Positions 1 to 64,000 of a stretch of DNA of 64,000 nt are shown piece after piece; positions within the stretch are counted from its first letter, which is position 1; the number at the start of each line of letters is the position of its first letter. The notes under the pieces are model-generated. The model did no database searches and was not told the origin of the DNA. It was given only the letters and a program-made list of their open reading frames with translations. A program made the translations under genes and the position numbers. Location of the stretch: positions 164 to 64,163 of the forward strand of contig JBBSYO010000022.1 of the NCBI GenBank assembly GCA_038045185.1, given 5' to 3'. This stretch comes from Nanobdellota archaeon (GTDB taxonomy: Archaea > Nanobdellota > Nanobdellia > Pacearchaeales > GW2011-AR1).

Positions 1-10
1 ACAAACACAC

Positions 11-937
11 ATGGGAGGACATCAACCAAGATTTGGAAGCCTGCAATACTGGCCGCGGAAACGGGCAGCTAAAGCTGTGCCTCAAGTGAACTGGGACGCG
101 GTTAAGGGAGATGGGGTGTTGGGTTTGATTGCGTTCAAGGTTGGAATGGCGAGTGCAATTGTGCGCGATAAGACGGATAAGTCTTTGACGGCAAATAAGA
201 AAATTGCAATGCCTGTAACGATTCTCGAAGTTCCTAAATTGAAATTATTTTCAGTTAGATTTTACAAACAGGGGATTGTTATGAAAGACGTTATTGTTTC
301 TCATGATAAAGAACTTAAGCGTGTGCTTCGCGTGCCAAAGCAAGTGCCTGCGTTTCATGTCCCTGAGGGATACGACGAAATTCGCGTGATTGCCTATCCG
401 GTTATGAAAGATATGTTCAAAAAGACGCCGCCGATGGTTGAATTAATGGTGCGTGGACAGAACGCGCTGGAGATTGTAAAAGCCTGGATTGGCAAGGAAT
501 TAAGCATGAAAGATATTCTTAAATGGGACTTGCTTGATTTGCGCGGCTTGACGCGTGGCAAGGGTCTTGTTGGACCTGTCAAGCGATTTGGCATTTCGCT
601 TAAGTCACATAAATCAGAGAAGGGCGTGCGCAGACCTGGAAGTTTGGGACCATGGCATCCTGCTCACGTAACTTTCAGAGTTGCCCAAGCAGGGCAGTTG
701 GGCATGTTTACGCGCGTGCAATACAATATCAAACCTATTACACATGCAAATGCACAGCAAGGACCTATTCCTGTGAACCACGGATTCAAACATTACGGTT
801 TAATCGCTGGAGATTATATTGTGGTAGAGGGCAGCGTGCAAGGCGCGGCAAAACGCGAGATTGTTATCACGCCTGCGCTGCGACCGACGAGGAAAATGCT
901 AAAGAAGAAATATGAATTTGCGGAGCTGAAACTATGA
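11..937 (+). CDS. rpl3: 50S ribosomal protein L3 (uL3)
   Basis: 308 aa; N-terminus MGGHQPRFGSLQYWPRKRA typical of archaeal L3; first gene of the conserved ribosomal protein cluster. Confidence 0.9.
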   Translation: MGGHQPRFGSLQYWPRKRAAKAVPQVNWDAVKGDGVLGLIAFKVGMASAIVRDKTDKSLTANKKIAMPVTILEVPKLKLFSVRFYKQGIVMKDVIVSHDKELKRVLRVPKQVPAFHVPEGYDEIRVIAYPVMKDMFKKTPPMVELMVRGQNALEIVKAWIGKELSMKDILKWDLLDLRGLTRGKGLVGPVKRFGISLKSHKSEKGVRRPGSLGPWHPAHVTFRVAQAGQLGMFTRVQYNIKPITHANAQQGPIPVNHGFKHYGLIAGDYIVVEGSVQGAAKREIVITPALRPTRKMLKKKYEFAELKL

Positions 938-1698
938 AAGTTGCAGTTTATGATTTACAAGGCACAAAGAAAGGCGACGTGGAACTGCCTGCAGTATTTG
1001 CGAGTGAAGTGCGTGAAGATTTGGTTTTGAAATGTGTTGAAGCTGAGCGTTTCGGACAGCCGTATGGAACAGACCCGCGAGCAGGCAGACGGCATGTTGC
1101 CTCAGGCATTATCAGCCACAAGCGCCATGACTGGAAGGGTCAGTACGGACGAGGCATGTCACGAGTTCCCCGCAAAATATTATGGCGGCGTGGGACGCAG
1201 TTTAACTGGGTTGGTGCTGAATCATCTGGAACGCGCGGCGGAAGACGACCGCATGCACCTAAGGCAATAACTGTTCGCGATAAAAAGATTAACGATAAAG
1301 AATACCAGAAGGCGTTTGCTTCTGCACTTGCTGCGACTACACATAAGCGGTATATTGAGGCGCGCTATGAGCGCATGAATGAAATGCCGATTGCGTTGCC
1401 GCTTGTTATCTCACTACCGACGCATGTGAAAGCAAAACAGATGATGAACTTCTTTGAAAAGGTTAAGCTATCTGGTCTGGCTGTCAAGGAAAAACAAGTT
1501 CGCGCAGGCAAGGGCAAGAGCCGTGCGCGCAAGTACAAGTCAAATGCAGGAGCGCTTGTAGTCATTGGCGCGAAAGAAAAATTATCAGTTACGGGCATTG
1601 ATGTGCGGAACGTGAAAGAACTTTCTATCAGTGATTTCTATCCTCTGGGAAGAATTACGGTCTTTAGTGAGCATGCGCTGGAGGAATTGAAACAATGA
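934..1698 (+). CDS. rpl4: 50S ribosomal protein L4 (uL4)
   Basis: 254 aa; ATGA overlap with L3; typical L4 sequence, position between L3 and L23. Confidence 0.88.
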   Translation: MKVAVYDLQGTKKGDVELPAVFASEVREDLVLKCVEAERFGQPYGTDPRAGRRHVASGIISHKRHDWKGQYGRGMSRVPRKILWRRGTQFNWVGAESSGTRGGRRPHAPKAITVRDKKINDKEYQKAFASALAATTHKRYIEARYERMNEMPIALPLVISLPTHVKAKQMMNFFEKVKLSGLAVKEKQVRAGKGKSRARKYKSNAGALVVIGAKEKLSVTGIDVRNVKELSISDFYPLGRITVFSEHALEELKQ

Positions 1699-1937
1699 AC
1701 TTCAAACCAGTAACCACGGAAAAAGCAGTCAAGCTTATTGACCTTGAGAATACACTCCTGTTTGAGTTTCCGCGAGGAGCACGCAAAGAAGAAATTAAAC
1801 CAATCGTAGAGAAAATGTTTCATGTCAAGGTGCAGGCAATACGCACCCTTATGCGCAACAACCGAAAGTTTGTTTATATCAGACTTGCAAGCAGTCACAA
1901 GGCTGCAGACGTTGCAACTAAATTAGGATTAATATAA
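1695..1937 (+). CDS. rpl23: 50S ribosomal protein L23 (uL23)
   Basis: 80 aa; size and position (L4-L23-L2) plus conserved L23 core. Confidence 0.82.
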   Translation: MNFKPVTTEKAVKLIDLENTLLFEFPRGARKEEIKPIVEKMFHVKVQAIRTLMRNNRKFVYIRLASSHKAADVATKLGLI

Positions 1938-1938
1938 T

Positions 1939-2631
1939 ATGGGTAAACGAATCATTTCACAGGCGCGGGGCAAGGGAAGTCTTTCCTACAGGGTACGCAA
2001 GCAGGCGTTCGTTTACAGAGTCGGTTATCCGCAGATGCTTGGTCAGGCGCGCATTGTTTCTCTATTGCATTCGGCTGCTCATTCTGCGCCGCTGTTGCAG
2101 ATACATATTGGCAATAGCAAATTTTACAATGTGGCTTTTGCAGGCGCTATTGAAGGACAAAATGTTGTGCTTGGAAATGAAATCAAAGAGGGCAATATTG
2201 TTGCACTAAAGGATATTCCTGTCGCTACACGCATTTACAATGTTGAGTTGAATCCTGGAGATGGGGGAAAGATGGTTCGTACTGCGGGTTCGAGCGCTGC
2301 AGTAGTCAAAATATATGAACATAACAAGGTAGGAATCTTGACTCCGCAAAAGAAAGAAATTATTCTCGATGGCAACTGCAGGGCTACAATCGGCATTATT
2401 GCAGGTCATGGAAAAAAACTCAAGCCGTTCATTAGTGCGGGGAGAAAATTCTATAAAATGAAAGCGCGGGGCAAACTATGGCCGCGCACTTCTGCAGTGA
2501 AAATGAATGCCATTGATCATCCGTTTGGGTCCGGCAGAGGAAAGCGCATCAAGTCCAAGATTGCCAAACGATGGGCGCCTGCGGGAAGACGTGTCGGTCA
2601 CATTGCGCCAAGGAGAACAGGAAGACGATGA
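1939..2631 (+). CDS. rpl2: 50S ribosomal protein L2 (uL2)
   Basis: 230 aa; MGKRIISQARGKG start and C-terminal GRGKR...HPFGSGRG motifs typical of L2. Confidence 0.9.
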   Translation: MGKRIISQARGKGSLSYRVRKQAFVYRVGYPQMLGQARIVSLLHSAAHSAPLLQIHIGNSKFYNVAFAGAIEGQNVVLGNEIKEGNIVALKDIPVATRIYNVELNPGDGGKMVRTAGSSAAVVKIYEHNKVGILTPQKKEIILDGNCRATIGIIAGHGKKLKPFISAGRKFYKMKARGKLWPRTSAVKMNAIDHPFGSGRGKRIKSKIAKRWAPAGRRVGHIAPRRTGRR

Positions 2632-3032
2632 GCATGGAAGTGGTACTCAAATCACGAGAAGAAAAATATCGCGGAAAAACTCTTGCACACTTAAAGAGCC
2701 TTGGCATTAGAGAAGTTGCACAATACCTTCCATCCAGAAGCAGGCGCACTGTGCTGAGACATTTTGAACTCATTGAAAAGTTTGTTCGCGAAATCGAAGA
2801 GAAAGAAGTTAAGAAAAAGAGAATAAGGACGCATTTAAGAGATTTGGTGATAGTGCCGCATTTGGTGGGCAAGACTATTGCAGTGCATAGCGGAAAGACA
2901 TTTGAAGACGTGCATGTCACTGTTGAAATGATTGGTCATCGACTTGGAGAATTTGTCATGACGCGCAAGCGCGTTACTCACTCGGCTGCAGGTATTGGAG
3001 CAACCAAGAGCTCGAAGACACTGAAGAAATAA
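2628..3032 (+). CDS. rps19: 30S ribosomal protein S19 (uS19)
   Basis: ATGA overlap with the L2 stop at 2628-2631; HLRDLVIVPHLVGKTIAVHSGKTFEDVHVTVEMIGHRLGEF is S19-like; the ORF track start at 2571 is probably too long. Confidence 0.85.
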   Translation: MSMEVVLKSREEKYRGKTLAHLKSLGIREVAQYLPSRSRRTVLRHFELIEKFVREIEEKEVKKKRIRTHLRDLVIVPHLVGKTIAVHSGKTFEDVHVTVEMIGHRLGEFVMTRKRVTHSAAGIGATKSSKTLKK

Positions 3033-3033
3033 A

Positions 3034-3597
3034 ATGAACCAGAAAACAGAAACACCAAAAATTGAGAAAGAACACACGCACCCAGCGCCGGCTGAGGTTA
3101 AAGATAAGCACATTGAAAAAAATGCAGACAACCCTGCTGATAAAGTAGAAGTTAAAGCAGATGAGAAGAAACATGAGGAGAAAAAACACGCACCGAAGAA
3201 GGAAGAAGTGAGTGCGCTCGGACGCAATCTGACTGCTTCATTGAAACACAGCATGGCGGTTTGTTCTTTCATCAAAGGTATGCGCATTGAACAGGCTCTT
3301 GGGGAATTAGCGCTTGTTATTAAGAAGAAGCGGGCTGTTCCGATGAAGGGAGAAATTCCGCATCGCCATGGAAAGATTATGGCTGGACGCTATCCGGTTG
3401 CGACTGCGACAGAAATCATAGGCTTGTTGAAAACCTTGAGGGGTAATTGTGTTGCACATGGATTATCGCTTGACAAGGCGCGCATCACGTATGCTTCTCC
3501 AAGCTGGGCAGTACGGCCGCAGAGACGGGGCGGACGATTAGGAAAGCGAACCCATATTCTTATTAAAGTGCGCGAGGCCGCTGAAAAACATGGATGA
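3034..3597 (+). CDS. rpl22: 50S ribosomal protein L22 (uL22) with a Lys/Glu-rich N-terminal extension
   Basis: 187 aa; C-terminal two thirds are L22-like (RYPVATATEIIGLLKTLRGN...), preceded by about 60 aa of charged low-complexity sequence. Confidence 0.82.
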   Translation: MNQKTETPKIEKEHTHPAPAEVKDKHIEKNADNPADKVEVKADEKKHEEKKHAPKKEEVSALGRNLTASLKHSMAVCSFIKGMRIEQALGELALVIKKKRAVPMKGEIPHRHGKIMAGRYPVATATEIIGLLKTLRGNCVAHGLSLDKARITYASPSWAVRPQRRGGRLGKRTHILIKVREAAEKHG

Positions 3598-4288
3598 AAA
3601 AAAATTCGTTAAATTGAAAGAAGAAGAGCTTGAGGTACGCGAGTATATCAAGAACTCTCTTGGTAAGGGGCGCATAAGCGAAGTAACTATAGAATATACT
3701 CCTGTTGGAGAGAAGATTGTTGTTGCAACTAACAGACCAGGCATGGTAATTGGCACGCGCGGGGAGAAAATAAATGAACTAACTCAAACACTGAAAAGAC
3801 GATTTAAATTAGATAATCCTCATATTGAAATCCGAGATATAATTGAAGCGCTGTTTGATGCACAACTCGTGGCAGATGATATTGCCTTGAGCCTTGAACG
3901 CAAGGGCTCCTTGAAATTCAAGCCAATTGCTTACCGTACACTTGAAGCAATTATGCGCGCAGGCGCTCTCGGTGTGGAACTTGTGTTGTCTGGCAAACTG
4001 CCAAGCGACCGCGCGCGAAGCTGGAGATTTGCACAGGGCTATCTTAAGAAAACAGGCGATCCTGCACGAGTAGTAAGACGCGCTATGGCTCAGGCCAAAA
4101 CAATGGCAGGCATTATCGGAATCAAGGTCAGTATTTTGCCACCTGATGCAAAAATTCATGATAAAATTACGATTGACGATGCCCTGCTTGCTACGTTACG
4201 AGCGCGAGCACATGCGATGACTCTGCCGCCTGTTGAGAAACCAGCAGTTATAATTAAGAAGCGAGCTTCTTCTAGGAAGGCGAAATAA
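3590..4288 (+). CDS. rps3: 30S ribosomal protein S3 (uS3)
   Basis: 232 aa; KH-domain region VATNRPGMVIGTRGEKI; position after L22. Confidence 0.88.
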   Translation: MDEKKFVKLKEEELEVREYIKNSLGKGRISEVTIEYTPVGEKIVVATNRPGMVIGTRGEKINELTQTLKRRFKLDNPHIEIRDIIEALFDAQLVADDIALSLERKGSLKFKPIAYRTLEAIMRAGALGVELVLSGKLPSDRARSWRFAQGYLKKTGDPARVVRRAMAQAKTMAGIIGIKVSILPPDAKIHDKITIDDALLATLRARAHAMTLPPVEKPAVIIKKRASSRKAK

Positions 4289-4290
4289 CC

Positions 4291-4506
4291 ATGGCAGTAT
4301 TACGTATGGGTGAGATTCTGAAGATGGACAAGAAGGCGCGCGAAACTAAAATGAACGAATTGCGCCTCGAACTGGTAAGGGTGCAGGCAAGTTCAAGCAG
4401 GACGCCTGCCAAAACCAAAGAGATTAAAAAGGCTATTGCACGACTACTCACATTCGCCCAGACCGAAAAATCAGGACGAAAACACCTCAATAAGACATGG
4501 AGATAG
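4291..4506 (+). CDS. rpl29: 50S ribosomal protein L29 (uL29)
   Basis: 71 aa; helical MAVLRMGEILKMDKKARETKMNELRLELVR typical of L29. Confidence 0.8.
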   Translation: MAVLRMGEILKMDKKARETKMNELRLELVRVQASSSRTPAKTKEIKKAIARLLTFAQTEKSGRKHLNKTWR

Positions 4507-4796
4507 ATCCACGAACAGGATTACCTGTTGAAGCTATCGCATGGGAAGATCTCGCGAAAAGCGAACAGAAGATAACGATTTCGACCGTTGCGCGACGCTA
4601 TGGCAAGCTGACCACGCTGGTTTCAGGATTTGATAATAGCATCGACCTGAAGAGCACCGCAAGAGAGCTCAAAGAAGCGCTCGCCTGCGGCGGGACTGTC
4701 AAGGACGGCGTTATTGAACTGCAGGGGAATCACAGGAGAAGCGTCAGACCAATTTTGGTCAAGATGGGATTCCCTGATTCGTCTATTAGCGACTGA
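4497..4796 (+). CDS. translation initiation factor SUI1 (eIF1/aSUI1)
   Basis: 99 aa; KITISTVARRYGKLTTLVSGFD...ACGGTVKDGVIELQGNHRRSVRPILVKMGF matches the SUI1 fold; this position in the archaeal ribosomal protein cluster is common. Confidence 0.75.
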   Translation: MEIDPRTGLPVEAIAWEDLAKSEQKITISTVARRYGKLTTLVSGFDNSIDLKSTARELKEALACGGTVKDGVIELQGNHRRSVRPILVKMGFPDSSISD

Positions 4797-4825
4797 TCTC
4801 ATACGAGCAGGCTCGGAATTATATT

Positions 4826-5149
4826 ATGAAAACGCAACAGAAACAAGCGACCCCAAAAAGGGAGAAGAATGCTGTAGTGGCTACTCACGGCAGAATATTC
4901 CAGGGTTATGTTACAAAGAAGTTTGCAATGAGAGTTGTTGTGGAATTTGACCGCACGATTTACCTGCCAAAGTATGAAAGATTCATGAAAGATAAGACAC
5001 GCTTGCACGCACGATTGCCTGCAGATATGAGTGTTGCAGTTGGCGATTATGTGAAAGTGCAGGAATGCCGCCCGTTGAGCAAGATTATTCGTTTTGTCGT
5101 TATTGAAGTTGTCAGGAAGGCGCATGCGGAAGAGGTGAAGGGGAAATGA
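4826..5149 (+). CDS. rps17: 30S ribosomal protein S17 (uS17)
   Basis: 107 aa; GYVTKKFAMRVVVEFDRTIYLPKYERFMK... is an S17 OB fold. Confidence 0.85.
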   Translation: MKTQQKQATPKREKNAVVATHGRIFQGYVTKKFAMRVVVEFDRTIYLPKYERFMKDKTRLHARLPADMSVAVGDYVKVQECRPLSKIIRFVVIEVVRKAHAEEVKGK

Positions 5150-5547
5150 AAGCAGTAGCAGCGAAGATAACGCGAGGATTGAACATTGGAAGCAATTTGC
5201 TTGCGAGCGATAACAGCGGAGCGCGCATTGTGCGCATTACAGGCGTAAAACACGGTAAAAGCCGCAAGGGCAGACAGCAGACTGCACGTGTTGGAGATAT
5301 GGTGAAGGTGTCTGTGCAGGCCGGCAAGCCAGACATGATTGGAATAGTTTTTGATGCGATTGTTATCAGGCAAAGAAAATCTTATCGACGTTTGACTGGA
5401 GAGCACATTATGTTTGAAGATAATGCAGTTGCATTAATGAAGGACGATAAGGGCAACCCGAAAGGAACACAAATCAAGGGAGTAATGGCGCGTGAAGCAG
5501 CAGACCGATGGTCTGTTGCTGCGAAAATTGCGCAGTTTGTACTATGA
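5146..5547 (+). CDS. rpl14: 50S ribosomal protein L14 (uL14)
   Basis: 133 aa; ...LLASDNSGARIVRITGV... is highly conserved L14. Confidence 0.9.
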   Translation: MKAVAAKITRGLNIGSNLLASDNSGARIVRITGVKHGKSRKGRQQTARVGDMVKVSVQAGKPDMIGIVFDAIVIRQRKSYRRLTGEHIMFEDNAVALMKDDKGNPKGTQIKGVMAREAADRWSVAAKIAQFVL

Positions 5548-5900
5548 GAGTTATAAAAAATTTAATGGGAAGATTGGGAATGAAAAAAATAGACGGCTCA
5601 ATTACCACTTCCCCCAGCCAGAACTTCCAAGAATATTTAAAAAGAGTAAAAGAAATTAATTCTTGTGTGATCTTGGCTCGAAAAGGTTTAGGCGAGGGAA
5701 GATTAAACGAGGTTAGCTGCTATTTAGATGATATCTTTTTAAAACAATCTGACTTAAAGTTTTATGTAGAAAATAGTGTTGTTTTGGGCATTATGCCTGA
5801 TTATTATCGTGATATGAGCTTAATTTTTTCTAAGGAACTTTTAGCAGAAGTTAGCGGTATTGAAAAAGATTATTTGAATGCGGGGAGAAGAGCGGCATGA
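5544..5900 (+). CDS. hypothetical protein (AT-rich ORF inserted between rpl14 and rpl24)
   Basis: 118 aa from the ATG overlapping the L14 stop (ATGA) to the ATGA overlap with L24; conspicuously AT-rich versus the flanking ribosomal genes; no family recognised. Confidence 0.4.
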   Translation: MRVIKNLMGRLGMKKIDGSITTSPSQNFQEYLKRVKEINSCVILARKGLGEGRLNEVSCYLDDIFLKQSDLKFYVENSVVLGIMPDYYRDMSLIFSKELLAEVSGIEKDYLNAGRRAA

Positions 5901-6310
5901 GACAAACATTTTCAACATCCTGGATTGCAAGCAGACAGCCGCGAAAACAGCGCAAGTATGCGTACAATGCGCCACTTCATATCAAACATAGTTTTTTAAG
6001 TGCTCATTTGTCGAAGGATTTACGCGTTAAACACAAGCGACGCAATCTTTCTTTGCGAAAGGGAGACGAAGTGCTTGTTATGCGAGGAACATTTGCTGGC
6101 AAGAAAGCAAAAATATCTAGCGTTGATGTGAAGCGCACACGGGCGATGCTTGAGGGAATCACGCGACCAAAGCGAGATGGAAGCAAGGTTAATGTCTTTT
6201 TCCATCCAAGCAATCTGCAGATTACCGCGCTGACGCTCGACGACAAAAAACGCCTCAGTGTGAAAGCTGAGGGAACACAGGAGAAGAAAAATGCACCTAA
6301 CAAGATTTGA
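5897..6310 (+). CDS. rpl24: 50S ribosomal protein L24 (uL24)
   Basis: 137 aa; QPRKQRKYAYNAPLH, KOW motif LRKGDEVLVMRGTFAGKKAKI. Confidence 0.85.
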   Translation: MRQTFSTSWIASRQPRKQRKYAYNAPLHIKHSFLSAHLSKDLRVKHKRRNLSLRKGDEVLVMRGTFAGKKAKISSVDVKRTRAMLEGITRPKRDGSKVNVFFHPSNLQITALTLDDKKRLSVKAEGTQEKKNAPNKI

Positions 6311-6908
6311 AGTCACACCATTAGTGCCAGTAGCACGAAAAGGCACAAAGTACATAGCAAGACCGATGAGCCACTACACGTCAAGCGTGAGCGTGTTAAG
6401 TGCGGTGAGGGACATGCTAAAGATTGCACGCACGGCGCGCGAAGTGCATACCCTGATTAAGCAGAAAGCCTTAAGGATTAACGGACGTGTTGTACGCGAT
6501 TATCATGAGCCTCTGCACTTGTTTGGATTGTTTGATGCGGACAAACGTTACAGGCTCGTAATTACAAGCGCTGGTCGATTCTCTCTTGAGGCAACTACGG
6601 CCAAGACGCGCGTTGCCAAAGTTATAGGCAAAACGATGTTGCGGGGAAAAATGCTTCAGGTTAATTTCCACGACGGTACGAATGTTCTCACTAAGGACAA
6701 AGTTGAAGTTGGAAGCTCAGCCGAGCTTGACTTGAGCAACAAGGTTGTGCGCTGGATTGCATTGGGCAAGGGCGCACATGTGTTCGTACGTTCAGGCAGA
6801 AGTCTCGGACAGAGCGGCAAGGTGAAGTCTATTGAAGGAAAAAGCATTCATATTGAATTAGGAGGGCGTGTTGTTGTTTTGGACAGCGACCACGTTATTG
6901 CACAATGA
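6291..6908 (+). CDS. rps4e: 30S ribosomal protein S4e (eS4)
   Basis: 205 aa; archaeal/eukaryotic-type S4e sequence following L24; exact start uncertain. Confidence 0.82.
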   Translation: MHLTRFEVTPLVPVARKGTKYIARPMSHYTSSVSVLSAVRDMLKIARTAREVHTLIKQKALRINGRVVRDYHEPLHLFGLFDADKRYRLVITSAGRFSLEATTAKTRVAKVIGKTMLRGKMLQVNFHDGTNVLTKDKVEVGSSAELDLSNKVVRWIALGKGAHVFVRSGRSLGQSGKVKSIEGKSIHIELGGRVVVLDSDHVIAQ

Positions 6909-7432
6909 AAACGCAAAAAAGCGCAACTGTGAATGTTATGAGAAAGCCCTTTATTTCTAAAGTTGTATTGAGTGCAGGAGCCACTGGTCCTGAGCTTGAC
7001 AAGGCAAAGCGGCTTCTTGAAATTCTGACAAATGCACGGGCGCATATTATCAAGGCAGGTCCAAAGCGACGCATTCCTGAGCTAAACGTGCGGCCAGGAC
7101 TTGAGCTCGGAACGAGAGTTACGCTGCGCGGAGAGAAAGCAATTATGCTATTAAGACGATTGCTGACTGCGATTGATAATACTATGAAGCGAAACCAAGT
7201 AGCCCCGAATCATTTTTCATTTGGTATTGAAGAGTACATCGACATTCCAGACATGGAATATGTCAGGGATATCGGCATTAGGGGTTTCAACGCTACTGTT
7301 GTGTTTGAAAGACCTGGCGTACGCGTGAAAACCAAGAAGATAAAGCGCGGAAACTTGCCTGTGAGGCAACATGTCACAGTTGATGAAATTGTAAGTTACA
7401 TGGAGGAATACTTCAAGACGAAGTTTAACTAA
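6905..7432 (+). CDS. rpl5: 50S ribosomal protein L5 (uL5)
   Basis: 175 aa; typical L5 sequence and position before S14. Confidence 0.88.
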
Positions 7433-7434
7433 CG

Positions 7435-7665
7435 ATGACTGCAAGCGACTGGAATAAAATAGCGCGACAACTGCGCAGCAAACCCGCTATCTTCAAGAAA
7501 TTTACCAAACATAACAAGCCAAAAGAGCGCAAGACAGGTGTTGCGTCCAAGAAATGCCGCCGATGTGGCAGGCTGGGAGCACATATGGGCCAGTATAATC
7601 TGGGATTGTGCAGGCAATGTTTCCGAGAGATTGCGGAGGAAATCGGATTCAAAAAATATAGTTAA
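7435..7665 (+). CDS. rps14: 30S ribosomal protein S14 type Z (uS14, zinc-binding)
   Basis: 76 aa (long for type-Z S14, normally about 50-60 aa; start may be too upstream); [22 protein letters not shown] zinc-ribbon. Confidence 0.85.
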
Positions 7666-7667
7666 CC

Positions 7668-8045
7668 ATGAGCCAAGATATTGTTGCAGATACGCTTAAC
7701 CAAATAATGAATGCCAAGCGCGCAGGCAAAACAACGCTTCAAGTTAAGCGGCACTCGAAATTTCTGCTCGCGGTTTTAGCTATCGGAAAGTTAAGAGGAT
7801 ACATCAAATCATACAAAGTAGAAGGTAGAAATCTTGACATTGAACTTGGAAATTTATTGAATGCGTGCCGAGCCATAAAGCCGCGTTATGTTGCGCGCAC
7901 TGATGAAATCATGAAATATGTGCGACGCTACCTGCCTGCGCGAAATATGGGCATTGTCATTGTTTCGACCAGCAAGGGGCTTATGACTCATTATACAACA
8001 CTTGAGAATAACCTTGGAGGGGGCATCATTGCATACTTTTACTAA
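7668..8045 (+). CDS. rps8: 30S ribosomal protein S8 (uS8)
   Basis: 125 aa; DTLNQIMNAKRAGK... is S8-like. Confidence 0.88.
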   Translation: MSQDIVADTLNQIMNAKRAGKTTLQVKRHSKFLLAVLAIGKLRGYIKSYKVEGRNLDIELGNLLNACRAIKPRYVARTDEIMKYVRRYLPARNMGIVIVSTSKGLMTHYTTLENNLGGGIIAYFY

Positions 8046-8047
8046 TC

Positions 8048-8590
8048 ATGAGAACGCCAATACAAGAAGTTATAGCTGTCCCTGAAGGAATCACGTGCGA
8101 GCTGAAGCACAATATGCTGGCATGCAAAAAAGGAGGCGAAACGCTTACGAAGAAATTTGACAGGCCGGGAATCACTTTGAAAGTTAGCGGAAAAACGATT
8201 GAAGTTAATCATGTACGCGCCAACAGAAAAGATATTGCCATCATAAAGACGGTTGCGGCCCACATACGCAATCTTTTCCGAGGTCTTGAGACAGGGTTTG
8301 TTTACCACATGGAGATTTGCAACGTGCACTTCCCGATGACAGTAAAGATTGAAGGGTCTAAGCTGATTATCAATAACTTCTTGGGTGAGAAGGAAAAGCG
8401 ATTCGCTTCCATTGTTCCTGGAGTGAAGGTTGATGTCAAGGGCCAGCAGATTATACTTTCTGGAGCTGACGTTGAATCAGTTGGTCAGAGTGCGGCAAAC
8501 ATTGAGAAAGCCACATGGGTGGCGAATCGAGATAGGCGTGTGTTTCAGGACGGTATTTTCATCACCTCTAAGGATGGAGAAGAAATATAA
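8048..8590 (+). CDS. rpl6: 50S ribosomal protein L6 (uL6)
   Basis: 180 aa; duplicated L6 alpha/beta domains; position after S8. Confidence 0.88.
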   Translation: MRTPIQEVIAVPEGITCELKHNMLACKKGGETLTKKFDRPGITLKVSGKTIEVNHVRANRKDIAIIKTVAAHIRNLFRGLETGFVYHMEICNVHFPMTVKIEGSKLIINNFLGEKEKRFASIVPGVKVDVKGQQIILSGADVESVGQSAANIEKATWVANRDRRVFQDGIFITSKDGEEI

Positions 8591-8943
8591 TGTCAAAGAA
8601 ATTTACCCGAAGTGAGACTGTGCGGTTCATGCGACTGGGTAAGAATCGTCCTAAATTGCAGAAATGGCGACGTCCGCGTGGAAGACATAACAAAATGCGC
8701 AAGAAGCGCGTGGGCTATCCGGCATCTCCCTCTATCGGGCATGGAACACAGCGTGCAACTTCAGGACTTGTACAAGGCAAGAAACCGCTGGTTGTGCATA
8801 ACATGAAAGAGCTTGAACAAGCTTCTGCAAGTCGCCTAATTATCTTCGCAAGAACATTGGGTGCAAAACAACGTATCGAGTTTATGAAGCAGGCACAGGA
8901 ACGCGGTCTTCAAGTATTCAGTCGAGGGAGGAAAGCTAAATGA
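8590..8943 (+). CDS. rpl32e: 50S ribosomal protein L32e (eL32)
   Basis: 117 aa; FMRLGKNRPKLQKWRRPRGRHNKMR typical of L32e. Confidence 0.83.
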   Translation: MSKKFTRSETVRFMRLGKNRPKLQKWRRPRGRHNKMRKKRVGYPASPSIGHGTQRATSGLVQGKKPLVVHNMKELEQASASRLIIFARTLGAKQRIEFMKQAQERGLQVFSRGRKAK

Positions 8944-9353
8944 ACTTGGAAAAGAAAAGAAATCTTGCAGCACGCGCGCTTGGCGTTGGCGTGAACAGAA
9001 TAAGGTTCAATAAGGAACGTCTTGCTGATGTGAAAGAAGCGATTACTAAACAAGATATTCGGGACCTTGTAAAAAATGGTGCTTTGAGCATTCGAGAAGT
9101 GCGCGGTCGAAGCGCCGAACGCACGGAACGTCCGCGCAGACGGGCAGGAAGTGTGCGCATTCATGTTGACAAGTCTAAACGAACGTATGTTTTGTTCATC
9201 CGCAAGATGCGCGCATATCTTACTGAACTGCGAAAACAAGAAATTATTAACTCAGGGCAGTTCATCGTATTACGAAAGGAACTTAAAGGTCGTCACATCA
9301 ACAGCAAGACGCATCTGAAGGAGCGGATCGCGCAGCTTAAAACAAGCAAATGA
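8940..9353 (+). CDS. rpl19e: 50S ribosomal protein L19e (eL19)
   Basis: 137 aa; LAARALGVGVNRIRF... is L19e-like. Confidence 0.83.
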   Translation: MNLEKKRNLAARALGVGVNRIRFNKERLADVKEAITKQDIRDLVKNGALSIREVRGRSAERTERPRRRAGSVRIHVDKSKRTYVLFIRKMRAYLTELRKQEIINSGQFIVLRKELKGRHINSKTHLKERIAQLKTSK

Positions 9354-9862
9354 ACAGAATAAGCAGAACAATCAAACGACGCCGGCACGAAGCAAAAACA
9401 GACTATAACGCCAGATTAAGCCTGCTGATGTCCAAGTCACCACGCCTCGTCGTACGAAAAACTAACAAGTATATCATTGCCCAGATTGTGCGAGCAAGCA
9501 TTGCGCAGGACAGCGTGGTTGTTGGAGTTAGTTCCAAAGACTTGTTGCAGCATGGATGGCCTGGCTCGCATGCAGGCAGCCTGAAGAGCCTGAGCGCAGC
9601 TTATCTGACAGGGCTACTACTCGCTGGAAAAGCAAAATCATCAACACCGCAGGCTATTTTGGATATTGGAATGCAGAGAAATGTTAAAAATGGCCGCGTT
9701 TATGCAGCCTTACGGGGTGTTGTCGACGGCGGCTTGAGCGTGCCGCACAATGCGAGCGCCCTGCCTGATGACAAACGATTGGAAAGCAATCCGCGCACAC
9801 GTGAACTATTCATAAAGCTGAAAGGAAATTTACACCATGGCAGAAAAGGAAACAAAGAATAA
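9350..9862 (+). CDS. rpl18: 50S ribosomal protein L18 (uL18)
   Basis: 170 aa; RLVVRKTNKYIIAQIV... is L18-like. Confidence 0.83.
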   Translation: MNRISRTIKRRRHEAKTDYNARLSLLMSKSPRLVVRKTNKYIIAQIVRASIAQDSVVVGVSSKDLLQHGWPGSHAGSLKSLSAAYLTGLLLAGKAKSSTPQAILDIGMQRNVKNGRVYAALRGVVDGGLSVPHNASALPDDKRLESNPRTRELFIKLKGNLHHGRKGNKE

Positions 9863-10616
9863 ACCGAAAGACCTGATTGAAGCAGTGCCTGAAGAGATTC
9901 AGAAACTTGGCAATGATGGTTCTATTGCAGCAGAAGCTCAGCCGGAAGTTTCTCCTGAAGAGCGCGATCGGGCGAATCGCGTTGATGCCTGGGCGCCTAA
10001 AACGCAAATCGGGCGCGATGTTAAATCTGGAAAAGAAACTGATATTGATAATATTCTTAACTTGCGAAAGAAAATCCTTGAGCCTGAAATTGTGGACAGC
10101 CTGCTTAAGCTTGAAAGCGACCTGATATTAATAGGGCAGGCAAAGGGAAAGTTTGGCGGCGGAAAACGGCGCGCCTGGCGCCAGACGCAGCGCAAGACCA
10201 TGGAAGGAAATGTTGTTTCGTTTTCGGCAATGGTTGTGGTTGGGGATAAGAAAGGTCATGTGGGTGTTGGCCTCGGAAAAGGCAAGGAAACAAAACCCGC
10301 ACGGGAGAAAGCGCAACGGGAAGCAAGACTTAGCATACAACGCATTGAGTTAGGATGTGGTCACTTTGACTGTTCGTGCAGTGAGAAACATAGCATTCCA
10401 TTTATTGTACAAGGCAAGTGCGGCAGCGTTCGCGTGAAGCTGATGCCTGCTCCGCAGGGAACAGGTCTTGTAGTTGGAGACCAGTTGAAAAAGCTATTGC
10501 GACTCGCCGGCATAAAAGACATCTATGGGGTAACTGATGGACAGACGCGCACCACGTTTAATGCTGTCAAGGCGTGTTTCTACGCTCTCTTGAAGACAAC
10601 TGAGGTGAAAAGATGA
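9837..10616 (+). CDS. rps5: 30S ribosomal protein S5 (uS5)
   Basis: 259 aa; VVVGDKKGHVGVGLGKGKE ... GTGLVVGDQLKKLLRLAGIKD; contains the Cys cluster CGHFDCSC. Confidence 0.88.
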   Translation: MAEKETKNKPKDLIEAVPEEIQKLGNDGSIAAEAQPEVSPEERDRANRVDAWAPKTQIGRDVKSGKETDIDNILNLRKKILEPEIVDSLLKLESDLILIGQAKGKFGGGKRRAWRQTQRKTMEGNVVSFSAMVVVGDKKGHVGVGLGKGKETKPAREKAQREARLSIQRIELGCGHFDCSCSEKHSIPFIVQGKCGSVRVKLMPAPQGTGLVVGDQLKKLLRLAGIKDIYGVTDGQTRTTFNAVKACFYALLKTTEVKR

Positions 10617-11029
10617 TTTTGGCGATACGCATTTCTGGCATGGTGAGCATAAATCACGACGCGCAAGAGACAATGTATCGCATGCGATTGCGGCGCAAGT
10701 ATGCAGCGACGCTTATTGCAGACACGCCCCAGAACAGAAAGATGCTTGAAGGTGTGAGAAACTTTATTGCATATGGAGATATTTCCAAAGAGATGCTGCA
10801 AGAACTTCTGGAGAAAAGAGCTGAGCCTCTGAAGGGAAAGAAAATTGATGTTGAACAAGTTATGTCGCAGATTGATAAAAAGAGATTAGATGAACTTGGA
10901 GTAAAGCCGTTCTTTAGGCTGCATCCGCCACGCGGAGGCATTGAGAGCAAGAGGCACTTTGGCACTGGAAGGGGCGTTCTTGGAAATCATAAAGATGCTA
11001 TCGATAAATTAGTGGGGCGGATGTTATGA
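10613..11029 (+). CDS. rpl30: 50S ribosomal protein L30 (uL30)
   Basis: 138 aa; AIRISGMVSINHDAQETMYRMRLRRKYAATL is an L30 ferredoxin-like fold. Confidence 0.83.
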   Translation: MILAIRISGMVSINHDAQETMYRMRLRRKYAATLIADTPQNRKMLEGVRNFIAYGDISKEMLQELLEKRAEPLKGKKIDVEQVMSQIDKKRLDELGVKPFFRLHPPRGGIESKRHFGTGRGVLGNHKDAIDKLVGRML

Positions 11030-11478
11030 AACTGAAAAAAAGACGCAAGTTTTCCCGTTGGAGGGGCTCGCGCACGCATGGACGAGGCAGGAAAAATCGT
11101 ACACGCGGCTCTGGAAATCAAGGCGGTGTAGGCATGTCAGGCACTGGCAAGCGCGGCGACCAGAAGAAAACCCTTGTGATTAATCTTTATGGCAATGACT
11201 ATTTCGGCAAGGACAAAACTTTACGCAGAGGAAGGCGTGCGCGCATACAGAGCATAACTCTGCGGAGCATCTTAGACACGCTTTCCACGATGGTGAAGAA
11301 AGGCACGGCAAAGCAGGAGAAAGGACATTACGTTGTAGATTTGAATAATTACAAGATTATTGGCAATGATAAACTGTCTATCGCACTCAAAATCAGCGCG
11401 CGCGCGGCCACGCAGTCCGCCAAAGATGCTGTTGCGAAGGCTGGCGGGGAGATTAGCACTGTGAATAAAAGTAAGTAG
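11026..11478 (+). CDS. rpl15: 50S ribosomal protein L15 (uL15)
   Basis: 150 aa; Gly/Arg-rich N-terminus RGSRTHGRGRKNRTRGSGNQGG typical of L15. Confidence 0.85.
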   Translation: MKLKKRRKFSRWRGSRTHGRGRKNRTRGSGNQGGVGMSGTGKRGDQKKTLVINLYGNDYFGKDKTLRRGRRARIQSITLRSILDTLSTMVKKGTAKQEKGHYVVDLNNYKIIGNDKLSIALKISARAATQSAKDAVAKAGGEISTVNKSK

Positions 11479-11550
11479 TTGCAAAGAAGAAGAGATGTTG
11501 TGCCACTGCCGTCGTCTGGGTTCAGCGTGTATTTTCGAGGGGATGCGGGC

Positions 11551-11892
11551 TTAATTGAAACCTGTTGGACCGATTGTTCTCAAGATGTGCTTTATCTCTT
11601 CGATGACTTTTTGTTGTTCCTTCTTATCTGACATTCTCACAAATCGTATTAGTAAGTCAGTTAATGCTTCTTGATTAAAAACTCGGATCTTATGAGAATC
11701 TGTAATAAAATAAAACCTAAAACCCTCATATTTCAGTTCTTTTACTACAATTCCTCCCACATGGCCAAGAGACTTTCCTTTAGATGGAGAGTGTTCCAAA
11801 GACCGCAGATGTTCTAGTATTTCAATAGAATTTCCTTTAAATCGCTTATAAATTTCCTCTTTTAAGGAAGGTACAATTTCTACTTTGGCCAT
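11551..11892 (-). CDS. hypothetical small protein; possible RelE/ParE-HigB-like toxin of an inserted two-gene module
   Basis: 113 aa; AT-rich; 13-nt overlap with the upstream small ORF; beta-rich C-terminal segment GFRFYFITDSHKIRVFN loosely resembles RelE/HigB-type toxins. Confidence 0.35.
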   Translation of the reverse strand: MAKVEIVPSLKEEIYKRFKGNSIEILEHLRSLEHSPSKGKSLGHVGGIVVKELKYEGFRFYFITDSHKIRVFNQEALTDLLIRFVRMSDKKEQQKVIEEIKHILRTIGPTGFN

Positions 11893-12080
11893 TTTTTCTT
11901 AGCTTCAGCGATTGCTTCTTCAATAGGTATTGCATCTCCTTCAAATAAGAACTGGCGTAGCTGCTCTTTAACAGCCATTGAATATAGGTGATTGATTATG
12001 TCATCATAAGAATCTCCTTTAGTTCCGAATGATTGGAGCTTCTTTTTTGTACTCTCATTGACTTGTATTGTAGTTGCCAT
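11880..12080 (-). CDS. putative antitoxin-like small protein (ribbon-helix-helix/VapB-DUF217-like)
   Basis: 66 aa; TIQVNESTKKKLQSFGTKGDSYDDIINHL resembles archaeal putative RHH antitoxins; overlaps the downstream ORF. Confidence 0.4.
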   Translation of the reverse strand: MATTIQVNESTKKKLQSFGTKGDSYDDIINHLYSMAVKEQLRQFLFEGDAIPIEEAIAEAKKKWPK

Positions 12081-12109
12081 AGTTTCTATAGTAGCTATAG
12101 TTGCTATAT

Positions 12110-12382
12110 TTATAAAGATTTCGGTGATGCTTTTCTTGCTTTTCTTCTTAAAATCAAAAGTCTCAGTTTTTTATTCCATCTTTTAACATCAAAATAGTTT
12201 GAGAAGTGCATATGCTCGTCTCTCAGCATTTTTCTATCGTCACAACCTCTTACTCCGTCTCTATAATCAAGCCAATCGTTCCAATATGGTTGAGGCTCTA
12301 GTCCTTCTTTAATAAGGATCTCTTTTTTATTTTTAAATCTTGGAGTTTTTCTTCCACTATGTCTTCTTGTTTTGCTATTCAC
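12110..12382 (-). CDS. hypothetical basic protein
   Basis: 90 aa; AT-rich; Arg/Lys-rich; third minus-strand ORF of the insertion between rpl15 and secY. Confidence 0.3.
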   Translation of the reverse strand: MNSKTRRHSGRKTPRFKNKKEILIKEGLEPQPYWNDWLDYRDGVRGCDDRKMLRDEHMHFSNYFDVKRWNKKLRLLILRRKARKASPKSL

Positions 12383-12518
12383 TTATTTAGAAGCCAATTA
12401 AAATATATAATTTTAAGCTGTAACTCTGTAATAGAAATTTTTTACAAGTCAGTCAAAAATGACCAGTTGGTCTTATGCTCCCGCCGAGCCCAACCCTGCA
12501 AAAACCCATTATCAAGAT

Positions 12519-12529
12519 ACGTTTAAAAA
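12519..12529 (+). promoter_or_regulatory. TATA-like box (GTTTAAAAAGT) upstream of secY
   Basis: AT box about 25 nt upstream of the secY ATG at 12551, giving archaeal leaderless spacing. Confidence 0.4.
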
Positions 12530-12550
12530 GTCTTTTTTTGTAAAGCACTG

Positions 12551-13936
12551 ATGGGATTGCAAGAAATTATTTCCTATTTGCCAGAGGTGCGCAAGCCAGT
12601 TGAGAAGAAAGTAAGTTTCAACGTTAAGCTGCGCTGGACGCTCGTTATTATGGGGGCGTTCTTTATTCTTTATAATATTCCCTTGCATGGGCTGAGCAAT
12701 AATGCGCTGGAACGTTTTCGATATTTAGCAGTGCTGTTTGGCACGGACTTTGGAAGCGTCATTAGCTTAGGCATCGGGCCGATTGTTATGTCATCGATTA
12801 TCCTGCAGCTGCTCGTAGGCTCTGGAATTCTGACGATTAACACAAAAACAGAAGAAGGCAAGAAATTGTATCAGGGCTTGCAGAAACTTGGAGTTCTTTT
12901 CTTCATTGTGTTTGAAGCGATGGTGTATGTTCTTATGCAGGGATTGCAGGCAGCTCCGGGCTTTACTGGTATTTTGATTATTCAACTTATACTTGGAGGA
13001 CTGGCGATTATGTTCATGGACGAGGTTGTTAGCAAGTGGGGATTTGGTTCAGGCGTGTCGCTCTTCATCGTTGCAGGTGTTGCATTGAATCTGTTCACAG
13101 GACTGTTCCAGTTTATTGGTCCTACTGGAACCAGCTGCCTCACTGATTTTGGAACAACAGCGTGCACAGGCAAGGTGCTGGTCGTGCTACAATCAATTAT
13201 TAACGGGGCTCCGCGCGAGGCACTTTTAGCATTCGCGATTATTGCGATTACTGCTGCTCTTTTCTTAGGCATTGTATGGGCGCAGAGTTTGAAGATTGAA
13301 CTGCCACTTAGCTTTGATCGTCTGCGAGGGCATATGGTAAAGTGGCCGTTGCCGCTATTCTATGCTTCGAACATTCCAGTTATCCTGGTTGCGGCGCTTG
13401 TTGCAAATCTGCAGCTGTTTGCAGGCCTGATTGAAGGATGGTTGGGTCGTGCTACGTTCCTCGGTACTTTTTCCAATGGAGTTCCTGTTGCAGGATTTGC
13501 GTACTGGATTGGAAGCACAGATTTGGTAACCTCTGTAATTACAGGAAGCCTGCAGACATCGCATATTTTTCAGGCGGTAACGCACCTCGTGTTCTACATT
13601 TTGCTGTCTATTATGTTCTCGGTATTTTGGGTTAAGACTGCAGGTATGGATGCCGCAAGCATTGCGCGCAATATCATGGCCTCTGGATTGCAGATTCCTG
13701 GATTCAGAAAAGACGAGCGCGTGCTTGAGAGCATTTTAAGCAGATATGTGATGCCATTAACCATTATGGGGGGCATCGCTGTCGGGGCGCTTGCCGCGAT
13801 TGCAGACTTGTTCGGAGTTTTGACCTCTGGAACATCACTCTTGCTTGCTATTACCATAACTTACCAATTGTTCCAGAATATCGCGCAGCAGCATGCGGTC
13901 GACATGCATCCTGCGCTGCGCAAATTCGTCGGATAA
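12551..13936 (+). CDS. secY: preprotein translocase subunit SecY
   Basis: 461 aa; 10-TM profile and SecY signature regions; canonical position after rpl15. Confidence 0.93.
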   Translation: MGLQEIISYLPEVRKPVEKKVSFNVKLRWTLVIMGAFFILYNIPLHGLSNNALERFRYLAVLFGTDFGSVISLGIGPIVMSSIILQLLVGSGILTINTKTEEGKKLYQGLQKLGVLFFIVFEAMVYVLMQGLQAAPGFTGILIIQLILGGLAIMFMDEVVSKWGFGSGVSLFIVAGVALNLFTGLFQFIGPTGTSCLTDFGTTACTGKVLVVLQSIINGAPREALLAFAIIAITAALFLGIVWAQSLKIELPLSFDRLRGHMVKWPLPLFYASNIPVILVAALVANLQLFAGLIEGWLGRATFLGTFSNGVPVAGFAYWIGSTDLVTSVITGSLQTSHIFQAVTHLVFYILLSIMFSVFWVKTAGMDAASIARNIMASGLQIPGFRKDERVLESILSRYVMPLTIMGGIAVGALAAIADLFGVLTSGTSLLLAITITYQLFQNIAQQHAVDMHPALRKFVG

Positions 13937-13987
13937 ATTGCTTGGGAAGGTCAATAAGTTTAAATAGGATTTTCAGCTCAAAAGAAT

Positions 13988-14389
13988 ATGCCTCTTACCA
14001 CTCTTGTAAACGCGTATCCGCTCGCTAGTGTCGTCACGATTTCAGCACTTGTTTCATTCTTTATTTCATTAGTAAACTATTTTGTACTGGACAAGGAGCG
14101 TATGCGCGAGCTTAAGGAAAAGCAGAAATCGCTTCAAAGCGAGATAAAAAACCAGCCTGATTCCCAGAAAAAGATGGAGCTAACCAACCAGATGCTCAAG
14201 CACAGCATGGAAACCATGAAGCACTCCATGAAGCCTGCGCTAATAACGATGATTCCTCTTTTGATTATATTCTGGTTTATCAAGGGAATGTTTGAGACGA
14301 CTTCGCTTGCAGGAAGCTGGATATGGTACTACATTGGGAGTGCTTTGGCATTTAGTCTGGTCTTCAGAAAACTTTTTAAACTGCCTTAA
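13988..14389 (+). CDS. DUF106/EMC3-Oxa1-like membrane insertase family protein
   Basis: 133 aa; TM-coiled coil-TM architecture resembles archaeal DUF106 (YidC/EMC3-like) proteins, which are usually found near secY. Confidence 0.55.
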   Translation: MPLTTLVNAYPLASVVTISALVSFFISLVNYFVLDKERMRELKEKQKSLQSEIKNQPDSQKKMELTNQMLKHSMETMKHSMKPALITMIPLLIIFWFIKGMFETTSLAGSWIWYYIGSALAFSLVFRKLFKLP

Positions 14390-14402
14390 GTGCTTTGCGT
14401 TC

Positions 14403-14801
14403 ATGGAACAGGAATTATTTGCGCGCGCGCAAATCGCTTATCAGCAAGCCCAAGCGCATGAGGAACGGCTCGGATTTATCAATCAGCAGATTCAGGAAAT
14501 GGAAGAATTTAATTCTGGCTTGAAACAACTCGCGCATAACAAGCAAGGAGAGATTTTAGCATCTTTAGGAAAGGGCGTTTTTGTAAAGACTAAAAGAATT
14601 GAGCAGGATTTTTTTGTTGATGTTGGATCACAGGTGTTCGTCAAAAGAAATCTTTCTGACATACAAATGACACTTGGCGAGCAAATTAATCGTCTTACCG
14701 AATTGCGAGAAGAAATAAAAGAAGAACTGGCTGACTTAAAGCAGGATCTGAGCGAGATGATGGAGTCAGTTGAACCTGTTCAGAAGCACAAAACTATTTA
14801 A
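14403..14801 (+). CDS. prefoldin subunit (alpha-like)
   Basis: 132 aa from an internal ATG; coiled coils flank the beta-hairpin region ASLGKGVFVKTKRIEQDFFVDVGSQVFVKRNL, which matches the prefoldin signature. Confidence 0.55.
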   Translation: MEQELFARAQIAYQQAQAHEERLGFINQQIQEMEEFNSGLKQLAHNKQGEILASLGKGVFVKTKRIEQDFFVDVGSQVFVKRNLSDIQMTLGEQINRLTELREEIKEELADLKQDLSEMMESVEPVQKHKTI

Positions 14802-14832
14802 GCGTCTGAAGGGTAAATCGATTAAGTGCAAT

Positions 14833-15693
14833 ATGTTAGAGATGATTATCGGTCCAAAAAAGGCTGAACGACGACCGTGGGAAATGTTCTTCATTGGACT
14901 GTTCTATGCCAGTGCTTCAATATTGCTTGTTAATTGGATTTTTTCCCGTGATGCAGTATTGATGAAATATTCTGGTGTGCTTGTTGTCACTTTTACTGTG
15001 ATGTTCTCCCTGCCTTTCGTATATTATCTAATCAAGCTTGAGGAAAAGAAAGCGGTTTCTAATTTGGGCGCTTTCCCATTGCTCAAAGAACACCGAAAGG
15101 CACTCTGGGCTTTCCTCTGGCTTTTTGTTGGTTTCGTAGTAGCTTACTCGTTCTGGTATATACTTTTGCCGACGACGCAGAGCTTCAAGGCCCAAGTTGA
15201 GACGTATTGCGCGATTAATCGACCGGCAGAATACGATGGCTGCTTAGCTCAATACGGGGGAGCTAAAGGCGTGCAGCAGACGGCTTTTGCTGGCAACAAG
15301 GAACGGCTTTTCCTTATTTTTGCGAACAATATTTATGTGCTTATATTTACAATAGTGTTCTCCTTGTTATTTGGGGCGGGAGCTATCTTTATCTTAGCAT
15401 GGAACGCGAGCGTCATAGCGGCAGCCATAAGCATTTTTACGCGGTCGAGTCTTGCGGAGTTGCCGATAGGGCTCGTGAGGTATATGATTCACGGACTGCC
15501 TGAAATAGCAGCATACTTTATTGCAGCGATGGCAGGAGGAATTATTTCAGTAGCAGTTATACGCCATGAAGCTACGTCTGACCGATTCTGGAATATTCTG
15601 CAGGACTCGCTTAATCTTATTATCGCGGCGGTACTTGTGCTTTTCCTTGCTGCGCTGATGGAAGTGTTTCTGACGCCGCTGCTCTTTAATTGA
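14833..15693 (+). CDS. SpoIIM/DUF95-like integral membrane protein
   Basis: about 287 aa from the ATG at 14833; multiple TM helices; C-terminal HGLPEIAAYFIAAMAGG motif typical of the COG1300 family. Confidence 0.45.
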   Translation: MLEMIIGPKKAERRPWEMFFIGLFYASASILLVNWIFSRDAVLMKYSGVLVVTFTVMFSLPFVYYLIKLEEKKAVSNLGAFPLLKEHRKALWAFLWLFVGFVVAYSFWYILLPTTQSFKAQVETYCAINRPAEYDGCLAQYGGAKGVQQTAFAGNKERLFLIFANNIYVLIFTIVFSLLFGAGAIFILAWNASVIAAAISIFTRSSLAELPIGLVRYMIHGLPEIAAYFIAAMAGGIISVAVIRHEATSDRFWNILQDSLNLIIAAVLVLFLAALMEVFLTPLLFN

Positions 15694-15726
15694 AAGATTT
15701 ATATAAGTCCTGAGACGCTAAGCTTT

Positions 15727-15879
15727 GTGGAACAAGTATGCCGTCATTGTCGATACCGTTATGAGGGACTTAACCCTAAAAAAACGTGTCCTTATTGCGG
15801 CGAAACTGGTCTCGTTACGGTTGAAGGGGCAGAGGATCTTATTGATGACCTTAATAAATCACGAATAATTCTTGCATAA
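15727..15879 (+). CDS. possible small zinc-ribbon protein (GTG start)
   Basis: 50 aa ORF with CRHC...CPYC (two CxxC pairs); no ATG, so a GTG start is assumed; overlaps the possible TTG start of the next gene. Confidence 0.25.
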   Translation: MEQVCRHCRYRYEGLNPKKTCPYCGETGLVTVEGAEDLIDDLNKSRIILA

Positions 15880-15880
15880 C

Positions 15881-16894
15881 ATGATAGCCATTTACCCCCT
15901 TGTATTGTTTGCCGTCAGTTTTTTTCTTACTCTTATTATAATGCCTTATTGGATACGGAAAGCTCATCAAATAAAGTTGGTTTGGGGAGACATGAACAAA
16001 TATGAAAGCCGTCTTGTCGCTGGCTCTGGAGGAGTAATTGTTCTGGGCAGCTTTATTGTTGGGGTTTTGTTTTTTATTGCCTATCGAATATTCTATTTGC
16101 AGGTCTCGGATTATTTGGTTGAAATATTGAGTTTGCTTGTGACTATGACGTTATTGGGAGGCATCGGTCTTATTGATGACCTGTTGGGATGGCAACACGG
16201 AGGATTATCACGGCGCTCGCGCATCCTGCTCGTCAGTCTTGCTTCGCTGCCCCTTATGGCGATAAATGCCGGAAAGGCAAGCATGGATTTACCTGTCTTG
16301 GGCGTGGTTGACTTCGGTCTTGTCTACCCTTTAGTTTTAATCCCGTTGGGAATTGCTGGTGCGTCTGCTACTTTTAATTTCCTTGCGGGTTTTAACGGTC
16401 TGGAAGCTGGACAAGGAATATTAATATTGGGCGCGTTGAGTGTTGCTGCCTACTTCACAGGGAATCATTGGTTGGCAGTTATTGGAATTTGCATGATTGC
16501 AAGCCTCCTCGGATTTTTGCTATTTAACTTCTTTCCTGCGCAAGTTTTTCCTGGTGATTGTTTAACATATCCTGTTGGGGGCATGATTGCAATTATGGCA
16601 ATATTGGGAAATTTCGAGAAGATTGCTGTCTGGTTCTTCATTCCGGTGATAATCGAAGTTGTGCTAAAGGCAAGGGGGCGGTTTGTCAAGCCGTCGTTCG
16701 GTAAGCCGCAGAAGAACGGTTCACTTGAGACTCCTTACCCAGAATTGTATGGATTGACACATGTAGCCCTTTGGGTGCAGAAGCGGCTCGGACTAGTGCC
16801 TACTGAACGCAGAGCAGTACTTCTTATTTGGGGATTCCAACTAATTATTATTCTTATTGGCTTCATCATTTTTAGAGGAGGAGTATTCTCTTAA
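15881..16894 (+). CDS. aglH: UDP-GlcNAc:dolichyl-phosphate GlcNAc-1-phosphate transferase (AglH/Alg7/GPT, MraY-WecA family)
   Basis: about 337 aa from ATG 15881 (ORF track uses TTG 15872); polytopic; DDLLG and FNFLAGFNGLEAG motifs of the GT4/MraY family. Confidence 0.8.
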   Translation: MIAIYPLVLFAVSFFLTLIIMPYWIRKAHQIKLVWGDMNKYESRLVAGSGGVIVLGSFIVGVLFFIAYRIFYLQVSDYLVEILSLLVTMTLLGGIGLIDDLLGWQHGGLSRRSRILLVSLASLPLMAINAGKASMDLPVLGVVDFGLVYPLVLIPLGIAGASATFNFLAGFNGLEAGQGILILGALSVAAYFTGNHWLAVIGICMIASLLGFLLFNFFPAQVFPGDCLTYPVGGMIAIMAILGNFEKIAVWFFIPVIIEVVLKARGRFVKPSFGKPQKNGSLETPYPELYGLTHVALWVQKRLGLVPTERRAVLLIWGFQLIIILIGFIIFRGGVFS

Positions 16895-18106
16895 ATGTTT
16901 AACAGAGAGTTTATTCGTGGCGGCCTCATTCTCGTTTTTTGTTTTGGCGTAGCCAACCTCATCAATTTTGCGTTTCACTTAAGCATGGCTAGATTTTTGA
17001 GCGTTGCGGATTATGGTCTGCTCGCAACACTTTTAGCCATCATCTATCTGCTTTCAATTTTATCAGAGTCTGTTCAGACCATTGTCTCAAAAAACGCTAG
17101 TAATAAAGAAGTTGATGTTCTTGGGGTAATGAATCGGTCTATGCGAAAAATGATGCGCCCCGCATTATTGCTATTCGCAACTTATCTAATTGTGTCTATA
17201 CCCTTGTCCGTCTTTCTCGATATCCCTTACTTCCTTCTTTCTCTAAACGGATTAATGATATTTGGTTCACTTTATATGCCAATTAACCGCGGATTGCTTC
17301 AGGGAAAAAAGAGGTTTCTGCCTCTCGGAGGCAACATGGTTATAGAGTCTGTCGGCAAGTTGGCTCTTTCTCTTGTTCTCGTTATAATTGGGTTTGCAGT
17401 ATATGGTGCAATTATCGGGGGTCTGCTAGGGGCCGGACTCGCTTATGCCGTGTCTTTTATCAACCTCAAGCCCCTATTCAATCGCAGCAAGAAGTTGGTT
17501 AAGAAAGAAATAGAATATAATTACGATAAAAAATCTTTCCTTACGATATTTTCTATAATGACTTTCTTTGCTATTGACATCGTTGTGGCGCGAATAGTTT
17601 TTGAGCCAAGCGTTGTTGGGACATATGCAATTGCGTCTACTATTGCCAAGACTATATTCTTTGCAACGATGCCGGTGGGCAAGGCAATGTTTTCATTTAC
17701 TGCTGAAAAATCCAGCGCGGAAAAATCTGAGAAAGTCTTTCTCAATGCACTAACATTTATTGGTTTTGGGATAATTGTTGCCTTAACCATGTTTTATTTC
17801 TTCCCCGGCTTGTGGGTGTTTATCTTTTCTGGTAAGCATTTACCGCTGGCGGCAGGTTCGCTCTTTATCCTTGGCATAGCTTATAGCCTAATTAGTCTTA
17901 CGAATCTGGTTCTTCTTTATAAAATTTCTATCGGCAATGTGCGCCACATATGGCTTATCGTCCTAATGCCAGTTATAGAAGTTGTGCTTCTATTCATTTT
18001 CTCTAAAAACATAATGCAATTTTCATTTGCCCTTGTAACGAGTTCAGCGTTGTTCTTGTGGGTTTCCCTTAGCAGCGATTATAGTTATAGTAGAAGACAT
18101 AAATAA
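16895..18106 (+). CDS. polytopic membrane protein, probable oligosaccharide flippase (Wzx/MATE-like)
   Basis: 403 aa, about 10-12 TM helices; located between aglH and the glycosyltransferase genes; family assignment is tentative. Confidence 0.45.
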   Translation: MFNREFIRGGLILVFCFGVANLINFAFHLSMARFLSVADYGLLATLLAIIYLLSILSESVQTIVSKNASNKEVDVLGVMNRSMRKMMRPALLLFATYLIVSIPLSVFLDIPYFLLSLNGLMIFGSLYMPINRGLLQGKKRFLPLGGNMVIESVGKLALSLVLVIIGFAVYGAIIGGLLGAGLAYAVSFINLKPLFNRSKKLVKKEIEYNYDKKSFLTIFSIMTFFAIDIVVARIVFEPSVVGTYAIASTIAKTIFFATMPVGKAMFSFTAEKSSAEKSEKVFLNALTFIGFGIIVALTMFYFFPGLWVFIFSGKHLPLAAGSLFILGIAYSLISLTNLVLLYKISIGNVRHIWLIVLMPVIEVVLLFIFSKNIMQFSFALVTSSALFLWVSLSSDYSYSRRHK

Positions 18107-18715
18107 AGAAAATCGTTGAAATTTCCTACCGAACCGGAGCAAGCTCCGCGGTATAAAAAACTCCTTGAATTCATCTTGGCAGTTTTTTAGCCAGAGAACA
18201 AAAGACTAAAATCTACTCCGATTTAGATAAAGGATTTTGTTCTCTGTATTCGGAAATGTCAAGATGCCTGATGACTTGCATCTTGAGCACACAAGGTTTG
18301 CAACTTTAAGCAAATCTTGCTGTTTCTGATTCACGATTTTCTAATTAGAATCGTCAAGAACAAAGTTCTTGAGCGCCTCGAAAATCTTACGAGATTTTCG
18401 CAGTTTTACTCCACAGCAAGCTGCGGGGTATTCAACCCAAAAATTCTAATCAAAAAGTCCTTGAGTTTTACCACATGTCAAAAACCACTGGTTTTTGAGC
18501 ACTGCCAAGAATGCAACGCCAGGCATCCTTGAGGGTTGGATGTGTCAAAAACTTCTTTTTTGAGACCTCGCAAATATAGACATTCCAGTTGATTGTGCTG
18601 TATCGGTGTGGGAATGTATAGACAGAGATTCTTGAGCAATAAGTAGCTTAATCAGGGGGAATCTCTGTATCTTGGATTCGTAAAGTTTTAAAAAGCCCCA
18701 TCTTCTCGAGTTGAT
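18107..18715. repeat. 609-nt noncoding region packed with TCAAGA...TCTTGA-type hairpin palindromes (hairpin array A)
   Basis: At least 8 perfect stems of 8-11 bp, e.g. 18193-18245, 18259-18286, 18354-18372, 18379-18400; shares conserved blocks with 40651-41308. Confidence 0.6.
18686..18694 (+). promoter_or_regulatory. TATA box TTTTAAAAA for the GT2-alg14-alg13-methyltransferase operon
   Basis: 22-30 nt upstream of the ATG at 18716 (leaderless spacing); followed by AGCCCC, as seen at 43971. Confidence 0.45.
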
Positions 18716-19507
18716 ATGCGCGTTTCGATTATTATACCTGCGTATAACGAGGAGAGACGTATATTGCCAATGCTCAGGCGATACGGAGAGTATTTTGAAG
18801 ACCTGAGAAAGAAGCGGGAGCTGAACTATGAATTTCTCGTTGTAATTAACAATACGACCGACAATACTCTTTCTGTGGTGAAGAATGCGCAAAAAACCAA
18901 CCCGCGTATCCACTATCTCGACCTCAAACTAGGCGGAAAGGGGCTTGCCATTATTGCGGGATTCAAAGACGCGCTCAAGCGACCCAACGACCTAATCGGG
19001 TTTGCCGATGCCGACATGGCAACTCCCCCAGAGGCCTTTTACGACCTTGTGCGTTCTGTTAATCGGTGCGATGGGGTCATTGCAGCCAGATGGAGACGCG
19101 AGAGCGTTATTACAAGGCAGACATCATTATTCAGAGTCAAGAGCTTCATTTTCAACCTAATCGTGCGTTCGCTCTTCCTTTTTCCCTATAGGGACACACA
19201 ATGTGGGGCGAAACTATTTACGCGGCGCGCCATTGAACATGTGCATGATAAAATGAGCATTACGAAGTGGGCCTTTGATATTGACCTTTTATACAAATTA
19301 CGAAAACTTGGATTCGCAGTTATAGAAAGACCTACTATTTGGGAGAGTAAAGAAGATTCACGCATTCGGCTCGTTACCGCATCTGTAGAAATGTTTTTGG
19401 CTGTTATTCGCCTGCGGCTTGTTCATTCCCCAATGGCATTTATCGTGCGAACCTATGACGCTCTCCCGCAACAATTAAAAATGCACCACCGTATCTGGAT
19501 TCAATGA
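18716..19507 (+). CDS. GT2 glycosyltransferase, dolichyl-phosphate hexosyltransferase-like (DPM1/AglD-AglJ-like)
   Basis: 263 aa; IIIPAYNEE...DxD-type motif FADADMATPPE...QCGAKLF typical of Dol-P sugar synthases. Confidence 0.78.
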   Translation: MRVSIIIPAYNEERRILPMLRRYGEYFEDLRKKRELNYEFLVVINNTTDNTLSVVKNAQKTNPRIHYLDLKLGGKGLAIIAGFKDALKRPNDLIGFADADMATPPEAFYDLVRSVNRCDGVIAARWRRESVITRQTSLFRVKSFIFNLIVRSLFLFPYRDTQCGAKLFTRRAIEHVHDKMSITKWAFDIDLLYKLRKLGFAVIERPTIWESKEDSRIRLVTASVEMFLAVIRLRLVHSPMAFIVRTYDALPQQLKMHHRIWIQ

Positions 19508-19983
19508 CGATTGCATTAGTTTCTTCACAAGGCGGGCATTCTGGACAAATGCGTATTCTTTTTACACCTAGCGTCTTGGAAAATCATCGTGCCATTTTCA
19601 TAACAGAGTCCGAATCTGCGCCAATGACTGTTCGTGATAAAGGATTTCAGGGGAAGTATAAGACGTATTACCTTGAGAAGGATGTTCTTTTACAACTCAA
19701 TCCTGTAGCTTACATAAAGAGCGTGATGGATTTGTACAATGTCTTCAAGCGCGAGAAAGTTCATCTTGTAATTACGAATGGTGCCCAGATTTCTATAACC
19801 GCAGGTATTGCCGCGCGTATTCTTGGCATACCCCTTGTTTTTATTGACACTGTTGTGCGCGTTAAGACTCCTGACTGGTCTGCTCGCGTCTGCTATTTTC
19901 TCTCTGACGTTTTTATAGTGCAGCATGCCTCAATGGCTCGCAGATATGGTCGTCGTGCGATTTATCGCGGAGAGATTCTATGA
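19504..19983 (+). CDS. Alg14-like UDP-GlcNAc transferase membrane-anchoring subunit
   Basis: 159 aa; SQGGHSGQM motif (compare the Alg14 GGHTxEM motif); ATGA-coupled to the Alg13-like gene. Confidence 0.72.
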   Translation: MTIALVSSQGGHSGQMRILFTPSVLENHRAIFITESESAPMTVRDKGFQGKYKTYYLEKDVLLQLNPVAYIKSVMDLYNVFKREKVHLVITNGAQISITAGIAARILGIPLVFIDTVVRVKTPDWSARVCYFLSDVFIVQHASMARRYGRRAIYRGEIL

Positions 19984-20456
19984 TTTTTGTCACTGTGGGC
20001 ACTCACCCTGGTGGATTTGACCGTCTTATACGCCACATGGACAAGATTGCAGGATTATTGAAAGAGAAAGTTATTATTCAGAGGGGATTCAATAAATACA
20101 CTCCGCAGAATGCGGAGTACTTCGATTTTGCAGATAACCTTGAACCGTACTTTTCCAAGGCGCGCATCGTCATCAGCCATTCTGCCACCTCGCTCGTTGA
20201 ATTTGTTCTAACCCAAAAGAAACCAATCATCGCAGTACCTAGGCGTGCAGATTTCGGTGAGCATATTAATGACCATCAAGTCGAATTCGCACGTTATCTC
20301 GAGCATAAACTTGGCATTAAGGCAGTAATGAATATACATGAGATTACTTCTGCGTTGTTGATTGGATACAATACTCTACCGCGCGTTGATCGCAGCGGAA
20401 TGAAACGTTTGCAAAATTTTTTAAAAAATATTATTTCGACTTATGAACCCAATTGA
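19980..20456 (+). CDS. Alg13-like UDP-GlcNAc transferase catalytic subunit (GT28 C-terminal domain)
   Basis: 158 aa; MIFVTVGTHPGGFDRL start typical of Alg13/MurG C-terminal domain proteins. Confidence 0.72.
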   Translation: MIFVTVGTHPGGFDRLIRHMDKIAGLLKEKVIIQRGFNKYTPQNAEYFDFADNLEPYFSKARIVISHSATSLVEFVLTQKKPIIAVPRRADFGEHINDHQVEFARYLEHKLGIKAVMNIHEITSALLIGYNTLPRVDRSGMKRLQNFLKNIISTYEPN

Positions 20457-21102
20457 ACCGTTTGCTTTCACGCGCATAGATTATGTTATCAACCTTATAG
20501 CACCACACAAAAAACAGAGAATATTGCACATTGGAGTTTCCAATATACCTGACATTGAAAAGCTAGTTGAAAATACTGTTGCTGAGTCAGTGACAGTTGA
20601 TATCGATAAGGAGAAGATAGAAAAGGCAAGGTCGCATGTTACAAAGGCGCGTATTCTTGAAGACGACATTATGCGCCCGGCAAAGCTAAAGAAGGGGCAT
20701 TTCGACGTGGTTGTCATGCTTGAAGTTCTTGAACATTTGAAAGATGATGTTGGTGCGCTTAACACGATACATCGCCTTCTGAAAAAGGGAGGCCATCTTA
20801 TCATATCTGTGCCAAACAAGGACTTGCGCCATGTGATAAACCCAGTTAAATATTTTGAACATGAAAGACACTATTCAAATGAAGATATTATCGAAAAGCT
20901 GCGCGGCGCTGGATTTGGTATCGAGCATTTTAACGTAGTGGAATCATTCAGTTTGCTGGCTAATCTCTACCTGCATATCATCATGAAATTTCTATTAAGG
21001 AAGAACGTTCCGTTCAATTTCTTTGACCGGCATCATAACAAGACGTATGCACAATATAATCGGCATGGTCTTGACATTATTTTGAAGGCGCGTAAAATTT
21101 AG
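20443..21102 (+). CDS. class I SAM-dependent methyltransferase
   Basis: 219 aa; LHIGVS... motif I region, VVMLEVLEHL and KKGGHLIISVP motifs. Confidence 0.7.
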   Translation: MNPIEPFAFTRIDYVINLIAPHKKQRILHIGVSNIPDIEKLVENTVAESVTVDIDKEKIEKARSHVTKARILEDDIMRPAKLKKGHFDVVVMLEVLEHLKDDVGALNTIHRLLKKGGHLIISVPNKDLRHVINPVKYFEHERHYSNEDIIEKLRGAGFGIEHFNVVESFSLLANLYLHIIMKFLLRKNVPFNFFDRHHNKTYAQYNRHGLDIILKARKI

Positions 21103-22103
21103 CGTTTACTAACGTACCCGATATAGTTTCTAATGAAGAATAGAGTTATAATCCCATATTCGAGAGTTATGAAAAATGTGTAAAGCGGATGAAGCAACCA
21201 GAATAATTTTCTTTTCTTGCTGAATTGTTTAATCGCAGTTATAAACGGAACAAGCAGGCTAAGGTTTGAAGCAACGCGCAACCAAAATCGTATCTTGCTT
21301 CTCAAATCATTCCCGGCCCAGTTATACTTCTTCCAGGAATAATCGTTCCTGATGAAGCGGCAATAATATTTTCCTTTCTTTATCATAAATGATGACAGAC
21401 TGTTTGAGGTTTTGTGATATAACCTTGATTTCTGAGGGATGGCGACTTTCATTCCGCAATCTGCCATGTCCTTAAAGACATCGACATCTCTAGTGTAACC
21501 TCCGATTATCCCGAAAACTTCCTTTCTGAAAAGGCATCCGTTAGCTCCTCCAAAGAGGACATGTTTTGGATTTAGCGTGTGGACATAGTATCCGTTTACG
21601 GACTCGAATTGCTCTGGACGCAAAACTGCTTGCGATACCAGAGAGTAGTCTACGGCGAAGGGGTCTTCCACTCCAAGCGCGTTCACGTACTTCAAAAATG
21701 GAGGATCTCCAGGCAGATACATAAGAAATGATTGCGAAGCCATTATTTGGTTGTCTTCTCCCATTGGCCGCATCATTTCAGCCAGCCAGTCATTATGGAG
21801 AAGGATATTGTCATGATCTAAAAAAACTATATATTCGCCTCTTGCGGAAGAAACACCCTGATCTTTCCCGTTACCTTTTCCTTCGGATAGAGTGAAGGGG
21901 TTGTGCATGAGCTTTATCTGTGCGTTTTCTTTCTGGAGCACCCTTACAGCGGAGAGAGTTCCGTCATTTGAACCCCCATCAATGACAATAATTTCATAGT
22001 TACCCGATGGGTAATCTTGAGAGAGTATCGATGCAAGGCATTCTTTAATGGTCGAGATTCCATTAAGTACGGCTATCACGAAACTGACTTTTATTTTGTT
22101 CAT
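21099..22103 (-). CDS. GT2 family glycosyltransferase
   Basis: 334 aa; SFVIAVLNG...IIVIDGGSNDGT...FLDHDN (DxD) motifs. Confidence 0.75.
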   Translation of the reverse strand: MNKIKVSFVIAVLNGISTIKECLASILSQDYPSGNYEIIVIDGGSNDGTLSAVRVLQKENAQIKLMHNPFTLSEGKGNGKDQGVSSARGEYIVFLDHDNILLHNDWLAEMMRPMGEDNQIMASQSFLMYLPGDPPFLKYVNALGVEDPFAVDYSLVSQAVLRPEQFESVNGYYVHTLNPKHVLFGGANGCLFRKEVFGIIGGYTRDVDVFKDMADCGMKVAIPQKSRLYHKTSNSLSSFMIKKGKYYCRFIRNDYSWKKYNWAGNDLRSKIRFWLRVASNLSLLVPFITAIKQFSKKRKLFWLLHPLYTFFITLEYGIITLFFIRNYIGYVSKR

Positions 22104-23953
22104 TAGATTTTTATCTTGCGCGGATTTTGTCCGTCTATGTATTCCTTATACCATAGTTCTAGGTTCAACAGTACCCAGAGACGATGATCGTTTCTAAATG
22201 CGCCGGTATTTTTCATTATTTTGTCAATCTCGGTTCCTTTAATGATATGACGCGACTTCAAATCTTCGATGTGCGGCTTAATTCTCTGGACAAATTCTTT
22301 CCGTTGCATCCAACTGGACAAGGGCAGAGTGAAACCTTTCTTTGACCTGCGGAGGATAGTCTTGGGCAAAAGATCCTTAACAACCTCTCTAAAAAGTCTC
22401 CGATTATACTTATATTCTAGACCAATCTTCGAATAATACTCTACTAGCTTGACGTCGAGAAAGGGGGCGCGCACCTCTAATCCGTGAGCCATGCTCGTTT
22501 TATCTACTTTCATGAGCAAATCGTTGGGCAACCACTCTTTGAAATAAAACTGAATTACCTGGTTTTCTATATTTTTTTCTGAATTTATCAGCGAGTCAAC
22601 GGCGGTTGCGGGATTAATCTTTTTTACAACTCCTGCAACAAAAAGATTTCTTTTATCAGCTCTATTAAACGGAAAATAAAATAATCGCTTGGTATTTTCT
22701 ACTAAATCTTTTGGATGCGCTGCTATTTCCGCAGCTAGATTTGACATTTGTTTGTAAGGATATCGTAAGATGGCTGAGCTTGCAGATAGTGCAGGAGAAA
22801 CAACTCCCTTTGATAAAAATGAGGGCGTCCGGGCTATCCTTCTCAATGCAGGGATTTTGTTAAAGGAGTCGTAGCCTCCGAAGACCTCATCTCCTCCTTC
22901 TCCAGAGAGCGCAACCTTAACCTTCTTCGAAACTTCCTTGCATAAAAGATAGGTGGGTAGCGAGGCGGGATCTGCCAATGGCTCGTCGAGATGCCATACA
23001 ACCTGAGGTAGAATGCCTAAGATGTCTCGGTCTAGCATGATGCTTGTATGATTTGTATTGTAGGCTCGTGCGACTTTCTCCGCGTAGGGAGATTCGTCTG
23101 AGCCGTCGCTGAAACCTACTGAAAATGTTTGGATATTATCTGTGAAACGAGACATGTAAGATACTATTGTGCTTGAGTCTAAACCGCCAGAAAGAAAGAC
23201 TCCGATTGGGACATCTGCAAGTAACCTTTTTTTGACTGAATCTGCTATCAAGGAATCTACTTCTTTTCTTGAAGGTTTTTGAGTTTCTGATAATACTGGC
23301 AACTTCCAATAAGAGTGCCTTTTTATCCTTCCTTGAGAGAATAAAATTGCGGTTCCAGGTTCGAGCTTTCGCACAGCAGAAAAGATAGTTGTGTTTCCTG
23401 AAGAGAAACGAAGGGTGAGAAAATTAGAGATGGATTGCATATCTATTCCCCTATCAAGTTCTGTATCTTCAAGCAATGCTTTTATTTCGGAAGCAAATGC
23501 AATTCCATTTTCGTTCTTGTAATAGTATAGCGGTTTTTTTCCTAATCTGTCGCGCGCAAGCACTAACTCCTTTTTGCGCCTGTCCCATAGTGCAAAGGTG
23601 AACATGCCATCCAAATGCTGTAAAACTTTAACCCCGTACTCTTGATAACCATGAAGAATTGCTTCTGTGTCTGAATTGCTACTGAATCTGTACCTGAGTT
23701 TTATTAGCTGCTCCTTAAGTTGGGGATAGTTGTAGATCTCTCCGTTGAATATAATGACATAGTTATCGTCTTCAGTAAACATTGGTTGGTGACCTTTCTC
23801 TGATAAGTCGAGAATACTCAACCTCCTATGCCCAAGAGATATGTCTTTATCTATATAGAAACCTTCGTCGTCTGGACCGCGATGCTGAATGGCTCGCGTC
23901 ATCTTTCTTATAAGGGATTTATCTTCCCAGGTGAAACCTGCTATTCCGCACAT
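22103..23953 (-). CDS. asnB: asparagine synthase (glutamine-hydrolysing)-like amidotransferase
   Basis: 616 aa; N-terminal MCGIAGF Ntn nucleophile and PP-loop SGGLDSS. Confidence 0.9.
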   Translation of the reverse strand: MCGIAGFTWEDKSLIRKMTRAIQHRGPDDEGFYIDKDISLGHRRLSILDLSEKGHQPMFTEDDNYVIIFNGEIYNYPQLKEQLIKLRYRFSSNSDTEAILHGYQEYGVKVLQHLDGMFTFALWDRRKKELVLARDRLGKKPLYYYKNENGIAFASEIKALLEDTELDRGIDMQSISNFLTLRFSSGNTTIFSAVRKLEPGTAILFSQGRIKRHSYWKLPVLSETQKPSRKEVDSLIADSVKKRLLADVPIGVFLSGGLDSSTIVSYMSRFTDNIQTFSVGFSDGSDESPYAEKVARAYNTNHTSIMLDRDILGILPQVVWHLDEPLADPASLPTYLLCKEVSKKVKVALSGEGGDEVFGGYDSFNKIPALRRIARTPSFLSKGVVSPALSASSAILRYPYKQMSNLAAEIAAHPKDLVENTKRLFYFPFNRADKRNLFVAGVVKKINPATAVDSLINSEKNIENQVIQFYFKEWLPNDLLMKVDKTSMAHGLEVRAPFLDVKLVEYYSKIGLEYKYNRRLFREVVKDLLPKTILRRSKKGFTLPLSSWMQRKEFVQRIKPHIEDLKSRHIIKGTEIDKIMKNTGAFRNDHRLWVLLNLELWYKEYIDGQNPRKIKI

Positions 23954-23975
23954 AAAGAGATTATTTAAGAACGCT

Positions 23976-25580
23976 TTATAAATTGTCTGAAAGATAAGTT
24001 ATTTTATAAATGAAGATGCCGTTAAGCGAGTCTTGTGGATAGATATAGTCGAATTGGTATTTCTTATCGAGTACAGTGCGCGGTTTAAGATCCAGGCTTT
24101 TGAGCGTGCCCTGGGGTGCAATGCTAATTGAAGAGTTGAAGAAGGGCATTACTATCTCCATACTCCCGTCAGAATATCTTCTTTGAGTGATAAGCCAGTC
24201 TGGATGATTGGGCTCGATGATAGATAACATGATGTAGGCAGGTTTCTTTTCGTCTAAAAGTTTAGTAAAGTTTTCTGGAGATAAACGAGCATAAGTGAAA
24301 ACCAATCTCTCGGAGTAGGTTACGGTTTGGGTGTAAGAAACGCTGAGAATACTGTCTTGCGGGTTTGAGTTATCTTTTATCCAGAGAGATGCTTCTTTAA
24401 TAGGAAGATAAGAAGACTTCTTTATCTCGACGAGAGAGTTTGTATGTTGTATTTGGTAATAGATAAAAATAGATAAGAGGATTATAATCAGTATGGCTGC
24501 GATTTTTTTGTTATGGGGCGAGATTTTTTCAGAGAAGAAGGTTAGTCCAGTGGCAGAAAAGTACATGACGAACGGAATCATGAGAAAAACCCATCGGTCC
24601 TCTATTGTTCCTCTAATGTAGAAGATATAGAACAGACTAAGCGTGAGCAAGATTATTAAAGAGAACACATTTGCGTCAAGCCTTTTCTCCTTATTTTGAA
24701 GTAGGATATCAAATGAAATCGCGAGATTGAACAACGCAACGCAAATCCCTGATATAAACAGGACAAAAAATATGCCTTTGGGAAATTGGTAAAAGTAGTT
24801 TAAGACCATCCAGCCCAAATCCCAGCCTTGCCCTATGCCTGTTCCTCCTATATACGATGGAGCGAATGCGGCAGGATTGCCGAATAACGCGTATTGCCAT
24901 ATGGCAAATGGCACCAGAGTTATAATGAAGGCAAGAAGAGCAATCCAATATCTCTTATGTTTTATGAAAGATAATCCGTCTTTGAACAATATGAATAAAA
25001 ACAGTGAGAGTGGGACTAATAATGCGGAAATTTTGAAGTAGAAACCAAGTGCTGCAAAAACTCCCCCATAGATGGCGTGCGATTTTTTATTGTCCTTAAA
25101 GAGCTTCCAGAAAAATAGAAGAGATAACAGTTGGAAGCTCAATGATAGATAGTCTGGCTGAAATCTTGCGCTCCAGAACAATAGAGACCATATGAAAGAA
25201 GAAGCGAATGCAGCAATAAGTGCGATTTTTTTAGTGAAGAGTTCCTTACCTAGGAGGTATATGCAGACGATTACAAAAGTTGAAGGGACCAAAACAAGCA
25301 AAAATTTCAGAGCACCTTCCGCAAGCCCTATCTTTAATAAGGGAACTGCTAGAAGTTGAAATAATGGGGGTCGTTGCGGATTAAGATTATACGGCACGCC
25401 AAACGCCCAGTGTTTTGCCGTTGACATATATTCGGCTTCATCCCACCAAAGCGGTTGATTATAAGCTTGGATGAAAAAATAGAGGCGCAACAGAAATGCG
25501 GTAACTATGAGCAGAACAAATCCAATATTGTATTTGTCCTTCAGCCAAATTTTGATTGCGTCTTGTGGTCGTACAGCCAT
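23976..25580 (-). CDS. GT-C fold membrane glycosyltransferase (ArnT/PMT-like, GT39/83)
   Basis: 534 aa; about 11 N-terminal TM helices plus a C-terminal soluble domain; N-terminal YFFIQAYNQPLWWDEAEY loop typical of the GT-C family. Confidence 0.65.
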   Translation of the reverse strand: MAVRPQDAIKIWLKDKYNIGFVLLIVTAFLLRLYFFIQAYNQPLWWDEAEYMSTAKHWAFGVPYNLNPQRPPLFQLLAVPLLKIGLAEGALKFLLVLVPSTFVIVCIYLLGKELFTKKIALIAAFASSFIWSLLFWSARFQPDYLSLSFQLLSLLFFWKLFKDNKKSHAIYGGVFAALGFYFKISALLVPLSLFLFILFKDGLSFIKHKRYWIALLAFIITLVPFAIWQYALFGNPAAFAPSYIGGTGIGQGWDLGWMVLNYFYQFPKGIFFVLFISGICVALFNLAISFDILLQNKEKRLDANVFSLIILLTLSLFYIFYIRGTIEDRWVFLMIPFVMYFSATGLTFFSEKISPHNKKIAAILIIILLSIFIYYQIQHTNSLVEIKKSSYLPIKEASLWIKDNSNPQDSILSVSYTQTVTYSERLVFTYARLSPENFTKLLDEKKPAYIMLSIIEPNHPDWLITQRRYSDGSMEIVMPFFNSSISIAPQGTLKSLDLKPRTVLDKKYQFDYIYPQDSLNGIFIYKITYLSDNL

Positions 25581-25666
25581 ACCCCCCCCACTTAGAGAAG
25601 CTATTTATACCTTATCGATTTTCTATAAGAACAGCGAGATAGGTTTTTTTATCGGTGTTAACACAA

Positions 25667-28396
25667 TTAAACCCGAAGTAGCTCTGGAGGCCATTCCTCG
25701 CTGAGGTATTCTTTCTTAAATTCGATATCGCTTGGGTAGTGTATTTCCCATATTTTTATTGGACCACGTAGCGCGTCATAACTTATGATTGATGAGTTAA
25801 AGCTGGGCACTTGCTTTTTTATTTCGGCAACAAAAAAATCATCCTCTGAATGAACCAATTCGAAATTTGGATTGACCTCATTGTAGAAGTATAGCCGTGC
25901 AAATTGAGAATTTACGGCCCTAGAGCTTAGATAGAGTAGTGAACCGTCATCTTGTATTTGCAATCCATTGGCGCCGTTAATCAAACGGGGAATGAAAAAT
26001 ACACCAGATTCGATGCCGCTACCGAAGTCTTTTAGCTCTCCATCAAATGCATATCTTAAAGGAAGGTTATACTGTCGGTCTTGGTTCACGAATATGCCTA
26101 CTGGCTGGCTTATCATCTCCCCAGTTGTAGATGATTTTTCTATTAAGAGGGCACCAAGAGCAGCCGTGCCTTCGGGCAGAAATATTCTTGTCCCGTTATC
26201 TTCATAAATTATATCTGCGTCCAGTAGAACGCCTCCAGAATATAAAAAGACGGTTGAGTTCTTTCTTTCCTGAATCTGGCTTAAATCTTGATTGAATGTT
26301 GCAAAGAAGCTAACGCGATCATAGTTTTTATCAGAGCCTATACTGGAAAAGGCGCTATATTTCCCGATATCTGTAGAATCGATGAGGAAATGAGTGGTAT
26401 TGTGCGCGTACAGAAATTCTAACGCTTCCTTATTGCTTGTTCCTGTAAGTGCGTATCTACCCATAAGATGATTCCAATAAGATTTTGCGTTGCCCCCGTC
26501 CAGAACAGTAGCACGTTCGCCTAGAGTCTGAACCCAATACCCGTAATCCCACCAATGACCAAATACTGCGTTTGGGGGCGTGCTTTCTCGCACCCAAGCC
26601 ATTGCCTTCTGCCATTGTTGATTGTACGGACTTGGAATGTAACCTGCGGCCGTGGCGACTGAAGTCTTATAAAACTGATATCCTGAAAAGATAAAGGCTA
26701 CGATTATTATGCCTGCACAGATTATTGAGATTGTGCGCTTAGTTGACTTCTCTGTATTTAGTGCGAGACTTGCTATTTCAACCGAGAGATATGCGGCAAG
26801 TATAGATGCCGCAGGGACTAGCATCATAACCAGTCTAATGCCGCCCCTGGCAGATATTAGACTTATCAAAAAGAAGCACAAGACAAAGATAGAACTGAAT
26901 TCTATATTTTTGAGCCGTTCTTGTTCTCCAGACTTGTAGTGTAGGCGATAGTAATAACCTAATGTTGCCAGAAGCACTATGGGTCCGAGGGCGTAAAATA
27001 ACAGGCTCAAACCATTTGTGCCGTTGAAGGTGCTGTTTCCGGAATATCTGCTAAAGATGATTGAAGTTAAAAATAACGTAAATGCCAATGTGGAGAGCAT
27101 TCTCTCTCTTGAGTTAAGAGACTTGATTGCCCTGTAGAACAAGCCAATGGCCCCAAAAAAGAATGACCAGAATATTATTTTTACTCCTGCTATTTTAGGT
27201 CCGAAACTGTCGGCCCATTCAACAAAATAGGGCTGTTTATTTTCTGCAACAGTGACGCTCAAACGATCTGTAGACGTCGTCACTAGGAATTTCTTCAGAG
27301 TTAGGACTTTCTCTCCTATCAGACTTGGTCCGAAAACAATAGCGCTAACAACTAGTACAAGGACTATCGTTGTTAAAAGAGAAAAAATCGGTCTTGGAAT
27401 TTTAGCTATTTTCTCATGGGATAAATAGTTCTTTATACGTGTATCAAATAAAATTGAATCGACTATTATAACGAGAAGCGCAAGGACGCTGGGAAGATTT
27501 GTCGTTGAGGTCAACAGTTCAGAGAGGGAATAACGGTTCGTGCCAAGGAACAGGAGGATGAAAGCGGTAAGAAGCCAGACTGCATAAAGGTATTTTTTCC
27601 CTTTATCCATCTTTCCCAAAAGGAACGCAATTAGAACTGCCGGACCTATGGTAAGAATGATGTAGAGATATCCGCCCCATACGAGGCCCATGAGATCTGT
27701 AGATATTCCTGCAAGCAGACCATAGGTGTATCTACTGATTTGACCTCTTGCTTTCCATCCGCACATGAAAAAATAGAACGCGAGGAAGAGGAACAAAATT
27801 CCGCTTGCTTCCTTTTCTGGAATGCCTGCAATTGTTCGCGGCAGCAGGGCTGGAATGACTGATAAGAAGAGAGATGCGACAAGCGCGATAATGTTGGCCT
27901 TGTTTTTGCCCATATTTTCTGCAAAGAACTTTCGAGTCATAAAAAAGAAGGTAATAACTGCCAAGGCGAACATGACTGCAGGATATAGCACTGCAGATTG
28001 AGTTATTGAGCCCGACCCAAAAAATACAGCTATTTTGTGGAACCAAGTAATTAGATAGACGTGCAGATTGAGTTCGTATGCGGTGTCGTATCCGAGCGGC
28101 GCATATCGCATAGTATCGACAACCATCAAAGCGCCATGCTCTAGGATATACTTAGCCCATCTCAAGAATAGAAAGGGATCGAGGTCTGGTCCAAGTGTCC
28201 AGTCTCCAGTCGTTATATCTCTCAGCCCTGGCAGATTAGCGATTCTTATTCTTATGGCAAGGAAGGTTATGATTGCGAGAAGAACGTAAGAGATAAAATT
28301 CGTGTCTTTTTTTATAAAATTCAGAACTTTTTCTTTTCTTTCCCGTATAATGGTTTCGCTATGGTCTGAGGCGCTTGATTCGTCCATTGCTACCAA
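25667..28396 (-). CDS. aglB: oligosaccharyltransferase AglB (STT3 family)
   Basis: 909 aa; 13-TM N-terminal region, WWDYGYW motif, DIGK (DK-type) motif, early DLD loop. Confidence 0.9.
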   Translation of the reverse strand: MVAMDESSASDHSETIIRERKEKVLNFIKKDTNFISYVLLAIITFLAIRIRIANLPGLRDITTGDWTLGPDLDPFLFLRWAKYILEHGALMVVDTMRYAPLGYDTAYELNLHVYLITWFHKIAVFFGSGSITQSAVLYPAVMFALAVITFFFMTRKFFAENMGKNKANIIALVASLFLSVIPALLPRTIAGIPEKEASGILFLFLAFYFFMCGWKARGQISRYTYGLLAGISTDLMGLVWGGYLYIILTIGPAVLIAFLLGKMDKGKKYLYAVWLLTAFILLFLGTNRYSLSELLTSTTNLPSVLALLVIIVDSILFDTRIKNYLSHEKIAKIPRPIFSLLTTIVLVLVVSAIVFGPSLIGEKVLTLKKFLVTTSTDRLSVTVAENKQPYFVEWADSFGPKIAGVKIIFWSFFFGAIGLFYRAIKSLNSRERMLSTLAFTLFLTSIIFSRYSGNSTFNGTNGLSLLFYALGPIVLLATLGYYYRLHYKSGEQERLKNIEFSSIFVLCFFLISLISARGGIRLVMMLVPAASILAAYLSVEIASLALNTEKSTKRTISIICAGIIIVAFIFSGYQFYKTSVATAAGYIPSPYNQQWQKAMAWVRESTPPNAVFGHWWDYGYWVQTLGERATVLDGGNAKSYWNHLMGRYALTGTSNKEALEFLYAHNTTHFLIDSTDIGKYSAFSSIGSDKNYDRVSFFATFNQDLSQIQERKNSTVFLYSGGVLLDADIIYEDNGTRIFLPEGTAALGALLIEKSSTTGEMISQPVGIFVNQDRQYNLPLRYAFDGELKDFGSGIESGVFFIPRLINGANGLQIQDDGSLLYLSSRAVNSQFARLYFYNEVNPNFELVHSEDDFFVAEIKKQVPSFNSSIISYDALRGPIKIWEIHYPSDIEFKKEYLSEEWPPELLRV

Positions 28397-28458
28397 GAAA
28401 AAGTCCTTCTTATATAAACCTTTATCCGCGAACAGATAGCCTCAAAATCGCTTAAACG

Positions 28459-29259
28459 CTACACCGTCTGTTTTCCGGAAAAAAATCCCTTCCAGAAGCC
28501 ATGCAGAAAGTAAGGGTGGCTTATAACAGATGTAACTAAATAAGCAGGGAGCAGGGCAAGACCTTTACGCCAAGGGTAGCTGACAAATTGGAGTAGTATT
28601 CCGGCAATTGGTAATGCTTTCAAAAGACCCACATATCCTCGTGGTATGCGAAACCCGTACATTCTTAAGAGTGCTCCAAATCCATTAGCATATTGATAGG
28701 TCTTTCTGAGGCGTTGTTTGAACGTCGTTGGGTGAACGTGGAGCACGACTGCGTTAGGATAAGCAATTTTACCTTTCTCTTTTATTTTCATATACATGTC
28801 AAAATCCTCCCCAGCTGTTCTGAAATGAGTTTCGTTAAAGAGACCTACTTCTTTTAGAGTGCTTTTACGATAGGCATCTCCTTTCTCATCTAACAGAGGA
28901 GTTATAGTTCCTTTCTCATTAAGAGTCATGGCGCGAGTAAAAATACCAAATCTGCCCCATAACTGCACGGGAAAATGCACCTTCGATGCACTTGCAACTA
29001 TTGCTGAATCCTTGAGAGGTCCAACCAGATTTTCGAGCCAGTGCTCGCCTTCGGGAATACAATCTTGGGGGAGAGTAACTACAATTTCATACTTTGATTT
29101 GTTGATTCCGTAATTCATTTGTTTGGCCATCCCCCAACCCTTGTCAATGGGAAGCACTTCAACACCCCCAGAAAACTTTTGTTTTTTTACTGCAGTCAAG
29201 ACCCTTTGCAAAATTTCCTTGTTCGCCTTGTAGATGGGAAGAACAATCGACACATTCAT
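28459..29259 (-). CDS. GT2 family glycosyltransferase
   Basis: Likely start MNVSIVLPIYK at 29259 (the ORF track extends to 29433); GT2 N-terminal region and DxD-type motifs. Confidence 0.65.
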   Translation of the reverse strand: MNVSIVLPIYKANKEILQRVLTAVKKQKFSGGVEVLPIDKGWGMAKQMNYGINKSKYEIVVTLPQDCIPEGEHWLENLVGPLKDSAIVASASKVHFPVQLWGRFGIFTRAMTLNEKGTITPLLDEKGDAYRKSTLKEVGLFNETHFRTAGEDFDMYMKIKEKGKIAYPNAVVLHVHPTTFKQRLRKTYQYANGFGALLRMYGFRIPRGYVGLLKALPIAGILLQFVSYPWRKGLALLPAYLVTSVISHPYFLHGFWKGFFSGKQTV

Positions 29260-29469
29260 GATGATGACGTGGAAGACTGCTTTAAATATCTTTTCAGAAG
29301 TGCCAAGAACCGCCAGTCGCAGACCGAGGTATGTAAACGCCATACTTCGCGTGGTCGTCGAGAATCTTTGTTCTTGATGACCGTCAAAGTTAAAAATCTT
29401 TGGGGGCGTGGTTTTTTTCAAGTTCCTTGACATCAGAAGATTTTGAGGTCTCAGAATTTCCCTAGAGAT

Positions 29470-29500
29470 TAAACCACTCGTCTTTGACGAGTGGAATTCC
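29470..29500. repeat. 9-bp stem hairpin (CCACTCGTC ttt GACGAGTGG) plus GAATTC and an AGTTTAAAAG box
   Basis: Perfect inverted repeat between two minus-strand genes; the 14-mer GACGAGTGGAATTC recurs at 41198-41211. Confidence 0.55.
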
Positions 29501-29505
29501 TCAGT

Positions 29506-30066
29506 TTAAAAGAGCGCACCTATCTCCTTAAATAAAGGATGCTTCTTGTCACGTTCAGAGAGAATTGGATTTTTTATACCCCAGATGATTGCCAGTTCGG
29601 AATCGTTCCAGATTATTCCTCCTTCGGATTCTTTATTATAAGGAGAGGTCGCTTTGTAGTGCATGATTGTATCGTCTTCAAGCGCGAGGAAACCGTGAGC
29701 AAAACCCGCAGGTATCCAGAGCATCTTATTATTCTCTCCTGAAAGAATCGTGGAAAACCATTTCCCATTGGTTGGAGAATGCTCTCGTATATCGACTGTT
29801 ACATCAAGCGCCTTGCCTCGTATCACCCTGACCAGTTTTCCTTGTGCAGAGGGATATTTCTGAAAATGCAAACCACGTATAACTCCTTTTTTTGAGCGTG
29901 ATTGGAATTCTAAGGGAAATTTAAGCGGAATATGCATGGACTTTAATTTCTCATAGTTATAGTTTTCGAAGAAAGTACCACGAGCATCTGTAAACACATC
30001 TGGTAAAATCTCAACAAGACCTTCGAATGGTGTCTTCTTGATTTCCATAGGAATGCAAACGCGCAT
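29506..30066 (-). CDS. rmlC: dTDP-4-dehydrorhamnose 3,5-epimerase
   Basis: 186 aa; cupin with RGLHFQ and WIPAGFAHGF motifs characteristic of RmlC. Confidence 0.85.
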   Translation of the reverse strand: MRVCIPMEIKKTPFEGLVEILPDVFTDARGTFFENYNYEKLKSMHIPLKFPLEFQSRSKKGVIRGLHFQKYPSAQGKLVRVIRGKALDVTVDIREHSPTNGKWFSTILSGENNKMLWIPAGFAHGFLALEDDTIMHYKATSPYNKESEGGIIWNDSELAIIWGIKNPILSERDKKHPLFKEIGALF

Positions 30067-30104
30067 ACATTTTTAATGGTTTCGATGACACAAAAGTATT
30101 TAAA

Positions 30105-31355
30105 GTGAACCTTGAGTCAGCACGTATGGACAAGGAAGGACTATTGGCGCTCATCCGCGATGATGCGCGTGTATTTAATGCAATCAATGCACTGAGAAAC
30201 TCCTTTAGCCCGTTGCGATTTAATGATGTTCGCATTCCTAACGCCACACCGGCGGAGGCAATTAAACGAGGAATTCGGACTGTTCAAGAAACGCTTACGG
30301 CGTATGATGCTTTTGGTTTGAAGGTTGACGACATGGACCCTGGTCACGGAGTAGGGCACTTAGCGCGAGATTATATTAATGCCTTGCGACTTACGCATAT
30401 GGATTACGTAACTGATCCCAGCCATCTCTTTGTAGGGTTTGTTGGGGGAGTTTTACATGATATGGGAAATGCGATTGTTGAACGCTATGAAGAAGGTAAG
30501 CGGGTTACACGCCACGGTGAAGCTGGAGCGCTCCTTTTCAATGAGGCGACAAAAGACCTTGACCTTAATGATGCAGAACGTACTCTTATTGCTCATTCTA
30601 TTGCGGCTCACACCCATTACCTGAAACCCTTGTGTGTTAAGGGAGTAGATGGTATAGAACGTACTTTGCCTCCCTACCAAGATACGGATGAGGAAGGCAA
30701 GCCTGTCATGGGGGTATGGCTGCCTCGATGGATTGATAGACTGGATTGTAATGGTTCGGCTTTCTTGGGCAGACACTTTTTGACACTCGTGAACCCACGA
30801 GATGAATTTGACGGCGAGAAATTCTATCAAACTGATATTGTGAGCGCGTTGAATCCTCTATTGCGACCAGAAGTAGAGATTAAGGTGGCTGGAGCACATC
30901 CCCTTACTATGCGTGAGCATTTACGCAGGTATGCACGCACCCAAAGCAATAATTCTCCCTATGGAAAGCATGATAACGGAACTATGCAATCTCTGCGCGA
31001 TACCAATACAACCGCGCTTAATGCTATAATCGGAGCAGTCGATCGCGACGCGCTTCTTGGCTCGTCAGACATAGAACACATTCTGGGAAGGTGGACCACG
31101 TTCTTATCTGGAAATGTTGAGCCTAGCATGCTTGGAAGACACGCTGCTGAAAAAATGCGCAGCAAGTTTGGCGAACTTGATGAGTCCACACGGCGGGCTT
31201 GGGCATCTGGTTTTGATCAGGCTTTAGAGACGTATCGTGTCTGGGCCGCAATGGCAAAGAGTCAGGTCGGGGAAATTATTGGTTCAGATGAAGAAGCTCA
31301 GAAGCTACCTCTTTTAAACAAGAATGTTTTTGACGTCCTGAAACCTGCCTACTAA
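30105..31355 (+). CDS. HD-domain phosphohydrolase family protein with an uncharacterised C-terminal half
   Basis: 416 aa; H...HD...H...D pattern (GHGVGH, VLHDMGN, RHGEAG, AHSIAAHTH); GC-richer than its neighbours; opposite strand inside the rml cluster. Confidence 0.55.
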   Translation: MNLESARMDKEGLLALIRDDARVFNAINALRNSFSPLRFNDVRIPNATPAEAIKRGIRTVQETLTAYDAFGLKVDDMDPGHGVGHLARDYINALRLTHMDYVTDPSHLFVGFVGGVLHDMGNAIVERYEEGKRVTRHGEAGALLFNEATKDLDLNDAERTLIAHSIAAHTHYLKPLCVKGVDGIERTLPPYQDTDEEGKPVMGVWLPRWIDRLDCNGSAFLGRHFLTLVNPRDEFDGEKFYQTDIVSALNPLLRPEVEIKVAGAHPLTMREHLRRYARTQSNNSPYGKHDNGTMQSLRDTNTTALNAIIGAVDRDALLGSSDIEHILGRWTTFLSGNVEPSMLGRHAAEKMRSKFGELDESTRRAWASGFDQALETYRVWAAMAKSQVGEIIGSDEEAQKLPLLNKNVFDVLKPAY

Positions 31356-32545
31356 GATTTATTCTTACTATCCAAAAACTGCTTGAGAATTCCATAATAA
31401 TCGTTTTTCTGATTATTCGGCATACCCCAACACGGGATAAACATGCCGGATTCTTCGATTTCATCCCCTATTTTGAAGACATCGTGCATGGGGATTGACT
31501 CAACAGTGCGAAATATTTTCTGTTTGAGAATATTGCCGCACATAACAGGTCTAATTTCCACTTTCTTCTCCGTCAAGTACGACACAAACTCTGCGCGAGA
31601 AAAGGGAGCATCATGTTTTACCACTAAAGGATATGCAAACCAACTCGGTTGTGCCTTTGGGTGCGATTGAGGAAGGTGAAAGAAATTATATTGTCTAAAT
31701 AACGAATTAATTTCGTCAAATTGCTTTTTTCTGGCAGATACAATATTAGGTAATCTGCCCATTTGTTGTGCACCGAATGCGGCTTGAATTGCAGTCATTT
31801 GGCTGTCGGTTCCGAGGGTGAGATATTTGTAGCGATTGAGAAACTCTTCACCCGCACCGAAATCCCTTCCCCAAAAGATGATGCTGCGCGCGATGGGACT
31901 TAACTCGTCGCGATTAGTTCCGAAAGCCCCGCCTACGCCGGCAGCAGTTATGTGATGTGAACCATAAAAACTAAATGCGGCTGCTGTGCCAAATGAACCT
32001 ACGTGTTTACCATTAAAATAACATCCCAGTGTGTCGCAGCAATCTTCAATAAGGAATCGATTTCCAAGGGCTGCGAGAATACGATTCATGTCAGGTACAT
32101 TTCCTAGCAAATGAGGCAGGATAAGACCCTTAATTTGGGGGTATTTCTTGATAGCGCGCTCGACTTCTTCAGGATCAATAACATATGTGTATGGTTTTGT
32201 CTCCACAAAAACAGGAATTACGCCGAAATCGATAGCTGATGAAATACTCGTGGCAAACGTGGTTATTGGGTGAATCACTAAATCGCCGCGCCTTAGTGCG
32301 CCTTGGTGAATCAGACTCTTTATCGCAACGAGAATGGCAGATGAACCGCTATTCGTCAAATGAATATGCTTTATGCCAGTATAGTCTGAAAGTTTCTTCT
32401 CAAAATCCTTATTGAATTCCCCGTATCCGAACCAATCTGCATTAAAGACGCCTTGGACTGCTTCGATTTCTTTTTGAGTCCATTGTATACGATTTATCAG
32501 ATGAGAATCTCCTGTCTTTTCCCACTTTTTCCATTCCAAGGTCAT
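31352..32545 (-). CDS. DegT/DnrJ/EryC1-family PLP enzyme; His replaces the PLP-Lys, predicting a sugar 3-dehydratase (ColD/E1-like)
   Basis: 397 aa; fold type I aminotransferase-like; where aminotransferases have SFHxxK, this protein has SFYGSHHITAAG. Confidence 0.7.
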   Translation of the reverse strand: MTLEWKKWEKTGDSHLINRIQWTQKEIEAVQGVFNADWFGYGEFNKDFEKKLSDYTGIKHIHLTNSGSSAILVAIKSLIHQGALRRGDLVIHPITTFATSISSAIDFGVIPVFVETKPYTYVIDPEEVERAIKKYPQIKGLILPHLLGNVPDMNRILAALGNRFLIEDCCDTLGCYFNGKHVGSFGTAAAFSFYGSHHITAAGVGGAFGTNRDELSPIARSIIFWGRDFGAGEEFLNRYKYLTLGTDSQMTAIQAAFGAQQMGRLPNIVSARKKQFDEINSLFRQYNFFHLPQSHPKAQPSWFAYPLVVKHDAPFSRAEFVSYLTEKKVEIRPVMCGNILKQKIFRTVESIPMHDVFKIGDEIEESGMFIPCWGMPNNQKNDYYGILKQFLDSKNKS

Positions 32546-32559
32546 TACATTGGAACCTC

Positions 32560-33426
32560 TTAGCGGTTTTTATAACTTTGTATTTTTGTCTGTATTGCTT
32601 GCAAGGAATTAACCAAACTTGGACAGGAATATCCTGTTAATTTTCTGAGGTTTATTGAATTAGTCCCATTGTTAAGCGGGCGTTGCGCCGTCTGGTTCAG
32701 GGCTGCTGTTGTAATAGGCTCTAAAAGATATTTATTTAGGTTAAAAACGTCTGCGACAAGACATGCGAAATCGAATCGATTGACCTGTGTTGGGCCTGTT
32801 GCAACATATAACCCATTAATATTTTTATTGAGTATGTGCTCTATGTAGTCGCCTAAAACCGCTATATCTGTCGGATTACTTATTTGGTCTTTGGGTATCT
32901 TGCGGGGACCGGTAAGATTGAGAAGTTGCATAAGGAAATTTAGACCTCCGGGGTCATATCCAAAAACGACAGTCGTTCTTAGAATAGCGTGAAGGGGAAG
33001 TGTGCGCACAATATTTTCAGCCTCCAACTTTGTTTTTCCGTAGATGTTGAGCGGGTTCGTTTCTGATTTCTCATCGTAATTATTGGTTTGCCCCGAGTAG
33101 ACATAGTCCGTGGAAATATAGATTATTTTTTTATTATTCTTATTTGCCCATTCAACTAAATTTTTAGTTGCGTAGACATTATTTTTATAGGACTCATCTT
33201 GGTGTGTTTCGCAGTAGTCAACATTAGTTAAGGCTGCGCAGTGAATTATAACATCCGGATTCAGCTCCCCGAGCACTTTTTCTGTTTGCTGTGAAGTTAA
33301 GTCTAATACGAGGGTAGTTGTGGGAGATTTCCTCCTTGAAATCCCAAAAATCTCATGTTTTAATTTAAGTCGCTCGCACAGTTTCTTCCCGACAAATCCC
33401 GCTGAACCAGTTATAAGAACTTTCAT
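32560..33426 (-). CDS. rmlD: dTDP-4-dehydrorhamnose reductase
   Basis: 288 aa; ITGSAGFVG Rossmann motif, YxxxK (YGKTK); RmlD-like length. Confidence 0.78.
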   Translation of the reverse strand: MKVLITGSAGFVGKKLCERLKLKHEIFGISRRKSPTTTLVLDLTSQQTEKVLGELNPDVIIHCAALTNVDYCETHQDESYKNNVYATKNLVEWANKNNKKIIYISTDYVYSGQTNNYDEKSETNPLNIYGKTKLEAENIVRTLPLHAILRTTVVFGYDPGGLNFLMQLLNLTGPRKIPKDQISNPTDIAVLGDYIEHILNKNINGLYVATGPTQVNRFDFACLVADVFNLNKYLLEPITTAALNQTAQRPLNNGTNSINLRKLTGYSCPSLVNSLQAIQTKIQSYKNR

Positions 33427-33430
33427 AAGT

Positions 33431-34984
33431 TTACATTATTTGGAGGACGTCGTGAGAACCGTTTTTGACGAGGCTATTAGCTCTGAAAAGGCTTTCGAAC
33501 GCCCCCGCATCGGTCCAGTACCCCTTAACAAAGTCAAATGTAAGCTGGTTTATTTTTATATATGCGTTATTCACATCCGTAATTTCAAGCTCCCCACGTT
33601 CTGATGGAATTATAGTATCTATAATATTAAAGACCTTATTATCGTACAAATATAAACCGGTAACGGCATAGTTTGATTTGGGATTTTTCGGCTTTTCTTC
33701 AATTGAAACTATTTTGTCATCATTTATTTCTGCAATTCCGAACCTGTGCGGGTCTTCTACTTGTTTAACAAATACTTTTGCTCCTTCTTTGAACTCAGAT
33801 ATATCAAATATGTCCTGAAAAATATTGTCTCCCAATATTACTGCAATGCCGCTGTCTCCTGCAAAATCTCTTGCGAGTCCCAAGGCTTGGGCTATCCCTC
33901 CGGATTCTTCTTGGATTTCGTAGGATAAATTGAGACCGAGTTCTTTTCCGCTCCCCAATAAACTAAGAATTTGCCCGCAGTGTTCTCTTCCTGAAACAAC
34001 CAAGATATCAGTTAAGCCCATCGCCTTTAGTGTTTCAAGAGGATAGAATATCATTGGCTTATTGTAAATCGGGAGCAGGTGTTTATTGATAACTTTAGTG
34101 AGAGGCAATAACCGCGAACCTGTTCCACCGGCAAGCACAATGCCCTTTATTTTTCTTTGCGAGTCCATATTCTTTCGGTATTCCATCAAACATTGGCGCA
34201 CTGCGATTCGTGTATCAGAAACTTCGATGGATAGAGATTCTAGTTTCTTAGTGGACAACACAGAGTTTGAACGTTTTGCCTTTGAAACCGCATCAAGCTG
34301 GGCGGGAGAGATAACCTGATAAGCCATTTTCCGATTAGTTATTTCCTGATAAATTCCCAATATCTCTTCGTGAGTAATTGCTCCCTTGTTTACCAAATTA
34401 AATACTCCGCTTTGGTTTCGATCCATTAATTCTTTTGTTATTCTAAGCATGTCGGGAATAACGGTTACTGAATTTTCTGCGCCTATAATTTTCTTATAGA
34501 TAAGAAGTCGCGATATTAGATTCTTGTTGTGGGGTATGTTATCTATAGGCATTCGTATCCGTATTTGAAGCACGTTGTTAAACTCCTTAAGCAAATTTTC
34601 TGCAGAAATCTTTGTTCTGGCATAATGATTTTCCGTAAAGTTTGGCTCATCGCCTTCTGAAAATCCATTGCCATTATTATTTCCTTCATAAATGTCGCCG
34701 CTCCCTATATGAACCAATCGCTTTTTTAGAGATTGACATGCTTGCAGTAAATAGCCGGGCACAAGAATGTTCGATTCGGTTGTTTCTATTCTATGCTCCT
34801 CACACCAGTCAATACCTGTTTTTCCTATACAATTGATAACAATCTCTGGGTCGTATTTCGTTATCTCTTCTATTGCGTTTGCAACACTCACAATCTTAGA
34901 TCCCGAGAGTACACTATTTTCAAGAAATGCTCTGAAACGATTGCCCAAATACCCGTTTCCGAGAATGAGATATTTGCAAGTCAT
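33431..34984 (-). CDS. rmlA: bifunctional RmlD-like reductase / glucose-1-phosphate thymidylyltransferase (RmlA) fusion
   Basis: about 518 aa from the ATG that overlaps the rmlB stop (ATGA at 34981-34984); N-terminal SDR-like (LILGNGYLG...YARTK); C-terminal GIVLAGGTGSRLLPLT nucleotidyltransferase. Confidence 0.78.
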   Translation of the reverse strand: MTCKYLILGNGYLGNRFRAFLENSVLSGSKIVSVANAIEEITKYDPEIVINCIGKTGIDWCEEHRIETTESNILVPGYLLQACQSLKKRLVHIGSGDIYEGNNNGNGFSEGDEPNFTENHYARTKISAENLLKEFNNVLQIRIRMPIDNIPHNKNLISRLLIYKKIIGAENSVTVIPDMLRITKELMDRNQSGVFNLVNKGAITHEEILGIYQEITNRKMAYQVISPAQLDAVSKAKRSNSVLSTKKLESLSIEVSDTRIAVRQCLMEYRKNMDSQRKIKGIVLAGGTGSRLLPLTKVINKHLLPIYNKPMIFYPLETLKAMGLTDILVVSGREHCGQILSLLGSGKELGLNLSYEIQEESGGIAQALGLARDFAGDSGIAVILGDNIFQDIFDISEFKEGAKVFVKQVEDPHRFGIAEINDDKIVSIEEKPKNPKSNYAVTGLYLYDNKVFNIIDTIIPSERGELEITDVNNAYIKINQLTFDFVKGYWTDAGAFESLFRANSLVKNGSHDVLQIM

Positions 34985-35970
34985 GATGTTCGCTTTCCCT
35001 GCGTTAGTTTTAATGGTCGCCACCATCCTTCATTTGAAGTGTACCACTGGACTGTGTAATTAAGCATTTCCTGAAAACTTGATGCGGGCAACCATCCAAG
35101 CGCACAGAGTTTTGAACAATTGAGCGAGTAACGTAAATCGTGACCTTTTCTATCTTCAACATAGTTGATGTGCAGTTCATCTTTCATCATAATTGCAAGT
35201 ATGAGCTTGGTGAGATCTTTATTAGTTATTTCGTTCCGCCCCCCTATATTATATACTTCTCCCGGGCTGCCTTTGTGGATTACTGTGTCAATTGCCCCGC
35301 AATTATCTCGTACATACATCCAGTCCCTTACATTTTTTCCTTCGCCGTATAAGGGAACCTTCTTTCCGTCAATAATATTTGTTATAAAGAGAGGTATTAC
35401 CTTTTCTGGAAATTGGTACGGCCCAAAATTATTCGAGGATCGCGTGATAATGATGGGCTGTTTGTGAGTGTGTATGTTCGCAAAACAGAGCATTTCTGCA
35501 GCAGCCTTAGAAGCACTATAAGGCGAGGAAGGTTTCAACGTATCTGTTTCTACAGAGGGGGGCTGTTCAAAACTAAGTGACCCGTATACTTCGTCAGTCG
35601 ATATTTGGACAAAGAGTTTAGCTTTTTTTTCACGGGCTACGTCTAAAAGAACCTGAGTTCCCAACACATTCGTTTTTATGAATATCTCAGGATCCAAAAG
35701 AGAATTATCTACGTGGGATTCCGCGGCAAAATTAACAATGACGTCTCCTTCATCAAGTATATTAGACATCGCTTTTCTATCGCATATATCTTCTTTAAAG
35801 AACTTATAATTCTGTTCTTTCTCTATATCTAAGAGGTTGTTTAGGTTACCAGAATAGGTCAACTTATCGATATTTACGAAAGAGTAATTGGGATATCTCT
35901 TTATCATGTGACGGATGAAATTACTACCTATAAACCCTGCCCCCCCCGTTATAACAAATCTTTGCTCCAT
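34981..35970 (-). CDS. rmlB: dTDP-glucose 4,6-dehydratase
   Basis: 329 aa; ITGGAGFIGSNF, YSASKAA catalytic motif. Confidence 0.9.
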   Translation of the reverse strand: MEQRFVITGGAGFIGSNFIRHMIKRYPNYSFVNIDKLTYSGNLNNLLDIEKEQNYKFFKEDICDRKAMSNILDEGDVIVNFAAESHVDNSLLDPEIFIKTNVLGTQVLLDVAREKKAKLFVQISTDEVYGSLSFEQPPSVETDTLKPSSPYSASKAAAEMLCFANIHTHKQPIIITRSSNNFGPYQFPEKVIPLFITNIIDGKKVPLYGEGKNVRDWMYVRDNCGAIDTVIHKGSPGEVYNIGGRNEITNKDLTKLILAIMMKDELHINYVEDRKGHDLRYSLNCSKLCALGWLPASSFQEMLNYTVQWYTSNEGWWRPLKLTQGKRTS

Positions 35971-36159
35971 GAGATAATAAAAAAGTGTAACTTGGCGATT
36001 ATAAACTTAATGGTGGTTAAAACGCTGTGTAAGCACAAGACATATGTCGTGAAGCTACCGAAAATTAGTTCTCAAGGCTGGTTTACACCAGCCCGTGAAA
36101 TTGACATCAAAAAATGACCTTCCAGAAAGATTTTTTAATGCTGAAAAATGGAGATTTAT

Positions 36160-37128
36160 ATGTATTCCCTTAAAGATGTCTCGGTAATTATACCCACCTA
36201 TAACCGAGCTGATGACCTTAGAGAGACATTGGATTCGTTCAAAGAAATTATTCCCAAGATTGGAGAGGTAATCGTTGTTGACCAGAGCACAGAGGATAAA
36301 ACGAAAAAACTTGTGCAAAACCTGAAGAACGCAAAAATACGTTATATTTACTCATCGGCCCCCTCCCTTACTCGAGCACGCAACGCGGGAATAAAAAAAA
36401 TCAGCAGATTATCGCGTATTGTGTTGTTTTTGGACGATGATGTATCGCTTGAGAGATATTATTTTGAAGAGATTTTACGCGTTTTTAATGATAATCCTGA
36501 GGCTTTAGGAGCGAGCGGCTATTATCTGCCTCCTGAAATAAAGATGGGAAAAACTGAAACAGCCTTACGCAAGATGTTTTATATCGAGCACAAGTCTCCG
36601 AATAGCGCGCGTGTTTTGTCAGCTTATGGAACAGTATACCCTTCAGTACTCACCAAAGTCATCATGGCTGATTGGTTATCTGGTTTCAACATGGCATTCA
36701 AAAGAGAGGTATTTCAGCACGAGCAGTTCGATGAAAACTTATCGCAATATGCATTGGGAGAGGATTTTGATTTCAGTTATAGGGTGCACCTGCGGCGTCC
36801 CGCTTCTTTGTATCTAACCCCTTATGCAAAACTCATTCATCGCGTCTCGAGTGTTGAACGTGTTCCCACCAGAAAAATAAATTACATGAATCAAATATAT
36901 CACTTCTACTTTAACTTCAAGAACTTTAACCGCACCGCACTACAGAAGATAGCATTTGCTTGGGCGGTATTCGGAATAACGATTTTAAGAACGTGGCAGT
37001 TTATAGGCTGCCCAACTCTACATGAGGGATTGCGTCTACGATACTACATTTCTTCTTTGTGGTACTGTTTGAAATATTTAAGCAAGATAAGGCGTGGGGA
37101 AATAGAAATCCCTGAAAATACTATTTAG
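36160..37128 (+). CDS. GT2 family glycosyltransferase
   Basis: VSVIIPTYNRADDL... ; FLDDDV DxD motif; start 36160 is preferred over 36148 because of the TATA-like TTTTTTAA at 36131-36138. Confidence 0.72.
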   Translation: MYSLKDVSVIIPTYNRADDLRETLDSFKEIIPKIGEVIVVDQSTEDKTKKLVQNLKNAKIRYIYSSAPSLTRARNAGIKKISRLSRIVLFLDDDVSLERYYFEEILRVFNDNPEALGASGYYLPPEIKMGKTETALRKMFYIEHKSPNSARVLSAYGTVYPSVLTKVIMADWLSGFNMAFKREVFQHEQFDENLSQYALGEDFDFSYRVHLRRPASLYLTPYAKLIHRVSSVERVPTRKINYMNQIYHFYFNFKNFNRTALQKIAFAWAVFGITILRTWQFIGCPTLHEGLRLRYYISSLWYCLKYLSKIRRGEIEIPENTI

Positions 37129-37846
37129 TTGCCTCTGCCGTATAACCCATTGTCCAGAAATGTTTTCGGTCTATAAAGTCCATATGGAATAAGATGAATG
37201 AAGCAAGTATGCGAAACAGCATGAGGTCGATAAGCCAGAGTGGAAAATAAATCAACTTATTATGCTTCCATTGTTCGAAAATGCTGTTGAATCTTAGAGC
37301 GTCTGCAAGAAATTTGAAATATCCACCCATGGGTTTTATTTTGAATTTCTTAAATCCCGCATTTCTGAGAAGACTCTCAAGTCCGTAGCGTGTGAAATAA
37401 TAGTAATTGTGCGGAGCTTGATGAATCATCCAACCCTGGGGAGTTGTGAGGAAAAGTTTGCCTCCTTTCTTGAGGATTCGGTATATTTCATCCATAACTT
37501 TTTGAGGGTATTCGACGTGTTCGAGCACCTCTGTCGAAAGTACTGCATCGTAGGTATTGGTTGACTTGGGAATTTTATCCAGCGTACAGGTAAAATCAAG
37601 GATATGGTGCGGATTTGCGTAGTCTGTCGCCTCGTAACGGCAGTGCTTGAAGAACGATTTGTATGGACATGGACCGGCTCCGGCATCTAGCACGCGTGCG
37701 TCGCGCGGCATCTTCTGTGCCGCGTATTGAACGAACTTCTCAATAGCATGGCGTCTCGGATTAAAGCGTAGTCGAAGGGATTTAGGAAAAAGGTTGATGA
37801 AAAACTGTACGCGTTTATCACGCCCAGTTACAATATCCTCAGCCAT
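37121..37846 (-). CDS. class I SAM-dependent methyltransferase
   Basis: 241 aa; VLDAGAGPC motif I; LSTEVLEHV; KKGGKLFLTTP. Confidence 0.7.
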   Translation of the reverse strand: MAEDIVTGRDKRVQFFINLFPKSLRLRFNPRRHAIEKFVQYAAQKMPRDARVLDAGAGPCPYKSFFKHCRYEATDYANPHHILDFTCTLDKIPKSTNTYDAVLSTEVLEHVEYPQKVMDEIYRILKKGGKLFLTTPQGWMIHQAPHNYYYFTRYGLESLLRNAGFKKFKIKPMGGYFKFLADALRFNSIFEQWKHNKLIYFPLWLIDLMLFRILASFILFHMDFIDRKHFWTMGYTAEATK

Positions 37847-37896
37847 AGGTATACACCGCCCGTATTGTTTTTAAATTGTTCTTACTATGAAGATGG

Positions 37897-39450
37897 ATGC
37901 AAAAGCAGGATAAAACGAGGAATTACCTCAATACATTTGTCAAGACATCCATATTCGTATTTTTTAGCATAGTGCTTTCAAAGGTATTCACTTATGGGTA
38001 TAAAATCGTCATCGCCCGCAATTTTGGTGCTGGAGTCTATGGTAACTTTTCATTAGCAATCATTATAACGGGATTTTTTATAGCCTTTGCCTCTTTAGGT
38101 TTTTCTGATGGATTAGTGCGATACATTTCGTACTATCTTGGGAAAAATGATAGCGCGCGGATTAAGTATTTTCTTTCTGTTACGACGCGTTTGATGTTGT
38201 GCTCGGGAATTGTTGGAGGTTTGCTTTTATTCTTTCTTGCAGAAGTTATTGCGGTTGGCATCTTTAGAAATGCAGAGCTAGCGGTCTTCCTTAGGATATT
38301 CAGCTTTATTGTGCCACTCTCGCTTTTGGGAAGCATTGGTATCGCGTTCTTGCGGAGTTATGAACGTGCAAAAACGGCTTCATTTCTTGTTGGCATATTT
38401 CATAATGGAATACGCCTTGTAATAATTGCAGGACTCATGGCTATCGGGTTGGGTATGCTGTCGACCCCATATTCGTACGTTCTGTCTTATGTGTTTGCAA
38501 TTGCAGCAATACTCTATTTTGCAAAGAGCCAATTAATTTCGGTCGTGCGCGTGCGCGTGTCGATTGGAAGTTCAGAGAAAAGCAAACTCTTGCGCGAACT
38601 GTTTTCGTATTCGTGGCCGCTTGTTCTAGTGGGGCTGTTATTAAGCATGTTTTACTGGATAGATTCTCTTGTTCTGGGTTATTTTACCAACGCAGAGATT
38701 GTTGGATTTTACAGCGCAGCCACTACTCTTGCTGGCCTGTTTGTCATGGCCCCAGACTTGTTTAGCCAGCTCTTCCTGCCTGTTATCTCAAAAGAGTTGT
38801 CGCGTAATAACAAGACCGTGATACGAACTCTTACCAAACAAATCACTAAATGGATTTATATGATTAACATACCTGTTCTTGGAGTTATCTTCTTCTTTCC
38901 GGGAGCTATTCTTAACTTATTTTTCGGACCAGAATTTATGGTCGCGCAGGCGGCTTTGCGCATTCTTGCCTTAGGGGGAATGTTCTCAGGGTTCATCAAC
39001 ATATTTACAAACCTGCTATCTGCGAAGAAAGAGACCAAACTTATATTGTATAACTTCGCGGCGTTCTCGGCAGTCAATTTGGCATTGAGCGTGCTTTTGA
39101 TAAAATATGGAATGGTTGGAGTTGCCATTGGAACTGCAGTTTCGTGGATTGGATTCTACCTAACTCTCTTTTTCCAGATAAAGAAGAAATGCGGATTCTA
39201 TCCTGTGAAACGAAATATCTTAAGAGTGACTGGTGTGGCAATCGTTCCCATAGTTCTCCTATATGTTATGGCCATTTCATTTGGGCAAAGCCGTAGTGGA
39301 ATGATTATTAGTGCGGCCGTCTTTGGAGTTTTATATGTCTCTCTTCTTATTGCGACCAAGTCGCTGGATGAAAGAGATTGGGCAGTAGTGCGCGACATCA
39401 AGACGAAGGTGATGCGGAGCATTGCTCCTGCGGTGCGATTGGTCGAATAA
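37897..39450 (+). CDS. polysaccharide biosynthesis protein / Wzx-type flippase (MOP superfamily)
   Basis: 517 aa; about 14 TM helices; located in the glycan cluster. Confidence 0.6.
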   Translation: MQKQDKTRNYLNTFVKTSIFVFFSIVLSKVFTYGYKIVIARNFGAGVYGNFSLAIIITGFFIAFASLGFSDGLVRYISYYLGKNDSARIKYFLSVTTRLMLCSGIVGGLLLFFLAEVIAVGIFRNAELAVFLRIFSFIVPLSLLGSIGIAFLRSYERAKTASFLVGIFHNGIRLVIIAGLMAIGLGMLSTPYSYVLSYVFAIAAILYFAKSQLISVVRVRVSIGSSEKSKLLRELFSYSWPLVLVGLLLSMFYWIDSLVLGYFTNAEIVGFYSAATTLAGLFVMAPDLFSQLFLPVISKELSRNNKTVIRTLTKQITKWIYMINIPVLGVIFFFPGAILNLFFGPEFMVAQAALRILALGGMFSGFINIFTNLLSAKKETKLILYNFAAFSAVNLALSVLLIKYGMVGVAIGTAVSWIGFYLTLFFQIKKKCGFYPVKRNILRVTGVAIVPIVLLYVMAISFGQSRSGMIISAAVFGVLYVSLLIATKSLDERDWAVVRDIKTKVMRSIAPAVRLVE

Positions 39451-39498
39451 CTGCGGGGGTTAAAAAGTTTTAAATATGCCCTCCGAGAAGAGAAGTAG

Positions 39499-40245
39499 AT
39501 GCGCTATCAAAACATTCTAATTACCGGAGGCACGGGAAAACTCGGAAAGGCGTTGCTTGCTTCCAACTTCTTCAAAAGGAAAGTGTTCGCGCCTACGCAT
39601 ACCGATATGGACATTACCAACAAAGAACAGGTAGGGCGCTACTTCAATGAGCATGAGATTGATGCAATCATACACTGCGCTGCGCTTATTAATATGAAAG
39701 AGTGCGAGACTAATCCTGCCTCGGCTATCAAAGTCAATATTAATGGGACAGGCAATTTGGTAGAAGCGGCATTAAATAAACCTCACACGAGATTCGTTTA
39801 TATCTCTACTGATTACGTGTACCCTTGTGAAAATGGACCCTATAGCGAAAGTGATTCTGCGATTCCATTTACTTCCTATGGCTGGACAAAGTTGGGCGGA
39901 GAATGTGCTGCACGCACAATTAAAGACCACTGCATTGTCCGAACAAGTTTTTTTAACCCGGTGAATATTCCTTATGACGCTGCTCCTCTTGATTCATTTT
40001 GTTCAAAGATTCCCATATCTGAGTTAGCCGAGGCAATTATTGCTCTGCTTGACAGCGATTTTGTTGGGGTGATAAATGTCGGACAGGAACGAGCGAGCCT
40101 TTATGAGATATTTAAGAAGTATAAGCCTAGTATCCAATCACAGACGCTTGAAGAAATTAATCGTGCGGCTCCAATAAAGCGCGCGAAAGATTCTTCATTA
40201 GACGTGAGCCTTTGGAATAAATTTAAGGCGCTGGCGAAGACTTAA
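39499..40245 (+). CDS. NAD(P)-dependent sugar-nucleotide reductase/epimerase (RmlD-like SDR)
   Basis: 248 aa; ITGGTGKLG, YGWTK (YxxxK); third RmlD-like paralogue in the window. Confidence 0.62.
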   Translation: MRYQNILITGGTGKLGKALLASNFFKRKVFAPTHTDMDITNKEQVGRYFNEHEIDAIIHCAALINMKECETNPASAIKVNINGTGNLVEAALNKPHTRFVYISTDYVYPCENGPYSESDSAIPFTSYGWTKLGGECAARTIKDHCIVRTSFFNPVNIPYDAAPLDSFCSKIPISELAEAIIALLDSDFVGVINVGQERASLYEIFKKYKPSIQSQTLEEINRAAPIKRAKDSSLDVSLWNKFKALAKT

Positions 40246-40248
40246 ATA

Positions 40249-40650
40249 GTGAGAAGAAAATCTTTTTTTATGGCAATTGAAAAGGTCGTGTATGAGGCGA
40301 AGCATGACGTGCAGACGAACGATGCGCGAACGATTACCACCTTGTTCGACGGAGATATATCTGATTTTTCTTGCGAACAGATACGAATCGCGCATATTAT
40401 TAAGGGTGGCTGGATGGGAAATCATTGGAGGGAGTATCCTGAATTGTACGGAGTTATTGGCACGGCGACTTTTGTTCTTGAAGATATTAATGCCAAACAG
40501 CGAAAAAAATATACACTTGACACTGGAGACCGGCTTTTTGTCCCCCCACGGGTGGCACTCAAGGTACGCGGAAAAGTTGGAACAGTTATAATTGTTTGTG
40601 CGTCCAAAGCAGATAGGAGTACAGGGACACATGCGTACCAAGTAGATTAA
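40249..40650 (+). CDS. cupin-fold protein, possibly a sugar-nucleotide ketoisomerase/epimerase (WxcM/FdtA-like)
   Basis: 133 aa; beta-rich sequence; location in the deoxysugar cluster; weak similarity to FdtA-like cupins. Confidence 0.35.
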   Translation: MRRKSFFMAIEKVVYEAKHDVQTNDARTITTLFDGDISDFSCEQIRIAHIIKGGWMGNHWREYPELYGVIGTATFVLEDINAKQRKKYTLDTGDRLFVPPRVALKVRGKVGTVIIVCASKADRSTGTHAYQVD

Positions 40651-41308
40651 ATGATAGATTCATTAGCAGTAGTTTTGTCAAGAATCAAAAACACGATGCG
40701 CCACCACACCTTAAAACGTCAGGAATCATGGATTCCTGAGCGCCTCGAAATTCAAAGAATTTCTCAGCCTCAAGAACTACGGTTCTTGATGGCCATCAAA
40801 GATTAAAAATCTTTGAGGGGTGTGGTTTGAAAAGGCGCTCGTGTCATCAAGGACTTGTGTCCTTGAATGCCATCAAGAATGTAAATTTCCAACATTCTTG
40901 AGGTTTGGATGCTCAAGAAGCGACCACACCATAAATGGTGTGGTTTTAGTCAAGCTTCTTGACATCAAAAAGTCCTTGGGTTTTTTTGTGTTGGACTCAT
41001 CAAGAACTTGGTTCTTGACATTATAAATTCTTGATGATTCAATTGCAAGAGAAATATTTTATGGATTTCTCTGCACAGAGAATTACCATTGTCAGCAATT
41101 CTCTTGTGTCAGAATTCTTGGTGTCTTGAACATGTCGGAAATCTTCGATTTCTGAGTACTCTCAGGAATTTCATTCCTGAAGCTGTCAGAATTCGACGAG
41201 TGGAATTCTGAAGTTTAAAAGCGTTTAAATTGGTTCAATAAAGAGAGCCATAAGAAAAATTTGGTCAAGCCAAGATAGATTTTTAAACAAGAAAGTTTTT
41301 GATTAATT
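40651..41308. repeat. 658-nt noncoding region with nested TCAAGA...TCTTGA hairpins (hairpin array C), homologous to array A
   Basis: Perfect stems at 40721-40737, 40770-40789 and approximately 40923-40946, among others; shares TGAGCGCCTCGAAA (40737-40750) and ATCAAAAAGTCCTTG (40964-40978) with array A. Confidence 0.6.
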
Positions 41309-42055
41309 ATGTTAAGGCAAATTCAGAAGAGTGTATATCTATTCTTAGCAAAATACAAGATTTTCTATCCCCTGCTCTTTAGAATATTAATAAAGAAAGG
41401 CTACTTAGAAGAAGATTTTGACAAAATAATAAAGAGATATTCAAATAAAAATAAAAATTTATTTTTCATTCAGATAGGGGCTAATGACGGAATGAAATTT
41501 GATCCAACTTACTTATACGCAAAAAAATATAGGTGGAAAGGCATTTTAGTAGAGCCCGTTGATTATGTATTTGGAAAACTCAAAAATAATTACAGAGGAT
41601 TTAATGGCTTAATTTTTGAAAATGTAGCAATAGGAGAAAAAAATGGCTTCAAAAAATTCTATATGTTAAAAAAGAGCGAGGGGGAAGATATTCCGTTATG
41701 GTATGATGAAATAGGCTCATTTTTTAAAGAAAATGTTATTAAACATAGAGACAGAATTAAGGATTTGGATAAAAGATTGATAACTAAAAAGATAAAAGTT
41801 CTAACTCTTAAATCCTTGCTTGGAAGGCATAAAGTTAACAGAATAGACTTCCTGCAGATTGATACGGAAGGATATGATTATCATATATTGAAACAGATTC
41901 CATTTGATAAAATAAAGCCGTCTATGATAGTTTTTGAAGATAGACATCTACCAAAAAATCAAAAAGAATATTGCCAAAGATTGTTAATTGATAACGGTTA
42001 TACCATTGTTCGCGGTTTAGATTGTTTTGCTTATCTCCGAAGTCGACAACCCTGA
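41309..42055 (+). CDS. FkbM-family methyltransferase
   Basis: 248 aa; very AT-rich; FIQIGANDG motif typical of Methyltransf_21/FkbM. Confidence 0.72.
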   Translation: MLRQIQKSVYLFLAKYKIFYPLLFRILIKKGYLEEDFDKIIKRYSNKNKNLFFIQIGANDGMKFDPTYLYAKKYRWKGILVEPVDYVFGKLKNNYRGFNGLIFENVAIGEKNGFKKFYMLKKSEGEDIPLWYDEIGSFFKENVIKHRDRIKDLDKRLITKKIKVLTLKSLLGRHKVNRIDFLQIDTEGYDYHILKQIPFDKIKPSMIVFEDRHLPKNQKEYCQRLLIDNGYTIVRGLDCFAYLRSRQP

Positions 42056-42122
42056 AGCAAGTTTGGGATATTATAGTGGGGGCGCAAACTGATAAAATAT
42101 TCGCGTCCTTCGCTATATCTTT

Positions 42123-43874
42123 TTAGGCGGCCGACTTTATCAAAGCAGTCGGTTTGAATAACTTGCTGAAGAAGTTAGATATCTTGACTGCGCGGGGATG
42201 CTTGCTTCTCTTCAAGACATTTACTAAGAGATGTTTGAGTATTTGGGGGTTGATAAATATCGAATAAAATAACAGTTTGTAGATGAAGGGGTTTGTGAAT
42301 AACCTTTTTTGATTGCGTAGAACAACTAAGTCTAAATCTAAATAAGTAAAGAGAATGTGGTCGACATTTATTACAGGGATGCGCTTTATTTTTTTGGCTC
42401 GCACTAATGGCATGGTCAAGAACGCGACTTCATTTGGATTGAGGGGGAATTTTTTACCCCTGTACATCGAAGCGAATTTATCCATATTGTTGATAAAATA
42501 AGCTCTTTCGACCATATATTGTGATATATCGAGATTGTCATAAACATAGCTTTGGTCTGCCAGATAGTTATAAGCGTAATAAAGAGAAAGTGTTGCATAG
42601 TCTCCTACGAGTGAAGAATATAGGTAGGCATCGCAGACGGAGATGGGCTTTTTTATCAAGTCCATTGAGTATGTTTGGAAGCAATCCTTATAGGGAAGGA
42701 TTTCGTGGTGCTGGCTTGTGAAACCTACGTAGCGCGAGTTTCCCACTTTGTTTTTGATATAATCGGAGCCCTTGTCAAAATCAGATTCTTCAAGATAAAC
42801 TGGATGCTCATTCAGATTTTTTCTCGCAGTTGTGCTGTACAAAGGTCGTTTGTCTTTTTCGATGGACTTATAGGCATCGCCCAACAGCTTTTGGTTCGAA
42901 AACTTTTTTGTTACTTTTTGATAGGCTTTCTCTGCAATATTTTCCCGTTCTTTCTCATGTTTGAGATAATAATTGAGTTTATCATATAGCTCCTCTTCGT
43001 TCTTGAATGTCGCAAAGTCTACTCCTTCAGTGAACTTGGGAAAGTATCCCTCGACATATTCTGTCAGGGCAAATGATTTGCAGGCATTTACCGCCATTGA
43101 CCTTTCAAGAACGTGGGGTACGCTAAAAAAGTTTTGTGAGAAACAGAGATTAATTTTAGATTCGTTAATGAACTTGACAAATTCCTCGTCTGAGAGCTTG
43201 CCGATATAATGTTTTTTGAATTCTGGATAATCGTCCCATCCTGCCCCCGCGAGCGTGAAATTGACATTTTTCTTGAGAAGATATCTCATGTATTTCAATC
43301 GGTCGCCCTTAGGTGTGCCGACAAATACAACGTCATACTTTTTCTTGAGGTTCATAGGTCTAAATTTGACAATGTCCGCCCCCAGCACATCAAACCATGG
43401 GATGCCTGCTCCGTCGTATTGCTTGGTAAACTGAAGCTGGCTGATGAGCTGATAGTCTATTGCCAAAGAATAGGGAATTGTATAATGCTCGAACTTTATG
43501 TCGTCGTCTCCGTTCCAGTGAGTTACTCTTACTTCTGGAAGTATTTCTTTAATCTTGACAAGGGTTTCCGGATAAAACTCATCCCAGACTAAAAACAAAT
43601 GTATGTAATCTGGGCGTTCTTTTTTCAATACCTCTAGGAATTTTTGGTTCATCACTTTCTTGCCATATTTATACGTCTCTTCTTGTGGATCAAAATTAAT
43701 TACTTCCCTAAAAATATTTCTCAGGGGAATATTGTACGCCTGATTGATAATCCAATTGGGGTTGTTAATGGACCATGCGGCTAAAAGCATTTTTTTGTCT
43801 ATTTTTCTGGGCATTGGGGAGGCATGAGGCTTCTGCTTAAAAACATTTGTTCGATGCCCAGAGCTGTGTTGCAT
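42123..43874 (-). CDS. CgeB-like glycosyltransferase (GT1-like) with an uncharacterised C-terminal domain
   Basis: 583 aa; central VFVGTP...NLCFSQ...ACKSFALTEY...EKAYQ region resembles the CgeB/Glyco_trans_1_2 family. Confidence 0.5.
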   Translation of the reverse strand: MQHSSGHRTNVFKQKPHASPMPRKIDKKMLLAAWSINNPNWIINQAYNIPLRNIFREVINFDPQEETYKYGKKVMNQKFLEVLKKERPDYIHLFLVWDEFYPETLVKIKEILPEVRVTHWNGDDDIKFEHYTIPYSLAIDYQLISQLQFTKQYDGAGIPWFDVLGADIVKFRPMNLKKKYDVVFVGTPKGDRLKYMRYLLKKNVNFTLAGAGWDDYPEFKKHYIGKLSDEEFVKFINESKINLCFSQNFFSVPHVLERSMAVNACKSFALTEYVEGYFPKFTEGVDFATFKNEEELYDKLNYYLKHEKERENIAEKAYQKVTKKFSNQKLLGDAYKSIEKDKRPLYSTTARKNLNEHPVYLEESDFDKGSDYIKNKVGNSRYVGFTSQHHEILPYKDCFQTYSMDLIKKPISVCDAYLYSSLVGDYATLSLYYAYNYLADQSYVYDNLDISQYMVERAYFINNMDKFASMYRGKKFPLNPNEVAFLTMPLVRAKKIKRIPVINVDHILFTYLDLDLVVLRNQKRLFTNPFIYKLLFYSIFINPQILKHLLVNVLKRSKHPRAVKISNFFSKLFKPTALIKSAA

Positions 43875-43970
43875 GATTCGATATAGTCTCGACGATAAAA
43901 AATTAAGCGAACATTTAGATTATCGACGATAAGGAGACAATCGTGCAACACAGCAATGCCCAGATAAAGC

Positions 43971-43978
43971 TTATAAAT
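43971..43978 (+). promoter_or_regulatory. TATA box TTATAAAT upstream of the C-methyltransferase gene
   Basis: 23-30 nt upstream of the ATG at 44001; followed by GCCCCC as at 18691. Confidence 0.4.
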
Positions 43979-44000
43979 GCCCCCTAGCAGACGTTAGAGT

Positions 44001-45227
44001 ATGGTACGTAAGAAATGCTTGGTATGTGATTCGGAAGAATTAAAGCAGATTATTGATTTGGGAAGTCATCCGTTTGCAGATACATTCGTGCCTGAATCGC
44101 GACTGAACGAGCCCGACAGCATTTATCCGCTTGTTTGTGATTTGTGCATGCAATGCGGTCATGTGCAGACGCGATACGAAACAAATCCTATAGCGCGATA
44201 CTCACAGGTCGATTATTCGTACACTTCTTCCAATTCTAATTTCTCGCGCAAACACTGGGAAGATTATGCGAAAGAAGTTTCATCTGAAGTGAAAATCAAG
44301 CCCGACGCCTTGGTGGTGGAAATTGGTTCTAATGATGGTTATCTTGGCGAACAATTTACTAAATCAGGGCAGAAGGCAGTTGGAGTGGATCCTTCGCCTT
44401 ACATGGCTGAGTTGGCTAAACAAAGAGGCGTGGAAACAATTGTTGGTTTGTTTGGAAAGGGGTCTGCTCAAAAAATTCTTGCCCGATATGGACAAGCAGA
44501 TTTAGTAATTGCAAATAACGTGTTCAACCACGCTGACAACCCTGTTGAATTTACCAATGCCGTTGCAGATATTCTTAGCGTGGGAGGAAGTTTTGTATTT
44601 GAGCAGCCCTATTGGCTAATTGGTGTCGAGAGCGGGAAGTTTGACCAGATTTATCATGAGCATGTAAGCTATTTTACCGTGCGCTCTGCAGCCGCAGTAC
44701 TCGCGCGGGCGGGAATGGTACTCACATCTGCTAAAGTTGTTGATTATCACGGGGGGTCGTTGAGAATTATCGCGCAGAAGAAAGAGGACGCTCATGGAGT
44801 GTCTGAAGAGGCGCAAAAAAGGATACGGGAAGAAGAGGCGCGCGGGCTGTTTAAACTTGAAATTTACAAGCAGTTCATGCGGCGCAATCTCTTGCAACGA
44901 AGCAGATTTTTACAGAAAGTTCATCAGATAAAAGAGGCAGGAAACTCGATTATTGCTGTTGGTGCGGCGGCTAAGGGAAATACTTTTCTGAATTTCTACA
45001 AACTTGATGGCAGTTTAATTGATTACGTAACTGATTCTTCACCACATAAAAAAGGAAAGTACACGCCAGCTACGCGAATCCCGATAGTTGGGGATGAAAT
45101 ATTTTTAAAATATGGTAAAGTGTACGCGCTCATCCTTTCTTGGAACATAGCCCCTCAACTCAAAGAAACTTTATCCAAGTTCAATAAAAACATTGAATTT
45201 ATTTCTCCTGAGGTTGAGAAAATTTAA
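44001..45227 (+). CDS. NDP-hexose C-methyltransferase-like protein (TylCIII family; Zn-ribbon + SAM MTase + C-terminal domain)
   Basis: 408 aa; N-terminal CxxC...CxxC (CLVCDS...CDLCMQCG), then VVEIGSNDG motif I and the characteristic C-terminal domain. Confidence 0.68.
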   Translation: MVRKKCLVCDSEELKQIIDLGSHPFADTFVPESRLNEPDSIYPLVCDLCMQCGHVQTRYETNPIARYSQVDYSYTSSNSNFSRKHWEDYAKEVSSEVKIKPDALVVEIGSNDGYLGEQFTKSGQKAVGVDPSPYMAELAKQRGVETIVGLFGKGSAQKILARYGQADLVIANNVFNHADNPVEFTNAVADILSVGGSFVFEQPYWLIGVESGKFDQIYHEHVSYFTVRSAAAVLARAGMVLTSAKVVDYHGGSLRIIAQKKEDAHGVSEEAQKRIREEEARGLFKLEIYKQFMRRNLLQRSRFLQKVHQIKEAGNSIIAVGAAAKGNTFLNFYKLDGSLIDYVTDSSPHKKGKYTPATRIPIVGDEIFLKYGKVYALILSWNIAPQLKETLSKFNKNIEFISPEVEKI

Positions 45228-46342
45228 CCTTGTTGAGATGTTTTGTAATCTTGCAAACGAGCTGCAAGAAAGTCATCTGCTTCTCTGAAGTTTAGGGGGC
45301 TGAAAGCATAGTCTGCTTCTATGGCTGCAGGCAATCCGCGCTCACGTGCCGTTTTTATGCAGAGTTTGTAAGTTTTAACATCAGTCAAATCAGGACCTGT
45401 CCCGTCACCCCATCGTGCGCCCTCATGACTTCCTTTCGGAACTCGGATGCCAAGACCATCTGTAGGCGAAAAATGAAACGCTTTGGTATATGGCAAGTAA
45501 TCTCCTATCGCTCCAGCCTTAGCTGTAAATTCGTCCCAAGAACTTATGCCGAGAACAGCAAAGAGTGAATTAGGAGAGATTACATCTGCATTTCTTTTAA
45601 ATCGTGCTGGAATATTTTGCATAGCGGTTAAATGATTTAAATCCAATACAATATTGCCTTGGGAGATATCTTTTAGGCTTGCAAAATCCTGGAAGGCTTG
45701 ATAGTTCATTCCGAAATTAAGCGCAGAGTCTTTAGGATTCTTTTCCCAAAATCCTGCGTTTTCAAATACCGCAGAATATGTATTCTCCAGTGCAAGCTGC
45801 AACCCTCGTGATGAACCAAACTGATGCAACTGCGCAAATCTATCTTTTGCTGTATTGTAAAGTTGTTCTCTGCGCGCAACAAAATCCGGAACTGAATAAT
45901 ATGAAGGAAGCCTAAAATCGCCTTGTTTGAGTGAATCAACAACTAATAGACCCACATGGGGCGCTACAACGAGACTCCCGCTTGCGGTTGGGTCTAAATC
46001 CCTTAGAACGGCAACTTGCTCTAGTGTACGCTCTAAGTCTGACAATTTGTCTGGTCTGAAAGTTGGATTGTTGGGACTATATACAAGACTATTAGCTTGC
46101 TGAACGCCTGTTTCGACCAGTCGGATAGGTAATCTATGTTTAGCCTGATTTTCTCGTTGTTTGGCAAACGCCTCTGGCGTTCTGCTGCGACCTGGTAAAT
46201 AAAGAAGAAATGCTCCGACTTCAATAGGAACGCCGTGGGCATCCCCGACGACTTTTAAACGTTCCTGAGCTTGCTTAAATGCTGCAATTTCTTCATCTAC
46301 ATGCAACATGACTGGAAGCGTTATTTTGAGAGGTTGATTCAT
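45224..46342 (-). CDS. hypothetical protein, possibly a xylose-isomerase-like TIM-barrel sugar isomerase/epimerase
   Basis: 372 aa; GC-richer than its neighbours; LALEN and LDLNHL-type segments weakly reminiscent of AP endonuclease 2/TIM-barrel enzymes. Confidence 0.3.
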   Translation of the reverse strand: MNQPLKITLPVMLHVDEEIAAFKQAQERLKVVGDAHGVPIEVGAFLLYLPGRSRTPEAFAKQRENQAKHRLPIRLVETGVQQANSLVYSPNNPTFRPDKLSDLERTLEQVAVLRDLDPTASGSLVVAPHVGLLVVDSLKQGDFRLPSYYSVPDFVARREQLYNTAKDRFAQLHQFGSSRGLQLALENTYSAVFENAGFWEKNPKDSALNFGMNYQAFQDFASLKDISQGNIVLDLNHLTAMQNIPARFKRNADVISPNSLFAVLGISSWDEFTAKAGAIGDYLPYTKAFHFSPTDGLGIRVPKGSHEGARWGDGTGPDLTDVKTYKLCIKTARERGLPAAIEADYAFSPLNFREADDFLAARLQDYKTSQQG

Positions 46343-46360
46343 ACAAAAAGCTAAGAGGGA

Positions 46361-46378
46361 GGATATTTAAATATATCC
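46361..46378. promoter_or_regulatory. palindromic AT box GGATATTTAAATATATCC in a divergent promoter region
   Basis: Perfect 6-bp arms around TTTAAATA; 24-31 nt upstream of the minus-strand ATG at 46342 and 36-53 nt upstream of the plus-strand ATG at 46414. Confidence 0.4.
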
Positions 46379-46413
46379 TTTTAGTTACTATTAAATTAAT
46401 ACGGCTCCAAAAT

Positions 46414-46839
46414 ATGATAAAGAAAATTTATTCTAAAATAAATCCGTCTGTGTTGTTACACATAGTGTACTCGCGTGAAACAGATAAAGAAACGATAACG
46501 GAAAAGAGAAGTCACGCGATTAGCGAGCCTGACCATTTCCTTCAGGCCATTGCTTTTGAAATGCCTGCGGGCGAGGCAAGCAAACCGCACGCGCACAACG
46601 CACAAAAGCGACAGACGGACATGACTCATGAAGCTCTGCTTGTTTTCAAGGGGTCTATTGAGCTTTCTGTATACGATACTGATAAAAGTTTTGTTGAGAA
46701 ACTTGTGCTAAACGAGGGGGACTGTTATGTAATTCTTAACGGAGGGCACTGCATTAAAGCTCTCACACCAGCAAAACTTTTTGAGTTCAAGAACGGACCA
46801 TATAACGGACCTGAAAAAGATAAGACTTGTTTTAGTTAA
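46414..46839 (+). CDS. cupin-domain protein (WxcM/FdtA-like sugar ketoisomerase candidate)
   Basis: 141 aa; PHAHNAQ metal-site-like motif and a beta-sandwich profile. Confidence 0.45.
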   Translation: MIKKIYSKINPSVLLHIVYSRETDKETITEKRSHAISEPDHFLQAIAFEMPAGEASKPHAHNAQKRQTDMTHEALLVFKGSIELSVYDTDKSFVEKLVLNEGDCYVILNGGHCIKALTPAKLFEFKNGPYNGPEKDKTCFS

Positions 46840-46840
46840 T

Positions 46841-47395
46841 TCACTTGATAGCCTCCATCTCAATATGACAAGATCCTGTATGTTTGGGCATTAACTTATA
46901 CAAAAATATTTTTAACTTATTGCTTGCCCCATAAAAATAATTAAACTTATGATTTTTAAATTTGCCAAACAAATATTTTAAGTGACTTGCGACAAACACA
47001 GTGTAATGATGGTCTTCTGTTTCTCCTTCTTTTTGCTTATGTCCAAATGCTTCGGTAGCGTATTGAATATCGATAGCCCTGTTAGATTCATGTCTTTTCC
47101 AAAAATAAGTTAAAATAAATCCCGCATGGTCTGTTCTAAGCCATATCTTTCCTCCTTTTTTGAGAACCCTATAGCACTCATCTGAAAAAGTTCCTAAATT
47201 CTTAATATGTTCTAAGACAGATTTACAATAAATTTCATCAAAATAATTGTTTGGATAAGGCAGTTTTCCGTTAATGTCCGCTACTTCCGTTGTAGAAGAA
47301 GTTTTAAAAATATCTATCCTATGAGTGCCATAAGTATCATTTCCACAGCCAACATTTAATATTTTTTTTACTTTTTCCATATTTAATATATGCAT
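46841..47395 (-). CDS. class I SAM-dependent methyltransferase
   Basis: 184 aa; ILNVGCGND motif I; KSVLEHI; KKGGKIWL. Confidence 0.65.
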   Translation of the reverse strand: MHILNMEKVKKILNVGCGNDTYGTHRIDIFKTSSTTEVADINGKLPYPNNYFDEIYCKSVLEHIKNLGTFSDECYRVLKKGGKIWLRTDHAGFILTYFWKRHESNRAIDIQYATEAFGHKQKEGETEDHHYTVFVASHLKYLFGKFKNHKFNYFYGASNKLKIFLYKLMPKHTGSCHIEMEAIK

Positions 47396-47397
47396 AA

Positions 47398-47664
47398 TTG
47401 TGCAGACTTGCTATAAAAATATATCTGTCCTTTTATGCAGATATGGTTAGAAAGTCCATTATAAAAATTATTAAGGAAATTAAGGTGCTTTTGGAAAAAG
47501 AAAGAGAATTGTCCACTAGACAAATTTCTATTAAAACGCGTTCTCAATGGAGAACTGCAAATAAAGCTTTAGAAGTTCTTGTTTTTCTTGATGTAATAAA
47601 GAAAAGAAAAAATAAAGAAACGGATAGAGTTGAAATTTTATATTCTTTAAAGGATTGTAACTAA
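47398..47664 (+). CDS. hypothetical small basic protein (possible winged-helix)
   Basis: 88 aa; AT-rich; no family recognised. Confidence 0.2.
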   Translation: MCRLAIKIYLSFYADMVRKSIIKIIKEIKVLLEKERELSTRQISIKTRSQWRTANKALEVLVFLDVIKKRKNKETDRVEILYSLKDCN

Positions 47665-47671
47665 AAAAACT

Positions 47672-48799
47672 TTAGTTAATTTTTACGCCGCGTTGTTTGA
47701 GGATTTCCTTGGCTTTCTCGATGTAGAATCCCTTGGGCTTGACTTCTCCATTTTTAATTGGGATGATTCCCTCAGATTCCAATTTCTCCTTGATATCAGC
47801 TTCGACCATCATTTCAGCTATCTCCTTAAATTTCACCTTGGATTCCCATTTAAGAATGTCTTTTGCCTTAGAATAGTCTCCCAATAATGCCGGAACTTCA
47901 GCAGGCCGTTTAAAACGGTCGTCAATGATAACATAATCTTCATAGTTTAGTCCGACTAATGAAAAAGCAAATTGTAAAAATTCGCGCACAGTATGAGTTT
48001 CATTGGTCGCAATAACGAAATCATCAGGATGTGAATGCTGCAATATGTGCCACATAGCTTGCACATACTCTGCGGAAAACCCCCAGTCGCGCTTGGCATC
48101 AAGATTGCCCATTTTAATTTTATTTATTTCGCCAACTACGATTCTGGCCAGTTCCATTGTAATCTTTCTTGTCACGAAATTATGACCTCGCCTTGGAGAT
48201 TCGTGATTGAAAAGAATTCCGTTCGAGGCGAAAATATTATAAGCGTTCCTGTACATTTTTACTAGATGAAACGCAGCCACCTTTGATATGCCATATGGGC
48301 TTTGTGGCTGAAATGGGGTGCTTTCATTTTGCGGGGGCGGAGAAATACCGAACATTTCAGAAGACGAGGCTTGATAAAATTTACATGGCAGGTTCATGTC
48401 CCTGACTGCGTCTAACAGTCGCAGGGTTCCGAGGGCGTTTATATCAAACGTAGAAAGCGGATTGTTAAAACTAATTCCTACGTGGCTCTGCGCACCTAAA
48501 TTATATATTTCGTCAGGCTTAACGAGTTCTAATATTGAACGCAAGCTTGGAGCATCGGTTAAGTCCGCGTAATAAAGTGCAAACTGCACTTCGGAATTTT
48601 GCATCATGTCAGAGTTATAAGTTTTATAAAGGTGGTCTATTCTGCGCGTGTGAAGCGTGGAAGAGCGGCGCATGATGCCTCTGACGAAATAACCTTTTTT
48701 TAGCAAAAATTCTGCCAAATATGAGCCGTCTTGCCCAGTTATTCCTGTGATGAGGGCGACTTTTTTATTTTCCATGAAACGTAACAAAAACCGCTCCAT
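47672..48799 (-). CDS. gmd: GDP-mannose 4,6-dehydratase
   Basis: 375 aa; ALITGITGQDGSYLAEFLL, YGISK, and the highly conserved GMD segments NHESPRRG. Confidence 0.9.
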   Translation of the reverse strand: MERFLLRFMENKKVALITGITGQDGSYLAEFLLKKGYFVRGIMRRSSTLHTRRIDHLYKTYNSDMMQNSEVQFALYYADLTDAPSLRSILELVKPDEIYNLGAQSHVGISFNNPLSTFDINALGTLRLLDAVRDMNLPCKFYQASSSEMFGISPPPQNESTPFQPQSPYGISKVAAFHLVKMYRNAYNIFASNGILFNHESPRRGHNFVTRKITMELARIVVGEINKIKMGNLDAKRDWGFSAEYVQAMWHILQHSHPDDFVIATNETHTVREFLQFAFSLVGLNYEDYVIIDDRFKRPAEVPALLGDYSKAKDILKWESKVKFKEIAEMMVEADIKEKLESEGIIPIKNGEVKPKGFYIEKAKEILKQRGVKIN

Positions 48800-48862
48800 T
48801 TAAACCTTTTTATGCCAAGAGTGTTTATAAAACAAGGATACCTCCAGTCATATGTGGGCAGC

Positions 48863-50683
48863 ATGGACAAAAACAGTAAAATTGATTCTTTTTTAGGAAA
48901 GGTCGTGGACTTTGTCTTTTCCCGAGATGAGCGAAAATGGCTACTTTTGATACTCATTTTGGGAGTTGTGCTGCGCGTCATTGTAGCCTCAAACATACCT
49001 CCAGTAGCAGATGAAATGGTTCATGGAACGCACGCCATTGGTGTATCAAAGCTTGCCCCGTTGAGCACCATGACACAGGGTCCTGTCTGGTTCTACCTTA
49101 CAGATTACGCATATCGCATCTTTAACGTGCATCTCCTGACGGCTCGATTTTTGTCCGTTGTCTTTGGTTCTCTGTCTATTGTACTCGTGTACTTGATTGC
49201 AGGCATGCTTTTCAATAAACGGGCGGGACTTGTTGCAGCTTTCTTGCTCGCCGTCTCTATTTTTCACATTACATGGGCTGCAAGTTACCAAGACCAGACC
49301 ATGATGTTCTTCGTGCTGCTGGCCTCCTACTTTTTCATCAAAAAATATCAGAAAACAAAACAGATTTCTATCTTGAGTTCTGTTTTATTAGGAATTGCAC
49401 TATTGGTAAAAATAATTACCGGAGTTTTCATTGTCGTGTTCGGAGCATTTATGCTCGGAATATTATATAAGGATTATAAAAAAGATTCAAAAAGATTCAA
49501 AAATAATCTAAAAAGAACGCTTATTTTCGGCCTTATTTTGGTCGTGTCTATGCTGCCGTTATTTTCTTACAATTATTTTCTCTATAAAGAAAAGGGAATC
49601 GTTGACCTGCCCTTCGCACAATTTCTGAAGATTAACGTTGAGTTTTATAGCGGACCGGGTCTGGCACACGGAGAAGGATTTGTAATCAATAAACTACCGA
49701 GGAATTTGTATACCGTAATTACTCATTACTTCATTAAGGAAGATGTAATTTCTTTTGTGCTCGGACTATTTGGAATAGGATATCTCGCAAGCAGATTTAG
49801 AGAAAAACGTTTTGGAGAGTTATTTTTGCTTGCAATGTTCTTCTTTAGCATGCTGTTTATTGCTTCGGCGATAGTTCTACAGACTCATTACACCTCTTTC
49901 TTCCCCCTATTTTCAATCTTTGCAGCAGGATTCTTGACAGATAGTGCAGAAAGACTAAAGAAATTCAAGTATTGTCGCCATATGGCGTATGGCGGAGCGA
50001 TTATCCTTCTTATTTTCATGCTTTACTCGCTCAGAGGACCGCTCACTTCGCAGAGCGCAGTAGAAAAGGCGAGAAGCTTTGCCATCAATTCTATTGATGG
50101 AAATACATTGGTTGTACTTGATTCAAGAATTTATCGGGGGACGAATGCCTGGACGTTCAATGATAAACATTACGTAGAATCCAACTATCTTGCCCAGATT
50201 ATGGACATATCTGATGTCACGTCGGAGCGGGTTCCAGTAAAGATGATGTTTATAGAATGTGTAACTGACGATTGCGGATGGGGCACAGTCAAGGATCAAC
50301 CTGAGTTTAATCGGTCAGTTGAACAAATAGTTGAAGCTTTTAAGAGTGCTTCACAGAAGACAACTGTTATTTCTGGAGGGGGTTCAATAAGCGGCGTGCG
50401 TGGAGCGGAAATTACTGGAGAGCCATTCTTTAGGACATACGAAGTCATCGTCCGGCTCAAGCCTGCGATGCTAAATGCGGTTGATTCGACACATAGCCAT
50501 TTCTTTTACCATATCCCACGCAACGAGAATCCGGAACAGGCCTTTGATTATTATTCTGTCAATGGGGGACCAGACACGCTGTTGAATGTCATATCCTACG
50601 CAGCGCTTTATGTTATTCTAGGTCTTGCTACGCTTTCCATTGGTCTGCCTTTCTATCTTCTTTTTCGGCGCAATACTAAATAG
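48863..50683 (+). CDS. GT-C fold membrane glycosyltransferase (ArnT/PMT-like), second paralogue
   Basis: about 606 aa from ATG 48863 (TATA-like TTTATAAAA at 48833-48841); many TM helices plus a C-terminal soluble domain; contains the 11-nt tandem duplication at 49478-49500. Confidence 0.6.
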   Translation: MDKNSKIDSFLGKVVDFVFSRDERKWLLLILILGVVLRVIVASNIPPVADEMVHGTHAIGVSKLAPLSTMTQGPVWFYLTDYAYRIFNVHLLTARFLSVVFGSLSIVLVYLIAGMLFNKRAGLVAAFLLAVSIFHITWAASYQDQTMMFFVLLASYFFIKKYQKTKQISILSSVLLGIALLVKIITGVFIVVFGAFMLGILYKDYKKDSKRFKNNLKRTLIFGLILVVSMLPLFSYNYFLYKEKGIVDLPFAQFLKINVEFYSGPGLAHGEGFVINKLPRNLYTVITHYFIKEDVISFVLGLFGIGYLASRFREKRFGELFLLAMFFFSMLFIASAIVLQTHYTSFFPLFSIFAAGFLTDSAERLKKFKYCRHMAYGGAIILLIFMLYSLRGPLTSQSAVEKARSFAINSIDGNTLVVLDSRIYRGTNAWTFNDKHYVESNYLAQIMDISDVTSERVPVKMMFIECVTDDCGWGTVKDQPEFNRSVEQIVEAFKSASQKTTVISGGGSISGVRGAEITGEPFFRTYEVIVRLKPAMLNAVDSTHSHFFYHIPRNENPEQAFDYYSVNGGPDTLLNVISYAALYVILGLATLSIGLPFYLLFRRNTK

Positions 50684-50784
50684 TCTTAGAAGCCTTAGAA
50701 TCCAAATCACGCAGATAATCTCTAAGCGCTTCCTGCCAAGGCCTTAACGGAAAAGTGGTCGGCGCAAGCACTTCACCCTTCGAC

Positions 50785-51042
50785 CTATAGCAAAGGACGC
50801 TCTTGTTTCCCCACGGTGTGCGCCTTTGCCATCAGTGAACGACAGACTATCGGGTAAAAACTTATGTCGTTCACTATATTTACCACGCCCTGCGCTGATG
50901 CGGTAGGTTCGATATTTGAAGAGCTTCTGAGAAAATCCTTCATTTTAGATACAATTTCAAATGCTGATGCTCCGCCGCTGTTTGCAATATGCACCACCCC
51001 TTTCTTCTCCGAAACAATTGGCTTGGCAAGTGGATGCCAAAG
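50785..51042 (-). pseudogene. C-terminal fragment of an RmlD-like sugar-nucleotide reductase (gene remnant)
   Basis: An 85-codon frame LWHPLAKPIVSEKKGVVHIANSGGASAFEIVSKMKDFL... resembles the RmlD C-terminal segment; no N-terminal Rossmann part or ATG. Confidence 0.4.
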
Positions 51043-51109
51043 TTAACACTCGTTAAAATCCGCAGACTTTAGTCTGCAGTTGTTTTTGCTGCAGATTTTC
51101 TAAGTGGCT

Positions 51110-51225
51110 ACAAAACCACGAACAAGCCCCGCATCTCAAGAATGCCTAATCTACATTCTTGATGACCATCAAGAAATAAAATTTCTTGAGGCTTTAGTGC
51201 GGGGTTAAAACTAGCAGGTTTTGTG
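51110..51225. repeat. nested multi-helix element (hairpin array D core); possible structured RNA
   Basis: Outer stem 51110-51117/51217-51224; inner stem 51127-51133/51198-51204; internal hairpins 51137-51163 and 51169-51189, both of the TCAAGAA(T) type. Confidence 0.5.
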
Positions 51226-51277
51226 ACTTTCCTTCTCAATTAAACCTCCTGCTCCTATGATTACAACTCTTGATAAA

Positions 51278-52510
51278 TCAGCCAAATGAAACCACCTCCA
51301 ACTTAGGGAAGGGCGTGATTAGCCTAAAACGCTTAAACATGGTCTTTAAACGATTTACGAAACTGTCTTTGTAGTTCCATGATAATAAGATGAATGTCCT
51401 GTCTTTCTCTGATTTGAGTGCGTCAATTGGTCTGACAGGGATATGCACGCCCGGAGTAAGTTTGCCCTGTTTTAAGGAAGTGTCATCGACGATATACTCG
51501 ATATCTTCTTTTGTTATCCCACAATAATTCATTATCACTACGCCTCTCGCTGGGGCTCCAAGACCAATGAGCTTGCCATTCCTGCTTTTTTCTTCTTCTA
51601 TAACTTTTCTTAAATCTGCCCTGTATTTTTCAACCTTTGATCCGACGGAATCATAGATGCTGGAATTGACAAGCCCCATTTCATTCTCTTCCTTGAGCAA
51701 CCGTGCGACTGCATCAGAGGCAGGTCGCGCATGTTCGTCTTTCATGGCGTAGACGCGCAATGAGCCTCCCTGCGTAGGAATTTTTTCGACATTTACAATC
51801 TTTAATCCTGCCATTCTAAATGTTGAAGCTAATGAGTGCAGCGAGAATGTGTACACATGTTCATGATAAATAGTGTCAAATTCTCCGTTCAATATTGTTT
51901 CCAATGCGTATACTCCCTCCATTACGAGCACTCCGGAATCTTTCAATACTATGCGGGTCGCTTTCAACAAGTCTATATTATTTGGGGTGTGAGGTATAAC
52001 GTTTAATGCAATAACAAAGTCAAATTTCCCTCGTGTCTTTGCTATGTGGGAAGCGGTCGAGGTGTTGAAGAATTCTGGGATGTAATCGACTCCCTTTTCT
52101 TCATTCAATTGAATAAGATTACGCGCTGGATCAACTCCAACGATATTAGGGGTATATTTTTTAAGGAACTCAAGCAGAGTCCCGTCATTTGAGCCTATCT
52201 CTAATATTTTAGCGCTTGAATTCAAATTGAATGCGGCTGCCAAATAATCTGCAACTTCCTTGAGATGGTTTATATTAGTTTGTGAGCCTGCTGATAAGTG
52301 CAGATAGTTTCTAAATAGTTCTTCAGGTGGTACAATTTGTTCTAATTGAACTAAAAGGCAATGCGGGCAATAAGCGAGATTTAGGGGATATGCCTTTTCA
52401 TTTTCTATTTCTTCAGGATGAATAAAGGCATTTACTGGAGGGATGTCCCCTAATTCAAGGAAACGATTCAGGCCCTCATAGCCACAGGATTTACATTTTA
52501 AATCATCCAT
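51278..52510 (-). CDS. NDP-hexose C-methyltransferase-like protein (TylCIII family), paralogue of 44001-45227
   Basis: 410 aa; CKSCG...CPHC Zn-ribbon, ILEIGSNDG motif I; same three-domain architecture. Confidence 0.68.
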   Translation of the reverse strand: MDDLKCKSCGYEGLNRFLELGDIPPVNAFIHPEEIENEKAYPLNLAYCPHCLLVQLEQIVPPEELFRNYLHLSAGSQTNINHLKEVADYLAAAFNLNSSAKILEIGSNDGTLLEFLKKYTPNIVGVDPARNLIQLNEEKGVDYIPEFFNTSTASHIAKTRGKFDFVIALNVIPHTPNNIDLLKATRIVLKDSGVLVMEGVYALETILNGEFDTIYHEHVYTFSLHSLASTFRMAGLKIVNVEKIPTQGGSLRVYAMKDEHARPASDAVARLLKEENEMGLVNSSIYDSVGSKVEKYRADLRKVIEEEKSRNGKLIGLGAPARGVVIMNYCGITKEDIEYIVDDTSLKQGKLTPGVHIPVRPIDALKSEKDRTFILLSWNYKDSFVNRLKTMFKRFRLITPFPKLEVVSFG

Positions 52511-52530
52511 CTATAACGTGCCAAATACAT

Positions 52531-53295
52531 TCACTTAAATACTTTGTTGTGATATAATCCTGTTCTGGCGAGTATAAACTGTGTTAGCACGCTGAAAGTT
52601 CGTATCGCATACCATACTGCCCCCTTAAGGGCGTGAGATGTATGCTCTCCCTTATAGTCTGCTTCTACTGGGACTTCCCGCACGGGCATTCTGTAGTAAG
52701 CTGCTTGCGCGATGATTTGGAAGCTGAACAAATAATCATTTGTATTTGCATCATAAGGCACATTTTCAAGCAATTTGCGACCGTAGATTCTAAATCCGGT
52801 ATGGAATTCTGTCAAGGAGAGACCCAAGACAATTCTGTCAAAGAAGCTTAGGAATTTGTTGGCAATAAACCGTATGACTGGCATGCCGTTCTCCAAAGCT
52901 TTTCCTGGCACAGAAAATCTTGAGCCTAAAATAAGCTGTGCATTGCCTTCTTTCATGTGGGGCATTGCGTAGGTTATAGATATTGGATTGAACTGCGCCC
53001 CATCGCCATGAATTTCTACAATATAATCTGCGCCCATCTCCAAGGCTTTTTTCAGGCCGGCTTTGAGATTTCCTCCGTAGCCGCGATTAGGGACATGCCG
53101 AAAAGCCTTGACCCCTAACTTCTTTGCTACCTCATAAGTTCCATCTTTTGAGCCGTCATCCATAACAATTAAATCGTCTAAAAGACCTTTGGGAATTCTC
53201 TGAATGGCGCGAGGAAGCATACTTGCAACATTGTAGGCCAGTATGACTCCGATAATCTTCGGTTTTTTTGAGGAGGAGGTTTTTTGAGTTGGCAC
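52531..53295 (-). CDS. GT2 family glycosyltransferase (Dol-P-sugar synthase-like)
   Basis: 254 aa; IIGVILAYN..., VMDDGSKDGT, EIHGDG motifs. Confidence 0.75.
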   Translation of the reverse strand: MPTQKTSSSKKPKIIGVILAYNVASMLPRAIQRIPKGLLDDLIVMDDGSKDGTYEVAKKLGVKAFRHVPNRGYGGNLKAGLKKALEMGADYIVEIHGDGAQFNPISITYAMPHMKEGNAQLILGSRFSVPGKALENGMPVIRFIANKFLSFFDRIVLGLSLTEFHTGFRIYGRKLLENVPYDANTNDYLFSFQIIAQAAYYRMPVREVPVEADYKGEHTSHALKGAVWYAIRTFSVLTQFILARTGLYHNKVFK

Positions 53296-53353
53296 GGTAA
53301 ATTAGGAAGGGGACATAAAAAACGTTTATAAACTTATATATTGCATAAAGTGT

Positions 53354-53779
53354 ATGTCCAAAGCAAAGGGCTACTCTATTTGGCTTATGCCTGAAGGAAA
53401 GCACTACAGATTATTAAACAATACTATCTACGAATTCAGCAAGAAATACTCGACGCCTTCCTTTCTACCACATGTGACGTTGTTAGGAGATGTAGAAGGA
53501 AACGAGAGTGACATATCAAATAAAACAACTCTTTTAGCGCAGAATTTAAAAGAGTTTTATGTGACTTTGCAATCAGGCAATTACGGAGATACATATTTTA
53601 AGAGTTTATTTCTCACAGCATTAAAAGAGCAGGACATTTTAAAAGCAAACCAGCAAGCAAGAACCCGATTTGGAAGAGAAAAAGATTCGACTTTTATAGC
53701 GAGATTCCTTCCCCCGGAAGAGATTTTTGTTGAAAGTCCATTAATCCCCGTTATAATTCAAAGTCCAACGCGGACTTGA
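53354..53779 (+). CDS. hypothetical protein, possibly a 2H phosphoesterase (CPDase-like)
   Basis: 141 aa; YSIWLMPEGK...FLPHVTLLG resembles the first H-x-T motif of cyclic phosphodiesterases; the second motif is not evident; 3' end overlaps the convergent gene. Confidence 0.3.
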   Translation: MSKAKGYSIWLMPEGKHYRLLNNTIYEFSKKYSTPSFLPHVTLLGDVEGNESDISNKTTLLAQNLKEFYVTLQSGNYGDTYFKSLFLTALKEQDILKANQQARTRFGREKDSTFIARFLPPEEIFVESPLIPVIIQSPTRT

Positions 53780-54823
53780 AGCGATGCTATAATCTATTAG
53801 GGGTCCTTTAATGATGTTCTTCATAACCTCAAGGTTATAATAAATAGCGTCATCCATATTGACTAATTGGCCTGACTTTAAGGCCTGCTCTATTTCCTTG
53901 ACTCCTTCTTCTATTCCAAACTGCGCTTGAAAGTTGCAAATTCTGCTAAATTTCCTGAAACTCACATTATAAGAACGATTGTCTTTGTTGTTTTCTATTT
54001 TTTCAACTTGTACATTTGGAAAATGCTTGTGTATTAATGGCACAAGGTCTTTTATCATGAAATTTAATTTTTCATTTCCGACATTAAATATTTGCTTGTT
54101 TGTTATGATTTTGTCTTCATCCATTACAGTAATAATTGCGCGCGCCGCGTCTTTAACATGTAAAAATGGCCTGTACTGCATTCCATCTCCGAACAGAAGT
54201 ATATTCTTTCCCTGGAGAGCACGTTTTGCCATAACGTTTACTGCTAAGTCAAACCTCATTCTTGGAGAATATCCAAAGAGTGTTGCGAATCTCAGGATAG
54301 TAACTGAAAATTTAGAATCAGCCAGAGGCAATAATTCATTTTCACATTGCAACTTTGAAAGCGCGTATAAAGTTACCGGTCCGACTTCTGACTGCTCGTC
54401 TAAAAATTCCTTGCCGCTCGCCCCATAAACGCTGCAAGAAGATATGAATATCACTTGTTTGACGCCCTCTACCTTGGCTCTTCTTGCAAGAGAAAGTGTT
54501 GCTAAAAAATTAGTTTGAATTGTCAAATTTGGATCAATGTCACCCGAAGGGTCATTTGAGATGCTGGCTAAATGAATGAAGATATCTGCTCCTTTAAATA
54601 AGATTGGAATGTTTTCGTGATGTGATATGTCTATTTCAGTTAATTTCAAGTTAGGATTTGCTGCGCATGAAGCAAGCGAATTTTTCCCAAAATAAAATCT
54701 GTCTATCACGTGAACGTGATGCCCTGCATCTAACAGCATTGGGACTAAAATAGAACCAAGATAACCTGCCCCGCCTGTGACTACTATTTTCTGCTCTGTC
54801 CTGCCATTTAATCTGTTTAACAT
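53741..54823 (-). CDS. NAD-dependent epimerase/dehydratase family protein
   Basis: 360 aa; VTGGAGYLGS, YALSK (YxxxK). Confidence 0.75.
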   Translation of the reverse strand: MLNRLNGRTEQKIVVTGGAGYLGSILVPMLLDAGHHVHVIDRFYFGKNSLASCAANPNLKLTEIDISHHENIPILFKGADIFIHLASISNDPSGDIDPNLTIQTNFLATLSLARRAKVEGVKQVIFISSCSVYGASGKEFLDEQSEVGPVTLYALSKLQCENELLPLADSKFSVTILRFATLFGYSPRMRFDLAVNVMAKRALQGKNILLFGDGMQYRPFLHVKDAARAIITVMDEDKIITNKQIFNVGNEKLNFMIKDLVPLIHKHFPNVQVEKIENNKDNRSYNVSFRKFSRICNFQAQFGIEEGVKEIEQALKSGQLVNMDDAIYYNLEVMKNIIKGPLIDYSIASSPRWTLNYNGD

Positions 54824-54894
54824 AAATGGAAAGACAATGTTGCCTATATAAATTTTTAGGGTTATGTTTATATAATGCGTGATTAAGAAATATT

Positions 54895-56082
54895 ATGGTG
54901 CGACCGCATGTTGTTATCGGAGCAGGAATTATAGGTTCTACAATTGCACGCGAACTGGCATTTAGAGGTATTGAAACGCTTGTTCTTGAAAAAGAAGATG
55001 AGCCCGGAAGGCACGCAAGTGGACGAAATAGCGGAGTAATACATTCAGGCATTAACCACAAACCTAATTCCATTAAAGCTAAATACTGCCTTGAAGGAAG
55101 CAGACGCTTACGCGAGTATTGCGTAAATAAACGAGTTCCGATGAAGCAATGCGGCACTCTGGTAATTGCACGCACGGATATTGAAGAGGAGAGATTGATG
55201 TGCGTGTGGCAGATGGGAAAAGAACTTGGTGTTCCTGAACTCTCAATCCTCGAAAAGAGAGATATTCGAAGGGTTGAGCCTGTATGCACTTTTTCTGCTC
55301 GGCGTGCAATATATTCTCCGACAGGCGCTATTGTTGACAGCAAAGCACTTTTGCAATCAGTAATAAAAGACGCACAATATATGGGTGCTAAATTCTCATT
55401 TGGGGAAAGAGTAAAAAACATGGTTGAAGGAAACGTGATAACCGATAAGCGAAAAATAGAATATGCTTATCTTGTAAATTGTGGAGGTTTAGAAGCAGAC
55501 CGTCTGGCACATGTGCGTGGAATTAGAAGAGATTTGTTTATTGCGCCGTTTAAAGGGTCTTATTGGCAAATTGACGGGCTTCATCTAAAAACTATGATAT
55601 ATGCTCCTCCAAACCCTAAGTTTCCTTTTCTCGGAATTCATCTTACGCCAACAACTGAAGGATTGAGCCTTGCGGGACCTAATGCAGCACTCGCATTCGG
55701 CAGAGAATCGTACGGCTCAGAAGTTAATATAAAGGATTTGGCAGAAATGATTGGGTGCAAAGGATTTTGGAAAATGGCAAGAAAGAGAGACTTTATGCAA
55801 CAAGCAGTTCAGAATTTACGAACAACATTTTTGAAGTCGGCTTTTCTGCAAGAAATAAATGGCTTAACTTCAGAGAAGATAGATAAAAGAGACGTAATCC
55901 CTTACAGAGCAGGGATACGCGCACAGCTTGTGGATTCGTCCGGCTTTTTAGTTAATGATATAGTAGTTCATCATGGGGAACGTGAAACTCATGTGTTGAA
56001 TGCGGTTTCTCCAGGAATGACTTGCAGTTTAGCCTTCGCTGAAAATATTGTTGATTTTATTGGTAAAAAAAATTATTCTTAG
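54895..56082 (+). CDS. FAD-dependent oxidoreductase, L-2-hydroxyglutarate oxidase-like (LhgO/DAO family)
   Basis: 395 aa; VVIGAGIIGSTIAREL dinucleotide-binding motif, C-terminal HVLNAVSPGMTCSLA. Confidence 0.68.
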   Translation: MVRPHVVIGAGIIGSTIARELAFRGIETLVLEKEDEPGRHASGRNSGVIHSGINHKPNSIKAKYCLEGSRRLREYCVNKRVPMKQCGTLVIARTDIEEERLMCVWQMGKELGVPELSILEKRDIRRVEPVCTFSARRAIYSPTGAIVDSKALLQSVIKDAQYMGAKFSFGERVKNMVEGNVITDKRKIEYAYLVNCGGLEADRLAHVRGIRRDLFIAPFKGSYWQIDGLHLKTMIYAPPNPKFPFLGIHLTPTTEGLSLAGPNAALAFGRESYGSEVNIKDLAEMIGCKGFWKMARKRDFMQQAVQNLRTTFLKSAFLQEINGLTSEKIDKRDVIPYRAGIRAQLVDSSGFLVNDIVVHHGERETHVLNAVSPGMTCSLAFAENIVDFIGKKNYS

Positions 56083-57590
56083 TTTCCTTCTATCTTCTTA
56101 ATCATCTCTGCAAACGCTGGTCTGCTAATCAAGACGCCTGCTGTAATTCCTATGATAGTTGTTACTGCAAATCCCTTGAAGAGTCCGGCACCTGCCCAGT
56201 ACAATGGCAGAAGCGAAACAAGGGCTGTCGCGTATGCAGAAAACACGACGAAGAGGGCACGTTTCATGCGCGCCTTAAGTGCAAGTTCGCGGTTTCTGCG
56301 GGCTTCGTCCAAGATAATTATCTGTTGGTCTACCCCTGTGCCTATCGTGGCAAGAATACCTGCAATTGAAGGCAAATCAAGATTCCAGCCAATGAGGGCC
56401 GCGACGCCCAGGATTATAACTATCTCTGAGAACGAGGTGAAGAGAACGGCGAACGATTCCTTAATATTTCTATATCTCCCGAATATTATCAGACCGACTG
56501 CGAGCAAGGCAACAGAACCTGCCAGAAAGAGGGTACGCACGAAATCGCCGCCCAACAAGGGAGCGATTGTGTCGAGCTTTACAATCGTCAGTTTATACGG
56601 CAGGCTGCCTGTGATAAGCACGGTCTGTAATCTATGCATAGAGACGCGCGCGTCATTGAGCGCGTCTTCCTGTGTTGCCCCATTTCCTGAACCCTGTATT
56701 GATATCTGCGTGGTAACCTGACCTTTCAAATCGCGGCTGATGAGCAATTCGTCCACTAATTGATCGTCTAACAACAAAGACAAATTGGCCTTGAGATATT
56801 GACCGCCTGAAAGCAAATCAACATCGATTCCGCGCGTGATATTTGCATGGCGACGTGCCGCTTCTTCGCTAAGATAAATAGTGAATGCAAAATTACAGGC
56901 GTATCCTGCTTGCACAGGAGTGCAGCTTCTCACGCCAGAACAACTTGCGTCATTGCGGCAGACTGAAGTTATGTCTTCGCTGCCGCCTGCGAAAACAGTT
57001 TGATTGCCGATTCTGGCTTCAAATTTGCCCTGTTTAGAGATTAGGTCTTGCAAATCAGAAGGTGTTGCTCCTGCTACTTCAATTAACATGAATTTATTGC
57101 CTGAAAGGTCTGTTACGCCTCTTATCTTAACATCTGATAATCCAAATACATTAAGTCGGTTATTGCTAACTGCTATCAGGTCCTGTAGTTGTTCATTGGT
57201 GAGTTTCTGCTCTGGCTCAATGAGCGCGCGTGCTCCGCCCTGAATGTCTAAACCGGTTTTGATTCGTGTTCTGGGAACGGTCTGCACGACAATATCGGGA
57301 GTCTGATTTATGAAGACAACATATTTGCCATCCTTAGTTACGACATCAACGCGCATATCTGTGTTGTTCGTGAATAGTTGGTTCATTACATCTGCGTAGT
57401 CTGCTGCGACTGAAATTGGCTTTCGATTTATTTCCTTGATGATTGCGCCTTGTCTGAGACCTTGTTCAAAGAGAGGAGAATCTTTAGCTATAGATTTTAC
57501 TACGACGCCAGACTCAAAGATTGGGCTTATAGCTAACAATGACAAAAGCAATGCGATGATAAGAGCCCATATGCGCCAGCCCCATTTCAT
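56079..57590 (-). CDS. secD: protein-export membrane protein SecD
   Basis: about 503 aa from the ATG forming an ATGA overlap with the secF stop; GLDIQGG motif and C-terminal 6 TM helices. Confidence 0.85.
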   Translation of the reverse strand: MKWGWRIWALIIALLLSLLAISPIFESGVVVKSIAKDSPLFEQGLRQGAIIKEINRKPISVAADYADVMNQLFTNNTDMRVDVVTKDGKYVVFINQTPDIVVQTVPRTRIKTGLDIQGGARALIEPEQKLTNEQLQDLIAVSNNRLNVFGLSDVKIRGVTDLSGNKFMLIEVAGATPSDLQDLISKQGKFEARIGNQTVFAGGSEDITSVCRNDASCSGVRSCTPVQAGYACNFAFTIYLSEEAARRHANITRGIDVDLLSGGQYLKANLSLLLDDQLVDELLISRDLKGQVTTQISIQGSGNGATQEDALNDARVSMHRLQTVLITGSLPYKLTIVKLDTIAPLLGGDFVRTLFLAGSVALLAVGLIIFGRYRNIKESFAVLFTSFSEIVIILGVAALIGWNLDLPSIAGILATIGTGVDQQIIILDEARRNRELALKARMKRALFVVFSAYATALVSLLPLYWAGAGLFKGFAVTTIIGITAGVLISRPAFAEMIKKIEGN

Positions 57591-58477
57591 TGTGCTAGAT
57601 GACGTGCCTCCGCATACCACTTGAGCAATGTAGCGTTAGTTACCCATGTATTAAAAATATCAAACCCTAATCCGATTAGCAAGATGGTGAACATCTGACG
57701 AAGAGTCTCTGAGTTGCCGTAAACAAAAAATAAGCTCACGCCGATGGCTACGATTGCTGTCAACGTCATGGTTATTCCTGTCTTGAAAGCTCCCCATATT
57801 CTAGTGTTTATTGGGCCTTCTCCTCGCAATACACGTGTCGTGAGAAGCATGTCTGTGTCTACAGCGTATCCGATAAGCATGAGCAAGGCGACGATGCCTG
57901 CAAGCGAAATCTGCATTCCTATGAAATCGACGAGAGCAAGAGTCATCACGATGTCTGCAAACCCCGCCGCAATGATGCTCAAGCTACGGAAAGGAGTCTT
58001 GAATATAACGAACACCACAAGCCCCATGCCTACGAACGCAATTAGTACCGCAAGACGTAGCTGCTGGTAAAAGCTTGAAGAAAGCGCTGAGCCGGTAAAT
58101 TCGATGGATGAGTTCTCCTGTGTGAGCTTGAATCCGAGAAGCTCTTCTATAGCAGATTTAAGTTCATCTGCTGATGCAGTTGATTCAACGAAGAAGCCTA
58201 TCTGTTCACCTGTGCGGATGTTCGAAATAGAACGTGCCGTGACATCTGGAAAACGCGTTCTAAGCGCGTTCTGAATTTCTTCTGGACTGTTGGCGCCTGA
58301 AACAGTAATCGTGGTGCCTCCAGTGAGAGAGATGTCTTTGTGAATGATGTCGCCGTTCACGCTGTAAAAGAACGCGAGGTATCCGAGCGCAAAAGCCAAC
58401 ACGATGACGGATAAAATCAGCTGATATTTGTATGTGCGGTCATACCATGACTTATGCGAAACAATATTTTCAGCCAT
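57587..58477 (-). CDS. secF: protein-export membrane protein SecF
   Basis: about 296 aa from ATG 58477 (TATA-like TTTTAAAG at 58500-58507 on the coding strand); SecF topology. Confidence 0.82.
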   Translation of the reverse strand: MAENIVSHKSWYDRTYKYQLILSVIVLAFALGYLAFFYSVNGDIIHKDISLTGGTTITVSGANSPEEIQNALRTRFPDVTARSISNIRTGEQIGFFVESTASADELKSAIEELLGFKLTQENSSIEFTGSALSSSFYQQLRLAVLIAFVGMGLVVFVIFKTPFRSLSIIAAGFADIVMTLALVDFIGMQISLAGIVALLMLIGYAVDTDMLLTTRVLRGEGPINTRIWGAFKTGITMTLTAIVAIGVSLFFVYGNSETLRQMFTILLIGLGFDIFNTWVTNATLLKWYAEARHLAQ

Positions 58478-58607
58478 GCACACACCATACAAAAAGCGCT
58501 TTTAAAGTTATTCTTGCGGGCGACATTAATAACTTTAATATCGGAATGCGCGCTGTATGGAAATAGACCAATAAGTTTCCTATAAATTCTTCTAACTGGT
58601 TTTTTCG

Positions 58608-58778
58608 CTACATCTTGCTTTCTTCTTCTGCGATTTCATCTTCAAAACCTCTTATTTCCTTTTCCCAATATTCTATGAGGTAAGATTTTCTGCCTGCATA
58701 AGAACTTATTTTCTGCTTGTGTTTTTCCACCTGCTTCTTCAGGCTTTCTATCTTTTTCAGCCGCTTCTTTTTATCCAT
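58608..58778 (-). CDS. possible small coiled-coil protein (56 aa)
   Basis: ATG...TAG ORF MDKKKRLKKIESLKKQVEKHKQ...; overlaps the 3' end of the upstream gene by 22 nt in another frame; unverified. Confidence 0.2.
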   Translation of the reverse strand: MDKKKRLKKIESLKKQVEKHKQKISSYAGRKSYLIEYWEKEIRGFEDEIAEEESKM

Positions 58779-59533
58779 TTCTTTTGTTCTTCTATCTCCT
58801 GAAAGAGATACTCGTATAAGGATTCAGCTTCTTTGCTGTTTATTTTTCTCCTTGCTTTGAGCCCTGCCTTTGAGCGTTGATAAGCGCGATACGCTTCTTC
58901 AGAACCAGAGAGCTTTTTTATTAAGCTAAGCAAGCCGAAGGTTGTTGGCGTATGATTATTAATCAAGCAGTTTACTATGTAAGCTTCCCTTAATCTTAAA
59001 ACCAAAGAGTACCCTATGTTGTCGGATAGTTTCTCGTCTTTCTCTTTTGCGAGATTCATTGCTTCTCTGATTAATTTTAGCGCGGAAAGTGTTGTTTCTA
59101 TATGGCTTTTTAAATTATATTTAGTGAGAATTAATTTCTTATACCCTTCAAGCAATTCCTTATTTATTATAGGCAGTGCCTCTTTTAACATGGACAACAG
59201 TGGGAGGGCGTTTTCCTTAACCTGGCTTTCAACCTCGTCTTTTGAAATTAATATAATCTCATATTTGCCCTTTTTTATCTTTTTGTTTATGTTATCCGTA
59301 ATCCCAAGTATGTCGATATCGCTGGTGCTGGTTTGCTCTCCTCTTGCATAGCTGCCAACTAAGTAAAGTCCGATAATATGGGGCAAATAGGCATTTAATA
59401 TTTCTAAAGTATTCTGTCTAATGTTTTGGGGTTTCTTAACCAGCGTGACTCTGGCTTCTCCATTAAGCCAATCTTTAGGCACGAGCACGCCTGCTGAGTT
59501 GCCAACTCTAACAATAGGTTTAATCAGTTCCAT
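58757..59533 (-). CDS. nucleotidyltransferase-domain protein with an N-terminal AbrB/MazE-like swapped-hairpin domain
   Basis: 258 aa; VRVGNSAGVLVPKDWL (AbrB/SpoVT-like), GSYARGEQTSTSDIDIL (minimal NTase GS...DxD), helical C-terminal region. Confidence 0.5.
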   Translation of the reverse strand: MELIKPIVRVGNSAGVLVPKDWLNGEARVTLVKKPQNIRQNTLEILNAYLPHIIGLYLVGSYARGEQTSTSDIDILGITDNINKKIKKGKYEIILISKDEVESQVKENALPLLSMLKEALPIINKELLEGYKKLILTKYNLKSHIETTLSALKLIREAMNLAKEKDEKLSDNIGYSLVLRLREAYIVNCLINNHTPTTFGLLSLIKKLSGSEEAYRAYQRSKAGLKARRKINSKEAESLYEYLFQEIEEQKKWIKRSG

Positions 59534-59609
59534 GTTATAACATTGTTATAACTTATATTTAAGGCTTTGGGCAGTTTAGATGCGCATAGAAAATGACTCA
59601 GGGGGCGTA

Positions 59610-59680
59610 TGCGCGGTACGGGAATCGAACCCGTAACCGCGGATTGGAAATCCGCTATTTTGCCATTAAACTAACCGCGC
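59610..59680 (-). tRNA. tRNA-Gly (anticodon UCC)
   Basis: 71 nt; 7-bp acceptor GCGCGGU/ACCGCGC, D stem GUUU/AAAU, anticodon stem GCGGA/UCCGC with loop UUUCCAA, T loop UUCGAUU; no encoded CCA. Confidence 0.75.
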
Positions 59681-59720
59681 TTGTTATTCTTATCAAGAAA
59701 GATGTTTTAAACCTTTTCAA

Positions 59721-59795
59721 CGCCCTCGGCAGGATTTGAACCTGCAACCTTTGGGTTAGGATCCCACTGCGCTATCCGGGTTGCGCCACGAGGGC
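59721..59795 (-). tRNA. tRNA-Arg (anticodon CCU)
   Basis: 75 nt; acceptor GCCCUCG/CGAGGGC, D stem GCGC/GCGC, anticodon loop AUCCUAA, T arm GCAGG-UUCAAAU-CCUGC, discriminator G. Confidence 0.72.
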
Positions 59796-59796
59796 A

Positions 59797-59881
59797 TGTG
59801 GGCGCTAGGATTCGAACCTAGGAAGGCACTAAGCACAGTAGCTCTTGAGGCTACCCCGTTTGACCGCTCCGGCACGCCCAC
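59797..59881 (-). tRNA. tRNA-Leu (anticodon CAA), class II with a long variable arm
   Basis: 85 nt; acceptor GUGGGCG/CGCCCAC, anticodon stem GUAGC/GCUAC with loop CUCAAGA, 16-nt variable arm, T arm CUAGG-UUCGAAU-CCUAG. Confidence 0.72.
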
Positions 59882-59907
59882 ATCTCAATGAGAGATAGAA
59901 AGGCGTT

Positions 59908-61095
59908 TTAAAGGTTATTATGGATAGATGAGAAGATTTTATCTGCGACTTGTTCGGGCGAGAGATTCGAAGTGTCAATTACCAAGGTCGCGTCTTTTTT
60001 CTGCTCACGATAATCGAAACCGTACATCTTTTTCCAGTTTTCCGCCTCCTGCGATTCTCTTTTTGTTAATAACTCGCGCGCGGCTTCAGGAGAAATGCTG
60101 TCTCGCTGGGCTACACGCTGAACACGGGTGTCGAGATCGCCTGTGAGCCATATTTTAGGACGGGCTTGCGGTAGCATATGAAGGGAGAGTTTTCCGTCTA
60201 TAACGACATTTCCTTTTTGTGCATGACGACGTTGAACTTCGTCAATTATCTCATGCGTAACTGGATTTTTTCCAAACGAGGTCTCCCAAAGATTAACAGT
60301 TGCCTGCGAATCATTTGATGCAGTGTAATTTGGGATAGCAATATTGCGAGAGGCACATAGCTCGGCGAAGACAGGATAATATGGCTGGTCTTTGGCGATG
60401 CCTCTCCCTAAATCTTTGAAAATCCTGCCTGGGCTAAGATATTCGAGATTTAGTTTTTTTGCCAAAAGACGCGCGGTTGTTGTACTGCCTGAGCCAGGCA
60501 AGCCGGAAATTGCGATTACCAAAGGAGAGTGTTCATTTTGGGGACATTCTAATTGTTTTATAATTGCCTCGACTTCCTGCCCCGGGGTGAGCTGGGCTGT
60601 ATCAAGTATAATTTTATAGTGTTTTGTATTGCGATGGTCGTATCCGTAGATACGCTGCGCGCGCTCGACTTCCCACTTTTCTCGCTGCTCTAAATCGCGC
60701 TGTATTTCTTCATATGATTTCTCGGGGTGGGCGCGTCTCTGGCGTTCGACGCGGACTGCAAGAGGGGCAGTAACAAAAATGAGCAACGCGTTATTGAGAT
60801 TCTTACAATTTTCAACTGCGAATCGTGAATCTAATATGAGATGTCCTTCCTGCGCAACACTGCAGGCATTATTATTCAGGACGCGAATTTCGTCATCAGA
60901 AAGGTTGCCAAGGTAAGAAAGGAACTGCCCTGAAAATCTGTTCGCTTTGACAAGATCTGCGTGACGCTCACGCAACAACATCCCTGTAGAAATGAATTTC
61001 CACTTCCTTAGAAGCGATAGTTCCTTGAGGGAGTTCGCCAGCGTGGTTTTCCCACTTCCAGGCAGACCTGCTATTGCAATAACTGTATAACGCAT
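59908..61095 (-). CDS. cmk: tandem duplicated cytidylate-kinase-like (archaeal Cmk/AAA) fusion protein
   Basis: about 395 aa from ATG 61095; two P-loops (IAIAGLPGSGKTT and IAISGLPGSGSTT), each followed by an archaeal Cmk-like domain of about 190 aa. Confidence 0.65.
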   Translation of the reverse strand: MRYTVIAIAGLPGSGKTTLANSLKELSLLRKWKFISTGMLLRERHADLVKANRFSGQFLSYLGNLSDDEIRVLNNNACSVAQEGHLILDSRFAVENCKNLNNALLIFVTAPLAVRVERQRRAHPEKSYEEIQRDLEQREKWEVERAQRIYGYDHRNTKHYKIILDTAQLTPGQEVEAIIKQLECPQNEHSPLVIAISGLPGSGSTTTARLLAKKLNLEYLSPGRIFKDLGRGIAKDQPYYPVFAELCASRNIAIPNYTASNDSQATVNLWETSFGKNPVTHEIIDEVQRRHAQKGNVVIDGKLSLHMLPQARPKIWLTGDLDTRVQRVAQRDSISPEAARELLTKRESQEAENWKKMYGFDYREQKKDATLVIDTSNLSPEQVADKIFSSIHNNL

Positions 61096-61299
61096 GCTTG
61101 CTCGACAGAACATGGAAAGCTTTATAAGTACTATTGTAGGACAAAATATGAAGACGGCCATAGTGATCAGGAAACACCTGTTCCCTTTCCGAACACAGCA
61201 GTTAAGCTGATCACGTCGGTCGCGGTAGTCTCCGAACAGAGGCGAAACACCGATGCTGTCTTCGCCATATTCCTTTTTATAATCCAGTTTCTTCTTAAT

Positions 61300-61557
61300 G
61301 TGATGAATAAATTGTCAAAAACAACGGCACGAGAACGCGTCAATGCTTTCTTTGCTAAAGATGCAATCGATAGAGGGGACGTGCGCAAGATTAAACGTCT
61401 CGCTATGCAGTTCAACATTCGACTTGGAAAAAATCGTGCGCGCTTCTGCAATAAGTGTTATACTGATTTGAGAGCGAGTGCGACGAGAATAACTAAAACG
61501 CATAAGACGATAATTTGCGCGGCGTGCGGGTTTAGCAATAAAGTTAAAATTTCTTAG
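61300..61557 (+). CDS. rnp4: ribonuclease P protein component 4 (Rpp21/Rnp4)
   Basis: 85 aa; helical N-terminus then Zn-ribbon FCNKC...CAAC, as in Rpr2/Rpp21. Confidence 0.65.
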   Translation: MMNKLSKTTARERVNAFFAKDAIDRGDVRKIKRLAMQFNIRLGKNRARFCNKCYTDLRASATRITKTHKTIICAACGFSNKVKIS

Positions 61558-61564
61558 CAGAGCT

Positions 61565-61762
61565 TTACGATTTCTTGAACTTAGCAATTTTGGGCAGCAA
61601 CTCTGCGTTGCCCAAAAGGGCTGCTCGGCAGCAATATCTCTCCAGACCTAAATCATTAAGAACTTTTCCGGCTTCTTCGCCGTTAGCAACGCGCTGCTTG
61701 TAAGTCTCCCACAAGTGGGCGATTGGACGACCACATGAAAAACAACGGACAGGAATTATCAT
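61565..61762 (-). CDS. rpoN: DNA-directed RNA polymerase subunit N (Rpo10/RpoN)
   Basis: 65 aa from MIIPVRCFSCG...; C-terminal RYCCR motif. Confidence 0.85.
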   Translation of the reverse strand: MIIPVRCFSCGRPIAHLWETYKQRVANGEEAGKVLNDLGLERYCCRAALLGNAELLPKIAKFKKS

Positions 61763-61836
61763 AGTATCAAGCAAAATTGAGAGTTTTTAAATCTTCTTAT
61801 AGAAAACTTCTTAAATGGAGCATTGGCAGAGGTGGT

Positions 61837-62559
61837 ATGGATGGAAGCGAATTAATTGCGCTCAGAGGCGTAGCAAAATACTACGAAATGGGGGATAACG
61901 TAGTCAAAGCTTTAGATAACATTAACATAAAAATTGAGCAGGGAGATTTTGTTGCAATAATGGGTCCTTCTGGAAGCGGAAAATCAACTGCCATGAATCT
62001 TGTCGGCTCACTCGATATTCCAACTAAAGGAGAGATCAGACTCCACGACCGAAACATCTCGTACCTTAGTGAGTCGGAACTTGCTCAATTGAGAGGTAAA
62101 AAAGTCGGATTTATCTTTCAGAGCTTCAACCTCATTAATAATTTAACAGCGAAGGAAAATGTCATGCTTCCGATGCTTTTCCAAAACGTCTCAAGAGAAG
62201 AAAGAGAGAAAAAGGCTGAAGATATACTGCGTTTAGTCGAATTAGACGAAAGAATGGGCCACTATCCAAACCAGCTCTCTGGAGGGCAGCAGCAACGCGT
62301 TGCCATTGCAAGAGCGCTGGCAAATAACCCTGATATAATCCTCGCAGACGAACCGACAGGAAATTTAGACACGAAAACCGGCGCAAGAGTTCTAGATTTC
62401 CTTGAAAAGCTACATCAACAGGGAAAGACAATAATTATGGTTACTCACGACTCAACTCTTGCGCAAAGCCACGCGCGGAAGATTTATTGGCTTAGAGATG
62501 GCAAGGTTGAGAGAGTTACAAGGAAAGTTAAAGATAAATGGGTGGAAGTGAGGACGTAG
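61837..62559 (+). CDS. ABC transporter ATP-binding protein (MacB/LolD-FtsE-like)
   Basis: Walker [10 protein letters not shown], signature [15 protein letters not shown], Walker B IILADEPT; start at the internal ATG MDGSEL. Confidence 0.85.
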
Positions 62560-62618
62560 TGTTTTAACTATTAAGTAACTACCGAAACGCTTTTAAACAC
62601 TCTATCTCTCAAGTTTTT

Positions 62619-63461
62619 ATGAATAAAATACTTGCCTTGCTGGCTTTAGCAGTTTTGAGTTTTCAGCTAGCTTCGGCAATGACAATCAATTCAGTTTCTG
62701 TAGACAACATCTCTCCAGGTACCGAAGGGGTAATTAGAATAGAAGTTGAAAATACGCTAAATGAACTCGCTAAAGACATTAATCTGAATCTCAACTTTCA
62801 AGGCTTGCCATTTATTCCGGTGGGAAGCTCTTCGGGCGGAGTTGATGAACTTAAAGAAGATGATGAAGAGAATTTTGCTTTTAGAATAAGAGCTTCAAAC
62901 GATGTCGCTCCGGGAGATTATCAAATTCCCTATGTGCTTACATTTAGAATAAACAGCGGACCTCAAACAAGAGAAGGTTCGATAGGAATTTCTGTAAATG
63001 CCCAGCCAGAATTATCATATTCCGCAGACATAGAAAATCCAATCGTGGGCAGGCAGAGCAAAATAAACCTCAAAATTGTCAATAAGGGACTGGCTGATGC
63101 GAGGTTTGTTTCGGTCAATCTCAATCCATCAGGGTTCACGCTCTTATCAGAAAAAGAAGTTTATATCGGAACTGTGGATTCAGATGACTTTGAAACTGCA
63201 ACTTTTGAGGTTATATTCACAAGCGAAAAGCCCAAACTAACAGCAACTGTTGAATATACAGACTTTGACAACAGCAAGAAATTAGATGAAGTTAATCTTC
63301 CTACCAAGGTTTACACGCAAGAAAAAGCAATTGAACTTGGGATTATACAAAGAAACAACTGGCCTATTTATATTGGGGTAATCGTAGCCTTGGTAATTCT
63401 TTGGCTAATTTGGAGAGCGGTTAGAAAAAGGCAAAGAATGAAAAAAAGCATGGAGCGTTAG
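62619..63461 (+). CDS. secreted surface protein with an N-terminal signal peptide and C-terminal TM anchor (COG1361-like)
   Basis: 280 aa; hydrophobic N-terminus, beta-rich body, C-terminal TM helix followed by basic residues. Confidence 0.5.
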   Translation: MNKILALLALAVLSFQLASAMTINSVSVDNISPGTEGVIRIEVENTLNELAKDINLNLNFQGLPFIPVGSSSGGVDELKEDDEENFAFRIRASNDVAPGDYQIPYVLTFRINSGPQTREGSIGISVNAQPELSYSADIENPIVGRQSKINLKIVNKGLADARFVSVNLNPSGFTLLSEKEVYIGTVDSDDFETATFEVIFTSEKPKLTATVEYTDFDNSKKLDEVNLPTKVYTQEKAIELGIIQRNNWPIYIGVIVALVILWLIWRAVRKRQRMKKSMER

Positions 63462-63538
63462 CAGCTTATGAATTCAATCACTTTTTATTCAGATGAAAGG
63501 GGGCTCTAAAAAAGCTTAAATAGAATTTGCGTGTTATA

Positions 63539-64000
63539 TGGTCAATAAAGATTTAGCACACGAACAATTAGCCGCTATTAAACTTTCAATTGAAATAGGT
63601 AGAACATTACAAACAGACCATCCAGAAATAGCAAATTCCTATCGTGTGGGTCGCACTTTATCTGAGATTGCTGAAGCATTAGATGTTCAATCAAAGTATA
63701 AAGTGACGAGGATGGTGGCAGAGAGCAGCGTTTTTCGGGCATTGACTGGTTACAATGGAGGATTTAATGGACGCGCTTATTGCGGACTTATTCAAGAAGA
63801 TGAAAGAAGAATCTTAGGAAGAGAACATCGTCAAAAATACTCTGATATTAGCTACAAAGAGTGTCTTGGAATTCATAAAATGACGCGCCAGCAACGCATA
63901 GAATCTGGTCGCAGTGGCGGACTTATTGCGGGTCCTAAAAATGTTAAAGAAAAAAAAGGAATTCACGGGTTAACTCCCGAACAAAAAAGAGAAGCGTGCT
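63539..64000 (+). CDS. hypothetical protein (3' partial at window end)
   Basis: ORF continues past the end of the window; no family recognised. Confidence 0.3.

Follow-up and report, generated by a model that had tools for sequence, protein, structure and literature searches.

Deoxygenation of sugars at C3 has so far been explained by three studied enzymes, namely E1 and SpnQ, both of which require an iron-sulfur cluster and a reductase, and the cluster-free, glutamate-driven ColD (PMC8987622). In ColD the last step is a hydrolysis, and glutamate serves to restore PMP (PMC8987622); the ColD-family heptose 3-dehydratases have been assayed by the same glutamate-driven scheme (PMC10440746). The ColD cycle sets free ammonia and 2-oxoglutarate. 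E1 (RfbH/DdhC/AscC; PDB 3bcx and 3bb8), the CDP-6-deoxy-L-threo-D-glycero-4-hexulose 3-dehydrase, is served by a dedicated flavin/[2Fe-2S] reductase, E3 (AscD/RfbI). SpnQ-type TDP-4-keto-2,6-dideoxyglucose 3-dehydratases act on dTDP-linked sugars, need an upstream 2,3-dehydratase and 3-ketoreductase, and use general ferredoxin or flavodoxin reductases. The [2Fe-2S] motif of E1 is reportedly C-X57-C-X1-C-X7-C, a description attributed to Agnihotri et al. in 2004.

In the 64-kb stretch of archaeal DNA that was analysed (the window), an open reading frame on the minus strand at 31352..32545 begins with ATG and encodes a protein of 397 aa, of which residues 24-373 match the Pfam family DegT_DnrJ_EryC1 (PF01041; E 1.7e-66). 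The earlier note had described a DegT-family protein here that carries a histidine instead of the Schiff-base lysine, and this description was borne out. Translation of positions 31937..31972 of the minus strand gives exactly SFYGSHHITAAG, the active-site motif, in which His197 is encoded by CAT (31957-31955) and His198 by CAC (31954-31952). By using HMMER alignments to solved structures, we were able to match His197 of the Ser196-His197 dyad to E1 His220 and ColD His188, which places it at the Schiff-base lysine position. The column of this first histidine holds K in 3bb8 (the E1 H220K mutant) and N in 3b8x (the ColD H188N mutant), confirming that it is the catalytic position. The columns of His197 and His198 read H-H in all 120 of the closest homologues, and S196 is likewise constant across this set; the Lys-type DegT aminotransferases sampled alongside read K-N/T/V. 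His197 is therefore neither an error nor a chance substitution.

Additional residues agree with this assignment. A His-type signature was defined as the positions that are conserved across four His-type clades and differ in Lys-type aminotransferases, and all of its residues are found in the protein (N65, S68, T99, C170, H197, H198, I199, R272, R332, G337, and N338). The best PDB sequence matches are E1 (4e-56) and ColD (2e-39), and the AF2 model (pLDDT 93.6) likewise has its best fold matches in E1 (TM 0.92) and ColD (TM 0.88). Because the lysine is replaced by histidine, the signature is of the His type, and the best matches are the solved 3-dehydratases E1 and ColD, a 3-deoxygenated 6-deoxyhexose is a reasonable prediction, and to this extent the 3,6-dideoxy sugar foreseen in the earlier note still stands. 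Removal of the 3-OH from an activated 6-deoxy sugar is most likely what the enzyme does, and this C3 deoxygenation would be PMP-dependent.

Among characterised enzymes, E1 is the nearest to the archaeal protein (36.7% identity over 338 aa) and has in common with it the DegT fold, the catalytic His-His pair, the WGR motif, and Cys170, which corresponds to E1 Cys193. However, the protein and 120/120 homologues lack the E1 loop that provides Cys251, Cys253, and Cys261 to the [2Fe-2S] site, and the residue before the catalytic histidine is Ser rather than the Ala of E1. Cys170 is the sole invariant cysteine in the clade to which the protein belongs, and ColD also has this Cys193 equivalent. E3 is without a counterpart in the window: a scan of about 50 ORFs gave no Fer2/FNR-type (E3-like) Pfam match, and none of the 307 ORFs of the window contains a plant-type ferredoxin motif. 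ColD (ColD/WbdK; PDB 2gms, 3b8x, 2r0t, and 3gr9) resembles the protein in its fold, in being free of an Fe-S cluster, and in its dyad, since Ser196-His197 is identical to ColD Ser187-His188, the two residues changed in the S187N/H188K double mutant of 3gr9. Identity to ColD is nevertheless only 26.9%, and the two proteins fall into separate clades.

The phylogenetic position was assessed with 100 bootstraps. All His-type sequences were monophyletic relative to aminotransferases in 99 of these, as was the clade containing the protein (also 99/100). This clade joined the E1 side in 75/100 bootstraps and ColD in 0/100. Its placement as sister to all other His-type enzymes, seen in a first rooted NJ tree, was rejected, the Fe-S + c + ColD grouping being recovered in only 8/100. 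As judged from its sequence, the protein is a member of a well-supported, previously uncharacterised, Fe-S-free clade of His-type DegT enzymes positioned on the E1 side, a fourth group that is E1-like in sequence, cluster-free, and coupled to dTDP-rhamnose-type genes. The designation "ColD/E1 type" in the earlier note thus holds for the His signature and the best matches, but not for the cysteines and E3-like partner of E1 or for any grouping with ColD. Two other candidates for close kinship were set aside. With 62-67% identity to ColD, the heptose C3-dehydratases of C. jejuni belong to a different clade. PDB 9wvy (399 aa) was deposited as a "putative NDP-4-keto-6-deoxyglucose-3-dehydratase", a name that implies the same substrate class as proposed below, and it resembles the protein in fold family and length, but the family profile gives it a lower score than ColD (193 versus 228 bits), which places it further away.

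The gene is the last of a tight rmlB/(NRS/ER-like::rmlA)/rmlD-like operon within an AglB N-glycosylation island, in agreement with the rml context reported in the earlier note. RmlB, the dTDP-glucose 4,6-dehydratase (34981..35970, minus strand), passes the TIGR01181 equivalog model with 433.8 bits against a cutoff of 365. It is followed on the same strand by a fusion (33431..35026) of an NRS/ER-like 3,5-epimerase/4-reductase with a glucose-1-phosphate thymidylyltransferase (RmlA), for which Pfam reports NTP_transferase (9e-53) and a weak RmlD_sub_bind, and for which the best NCBIfam match is rmlA (246 bits). The N-terminal domain of the fusion matches the 3,5-epimerase/4-reductase 4qqr (3.9e-38) and the UDP-L-rhamnose synthase 7jid (3.3e-36). 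Immediately upstream of the His-type gene, with a gap of 14 nt, lies a gene for an RmlD-like SDR of 288 aa (RmlD288; 32560..33426, minus strand), the probable 4-ketoreductase partner. It matches Pfam RmlD_sub_bind (1.5e-60) and RmlD structures in the PDB (around 1e-31), and its TIGR01214 rmlD score of 189 bits is under the cutoff of 224. RmlC, the dTDP-4-dehydrorhamnose 3,5-epimerase (29506..30066, minus strand; TIGR01221 198.6 bits against a cutoff of 155.75), is encoded 1.3 kb from the His-type gene. Between the two lies a convergent 416-aa ORF (30105-31355), for which Pfam, NCBIfam, and the PDB gave no match and which shows no homology to its positional counterpart in clade locus L001. The AglB/STT3 oligosaccharyltransferase (25667..28396, minus strand; Pfam STT3 and STT3-PglB_core) is surrounded by GT2, GT4, flippase, and Alg13/14-like genes.

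Note that the pairing with RmlD288 is not unique, because three or four proteins or domains encoded in the window are candidate 4-reductases, namely RmlD288, the NRS/ER-like domain, a 248-aa RmlD-like protein (39499-40245), and an SDR (53741-54823).

Related loci in DPANN archaea and uncultured viral contigs present a similar picture. An RmlD-like gene is directly upstream of the His-DegT gene in 9 of the 11 viral or viral-like clade members, and also adjoins it in L009. Genes for RmlB, RmlC, or RmlA are found nearby in L001/4, L006, L007, L008, L017, and L086, and rmlC lies within 1-2 kb in L001/L004, L007, L008, and L086. The SDR next to the gene is GalE-like and not RmlD-like in several DPANN relatives, and in L015 a 67%-identical gmd gene lies 4 kb from the His-DegT gene; the sugar nucleotide may therefore differ among clade members.

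We propose, with a probability of roughly 0.6 and by analogy with ColD, that the protein is a PMP-dependent, Fe-S-free dTDP-4-keto-6-deoxyglucose 3-dehydratase with ColD-style turnover that feeds the synthesis of a dTDP-3,6-dideoxyhexose. The co-transcribed RmlA domain and RmlB would supply dTDP-4-keto-6-deoxy-D-glucose, whose C4 keto group would form a Schiff base with PMP; His197 would then take the C4′ proton, and the 3-OH would leave. Because neither a [2Fe-2S] cluster nor an E3-type reductase is present, the resulting 3,4-ene intermediate would be freed by ColD-like hydrolysis, giving dTDP-4-keto-3,6-dideoxyhexose and ammonia, and an amino donor, for instance L-glutamate, would convert the PLP back to PMP. 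Such a reductase-independent, amino-donor-driven cycle is expected to be common to ColD and the archaeal enzyme. Given that the clade groups with the E1 side and not with ColD, this mode of turnover would either have arisen by convergence or have been kept from an ancestor.

The RmlD-like reductase encoded by the neighbouring gene, acting alone or together with RmlC, would complete the route to the dTDP-3,6-dideoxyhexose. It is possible that RmlC acts as the 5-epimerase of the 3-deoxy intermediate, and RmlC together with RmlD-type reduction, as in rhamnose synthesis, would yield 3-deoxy-L-rhamnose (the ascarylose configuration). The product is thus possibly ascarylose-like, although both the dTDP nucleotide and the product stereochemistry are features that we infer from the gene neighbourhood only. 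Glycosyltransferases of the AglB island would use the sugar, and this archaeal N-glycosylation machinery is its likely consumer.

A His-type DegT enzyme might instead have another activity, such that the end product is not a simple 3,6-dideoxyhexose. It could, for example, be a single-turnover or glutamate-driven 4-aminotransferase, a 4-keto-sugar epimerase or isomerase, or a dehydratase whose substrate has already passed through RmlC or been C-methylated. C-methyltransferases do recur near clade members (in the window and in L009, L010, L015, and L018), and the ThDP-dependent and B12-radical-SAM enzymes around the His-DegT gene in L002 suggest further tailoring. However, all residues that separate characterised dehydratases from aminotransferases are kept, wild-type ColD and E1 exhibited no transamination under the reported conditions (PMC8987622), and the partner that stays constant is an SDR of the ketoreductase type, as would be expected after deoxygenation. 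We therefore regard a different activity as unlikely.

It is less probable still that the protein is a ColD-type GDP-4-keto-6-deoxymannose 3-dehydratase fed by the gmd of the window, leading to GDP-colitose or a related GDP-3,6-dideoxyhexose, as the earlier note had in part predicted. The cluster-free active site, the Ser-His dyad that matches ColD and not the Ala-His of E1, and the gmd in L015 are all compatible with this explanation, and the gene at 47672..48799 is a genuine gmd (443 bits against a cutoff of 415), as the note had stated. However, a distance of 15 kb separates the His-type gene from this gmd, which has a C-methyltransferase and an SDR of its own next to it, and the His-type gene is translationally packed with rmlB, rmlA, and rmlD. 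A ColD would be expected to be coupled to gmd and a ColC-type synthase in a GDP pathway; in other genomes the true ColD-like clade directly adjoins gmd, whereas the clade described here adjoins rml-type (dTDP) genes. These arrangements make GDP-colitose unlikely and favour dTDP. With its low identity to ColD and 0/100 bootstraps uniting the two, neither ColD orthology nor use of the window's gmd was retained as the main interpretation.

An E1/RfbH- or SpnQ-type dehydrase with an Fe-S cluster and an external reductase, as JGI names for relatives imply, is scarcely credible despite E1 being the best sequence and fold match and the 75/100 grouping with the E1 side, because the cysteine segment is deleted, RfbH (NF011936), although the best NCBIfam model, reaches only 259 of the 423 bits that its cutoff demands and matches in two separate stretches, no E3 or CDP-glucose genes (DdhA/DdhB) accompany the protein, CDP models in NCBIfam score only 40-92 bits on neighbours whose transferase and dehydratase are dTDP-type, and the SpnQ-type 2,3,6-trideoxy route, for which the cysteine motif would also be needed, lacks its Nudix-type hexose 2,3-dehydratase and its 3-ketoreductase among the scanned ORFs.

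If the dTDP-4-keto-6-deoxyglucose 3-dehydratase is active as predicted, cluster-free turnover would not be confined to the ColD lineage, and the enzyme would open a route to dTDP-3,6-dideoxyhexoses of a kind for which no description was found. Specifically, the searchable literature yielded no description of a dTDP-4-keto-6-deoxyglucose 3-dehydratase, and literature searches returned no archaeal 3,6-dideoxyhexose. The earlier note had remarked that such a sugar would be unusual in an archaeal glycan; a 2024 review has no 3,6-dideoxyhexose among archaeal N-glycan sugars. The predicted activity would add one to this chemistry in DPANN archaea. The cell surfaces of these organisms mediate host attachment.

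More tentatively, the reductase-independent, E1-related dTDP-sugar lineage and its RmlD-like reductase (and RmlC) could form a compact mobile module for dTDP-3,6-dideoxy-L-hexose (ascarylose-like) synthesis, common to DPANN archaea, which would use it for AglB N-glycans, and to uncultured viruses with their own glycosylation genes. We consider this broader proposal possible but somewhat doubtful. If true, it would be the first case of a 3,6-dideoxyhexose made by way of dTDP intermediates, and the first such sugar in Archaea. It would also argue that E1 acquired its Fe-S/E3 system on top of a ColD-like chemistry, or else that this system has been lost more than once. Viral contigs with the same module hint that some glycan tailoring is encoded by viruses.

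Among deposited phage genomes (INPHARED) no clade members were found, the best match being a Salmonella rfbH fragment, and cyanophage matches are 29% identical or less. A PHROG scan of large neighbours of unknown function in the viral-like loci detected no hallmark structural genes, and the only matches were to a YopX-type family and a nucleotide-sugar epimerase family. The viral assignment of these loci therefore rests on the IMG/VR classification and on the style of their gene content.

Relatives of the protein carry the automatic names "aminotransferase" at NCBI and "CDP-6-deoxy-D-xylo-4-hexulose-3-dehydrase", that is, E1, at JGI. Both names are likely to be wrong in detail.

The gene under study (31352–32545, minus strand) starts with ATG and encodes a 397-aa protein, residues 24–373 of which match the Pfam family DegT_DnrJ_EryC1 (E 1.7e-66). 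The gene model is sound because homologues of 396–406 aa span 98–99% of the protein. Translation of 31937–31972 (minus strand) gives exactly SFYGSHHITAAG, wherein His197 (CAT, 31957–31955) precedes His198 (CAC, 31954–31952). The earlier note had proposed that His replaces Lys at the PLP site, and alignment with E1 (the CDP-sugar 3-dehydrase RfbH/DdhC/AscC), ColD (GDP-4-keto-6-deoxymannose 3-dehydratase), and aminotransferases bore this out, with His197 occupying the column of the Schiff-base Lys. By using HMMER against solved structures, we found that His197 aligns with the Lys of the E1 H220K mutant (3bb8) and with the Asn of the ColD H188N mutant (3b8x), which identifies it as the catalytic position. 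The His-His pair is retained in all of the 120 best database homologues, in which the preceding Ser196 is also invariant, whereas Lys-type DegT paralogues from the same sampled loci carry K-N/T/V at this place. The Lys-to-His substitution is characteristic of the family rather than noise.

E1 and ColD, both structurally characterised sugar 3-dehydratases, are the best solved relatives of the protein. E1 ranks first (single-sequence E 4e-56, family profile 324 bits, 36.7% identity), followed by ColD (E 2e-39, 228 bits, 26.9% identity), the PDB entry 9wvy, a "putative NDP-4-keto-6-deoxyglucose-3-dehydratase" (E 5e-38, 193 bits), and the best aminotransferase (E 1e-33, 178 bits). 

A confident AlphaFold2 model (pLDDT 93.6, pTM 0.92, from a 27-sequence alignment) was likewise placed by Foldseek closest to E1 (TM 0.92), then to ColD (TM 0.88), and then to aminotransferases. 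For a residue-level comparison, 94 sequences of the His and Lys types were taken from 80 genomic loci and aligned. The protein carries N65, S68, T99, C170, H197, H198, I199, R272, R332, G337, and N338, the complete set that is kept in four His-type groups and differs in aminotransferases, along with residues common to all cofactor sites, D168 and S192 among them. This residue set and the modelled fold place the protein among the His-type, PMP-dependent dehydratases, an assignment that is well supported by sequence and predicted structure.

According to a review (PMC8987622), E1 and SpnQ (TDP-4-keto-2,6-dideoxyglucose 3-dehydratase) contain a [2Fe-2S] cluster and require a reductase; ColD is cluster-free, its product is freed by hydrolysis, and glutamate restores PMP. 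The earlier note had assigned the protein to a ColD/E1 type, and in the strict sense neither name holds, as the defining features of both families are missing. His-type proteins were sorted by the loop following the WGR motif into (a) the group of our protein (FWGRDF, then a short loop without Cys), (b) an Fe-S group that includes E1 (DWGRDCWC...C), (c) a second Cys-free group, mostly from Patescibacteria (EWGRAA...RFT), and (d) ColD-like proteins (GW[IV]R[DE]). We then used bootstrapped neighbour-joining (390 columns, 100 replicates), a distance method less firm than a likelihood analysis that includes further characterised sequences would be, and recovered the His-type proteins apart from aminotransferases in 99/100 replicates, group (a) in 99, group (b) in 93, and the ColD group in 78. 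Groups (a), (b), and (c) were united with ColD outside in 75 replicates, and group (a) never joined ColD (0/100). These values indicate a separate cluster-free lineage that falls with E1 within the family; the 0/100 grouping and the distinct WGR loop set the protein apart from ColD.

Identity with E1, the nearest solved relative, is ruled out on other grounds. The E1 segment RDCYCAPGCDNTCKKRF, with Cys251, Cys253, and Cys261, is missing from the protein, and the identical deletion is present in 120/120 best homologues. The only invariant Cys of the clade, C170, is equivalent to E1 Cys193 and is kept in ColD too. The curated RfbH model matches in two pieces, and its 259 bits fall short of the 423-bit cutoff. 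About 50 window ORFs were scanned with Pfam and yielded no ferredoxin, FNR-like protein, or E3-like protein (E3 being the reductase partner of E1) and no Nudix-type 2,3-dehydratase, and a motif scan of all 307 window ORFs found no plant-type [2Fe-2S] signature. Moreover, the adjoining nucleotidyltransferase and 4,6-dehydratase are dTDP-type, not CDP-type. The defining features of the SpnQ type are absent as well. The protein is E1-like in sequence and would be ColD-like in its proposed chemistry.

The earlier note had also located the gene in an rmlB/rmlA/rmlD operon, and this description stands. On the minus strand, rmlB (34981–35970; 434 bits, cutoff 365) is followed by a fusion gene with an RmlA-like C-terminal part (33431–35026), an RmlD-like gene (32560–33426; 189 bits, cutoff 224), and, in fourth place, the gene under study; rmlB overlaps the fusion gene and the remaining gaps are 4 and 14 nt. 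An rmlC gene (29506–30066; 199 bits, cutoff 156) lies beyond a convergent orphan ORF. The C-terminal part of the fusion protein is an RmlA-type thymidylyltransferase. Its N-terminal domain (about 285 aa) differs from classical RmlD; the matches there are to the plant NRS/ER 3,5-epimerase/4-reductase (4qqr, 3.9e-38) and to UDP-L-rhamnose synthase of Mimivirus (7jid, 3.3e-36). In the alignment, Asp takes the position of the Cys in the NRS/ER motif ATGCIF, a Cys that serves in epimerisation, so this domain may act as a reductase only. With this domain, the RmlD-like protein, and RmlC, the epimerase/reductase capacity of the island exceeds the needs of rhamnose synthesis, a surplus that would fit a second, 3-deoxy branch.

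The protein thus has the predicted fold, catalytic His, and dehydratase-specific residues but no cluster ligands, its gene is tightly coupled to dTDP-4-keto-6-deoxyglucose-forming genes and an RmlD-like reductase gene, and the scanned window ORFs include no reductase of the E3/ferredoxin kind. We favor a 3-dehydratase that lacks a cluster and acts on a dTDP sugar, with a probability of roughly 0.6. The enzyme would bind PMP and form a ketimine with dTDP-4-keto-6-deoxy-D-glucose, after which His197 would remove the C4' proton and the 3-OH would be eliminated. Because no electron-transfer path is available, the ene-intermediate would be hydrolysed as in ColD to give dTDP-4-keto-3,6-dideoxyhexose and ammonia, and an amino acid donor would restore PMP. 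We are less confident about the exact sugar product. RmlC and the RmlD-like reductase might yield a dTDP-3,6-dideoxy-L-hexose, which, given rhamnose-like stereochemistry, would be configured as ascarylose; if RmlC takes no part, a paratose- or abequose-type sugar of the D-series might result.

No description of a dTDP-4-keto-6-deoxyglucose 3-dehydratase was found in the literature searched, although a general "3-dehydratase" prediction already appears in the automatic JGI names of relatives. 3,6-Dideoxyhexoses are missing from the archaeal N-glycan sugars listed in a 2024 review, and a genomic survey counts them as rare and observes that Archaea lack most rare sugars. Nevertheless, many archaeal MAGs encode His-type homologues that belong to the Fe-S or the ColD kind (loci L048, L050, L064, L066, L069, L077, L082, and L083), which implies a wider genetic capacity for 3-deoxygenation in Archaea than the surveyed literature conveys. 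The Fe-S type was seen in Methanosarcinales, and the ColD-like type in Aenigmatarchaeota, Heimdallarchaeota, Bathyarchaeia, and Halobacteria; a gmd-type SDR adjoins the ColD-like gene in L064, L069, L077, L082, and L083.

In the window, an archaeal ribosomal-protein/SecY block precedes a glycosylation island that spans about 40 kb and includes AglB/STT3, a GT4, flippases, several GT2 genes, and an Alg13/Alg14-like pair. At the island start, the GlcNAc-1-P-transferase-like GT4 (15872–16894, plus strand) and the split Alg14-like/Alg13-like (Glyco_tran_28_C) pair (19504–19983 and 19980–20456, plus strand) form a eukaryote-like layout for the opening steps of N-glycan synthesis. The gmd gene (47672–48799, minus strand) that the earlier note had connected with the putative dehydratase is genuine (443 bits, cutoff 415), but the connection weakens: it lies 15 kb away, is flanked by two C-methyltransferase genes of Methyltransf_13/14 architecture (44001–45227, plus strand; 51278–52510, minus strand), and has a further SDR gene nearby (53741–54823, minus strand). 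This arrangement suggests a separate pathway in the island for a GDP-linked, C-methyl-branched 6-deoxyhexose. Homologues of the C-methyltransferases recur near His-type genes in L009, L010, L015, and L018.

The closest relatives (55–66% identity) all come from DPANN archaeal MAGs (Pacearchaeota, Woesearchaeota, and Nanoarchaeota). Their genes neighbour rmlC, rmlB, or RmlA-fusion genes in L001/4, L006, L007, L008, and L017 (the L001 fusion differs, being RmlB::RmlA of 621 aa) or have a GalE-like SDR gene directly downstream in L002, L009, L010, L012, L018, and L019. ColD-like relatives, unlike this group, adjoin gmd in at least 10 loci. The nearest relative of the window, L100, has identical gene order and 92% identity over the called part of the protein; nearly all of its genes are split by frameshifts, which fits an indel-rich long-read assembly, and because of this fragmentation the database protein P0001 is cut to 306 aa.

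A second subclade (39–49% identity) comprises six IMG/VR viral contigs and similar dense, co-directional loci (L003 and L084–L093; e.g. L086 5619–8464, L087 6193–8200, and L088 2400–4419). These loci carry HNH, YopX, ChaB, and Phage_ABA_S genes with many glycosyltransferase genes; GT2, GT1, Glyco_trans_1_2, and methyltransferase genes were also seen. An RmlD-like gene lies directly upstream of the His-type gene in 9 of the 11 loci, often overlapping its start, and is preceded by rmlC in L086; the window repeats this adjacency across its 14-nt gap. The loci resemble a module for sugar tailoring and glycosylation carried by viruses, although none of the deposited phage genomes (INPHARED) carries this enzyme and a PHROG scan of the flanks in viral-looking loci returned no hallmark genes.

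Group (c), which is cluster-free and E1-like (311 bits to E1), was seen in Patescibacteria and relatives at L038, L039, L045, L053, L056, L057, L074, and L079, with the match near 10001 in most. Its genes often adjoin a Lys-type DegT aminotransferase gene and directly follow RmlA-RmlB in L056 and L057, which suggests dTDP-linked 3-deoxy-4-amino sugars; the literature searched contained no characterisation of this group. In the Pacearchaeota locus L002, the His-type gene and its SDR partner lie amid B12-binding radical-SAM, SPASM radical-SAM, and ThDP-dependent enzymes (1188–2723, 10265–11887, and 16426–17203), the last recalling YerE-type branching of 3,6-dideoxy-4-keto sugars.

An ORF at 39499–40245 (plus strand, 248 aa) matches RmlD over its first 150 residues and at first sight resembles a fragment. 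It probably represents a genuine, if short, RmlD-like protein; counterparts of similar length (50–61% identity) occur in L009 and L018, and it is the best match of the reductase adjoining the His-type gene in viral loci L089 and L090. The convergent ORF at 30105–31355 (plus strand, 416 aa, GTG start) overlaps the stop codon of the putative dehydratase gene by 4 nt and has a local GC of 0.454 against about 0.40. Its 416-aa product contains H...HD-like motifs. Searches of Pfam, NCBIfam, and the PDB returned no hit for it, and the L001 gene at the same position shows no homology to this ORF. Fragmented ORFs occupy the corresponding position in L100.

Follow-up and report, generated by a model that had tools for sequence, protein, structure and literature searches.

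What kind of element fills array C, and does it serve the genes beside it? This intergenic gap of 658 bases (40651-41308, no strand assigned) is a mosaic of short hairpin repeats. It has a truncated RmlD-like gene and a small ORF ending at 40650 on its 5' side, and an FkbM methyltransferase gene (ATG at 41309) on its 3' side. In the window, that is the whole 64-kb stretch of DNA analysed, perfect hairpins with a stem of at least 8 were about 80 times denser in array C, which holds 11 distinct ones, than elsewhere. The scan of the whole window gave 48 such calls (including overlapping calls of one hairpin), and 30 of them fell in the ~1.9 kb of arrays. Within the window the TCAAG...CTTGA hairpins with a stem of at least 7 were confined to the three arrays (A, C and D). 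DNA folding of 40676-41216 gave -122 kcal/mol on the plus strand, compared with -60.9 +/- 5 for shuffled sequences (z -12.2); the z value for the minus strand was -13.6. The array C sequence was identical across all strains and contigs recovered from the same population.

Modules of array C and their counterparts in the window

The palindromes listed for array C in the first-pass annotation were all present, some of them 1-3 nt away from the positions it gave; for example, TCAAGAAC-ttg-GTTCTTGA lies at 41000-41018 (previously 41003) and TCAGAATTC-N8-GAATTCTGA at 41186-41211 (previously 41189). The hairpins at 40796-40816, 40847-40866, 41048-41072, 41077-41104, 41136-41154 and 41162-41180 extend that list. 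The 5' part of the array is the composite element 1 (40684-40844, minus strand). Its outer stem at 40684-40702 (ATCAAAAACACGATGCGCC) pairs with 40834-40844 (GGCGCTCGTGT), and its inner stem pairs ACCACACC (40703-40710) with GGGTGTGGT (40818-40826). The two stems close a multi-branch junction, which holds the double hairpin DH1 and two more hairpins; this is the architecture of the 'type A' copies at four loci of other contigs (L039, L079, L055 and L015). Inside it is the module AAAACG-TCAGGAATC-atg-GATTCCTGA-GCGC (40713-40743, plus strand), which contains block 1 (40737-40750) and was also found in L083 and L091 (Woesearchaeota MAG CAZOCP01). The hairpin AGGAATC-atg-GATTCCT at 40721 belongs to this module, and its full form TCAGGAATC/GATTCCTGA spans 40719-40739.

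Two double hairpins (DH) of array C fitted the strict search pattern as well as the covariance model. DH1 (40767-40820, plus strand) is composed of TCAAGAAC-tacg-GTTCTTGA at 40770-40789, the linker TGGCCA at 40790-40795, TCAAAGATT-aaa-AATCTTTGA at 40796-40816, and a final GG. It scored 63.0 bits on the plus strand and 60.7 bits on the minus strand, because the linker TGGCCA is palindromic. DH2 (40844-40905, plus strand, 61.6 bits) reads CA, TCAAGGAC-ttgt-GTCCTTGA (40847-40866), the linker ATGCCA, TCAAGAATGT-N9-ACATTCTTGA (40873-40901) and GG; with it, the backbone GGCGCTCGTGT^TTTGGATGC (40834-40912) is in its 'filled' state. A diverged double hairpin of 31.7 bits is located further downstream (41132-41184, plus strand), with CGGAAATC-ttc-GATTTCTG at 41136-41154 and TCAGGAAT-ttc-ATTCCTGA at 41162-41180.

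The remaining modules lie between and behind these. The nested hairpin TCAAGAAGC...GCTTCTTGA (40913-40962, no strand assigned) carries in its loop the inner hairpin ACCACACCAT/ATGGTGTGGT (40923-40944), and the same arrangement occurs 3' of GGTTTGGATGC in L100, L053 and L107. It is followed by block 2, ATCAAAAAGTCCTTG (40964-40978, minus strand). In reverse complement this block reads CAAGGACTTTTTGAT and corresponds to the 3' strand of the outer stem in copies such as L027 and L102. The TCAAGAAC-ttg-GTTCTTGA hairpin at 41000-41018 is a single unit hairpin (20.1 bits, no strand assigned). Two AGAGAA-type hairpins (41048-41072 and 41077-41104, plus strand) and then TGTG-TCAGAA come next; the stretch 41048-41104 is the module GCAC-AGAGAAWW hairpin-TGTG, which was also found 3' of GGTTTGGATGC in L017, L099, L111, L118 and L083. 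The TCAGAATTC-N8-GAATTCTGA hairpin, likewise without a strand, is the last of array C and ends ~70 nt 5' of a TATA-like box, TTTTTAAA (41280-41287, plus strand). This box lies 22 nt ahead of the ATG at 41309, and a similar one, TTTTAAAAA, precedes the ATG at 18716 behind array A, as had been proposed for both operons from the sequence. A TATA box about 25 nt upstream of the start codon suits leaderless archaeal mRNA. The stretch 41280-41311 is outside the repeat mosaic; it is the promoter of the downstream FkbM gene and not part of the repeat element.

Four sites of the family were found in the window. Array A (18351-18535, no strand assigned) has a DH-like copy at 18351-18405 (30.9 bits) and another at 18474-18535 (39.9 bits, minus strand), together with a solo hairpin resembling the IS200 left end at 18408-18435. 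Blocks 1 (TGAGCGCCTCGAAA) and 2 are exact at 18370 and 18449 in array A and at 40737 and 40964 in array C, and neither has another copy in the window. A third block, ACATGTC-hairpin-GAGYAC, is common to both arrays in the same order. Array D (51125-51206, plus strand) is a three-way junction. Its closing stem, AGCCCCGCAT at 51125-51134 with GTGCGGGGTT at 51197-51206, includes two G.T pairs and encloses a double hairpin of 62 bits (51136-51189), and the TCAAGAATG hairpin was found again here (51136-51162). Directly behind the junction is TAAAAC, similar to GTTTTACCCCGC, the left end of IS200. The fourth site is decayed (29355-29500, plus strand); it consists of a double hairpin with mismatched stems at 29355-29407 (29.5 bits) and the hairpin CCACTCGTC/GACGAGTGG at 29474-29494. 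Contigs from other assemblies of the same population end inside arrays A and D.

The double hairpin and its spread among genomes

The unit of the family is the hairpin CC-A-TCAAGRA...TYCTTGA-GG, with a fixed stem base and a variable stem top and loop. The unit hairpins are 19-29 nt long, with perfect stems of 8-10 bp. The commonest form is the double hairpin, in which two units are joined by a fixed 6-nt linker (NNRCCA) into a module of ~55 nt. Its feet are CC-A / GG or CA / G, and its ends (CATCAAG / CTTGAGG) are inverted repeats. Double hairpins are embedded in other palindromic modules, either in a loop or in a stem, and this gives rise to three-way junctions, nested hairpins and arrays. 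The arrays have a period of 77-79 nt, and the best-scoring strand alternates along them (L083, L091, L101 and array C of the window). Conserved linkers between modules include GGTTTGGATGC and GGCGCTCGTG.

The pairing of the stems was conserved more strictly than their sequence at positions which the search pattern had left free. Pair 9-32 was AU in 43 cases and GC in 13, and pair 11-30 was UA in 28, CG in 26 and AU in 2, with 0 mismatches at either. Among 123 distinct model-aligned rows, 94.7% of the cells were paired (85.3% in shuffles), and 327 double changes were counted (103 in shuffles). Moreover, the loop lengths vary, and the inner stems covary without sequence conservation; these fit intrastrand pairing and not the binding of a dimer on duplex DNA. 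Such pairing patterns speak for genuine hairpins that function in DNA form.

The strict DH pattern occurred three times in the window, where 0 were expected, and matched at least 110 stretches in a genome collection of 596 Gb, for which ~1 chance match was estimated. Among these matched stretches, 108 were located in 29 MAGs of Pacearchaeota, Woesearchaeota and Nanoarchaeota, and the 2 bacterial ones are due to chance. The largest count in one MAG was at least 19 stretches. The model R1 revealed ~150 distinct modules in 622 kb, and 7.4 further sites per 100 kb (~75 sites per Mb) were found away from the triggering match; the control, shuffled versions of all loci, gave 4 unit hairpins. The TCAAGRA/CCA/GG core was the same in no fewer than 29 species, between which the identity of housekeeping proteins is only 54-75%. 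Copies are near-identical within a genome and show compensatory changes between genomes. The copy number and the module tops differ sharply among genomes, as amplification bursts would give.

The first-pass annotation had regarded the palindromes as a paralogous element family rather than chance palindromes, and the fourth window site and the other DPANN species carrying the family (at least 29) bear this out. The 14-15-mers shared by arrays A and C are no coincidence either, since both belong to conserved modules whose order is kept in A, C and other genomes. The Infernal model building suggested there also served as a family detector, but the pair statistics speak for DNA-level palindromes and not for a strand-specific RNA. 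The sole pattern match in IMG/VR was rejected as evidence of viral carriage; it lies inside an ORF and the model gives it no score, which makes it a chance match.

The repeat family appears to be previously undescribed. No paper describing these repeats was found in a literature search, and no Rfam family reached its gathering threshold in the window; at a cutoff of E<=10 the region 40500-41400 gave only weak Rfam matches (E 0.3-8.4), far under the gathering scores. A Woesearchaeal genome was reported to have a MITE density among the highest in archaea, 105 per Mb (Nucleic Acids Res 2024, PMC11602168), which agrees with the present estimate of ~75 sites per Mb. That census is automated, and its passages on this genome give no DH family, anatomy or clade-wide conservation.

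Placement, mobility and alternative explanations

All real copies were intergenic, and insertions into coding sequences were not seen. The gaps that hold double hairpins are tandem, divergent or convergent (counts 27/21/18/7), and the tandem ones (27 vs 21) show no orientation bias. Their median distance was 172 nt to gene starts and 126 nt to stops. When 844 ORFs were clustered, no neighbour gene was common to more than 7 of the 110 loci. The ORFs with double hairpins on both sides were judged by eye to be PIN/toxin-antitoxin-like, thymidylate kinase, ThyX, transporter and similar ones. Copies were also found in an rRNA spacer beside a tRNA, and in the 3' part (P9 region) of a group I intron.

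Insertion is suggested by the backbone GGCRCTCGTGY^TTTGGATGC, which was seen in 17 empty copies and in 17 filled with CA-DH-GG; 5 of the latter are the one array C locus (window and L001-L004). Both states occur in the MAG JACPXY01, and no target duplication was visible at the empty or filled backbones. The rRNA spacer of L047 has an insert of ~109 nt, which is missing from L049, although this spacer is poorly conserved; one composite in L047 has CTTAAG on both sides, which is ambiguous as a duplication. The left flanks of the modules have no constant 4-5-mer. These paralogous backbones and the one poorly conserved spacer suggest that the module may be mobile. With a probability of roughly 0.6, the array C family represents DNA-level REP/BIME-like or small MITE-type palindromic repeats of Nanobdellota. 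The DH module would then be a non-autonomous mobile or amplifying DNA element, and its recognition would need the folding of hairpins in single-stranded DNA or the extrusion of cruciforms. Insertion and removal would be precise and leave no visible target duplication, and copies might accumulate where they are harmless, i.e. in intergenic DNA off the promoters, in the loops of other copies, in the rRNA spacer and at the intron periphery. An HUH/Y1 single-strand transposase acting in trans is tentatively put forward as the leading candidate for the recogniser; a conserved host protein is a serious alternative.

Two other explanations would give the hairpins a role in gene expression. The implied reading of the first-pass annotation was that array C comprises operator- or enhancer-like palindromes regulating the downstream glycosylation operon. 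Arrays A and C are indeed upstream of plus-strand genes with TATA-like boxes, and all four window sites lie within a polysaccharide/glycosylation gene island. However, array D is located between convergent genes and the fourth site between two minus-strand genes; in other genomes the same modules are beside unrelated housekeeping genes (tRNA synthetase, thymidylate kinase, transporter and rRNA), and no link to glycosylation operons was found across the related loci. The array also stops short of the TATA box, and its variable loops and covarying inner stems are unlike the sites of dimers on duplex DNA. The distribution of the copies, without orientation bias, thus largely refutes a role in operon regulation, which is now very improbable. 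The modules might otherwise be structured RNA, either small ncRNA genes or cis elements of transcripts (stabilisers, processing signals or terminator hairpins), with the three-way junctions as protein-bound RNA folds. Such a role would suit the very strong covariation, the recurrent three-way junction with its variable and covarying closing stem, and the copies in transcribed DNA such as the rRNA spacer and the intron. Some closing stems have G.T pairs on one strand (2 in array D and 3 in L104), and a TATA-like ATATAAATA is just 5' of many copies in the MAG CAYIAU01. Nevertheless, G.U accounts for only ~1% at the covarying positions, the two strands fold equally across copies (60 vs 48, p=0.40), and the strand favoured by wobble pairs conflicts between copy types. 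The lack of bias relative to co-directional genes, the presence of decayed copies and the missing Rfam match also count against RNA, which is therefore considered improbable; an orientation-independent role, such as that of a hairpin stabiliser, might still be played since the module is nearly symmetric. By eye, the junction sequences did not fit hammerhead, twister, bulge-helix-bulge intron, box C/D, H/ACA and tRNA-minihelix. A replication origin was rejected on account of the multiple sites, with no skew switch and no orc1/cdc6 among the ORFs examined, and so was an integron attC site, the hairpins being adjacent, with no cassettes and another consensus.

The other explanations concern the partner of the hairpins. 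As a sub-case of the preferred mobile-repeat reading, the double hairpin may be a miniature IS200/IS605 derivative (PATE-like), with the left and right end hairpins kept, the interior deleted, and a Y1 enzyme moving it by 'peel and paste'. The direct order of the two similar hairpins, the bulged base at the foot of each, and the precise presence or absence of the module with no visible target duplication would agree with this, and so would the array D junction ends resembling the IS200 left end. Among 256 Nanobdellota proteomes, K07491 (Y1) was reported as the sole transposase KO to give strict hits. In the strain L003 the distance between array C and an IS200-type Y1 gene is ~240 nt, and solo IS200-end hairpins are found inside arrays (window 18408, L048 and L111). 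On the other side, no mobilising enzyme was found: a tblastn search with a Y1 protein (E<=1e-3) over the window and the loci returned only L003, which is from the window's own population, and L049, so that Y1 genes occur in 1 of the 110 pattern-matched loci plus L003. Neither of these two genes is flanked by TCAAG hairpins. All five inspected IS200-type Y1 elements (L003, L049, L121, L122 and L123) instead carry end hairpins of the CCGCAG/CCCCACGG type (CCGCAGCTTGCTGCGG-type; CCGCAG-CTTG-CTGCGG), with no TCAAG hairpin near them. The end geometry of IS608 also differs from that of the double hairpin, whose ends are merely 2 nt from the hairpin feet, and no conserved target tetranucleotide is present left of the modules. 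Moreover, Quentin et al. 2018 (PMC6006769) recorded from Archaea only Y1 proteins of subclass 1.1 (IS200-type) and not a single RAYT. The miniature IS200/IS605 origin is thus rather unlikely. Alternatively, a conserved host protein, such as a cruciform- or hairpin-binding nucleoid, topoisomerase, replication or repair factor, could bind the hairpins or use them as structural sites, and they would be kept for a genome-level function instead of being selfish. The identical core in at least 29 species, the linker fixed at 6 nt, and the perfect pairing on both strands point in this direction, as does the high density of sites although Nanobdellota genomes are reported to have a coding density of ~90% (bioRxiv 10.64898/2026.05.13.725050). 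Yet copies decay, are nested in each other and in an intron, vary sharply in number and tops among genomes and have no positional regularity relative to genes, and there is no candidate protein. A host function of this kind therefore seems improbable, though it would not conflict with the preferred reading; bacterial REP/BIMEs combine selfish and co-opted traits. The deep conservation of the stem base would be explained by a conserved partner or function in the host no less well than by a purely selfish element. It is possible, though doubtful, that a conserved Nanobdellota protein recognises the TCAAGRA double hairpin as its target structure, either a domesticated HUH-type enzyme or a host factor using extruded hairpins as genome punctuation, and that the family is ancient and vertically maintained and no passing parasite. 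With a domesticated HUH-type enzyme, if true, Archaea would have a first partnership of the REP-RAYT type.

Comparison with known repeat systems

The cellular genomes of DPANN archaea are among the smallest and densest, and ~3% of the 64-kb stretch is made up of one nested-hairpin family. If the family is mobile, it would be an archaeal REP/BIME analogue without a known driver, and a handle on the persistence of such elements in a setting from which no transposases but those of the IS200 type have been reported; should the host maintain it, it would mark a process that depends on DNA structure. The repeats break short-read assemblies of these archaea. The model R1 could be used to annotate the repeats and to flag weak points of assemblies, and also as a clade marker.

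Classical MITEs, as derivatives of DDE elements, share the inverted-repeat ends with the double hairpin, but the fixed-length target duplication was not seen at the backbone. The IS200/IS605 elements and PATEs are similar in their hairpin-defined ends and seem alike in precise insertion and excision, with no duplication visible. Y1 transposases are also present in the same populations, one of them beside array C, and solo end hairpins occur within the arrays; whereas the inspected Y1 elements bear other hairpins, the end geometry is different, and the search brought up no autonomous element that bears TCAAGRA hairpins. The Rickettsia palindromic elements (RPE), the pneumococcal BOX and RUP and the Neisseria Correia elements are selfish-looking palindromic or modular repeats of small host-dependent genomes, which can sit in RNA genes, and their mobilising enzyme acts in trans or lacks an assignment. 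The array C family resembles them in its palindromic and modular character and in its copies in an rRNA spacer and a group I intron. There is no sequence kinship, however; the module here is far smaller (about 55 nt), no coding-sequence insertions were seen, and no TA or other target duplication was seen.

The REP/BIME repeats of enterobacteria and pseudomonads, with their REPIN doublets, differ in several respects. The hosts here are archaeal (DPANN), the stems are essentially perfect, and the GTAG/CGTC tag is absent from the feet. The doublet consists of two side-by-side hairpins with the fixed 6-nt linker and not of one long inverted-REP hairpin, and none of the loci searched had a RAYT gene with the repeats on its flanks. 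Bacterial REPs are as a rule species- or genus-specific, whereas the core here was kept across far more divergent species than share one REP type. The likeness is nevertheless close in design: both are short extragenic palindromes with tens to hundreds of sites per genome, the stem base is conserved and the top variable, and mosaic clusters with alternating orientation and conserved linker motifs are formed. In both, moreover, no target duplication is seen and the doublet is the apparent unit of spreading.

Hairpin array C and its genomic setting

The cluster of palindromes that the first-pass annotation described in the noncoding gap at 40651-41308 (array C) was confirmed. All of the listed palindromes are present, a few of them shifted by 1-3 nt, together with six further hairpins that had been overlooked. 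Folded as single-stranded DNA, 40676-41216 reaches -122 kcal/mol (shuffles, -60.9 +/- 5; z -12.2), and the opposite strand gives a z of -13.6. TCAAG...CTTGA hairpins with a stem of at least 7 bp are confined to three intergenic regions of the 64-kb window. These ~1.9 kb also hold 30 of the 48 perfect hairpin calls with a stem of at least 8 bp, counting overlapping calls of one hairpin.

Each basic unit is a hairpin whose stem base (TCAAGRA...TYCTTGA) is fixed; in most cases CC...GG, with a single bulged A, extends it. Units are mostly paired at a spacing of exactly six bases (NNRCCA), which gives a module of ~55 nt, the double hairpin (DH). Many copies have their DH closed into a three-way junction by a variable stem, with a further outer stem around it. 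Array C contains a composite of this closed type (40684-40844, minus strand) that holds DH1 (40767-40820); DH2 (40844-40905), set within the backbone GGCGCTCGTGT...TTTGGATGC; a hairpin nested inside a hairpin (40913-40962); a single unit hairpin (41000-41018); AGAGAA-type hairpins (41048-41104); a diverged DH (41132-41184); and a final hairpin (41186-41211). The downstream gene has its TATA-like box and ATG ~70 nt past the last of these.

The two blocks reported as common to arrays A and C are exact and occur only twice each in the window, and a third common block keeps the same order; the resemblance is therefore not one of isolated, unordered coincidences. Array C and other arrays share the module order AAAACG-TCAGGAATC hairpin-GCGC, DH, GGTTTGGATGC, a hairpin, and GCAC-AGAGAA hairpin-TGTG. 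Arrays A and C resemble a single backbone in which different inserts are nested.

The window is archaeal by its genes, including a ribosomal-protein operon, SecY, prefoldin, a 5S rRNA gene and three tRNA genes. It sits within a 162,861-bp contig from Hainich groundwater (0.1-um filter fraction), and its SecY and glycosyltransferase proteins carry the NCBI label "MAG: Nanoarchaeota archaeon". Array C lies in a glycosylation/polysaccharide gene island, between a truncated RmlD-like gene with a small ORF on one side and an FkbM-type methyltransferase gene on the other. The RmlD-like ORF (window 39499-40650, 248 aa, stop TAA) spans only positions 2-150 of the 287 in the profile, and the ORF of 126-133 aa after it in the same interval has no Pfam match; the gene is probably truncated or rearranged. 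The 1-kb bin of the FkbM gene (41309-42055) has 29.8% GC, against ~42% around it, and a second low-GC bin (32.6%) lies at 47001-48000. The arrays may be borders of laterally acquired cassettes within the island. Short-read contigs in other assemblies of this population (ENA, NCBI GCA_964361575.1, Logan) stop inside arrays A and D, at ~18355, 18394, 18473, 18671 and ~51230; the hairpin repeats break such assemblies.

Distribution and pairing of the double-hairpin family

A strict DH pattern, which left free the inner stems, the loops and the entire 3' arm of hairpin 2, matched three times in the window and never in 100 shuffles. In 596 Gb of species-representative genomes it matched at least 110 stretches, with ~1 expected by chance. 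Among the matches listed, 108 of 110 stretches belong to 29 MAGs labelled Pacearchaeota, Woesearchaeota, Nanoarchaeota or "archaeon", of groundwater, lake and sediment origin, one of which supplies at least 19. The closing arm of hairpin 2 is present in 103 of the 112 archaeal copies among these matches. The two bacterial matches (L041 2551-2593, a Rhodobacterales MAG; L042 1247-1277, a Flavobacteriales MAG) lie in apparent coding sequence and have no second closing arm, and were thus rejected as the expected chance matches. Viral carriage was likewise rejected, since the sole IMG/VR match (L124 1613-1646) is inside an ORF and obtains no score from R1, the covariance model derived from 56 distinct copies.

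R1 recovered the window copies in arrays A, C and D, and picked up ~150 distinct modules when run on 622 kb of related loci. The density remains at 7.4 sites per 100 kb more than 700 nt away from the match that had triggered each locus; shuffled versions of all related loci yielded only four unit hairpins. No other DNA similarity to the window was seen in any pattern-matched locus listed. The carriers are deeply diverged, as their orthologous proteins share 54-75% identity. The earlier proposal of a paralogous element family is supported and much extended, to at least 29 DPANN MAGs; the family is large and, among the matches listed and apart from the chance hits, confined to one clade.

Pairing at positions left unconstrained by the pattern is essentially perfect and compensatory. 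For example, pair 9-32 is A-U in 43 copies and G-C in 13, and pair 11-30 is U-A in 28, C-G in 26 and A-U in 2, both with no mismatch. The 123 distinct rows aligned to the model have 94.7% of their cells paired, versus 85.3% after shuffling and 32-52% with the partners slid, and double changes number 327 versus 103 in shuffles. Independent half-sites on the duplex are ruled out: loops differ in length, and what the inner stems conserve is complementarity, not sequence. An RNA selected on one strand normally tolerates G.U pairs and shows strand asymmetry. G.U pairs amount to ~1% at covarying positions, and folding is no better on one strand than on the other (60 vs 48 copies, Wilcoxon p=0.40). 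With so few G.U pairs and no strand asymmetry, we take the constraint to act on DNA, in the form of single-strand hairpins or cruciforms. Among closing-stem wobble pairs the favoured strand differs between copy types, and an orientation-independent RNA role of the modules is conceivable.

Dispersal, insertion sites and a candidate partner

Real DH copies are all intergenic; ten copies "inside" ORFs are crossed by short ORFs running over arrays, which we take to be spurious. The median distance of a copy is 126 nt to the stop codon and 172 nt to the start codon; 18 copies lie in divergent and 7 in convergent gaps. The implied promoter or regulator role is not supported, as 27 copies are co-oriented and 21 anti-oriented with neighbouring genes, and no protein family recurs beside copies among the pattern-matched loci listed. 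Within a genome the copies are near-identical; between genomes the stem tops and loops differ yet stay complementary, a pattern that reads as the signature of amplification from a few masters. Arrays of other genomes show a period of 77-79 nt with alternating orientation. Copies also decay: a fourth member site found by R1 between two minus-strand genes (window 29355-29494) consists of a decayed DH (29355-29407) and a CCACTCGTC/GACGAGTGG hairpin. In the MAG CAYIAU01 (L019, L028, L030 and at least 16 more stretches) the repeat is a longer composite. Many of its copies start with TAATGTGTGGATGTATATAAATAGTGGTTTTATCTTAGCT, including a TATA-like box ~25 nt ahead of the first hairpin, so some composites might bring their own promoter.

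The backbone GGCRCTCGTGY|TTTGGATGC also recurs as a repeat in its own right in many genomes. It was found empty 17 times and filled with CA-[double hairpin]-GG 17 times, five of the filled cases being one locus, array C (the window and the same locus in L001-L004). One of the MAGs has both states, and no sign of a target duplication was seen. Modules are also nested in loops belonging to other hairpins (L064, L065, window 40913-40962, array D). In the Pacearchaeota locus L047, an identical composite (~115 nt) occupies both the 16S-23S spacer and, within the 23S gene, a group I intron's 3' region. The spacer insert with its DH (1520-1618; ~109 nt) has CTTAA(G) at both sides and abuts the 5' end of the spacer tRNA gene; the spacer of the related L049 (2200-2228) carries no insert, and its intron has a DH in the corresponding region. 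The two introns (L047 5097-5527, L049 5728-6228) occupy the I-CreI-type site GAACGT^CGCGAGACAG, with an Rfam Intron_gpI match of 25.9 bits (E=1.4e-4, under the gathering score), and both carry the DH in the 3' (P9) region. The L049 intron has an additional TCAAGATTC hairpin in its P8 loop.

In strain L003, a gene for a Y1 transposase of IS200/IS605 type (288-810, a variant at window ~40515; 146 aa, HUH motif DHLH, tyrosine motif YVEEQ, own end hairpins) lies ~240 nt to the left of array C, which is otherwise identical. Beyond the gene on that side the DNA has no match to the window; the island has therefore been rearranged between Hainich wells at array C. Relatives of this protein are many, mostly on short contigs and annotated as IS200/IS605 transposases of Pacearchaeota. 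The inspected Y1 elements end in TTTTACCCCGCAGCTTGCTGCGGCTGGG-type hairpins and have no TCAAG hairpins beside them. Among the at least 110 pattern-matched loci listed, only L049 contains a Y1 gene, and genes with a DH on both sides are ordinary. Solo IS200-end hairpins are rare within arrays (window 18408, L048, L111), and the closing stem of array D resembles an IS200 end hairpin. Two solo hairpins, CCACAGCAAGCTGCGGGGTA and CCGGAGCAAGCTCCGCGGTA (window 18408-18435 and 18133-18160), match the left-end hairpin of Pacearchaeotal IS200 elements and are probably IS200-end remnants inside array A. In a 2026 preprint (bioRxiv 10.64898/2026.05.13.725050), K07491 (Y1) is reported to be the sole transposase KO for which 256 Nanobdellota proteomes gave strict hits, and a survey of Archaea found IS200-type Y1 proteins alone and no RAYTs (Quentin et al. 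2018, PMC6006769). The most concrete candidate for the partner is therefore a trans-acting HUH/Y1 enzyme, although the present data lend it no direct support.

Comparison with known palindromic repeats

Array C repeats matched no Rfam family, and no published description of the DH family was found in the literature. An automated MITE census (PMC11602168) places a Woesearchaeal genome among the highest MITE densities of archaea. The DH family differs from DDE-type MITEs in having no target duplication. As a PATE (a gene-less IS200/IS605 derivative) of the IS200 elements inspected, it fails by its different end hairpins. It also differs from REP-RAYT systems in having neither the GTAG/CGTC tag nor, in the loci examined, a flanked RAYT. 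Core-motif conservation this deep is unusual among REP-like repeats, and it leaves room for a conserved host partner or a domesticated one. In anatomy and genomic behaviour, the DH family is like REP/BIME and small PATE/MITE-like repeats such as the Rickettsia palindromic elements. The most apt description is of a new archaeal variant of REP/BIME-like palindromic repeats, present clade-wide, that acts at the DNA level and has a putative mobilising or binding protein.

Follow-up and report, generated by a model that had tools for sequence, protein, structure and literature searches.

What kind of genetic element occupies a short gap between two converging genes in a groundwater DPANN archaeon (Woesearchaeota/Nanoarchaeota)? 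Within the 64-kb window, the whole stretch of DNA that was analyzed, a first-pass annotation had described a nested multi-helix array, here termed element D, and judged it more typical of a small structured RNA than of a simple terminator. The flanking genes converge as had been claimed, with a PMT_2 gene (+ strand) ending at 50683 and a C-methyltransferase gene (− strand) ending at 51278, and the convergent gap around the element measures 594 bp. At 181 bp, with no ORF reaching 45 aa, element D includes neither tnpA nor tnpB; it lies 50 nt past the stop codon of the methyltransferase gene. A 70-aa ORF in the same 594-bp gap had no Pfam match, blastx of the intergenic regions identified no gene remnant and no tnpA or Y1 ORF was found in the 64-kb window. 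Searches of the whole window against Rfam 15 at gathering scores returned no relevant match, and neither did searches of arrays C and D at E ≤ 10, where no hit in 50900–51350 scored below E ~3.

Our analysis indicates that positions 51047–51227 probably represent one intact copy of a non-autonomous, IS200/IS605-derived PATE-like element with an SMR-A-like insert inside it. Elements of this kind are already known; the sequence family is new, with no Rfam entry and no account in the literature searched. Its parts are given below on the + strand, the inferred top strand, while the 'canonical' strand of the family alignments is the − strand.

51043–51046, + strand: TTAA, the inferred target motif, immediately to the left of the element; it adjoins the same end in D, L038, L074 and the autonomous L124, L129 and L131.
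51046/51047 and 51227/51228: filled junctions of site D; in the inferred empty allele, the joined flanks would read ...CCAAAGTTAA followed by TTTCCTTCTCAATT...
51047–51227, + strand: the putative whole non-autonomous PATE-like element, 181 bp, from end-to-end alignment with L074:1261-1434 (174 bp) and L038:6176-6295 (120 bp).
51047–51061, + strand: left-end spacer CACTCGTTAAAATCC, from the target to the left hairpin; compare CCCTCGTGAAATCC in L038 and L074.
51062–51077, + strand: left subterminal hairpin GCAGACT-TT-AGTCTGC.
51073–51095, + strand: overlapping palindrome TCTGCAG-N9-CTGCAGA, enclosed by AAAATC/GATTTT.
51110–51117 and 51217–51224, + strand: outer stem of 8 bp, 5′ arm ACAAAACC and 3′ arm GGTTTTGT, which pair in the − strand DNA fold.
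51127–51133 and 51198–51204, + strand: P1 (inner stem), CCCCGCA and TGCGGGG, the right-end-type hairpin of the element, from folding and covariation.
51134–51191, + strand: twin-hairpin module, made up of TC, the TCAAGAATG hairpin, TGACCA, the TCAAGAAAT hairpin and GG.
51136–51162, + strand: first internal hairpin, TCAAGAATG-N9-CATTCTTGA.
51169–51189, + strand: second internal hairpin, TCAAGAAAT-AAA-ATTTCTTGA.
51192–51197, + strand: CTTTAG, the original P1 hairpin loop; it equals the family J1/2 motif YTAAAR on the − strand, conserved in columns 13–18 of alignment A5.
51207–51222, + strand: small right-end hairpin AAAAC-TAGCAG-GTTTT, with a 3′ arm that shares bases with the outer-stem 3′ arm.
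51223–51227, + strand: terminal GTGAC at the right end, beyond which the sequence is unrelated between copies.

All helices described in the first-pass annotation are present in the sequence, some with coordinates one base off, as for the first internal hairpin, previously placed at 51137–51163. Folding of 51040–51277 as RNA gave z-scores of −4.7 (+ strand) and −4.8 (− strand), with none of 200 shuffles as good, and DNA folding of 51047–51227 gave −5.5 and −5.2 for the two strands. No minimum-energy or centroid structure lacked the inner stem or either internal hairpin. Support for the outer 8-bp stem is weaker, the stem being present only in the − strand DNA fold and missing from the RNA minimum-energy folds; it is nevertheless kept in homologues, where it covaries (CACAAACC/GGTTTGTG in L074, CACAAAAC/GTTTTGTG in L038). 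The nested architecture itself is real: pairing held in 95.9% of the pair cells of 30 homologous units versus 39–53% in slid controls, 14 pairs changed on both sides and, in P1, five of eight pairs were altered in this way. The element is also not a simple terminator, as had been stated, with A+T-rich hairpins and no T-run after P1 or the outer stem; an intrinsic terminator, which combines a G+C-rich hairpin with a T-run, was likewise rejected for D and its archaeal host.

The boundaries of the element emerged from comparison with its two closest counterparts. Similarity among D, L074 and L038 ends at both element borders, and the flanks are unrelated. At the left, TTAA adjoins the same end in all three D-type elements, in two further family copies (L016 and L020) and in three autonomous contexts, a small sample of five non-autonomous copies and three autonomous contexts; left of TTAA, the autonomous IS200-family copies L124, L129 and L131 have unrelated sequences. 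Where D carries AAAATC/GATTTT, both homologues have a GAAATC...GATTTC stem. At the right, the small hairpin is retained in L038 (AAAAC-CCAAA-GTTTT) and L074 (AAACCC-AAA-GGGTTT), and the terminus reads GTGAC in D, GTGAT in L038 and L074 and TGTCAT in autonomous elements. Palindromes thus flank the interior of D near both termini, with the left hairpin 15 nt in, the AAAAC/GTTTT hairpin 5 nt from the right end and P1 ~23 nt from it. The termini themselves, CACTCGTT... and ...TTTGTGAC (CACTCG... and ...GTGAC), are not inverse complements, so that terminal inverted repeats are absent.

Further evidence for mobility came from a natural insertion polymorphism of a homologue. Relative to the related strain L051 (empty), L038 (filled) contains exactly 120 additional base pairs (ATCAC...CGAGGG). 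The empty site in L051 reads ...GATTAATAAA followed by TTAATAAAATAAG, with TTAA just right of the insertion point, and the flanks of the pair are 95–99.6% identical, with unambiguous boundaries that cannot be shifted. There is no target-site duplication at this pair, which concerns a homologue of D and not the window copy. As a single filled/empty pair, it would also fit a precise deletion instead of an insertion. At site D itself, other assemblies of the locus are either identical across the intergenic region or have contigs that stop inside the element, and no empty allele was found among them. Natural filled and empty sites, together with a simple TTAA rule, would be useful for studies of single-strand transposition in uncultured archaea.

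The ends of D resemble those of transposons that carry their own transposase. Nanoarchaeota and Pacearchaeota abound in elements of two Y1_Tnp (PF01797) families. In one of these families (L124, L129, L131 and L118), the left half consists of TTAA, 13–18 nt ending in GAAATC(C) and a hairpin with a TTTAG or TTTCAA loop, while the right half consists of ...GGAAAC, a hairpin and GAGGATGTCAT at the terminus. The + strand of D has the same layout. Its left spacer of ~15 nt ends in AAATCC, and comparable spacers (...CAAGAAATCC and ...AAAGAAATC) occur in L124 and L131. The left-end hairpin TGCAGAGTTTAGTCTGCA of the tnpA-bearing L131 is nearly identical to GCAGACTTTAGTCTGC of D, and the left hairpin of D also resembles the right-end hairpin of L118, CTGCGGAC-TTTAG-TCCGCAG. 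Similarly, the P1 loop CTTTAG recurs in the L124 right-end hairpin CGCACA-CTTTAG-TGTGCG, and the plain P1 counterpart in L038, CCTTGGC-TTTCAAG-CCAAGG, matches IS200-family right-end hairpins such as CGCACC-TTTCAA-GGTGCG. The right tail of D is only loosely similar to the autonomous tails (GTGAC/GTGAT versus TGTCAT), so that the L124/L129/L131/L118 family is no more than a candidate source of the cognate transposase. The related autonomous elements carry tnpA only.

The two internal hairpins appear to form a repeat of their own. The module sits between one P1 stem arm and the P1 hairpin loop, and homologous backbones without it exist: L038 itself, and L079 versus L033, L018 versus L055 and L015 versus L037. 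For three different backbones, there are versions with the module and versions lacking it, and its position in the hairpin loop never varies, which makes the twin hairpins look like a separately inserted small repeat; the backbones compared are homologous (paralogous or orthologous), with no pair of otherwise identical sites among them. Other hairpin loops and a GGA^TGC junction likewise carry the module. Its family consensus has inverted ends CCTCAAGA...TCTTGAGG, a size of ~50–65 bp and a core of CC, a TCAAGAA hairpin, TGGCCA, a TCAARRAT hairpin and GG; the usual CC...GG pair is TC...GA in D, a compensated change. In 61 kb of tnpA loci, no tnpA-bearing element contained the module, the sole strong match being unlinked, ~5 kb from tnpA in L041.

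From these observations, we propose that a Y1 (HUH) TnpA encoded elsewhere in the genome would bind the end hairpins in single-stranded DNA and cut out the element as a circle, which would be re-inserted 3′ of TTAA ('peel and paste'). A smaller twin-hairpin repeat (two TCAAGA hairpins joined by TGACCA) would have lodged in the right-end hairpin loop. PATE-like elements are mobilized in trans (PMC10055086), and in Haloquadratum, SMR-A elements insert within near-terminal palindromes of PATEs (PMC3119063). For D, we infer from sequence that TnpA acts in trans, that TTAA is the recognized target and that the module is independently mobile. The stems most likely covary because transposition requires these hairpins in single-stranded DNA.

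Comparison with known systems places D closest to PATEs, described from Haloquadratum walsbyi (PMC3119063) and, as PATE-like elements, from Geobacillus (PMC10055086). Like D, these lack a transposase gene, terminal inverted repeats and target duplication; they have palindromes near both termini, a short fixed motif at one end and ends like those of the tnpA elements of their lineage, and they form heterogeneous families clustered in conglomerates, as does the D family. D differs in its host, a DPANN archaeon and not a haloarchaeon or Firmicute, in its new sequence family, in having autonomous relatives of the IS200 type (tnpA only) instead of the IS1341/TnpB type and in an interior with a conserved nested-helix block that is more than fused ends. 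With IS200/IS605 elements (IS608 and IS200, with Y1 HUH TnpA), D shares subterminal hairpins at both ends and tetranucleotide-adjacent insertion without duplication, and its left-end layout of target, spacer and hairpin matches tnpA-bearing Nanoarchaeota elements. In contrast to these, D lacks tnpA and has a right tail unlike that of sequenced autonomous copies.

The module, in turn, has its nearest parallel in the SMR-A elements HqIRS42, HqIRS43 and HqIRS55 (PMC3119063), which are also short and transposase-free, have prominent inverted ends and no evident target duplication and lie inside near-terminal palindromes of PATE-type elements. SMR-A elements measure ~110 bp versus ~50–65 bp for the module, which consists of two hairpins around a TGGCCA center; the sequences are unrelated, and independent mobility of the module is suggested only by its presence or absence in homologous backbones. 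Given the parallel with haloarchaeal PATEs and SMR-A, the lodging of small repeats in the palindromes of transposon ends may be a general feature of archaea, and the twin-hairpin module is a compact object for testing this generality. The core of the module varies less in sequence than the presumed transposase-binding hairpin and includes a perfect 14-bp palindrome, TTGATGGCCATCAA, which together hint at a sequence-specific function beyond the needs of plain selfish spread. The core might accordingly be read as a functional module spread across Woesearchaeota by Y1-transposon hairpins, either a DNA or RNA site bound sequence-specifically by a protein of the host or transposon, or a disabler of the occupied transposon end, the latter by analogy with a role suggested for SMR-A. 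We consider such a function unlikely.

Copies of the family are widespread within one archaeal lineage. A strict pattern for the twin TCAAGA core matched 20 loci, all in Nanoarchaeota/Woesearchaeota MAGs and representing ~11 GTDB species, against a chance expectation of ~0.6 matches as estimated from database size and pattern information content. A looser pattern matched 64 metagenome loci and no viral contig. Within the window, the membership of D in a TCAAGA family with the other arrays, as annotated before, was upheld by six occurrences of TCAAGAA-N(1-20)-TTCTTGA versus 0.02 expected. TCARRR...YYYTGA hairpins cluster in intergenic regions at 18.1–18.7, 29.35–29.5, 40.65–41.3 and 51.05–51.23 kb, and the family takes up ~3% of the 64 kb, in a small genome. 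Within the arrays, hairpin units are combined as mosaics and face either way, and copies within the same genome are near-identical at unrelated loci, with sharp 5′ boundaries. Only housekeeping genes and common regulators cluster among the neighbors of family copies; there was no recurrent neighboring gene family, and transposases were absent except for one IS200 in L041. Decayed copies also exist, including L008 (P1 broken), L020 and L025 (C-A mismatches) and a degenerate copy at 29353–29407 of the window. An orthologous comparison through FtsZ/MBL synteny was uninformative, the contigs belonging to the same organism. These data document for DPANN archaea a family of hairpin repeats that lack a transposase and probably derive from IS200/IS605. 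Other assemblies break within the element, and since repeats of this kind break metagenome assemblies, knowing them helps Woesearchaeota binning and genome finishing.

The reading originally put forward, a multi-copy small structured RNA gene, would posit a three-way-junction RNA with its own promoter that acts through conserved junction and stem-base nucleotides, for example in protein binding. Its folds are strongly non-random, P1, P2 and P3 clearly covary, the junction and stem-base nucleotides are conserved across ~11 species and the conserved ATCA(C/A)AAA end is often preceded by an A+T-rich, TATA-like sequence. The TATA-like stretches, however, are generic A+T-rich sequence outside the repeated unit and at no fixed distance from it. 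Furthermore, no Rfam family matched even at E ≤ 10, the covariance model matches both strands, orientation relative to neighboring genes is unbiased and the 13 G-U versus seven A-C pairs amount to no significant bias. Individual copies carry stem-breaking changes while near-identical ones sit at unrelated loci, and a full-length homologue shows insertion polymorphism between strains and has ends like those of a transposon. With no Rfam match, no strand or orientation bias, decaying copies, insertion polymorphism and IS200-like ends, the structured-RNA proposal was not supported, and we regard it as improbable. A false lead is thereby removed, the convincing 'structured RNA' being better explained as nested mobile DNA.

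An exapted 3′ structure is similarly improbable and would be compatible with the PATE-like reading. The hairpins would then act on the methyltransferase mRNA as a stabilizer or form a transcription barrier between the converging genes, as suggested by the position of the element 50 nt after the − strand stop codon in a convergent gap. Bacterial REPs, which stabilize upstream mRNA, offer a precedent. D lacks, however, a U-tract of the archaeal termination kind, and family copies occur in every orientation and position relative to genes.

We consider it very unlikely that the right end encodes an ωRNA-like guide, by which a TnpB-type nuclease encoded elsewhere would cut empty sites, with TTAA as the adjacent motif, and thus retain the element. 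PATEs 'often encode omega RNAs', and these work in trans (PMC10055086), the conserved multi-helix block of D lies within ~120 nt of the right end, where ωRNAs are located, and a TTAA target motif is defined. Yet the related autonomous elements have tnpA only, no Rfam family matched, including those of the IS605-orfB or HEARO type, and the twin hairpins are missing from some otherwise complete copies. In addition, ~700 kb of loci contained no long ORF with a C-terminal CxxC...CxxC zinc ribbon (TnpB-like), as judged by a crude regular-expression screen and not a homology search.

Comparable doubt attaches to a REP/REPIN-like element kept by a domesticated single-copy RAYT, as in proteobacteria, with the arrays as the equivalent of BIMEs, which we also hold to be very improbable. 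Proteobacterial REP/BIME and REPIN-RAYT systems and the BOX elements of Streptococcus pneumoniae share with the D family short extragenic palindromes related to IS200-type hairpins, mosaic, modular and mixed-orientation intergenic arrays and covarying stems, and the twin hairpins resemble REP doublets. D differs in being a two-ended mini-element with a target motif in an archaeal host and in lacking the GTAG/CGTC head of 20–40-nt REP palindromes, its hairpins starting with TCAAGA or C-rich stems after AAAC/AAATCC. A phmmer search with Escherichia coli RayT returned nothing at E ≤ 10 among six-frame ORFs from ~700 kb, a screen of limited sensitivity in incomplete genomes, and the lineage has many ordinary multi-copy IS200 elements on short contigs. 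With both ends complete and a target motif beside it, D is a whole mini-transposon and not a solo REP.

The least probable of these alternatives, to which we give hardly any credence, is that a DDE transposase moves D as a classical MITE whose terminal inverted repeats would be ACAAAACC/GGTTTTGT. In MITE density, a woesearchaeal genome ranks near the top of the archaea (PMC11602168), and the outer 8-bp inverted repeat does exist. On one side, however, the homologous element continues for another 63 bp past this repeat, which is therefore not terminal. Neither do the true termini (CACTCG... and ...GTGAC) form an inverted repeat, and the filled/empty pair lacks a target-site duplication.

Lastly, an integron attC site (no RYYYAAC/GTTRRRY boxes and no gene cassettes) and hammerhead or other small ribozymes (core motifs absent) were rejected from the sequence, as were C/D or H/ACA sRNAs, with Rfam matches at chance level only, and replication-origin ORB repeats, as the elements occur at many loci. 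The first IS200 type (L041, L100 and L101) was rejected as the source of the D ends, its own ends being different. A solo copy of the left hairpin of this type is present in array A of the window.

A 116-nt segment between two converging genes (51110-51225), which the first-pass annotation had read as a nested multi-helix fold, proved to be part of a longer element spanning window positions 51047-51227. The observation itself was confirmed: every proposed helix is found in the sequence, with two of the coordinates corrected by 1 base.

51110-51117 and 51217-51224: outer stem, ACAAAACC with GGTTTTGT, read in the sequence
51127-51133 and 51198-51204: inner stem (P1), CCCCGCA with TGCGGGG, read in the sequence
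51136-51162: internal hairpin 1, TCAAGAATG-N9-CATTCTTGA
51169-51189: internal hairpin 2, TCAAGAAAT-AAA-ATTTCTTGA
51062-51077 and 51073-51095: upstream palindromes

The region strongly outperformed shuffled sequence in folding on both strands (z = -4.7 and -4.8 for RNA, -5.5 and -5.2 for DNA). The inner stem and both internal hairpins recurred in every predicted structure, and the outer stem was predicted in one DNA fold only.

In end-to-end alignments, window 51047-51227 matches L074:1261-1434 (174 bp) and L038:6176-6295 (120 bp), two of the database loci compared, and similarity among the three copies ends at both element termini. The upstream palindromes (51062-51095), annotated at first as additional features, are therefore part of the same element. 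Loci L038 and L051, whose flanks share 95-99.6% identity, derive from related strains; L051 presents the empty site ...GATTAATAAA|TTAATAAAATAAG, and where the bar stands L038 holds the 120-bp element and nothing more, with unshiftable boundaries and no duplication. This was the one filled/empty pair found, at a site other than the window's own. TTAA directly follows the ...CGAG(G/T)G end in all three D-type copies (the window element and its like) and occurs at the same end in L016 and L020 of a related subfamily. Judged from the flanks, the window copy reads in the family's canonical direction on the minus strand.

An alignment of 30 non-redundant units revealed one common layout. The closing stem P1 varies in sequence (ACCACACC/GGTGTGGT, ACCGCACC/GGTGCGGT or CTCCATC/GATGGAG, compared to CCCCGCA/TGCGGGG in the window); the remainder comprises a YTAAAR junction followed by two CC...GG-bounded hairpins, the first consisting of CC, a TCAAGAA hairpin, a bulged T and GG, the second of CC, a bulged A, a TCAARRAT hairpin and GG. 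Under this structure 95.9% of pair cells were paired, versus 39-53% with partners slid by 1-3 columns. Among the homologues, 14 of 30 pairs were altered on both sides (5 of 8 in P1), and none of 500 shuffles matched the observed scores. In the window copy, TC...GA replaces the usual CC...GG beside one hairpin, a compensated change. Pairing, double changes and this compensation thus show that the architecture is genuine and maintained.

Searches with IS200 TnpA as query identified one Y1 transposase among the collected loci, in L041, and no tnpA in the 64-kb window. The L041 enzyme has >1,800 relatives at E<=1e-20; many carry names of Nanoarchaeota or Pacearchaeota IS200/IS605 transposases, and short contigs hold most of them. 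A second, similarly abundant Y1 family adjoins the first in L118-L122, with copies in differing contexts in L124, L129, L131 and L118. Its left end reads TTAA, 13-18 nt ending in (A)GAAATC(C), and a hairpin whose loop is TTTAG or TTTCAA; its right end reads GGAAAC, a hairpin whose loop is CTTTAG or TTTCAA, and GAGGATGTCAT. On the plus strand, the window element is laid out in the same way:

Left end, +: TTAA (51043-51046) / CACTCGTTAAAATCC / GCAGACT-TT-AGTCTGC
Right-end-type hairpin, +: CCCCGCA-[twin hairpins]-GG-CTTTAG-TGCGGGG
Right terminus, +: AAAAC-TAGCAG-GTTTT-GTGAC

The left hairpin of L131 (TGCAGAGTTTAGTCTGCA) almost equals that of the window, and P1 of L038 is a simple hairpin (CCTTGGC-TTTCAAG-CCAAGG) of the kind found at the right ends of the autonomous elements; the right tails of autonomous and non-autonomous elements differ. 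The proposed mechanism is based on IS608-type elements: TnpA would recognize the end hairpins in single-stranded DNA and cut the element out as a circle, which would re-enter 3' of a tetranucleotide. The window element shows the defining traits of palindrome-associated transposable elements (PATEs), non-autonomous IS200/IS605 derivatives with ends related to IS605-type transposons (PMC3119063); PATE-like elements are mobilised in trans (PMC10055086).

L118-L122 (~650-1640) carry a tandem pair of distinct IS200-family tnpA genes; the second element starts within a few bases of the right end of the first (…GGATGTCAT), suggesting that an IS200 has inserted at the extreme end of a preceding one. 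The right end of the L100/L041 IS200 (for example, L041:565-633) is a three-way junction, CCCCAC [TCCGCY-ATCA-RGCGGA] [TTTGCC-CTCA-GGCAAA] ...GTGGGG, with copies differing by one compensated change; it shares its architecture with the core of the window element but is unrelated in sequence. Window 18409-18431 (-) holds a solo copy of the hairpin that forms the left end of this Nanoarchaeota IS200 type, ATACCCCGCAGCTTGCTGTGGAG, comparable to ATACCYCACAGCTTGCTGTGGGG in L041, L100 and L101 (0 mismatches to the degenerate consensus, 0 chance matches expected); a similar motif occurs near 18125-18150.

Three different backbones, in which the twin-hairpin block (50-65 bp) takes a constant position in the P1 loop, were found with and without it: D and L074 versus L038, L033 versus L079, and L055 versus L018 together with L037/L070 versus L015. 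The block's ends are inverted (CCTCAAGA...TCTTGAGG), and further copies of it lie in other hairpin loops and at a GGA^TGC junction. Within 61 kb of tnpA-bearing loci, no block was found inside the tnpA elements themselves; the sole strong match was an unlinked copy ~5 kb from tnpA in L041. We infer that the block may be independently mobile. It parallels SMR-A, a small mobile repeat of Haloquadratum that inserts in palindromes near the termini of PATEs and IS605-type transposons (PMC3119063). The block is better conserved in sequence than its carrier hairpin, which is the basis for a further, rather unlikely reading of it as a functional module spread across Woesearchaeota by Y1-transposon hairpins.

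The element is thus probably best explained as a non-autonomous, PATE-like derivative of IS200/IS605 elements with an SMR-A-like insert of twin hairpins. Competing readings were an RNA gene, an omega-RNA-bearing PATE, REP/RAYT, a classical MITE and an exapted 3' structure. The small structured RNA favored initially holds as to its maintained architecture, but an RNA gene is unlikely. Rfam returned no match even at E<=10, and a covariance model of the core scored on both strands in almost every copy. Orientation relative to neighboring genes is unbiased (17 upstream genes on the same strand, 12 on the opposite one), with units antisense to both neighbors in seven cases. Wobble pairs show no strand preference (13 G-T versus 7 A-C), and no recurrent gene family was detected among the neighbors. 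Same-genome copies are near-identical at unrelated loci, with sharp boundaries, and other assemblies from this population break within the element. Single copies carry stem-breaking changes (P1 destroyed in L008, C-A mismatches in L020 and L025), and the copy at window 29353-29407 is degenerate. This pattern of strand, orientation, copies and decay argues for dispersed mobile DNA in which active copies need the hairpins, not for a gene family under copy-by-copy selection.

Scanning one genome per GTDB species for the core pattern TCAAGAAN{3,20}TTCTTGATGRCCATCAA yielded 20 loci in ~11 species, all Nanoarchaeota/Woesearchaeota MAGs, with ~0.6 chance matches estimated from database size and pattern information content. 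A looser pattern matched 64 metagenome loci and no viral contigs. The family, from DPANN archaea, is a new one of an already known kind. We found no published description of it in the literature, the nearest mention being a census in which a Woesearchaeal genome had a very high density of MITEs (PMC11602168).

The window constitutes an archaeal N-glycosylation island (AglB/STT3, Alg14, GT2 and GT4 glycosyltransferases, flippase, Rml enzymes), and the flanking methyltransferase is also encoded on Hainich groundwater metagenome contigs. TCAAGAA-N-TTCTTGA hairpins occur six times in the window versus 0.02 expected, and hairpins of the wider TCARRR...YYYTGA type all fall within four long intergenic regions (~18.1-18.7, 29.35-29.5, 40.65-41.3 and 51.05-51.23 kb). 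Inside the island, three further mosaic arrays of this hairpin family (18107-18715, 29340-29510 and 40651-41308) are regularly spaced, ~10-11.5 kb apart, with units in both orientations. Array C has at least 12 hairpins; one unit is 97% identical to a unit at the unrelated locus L077 but has 50 nt forming two hairpins (GTCAGGAATC...TTTCTCAG) inserted at its junction. Gene decay is seen beside the arrays (39499-40650, 28459-29433). An RmlD-like ORF (39499-40245) matches its Pfam profile over the first half only and is followed by a 133-aa ORF without a family. In the GT2 gene (28459-29433), the maximal ORF extends into a degenerate twin-hairpin copy, so the true start probably lies further in.

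Two strain-specific insertions or indels also lie near family copies. Adjoining a twin-hairpin copy, L038:5154-5888 is a 735-bp insertion relative to L027 and L051, with inverted ends (AGTAGAAATAAAAATCAATTTTC ... GAAAATTGATTTTTACT), a 155-aa ORF and no tRNA at the site. A 51-bp indel at L055:2585-2635 relative to L061 (GATCCACGAAAG...GAGAGTGGTTTT), ~400 bp from a family unit, has no obvious membership in the hairpin family. The remainder of the 594-bp gap holding the window element (50684-51042) contains an 11-bp-stem palindrome (50834-50875) and a minus-strand 70-aa ORF (50785-50997), called as a gene by one assembly; this ORF matches no Pfam family and could be the remnant of a gene. Elsewhere in the window are a minus-strand cluster of three tRNAs (Gly, Arg, Leu; within 59610-59882) and a lone plus-strand 5S rRNA gene (61150-61264), unlinked to 16S or 23S, whose start overlaps the end of a long ORF (59908-61161).
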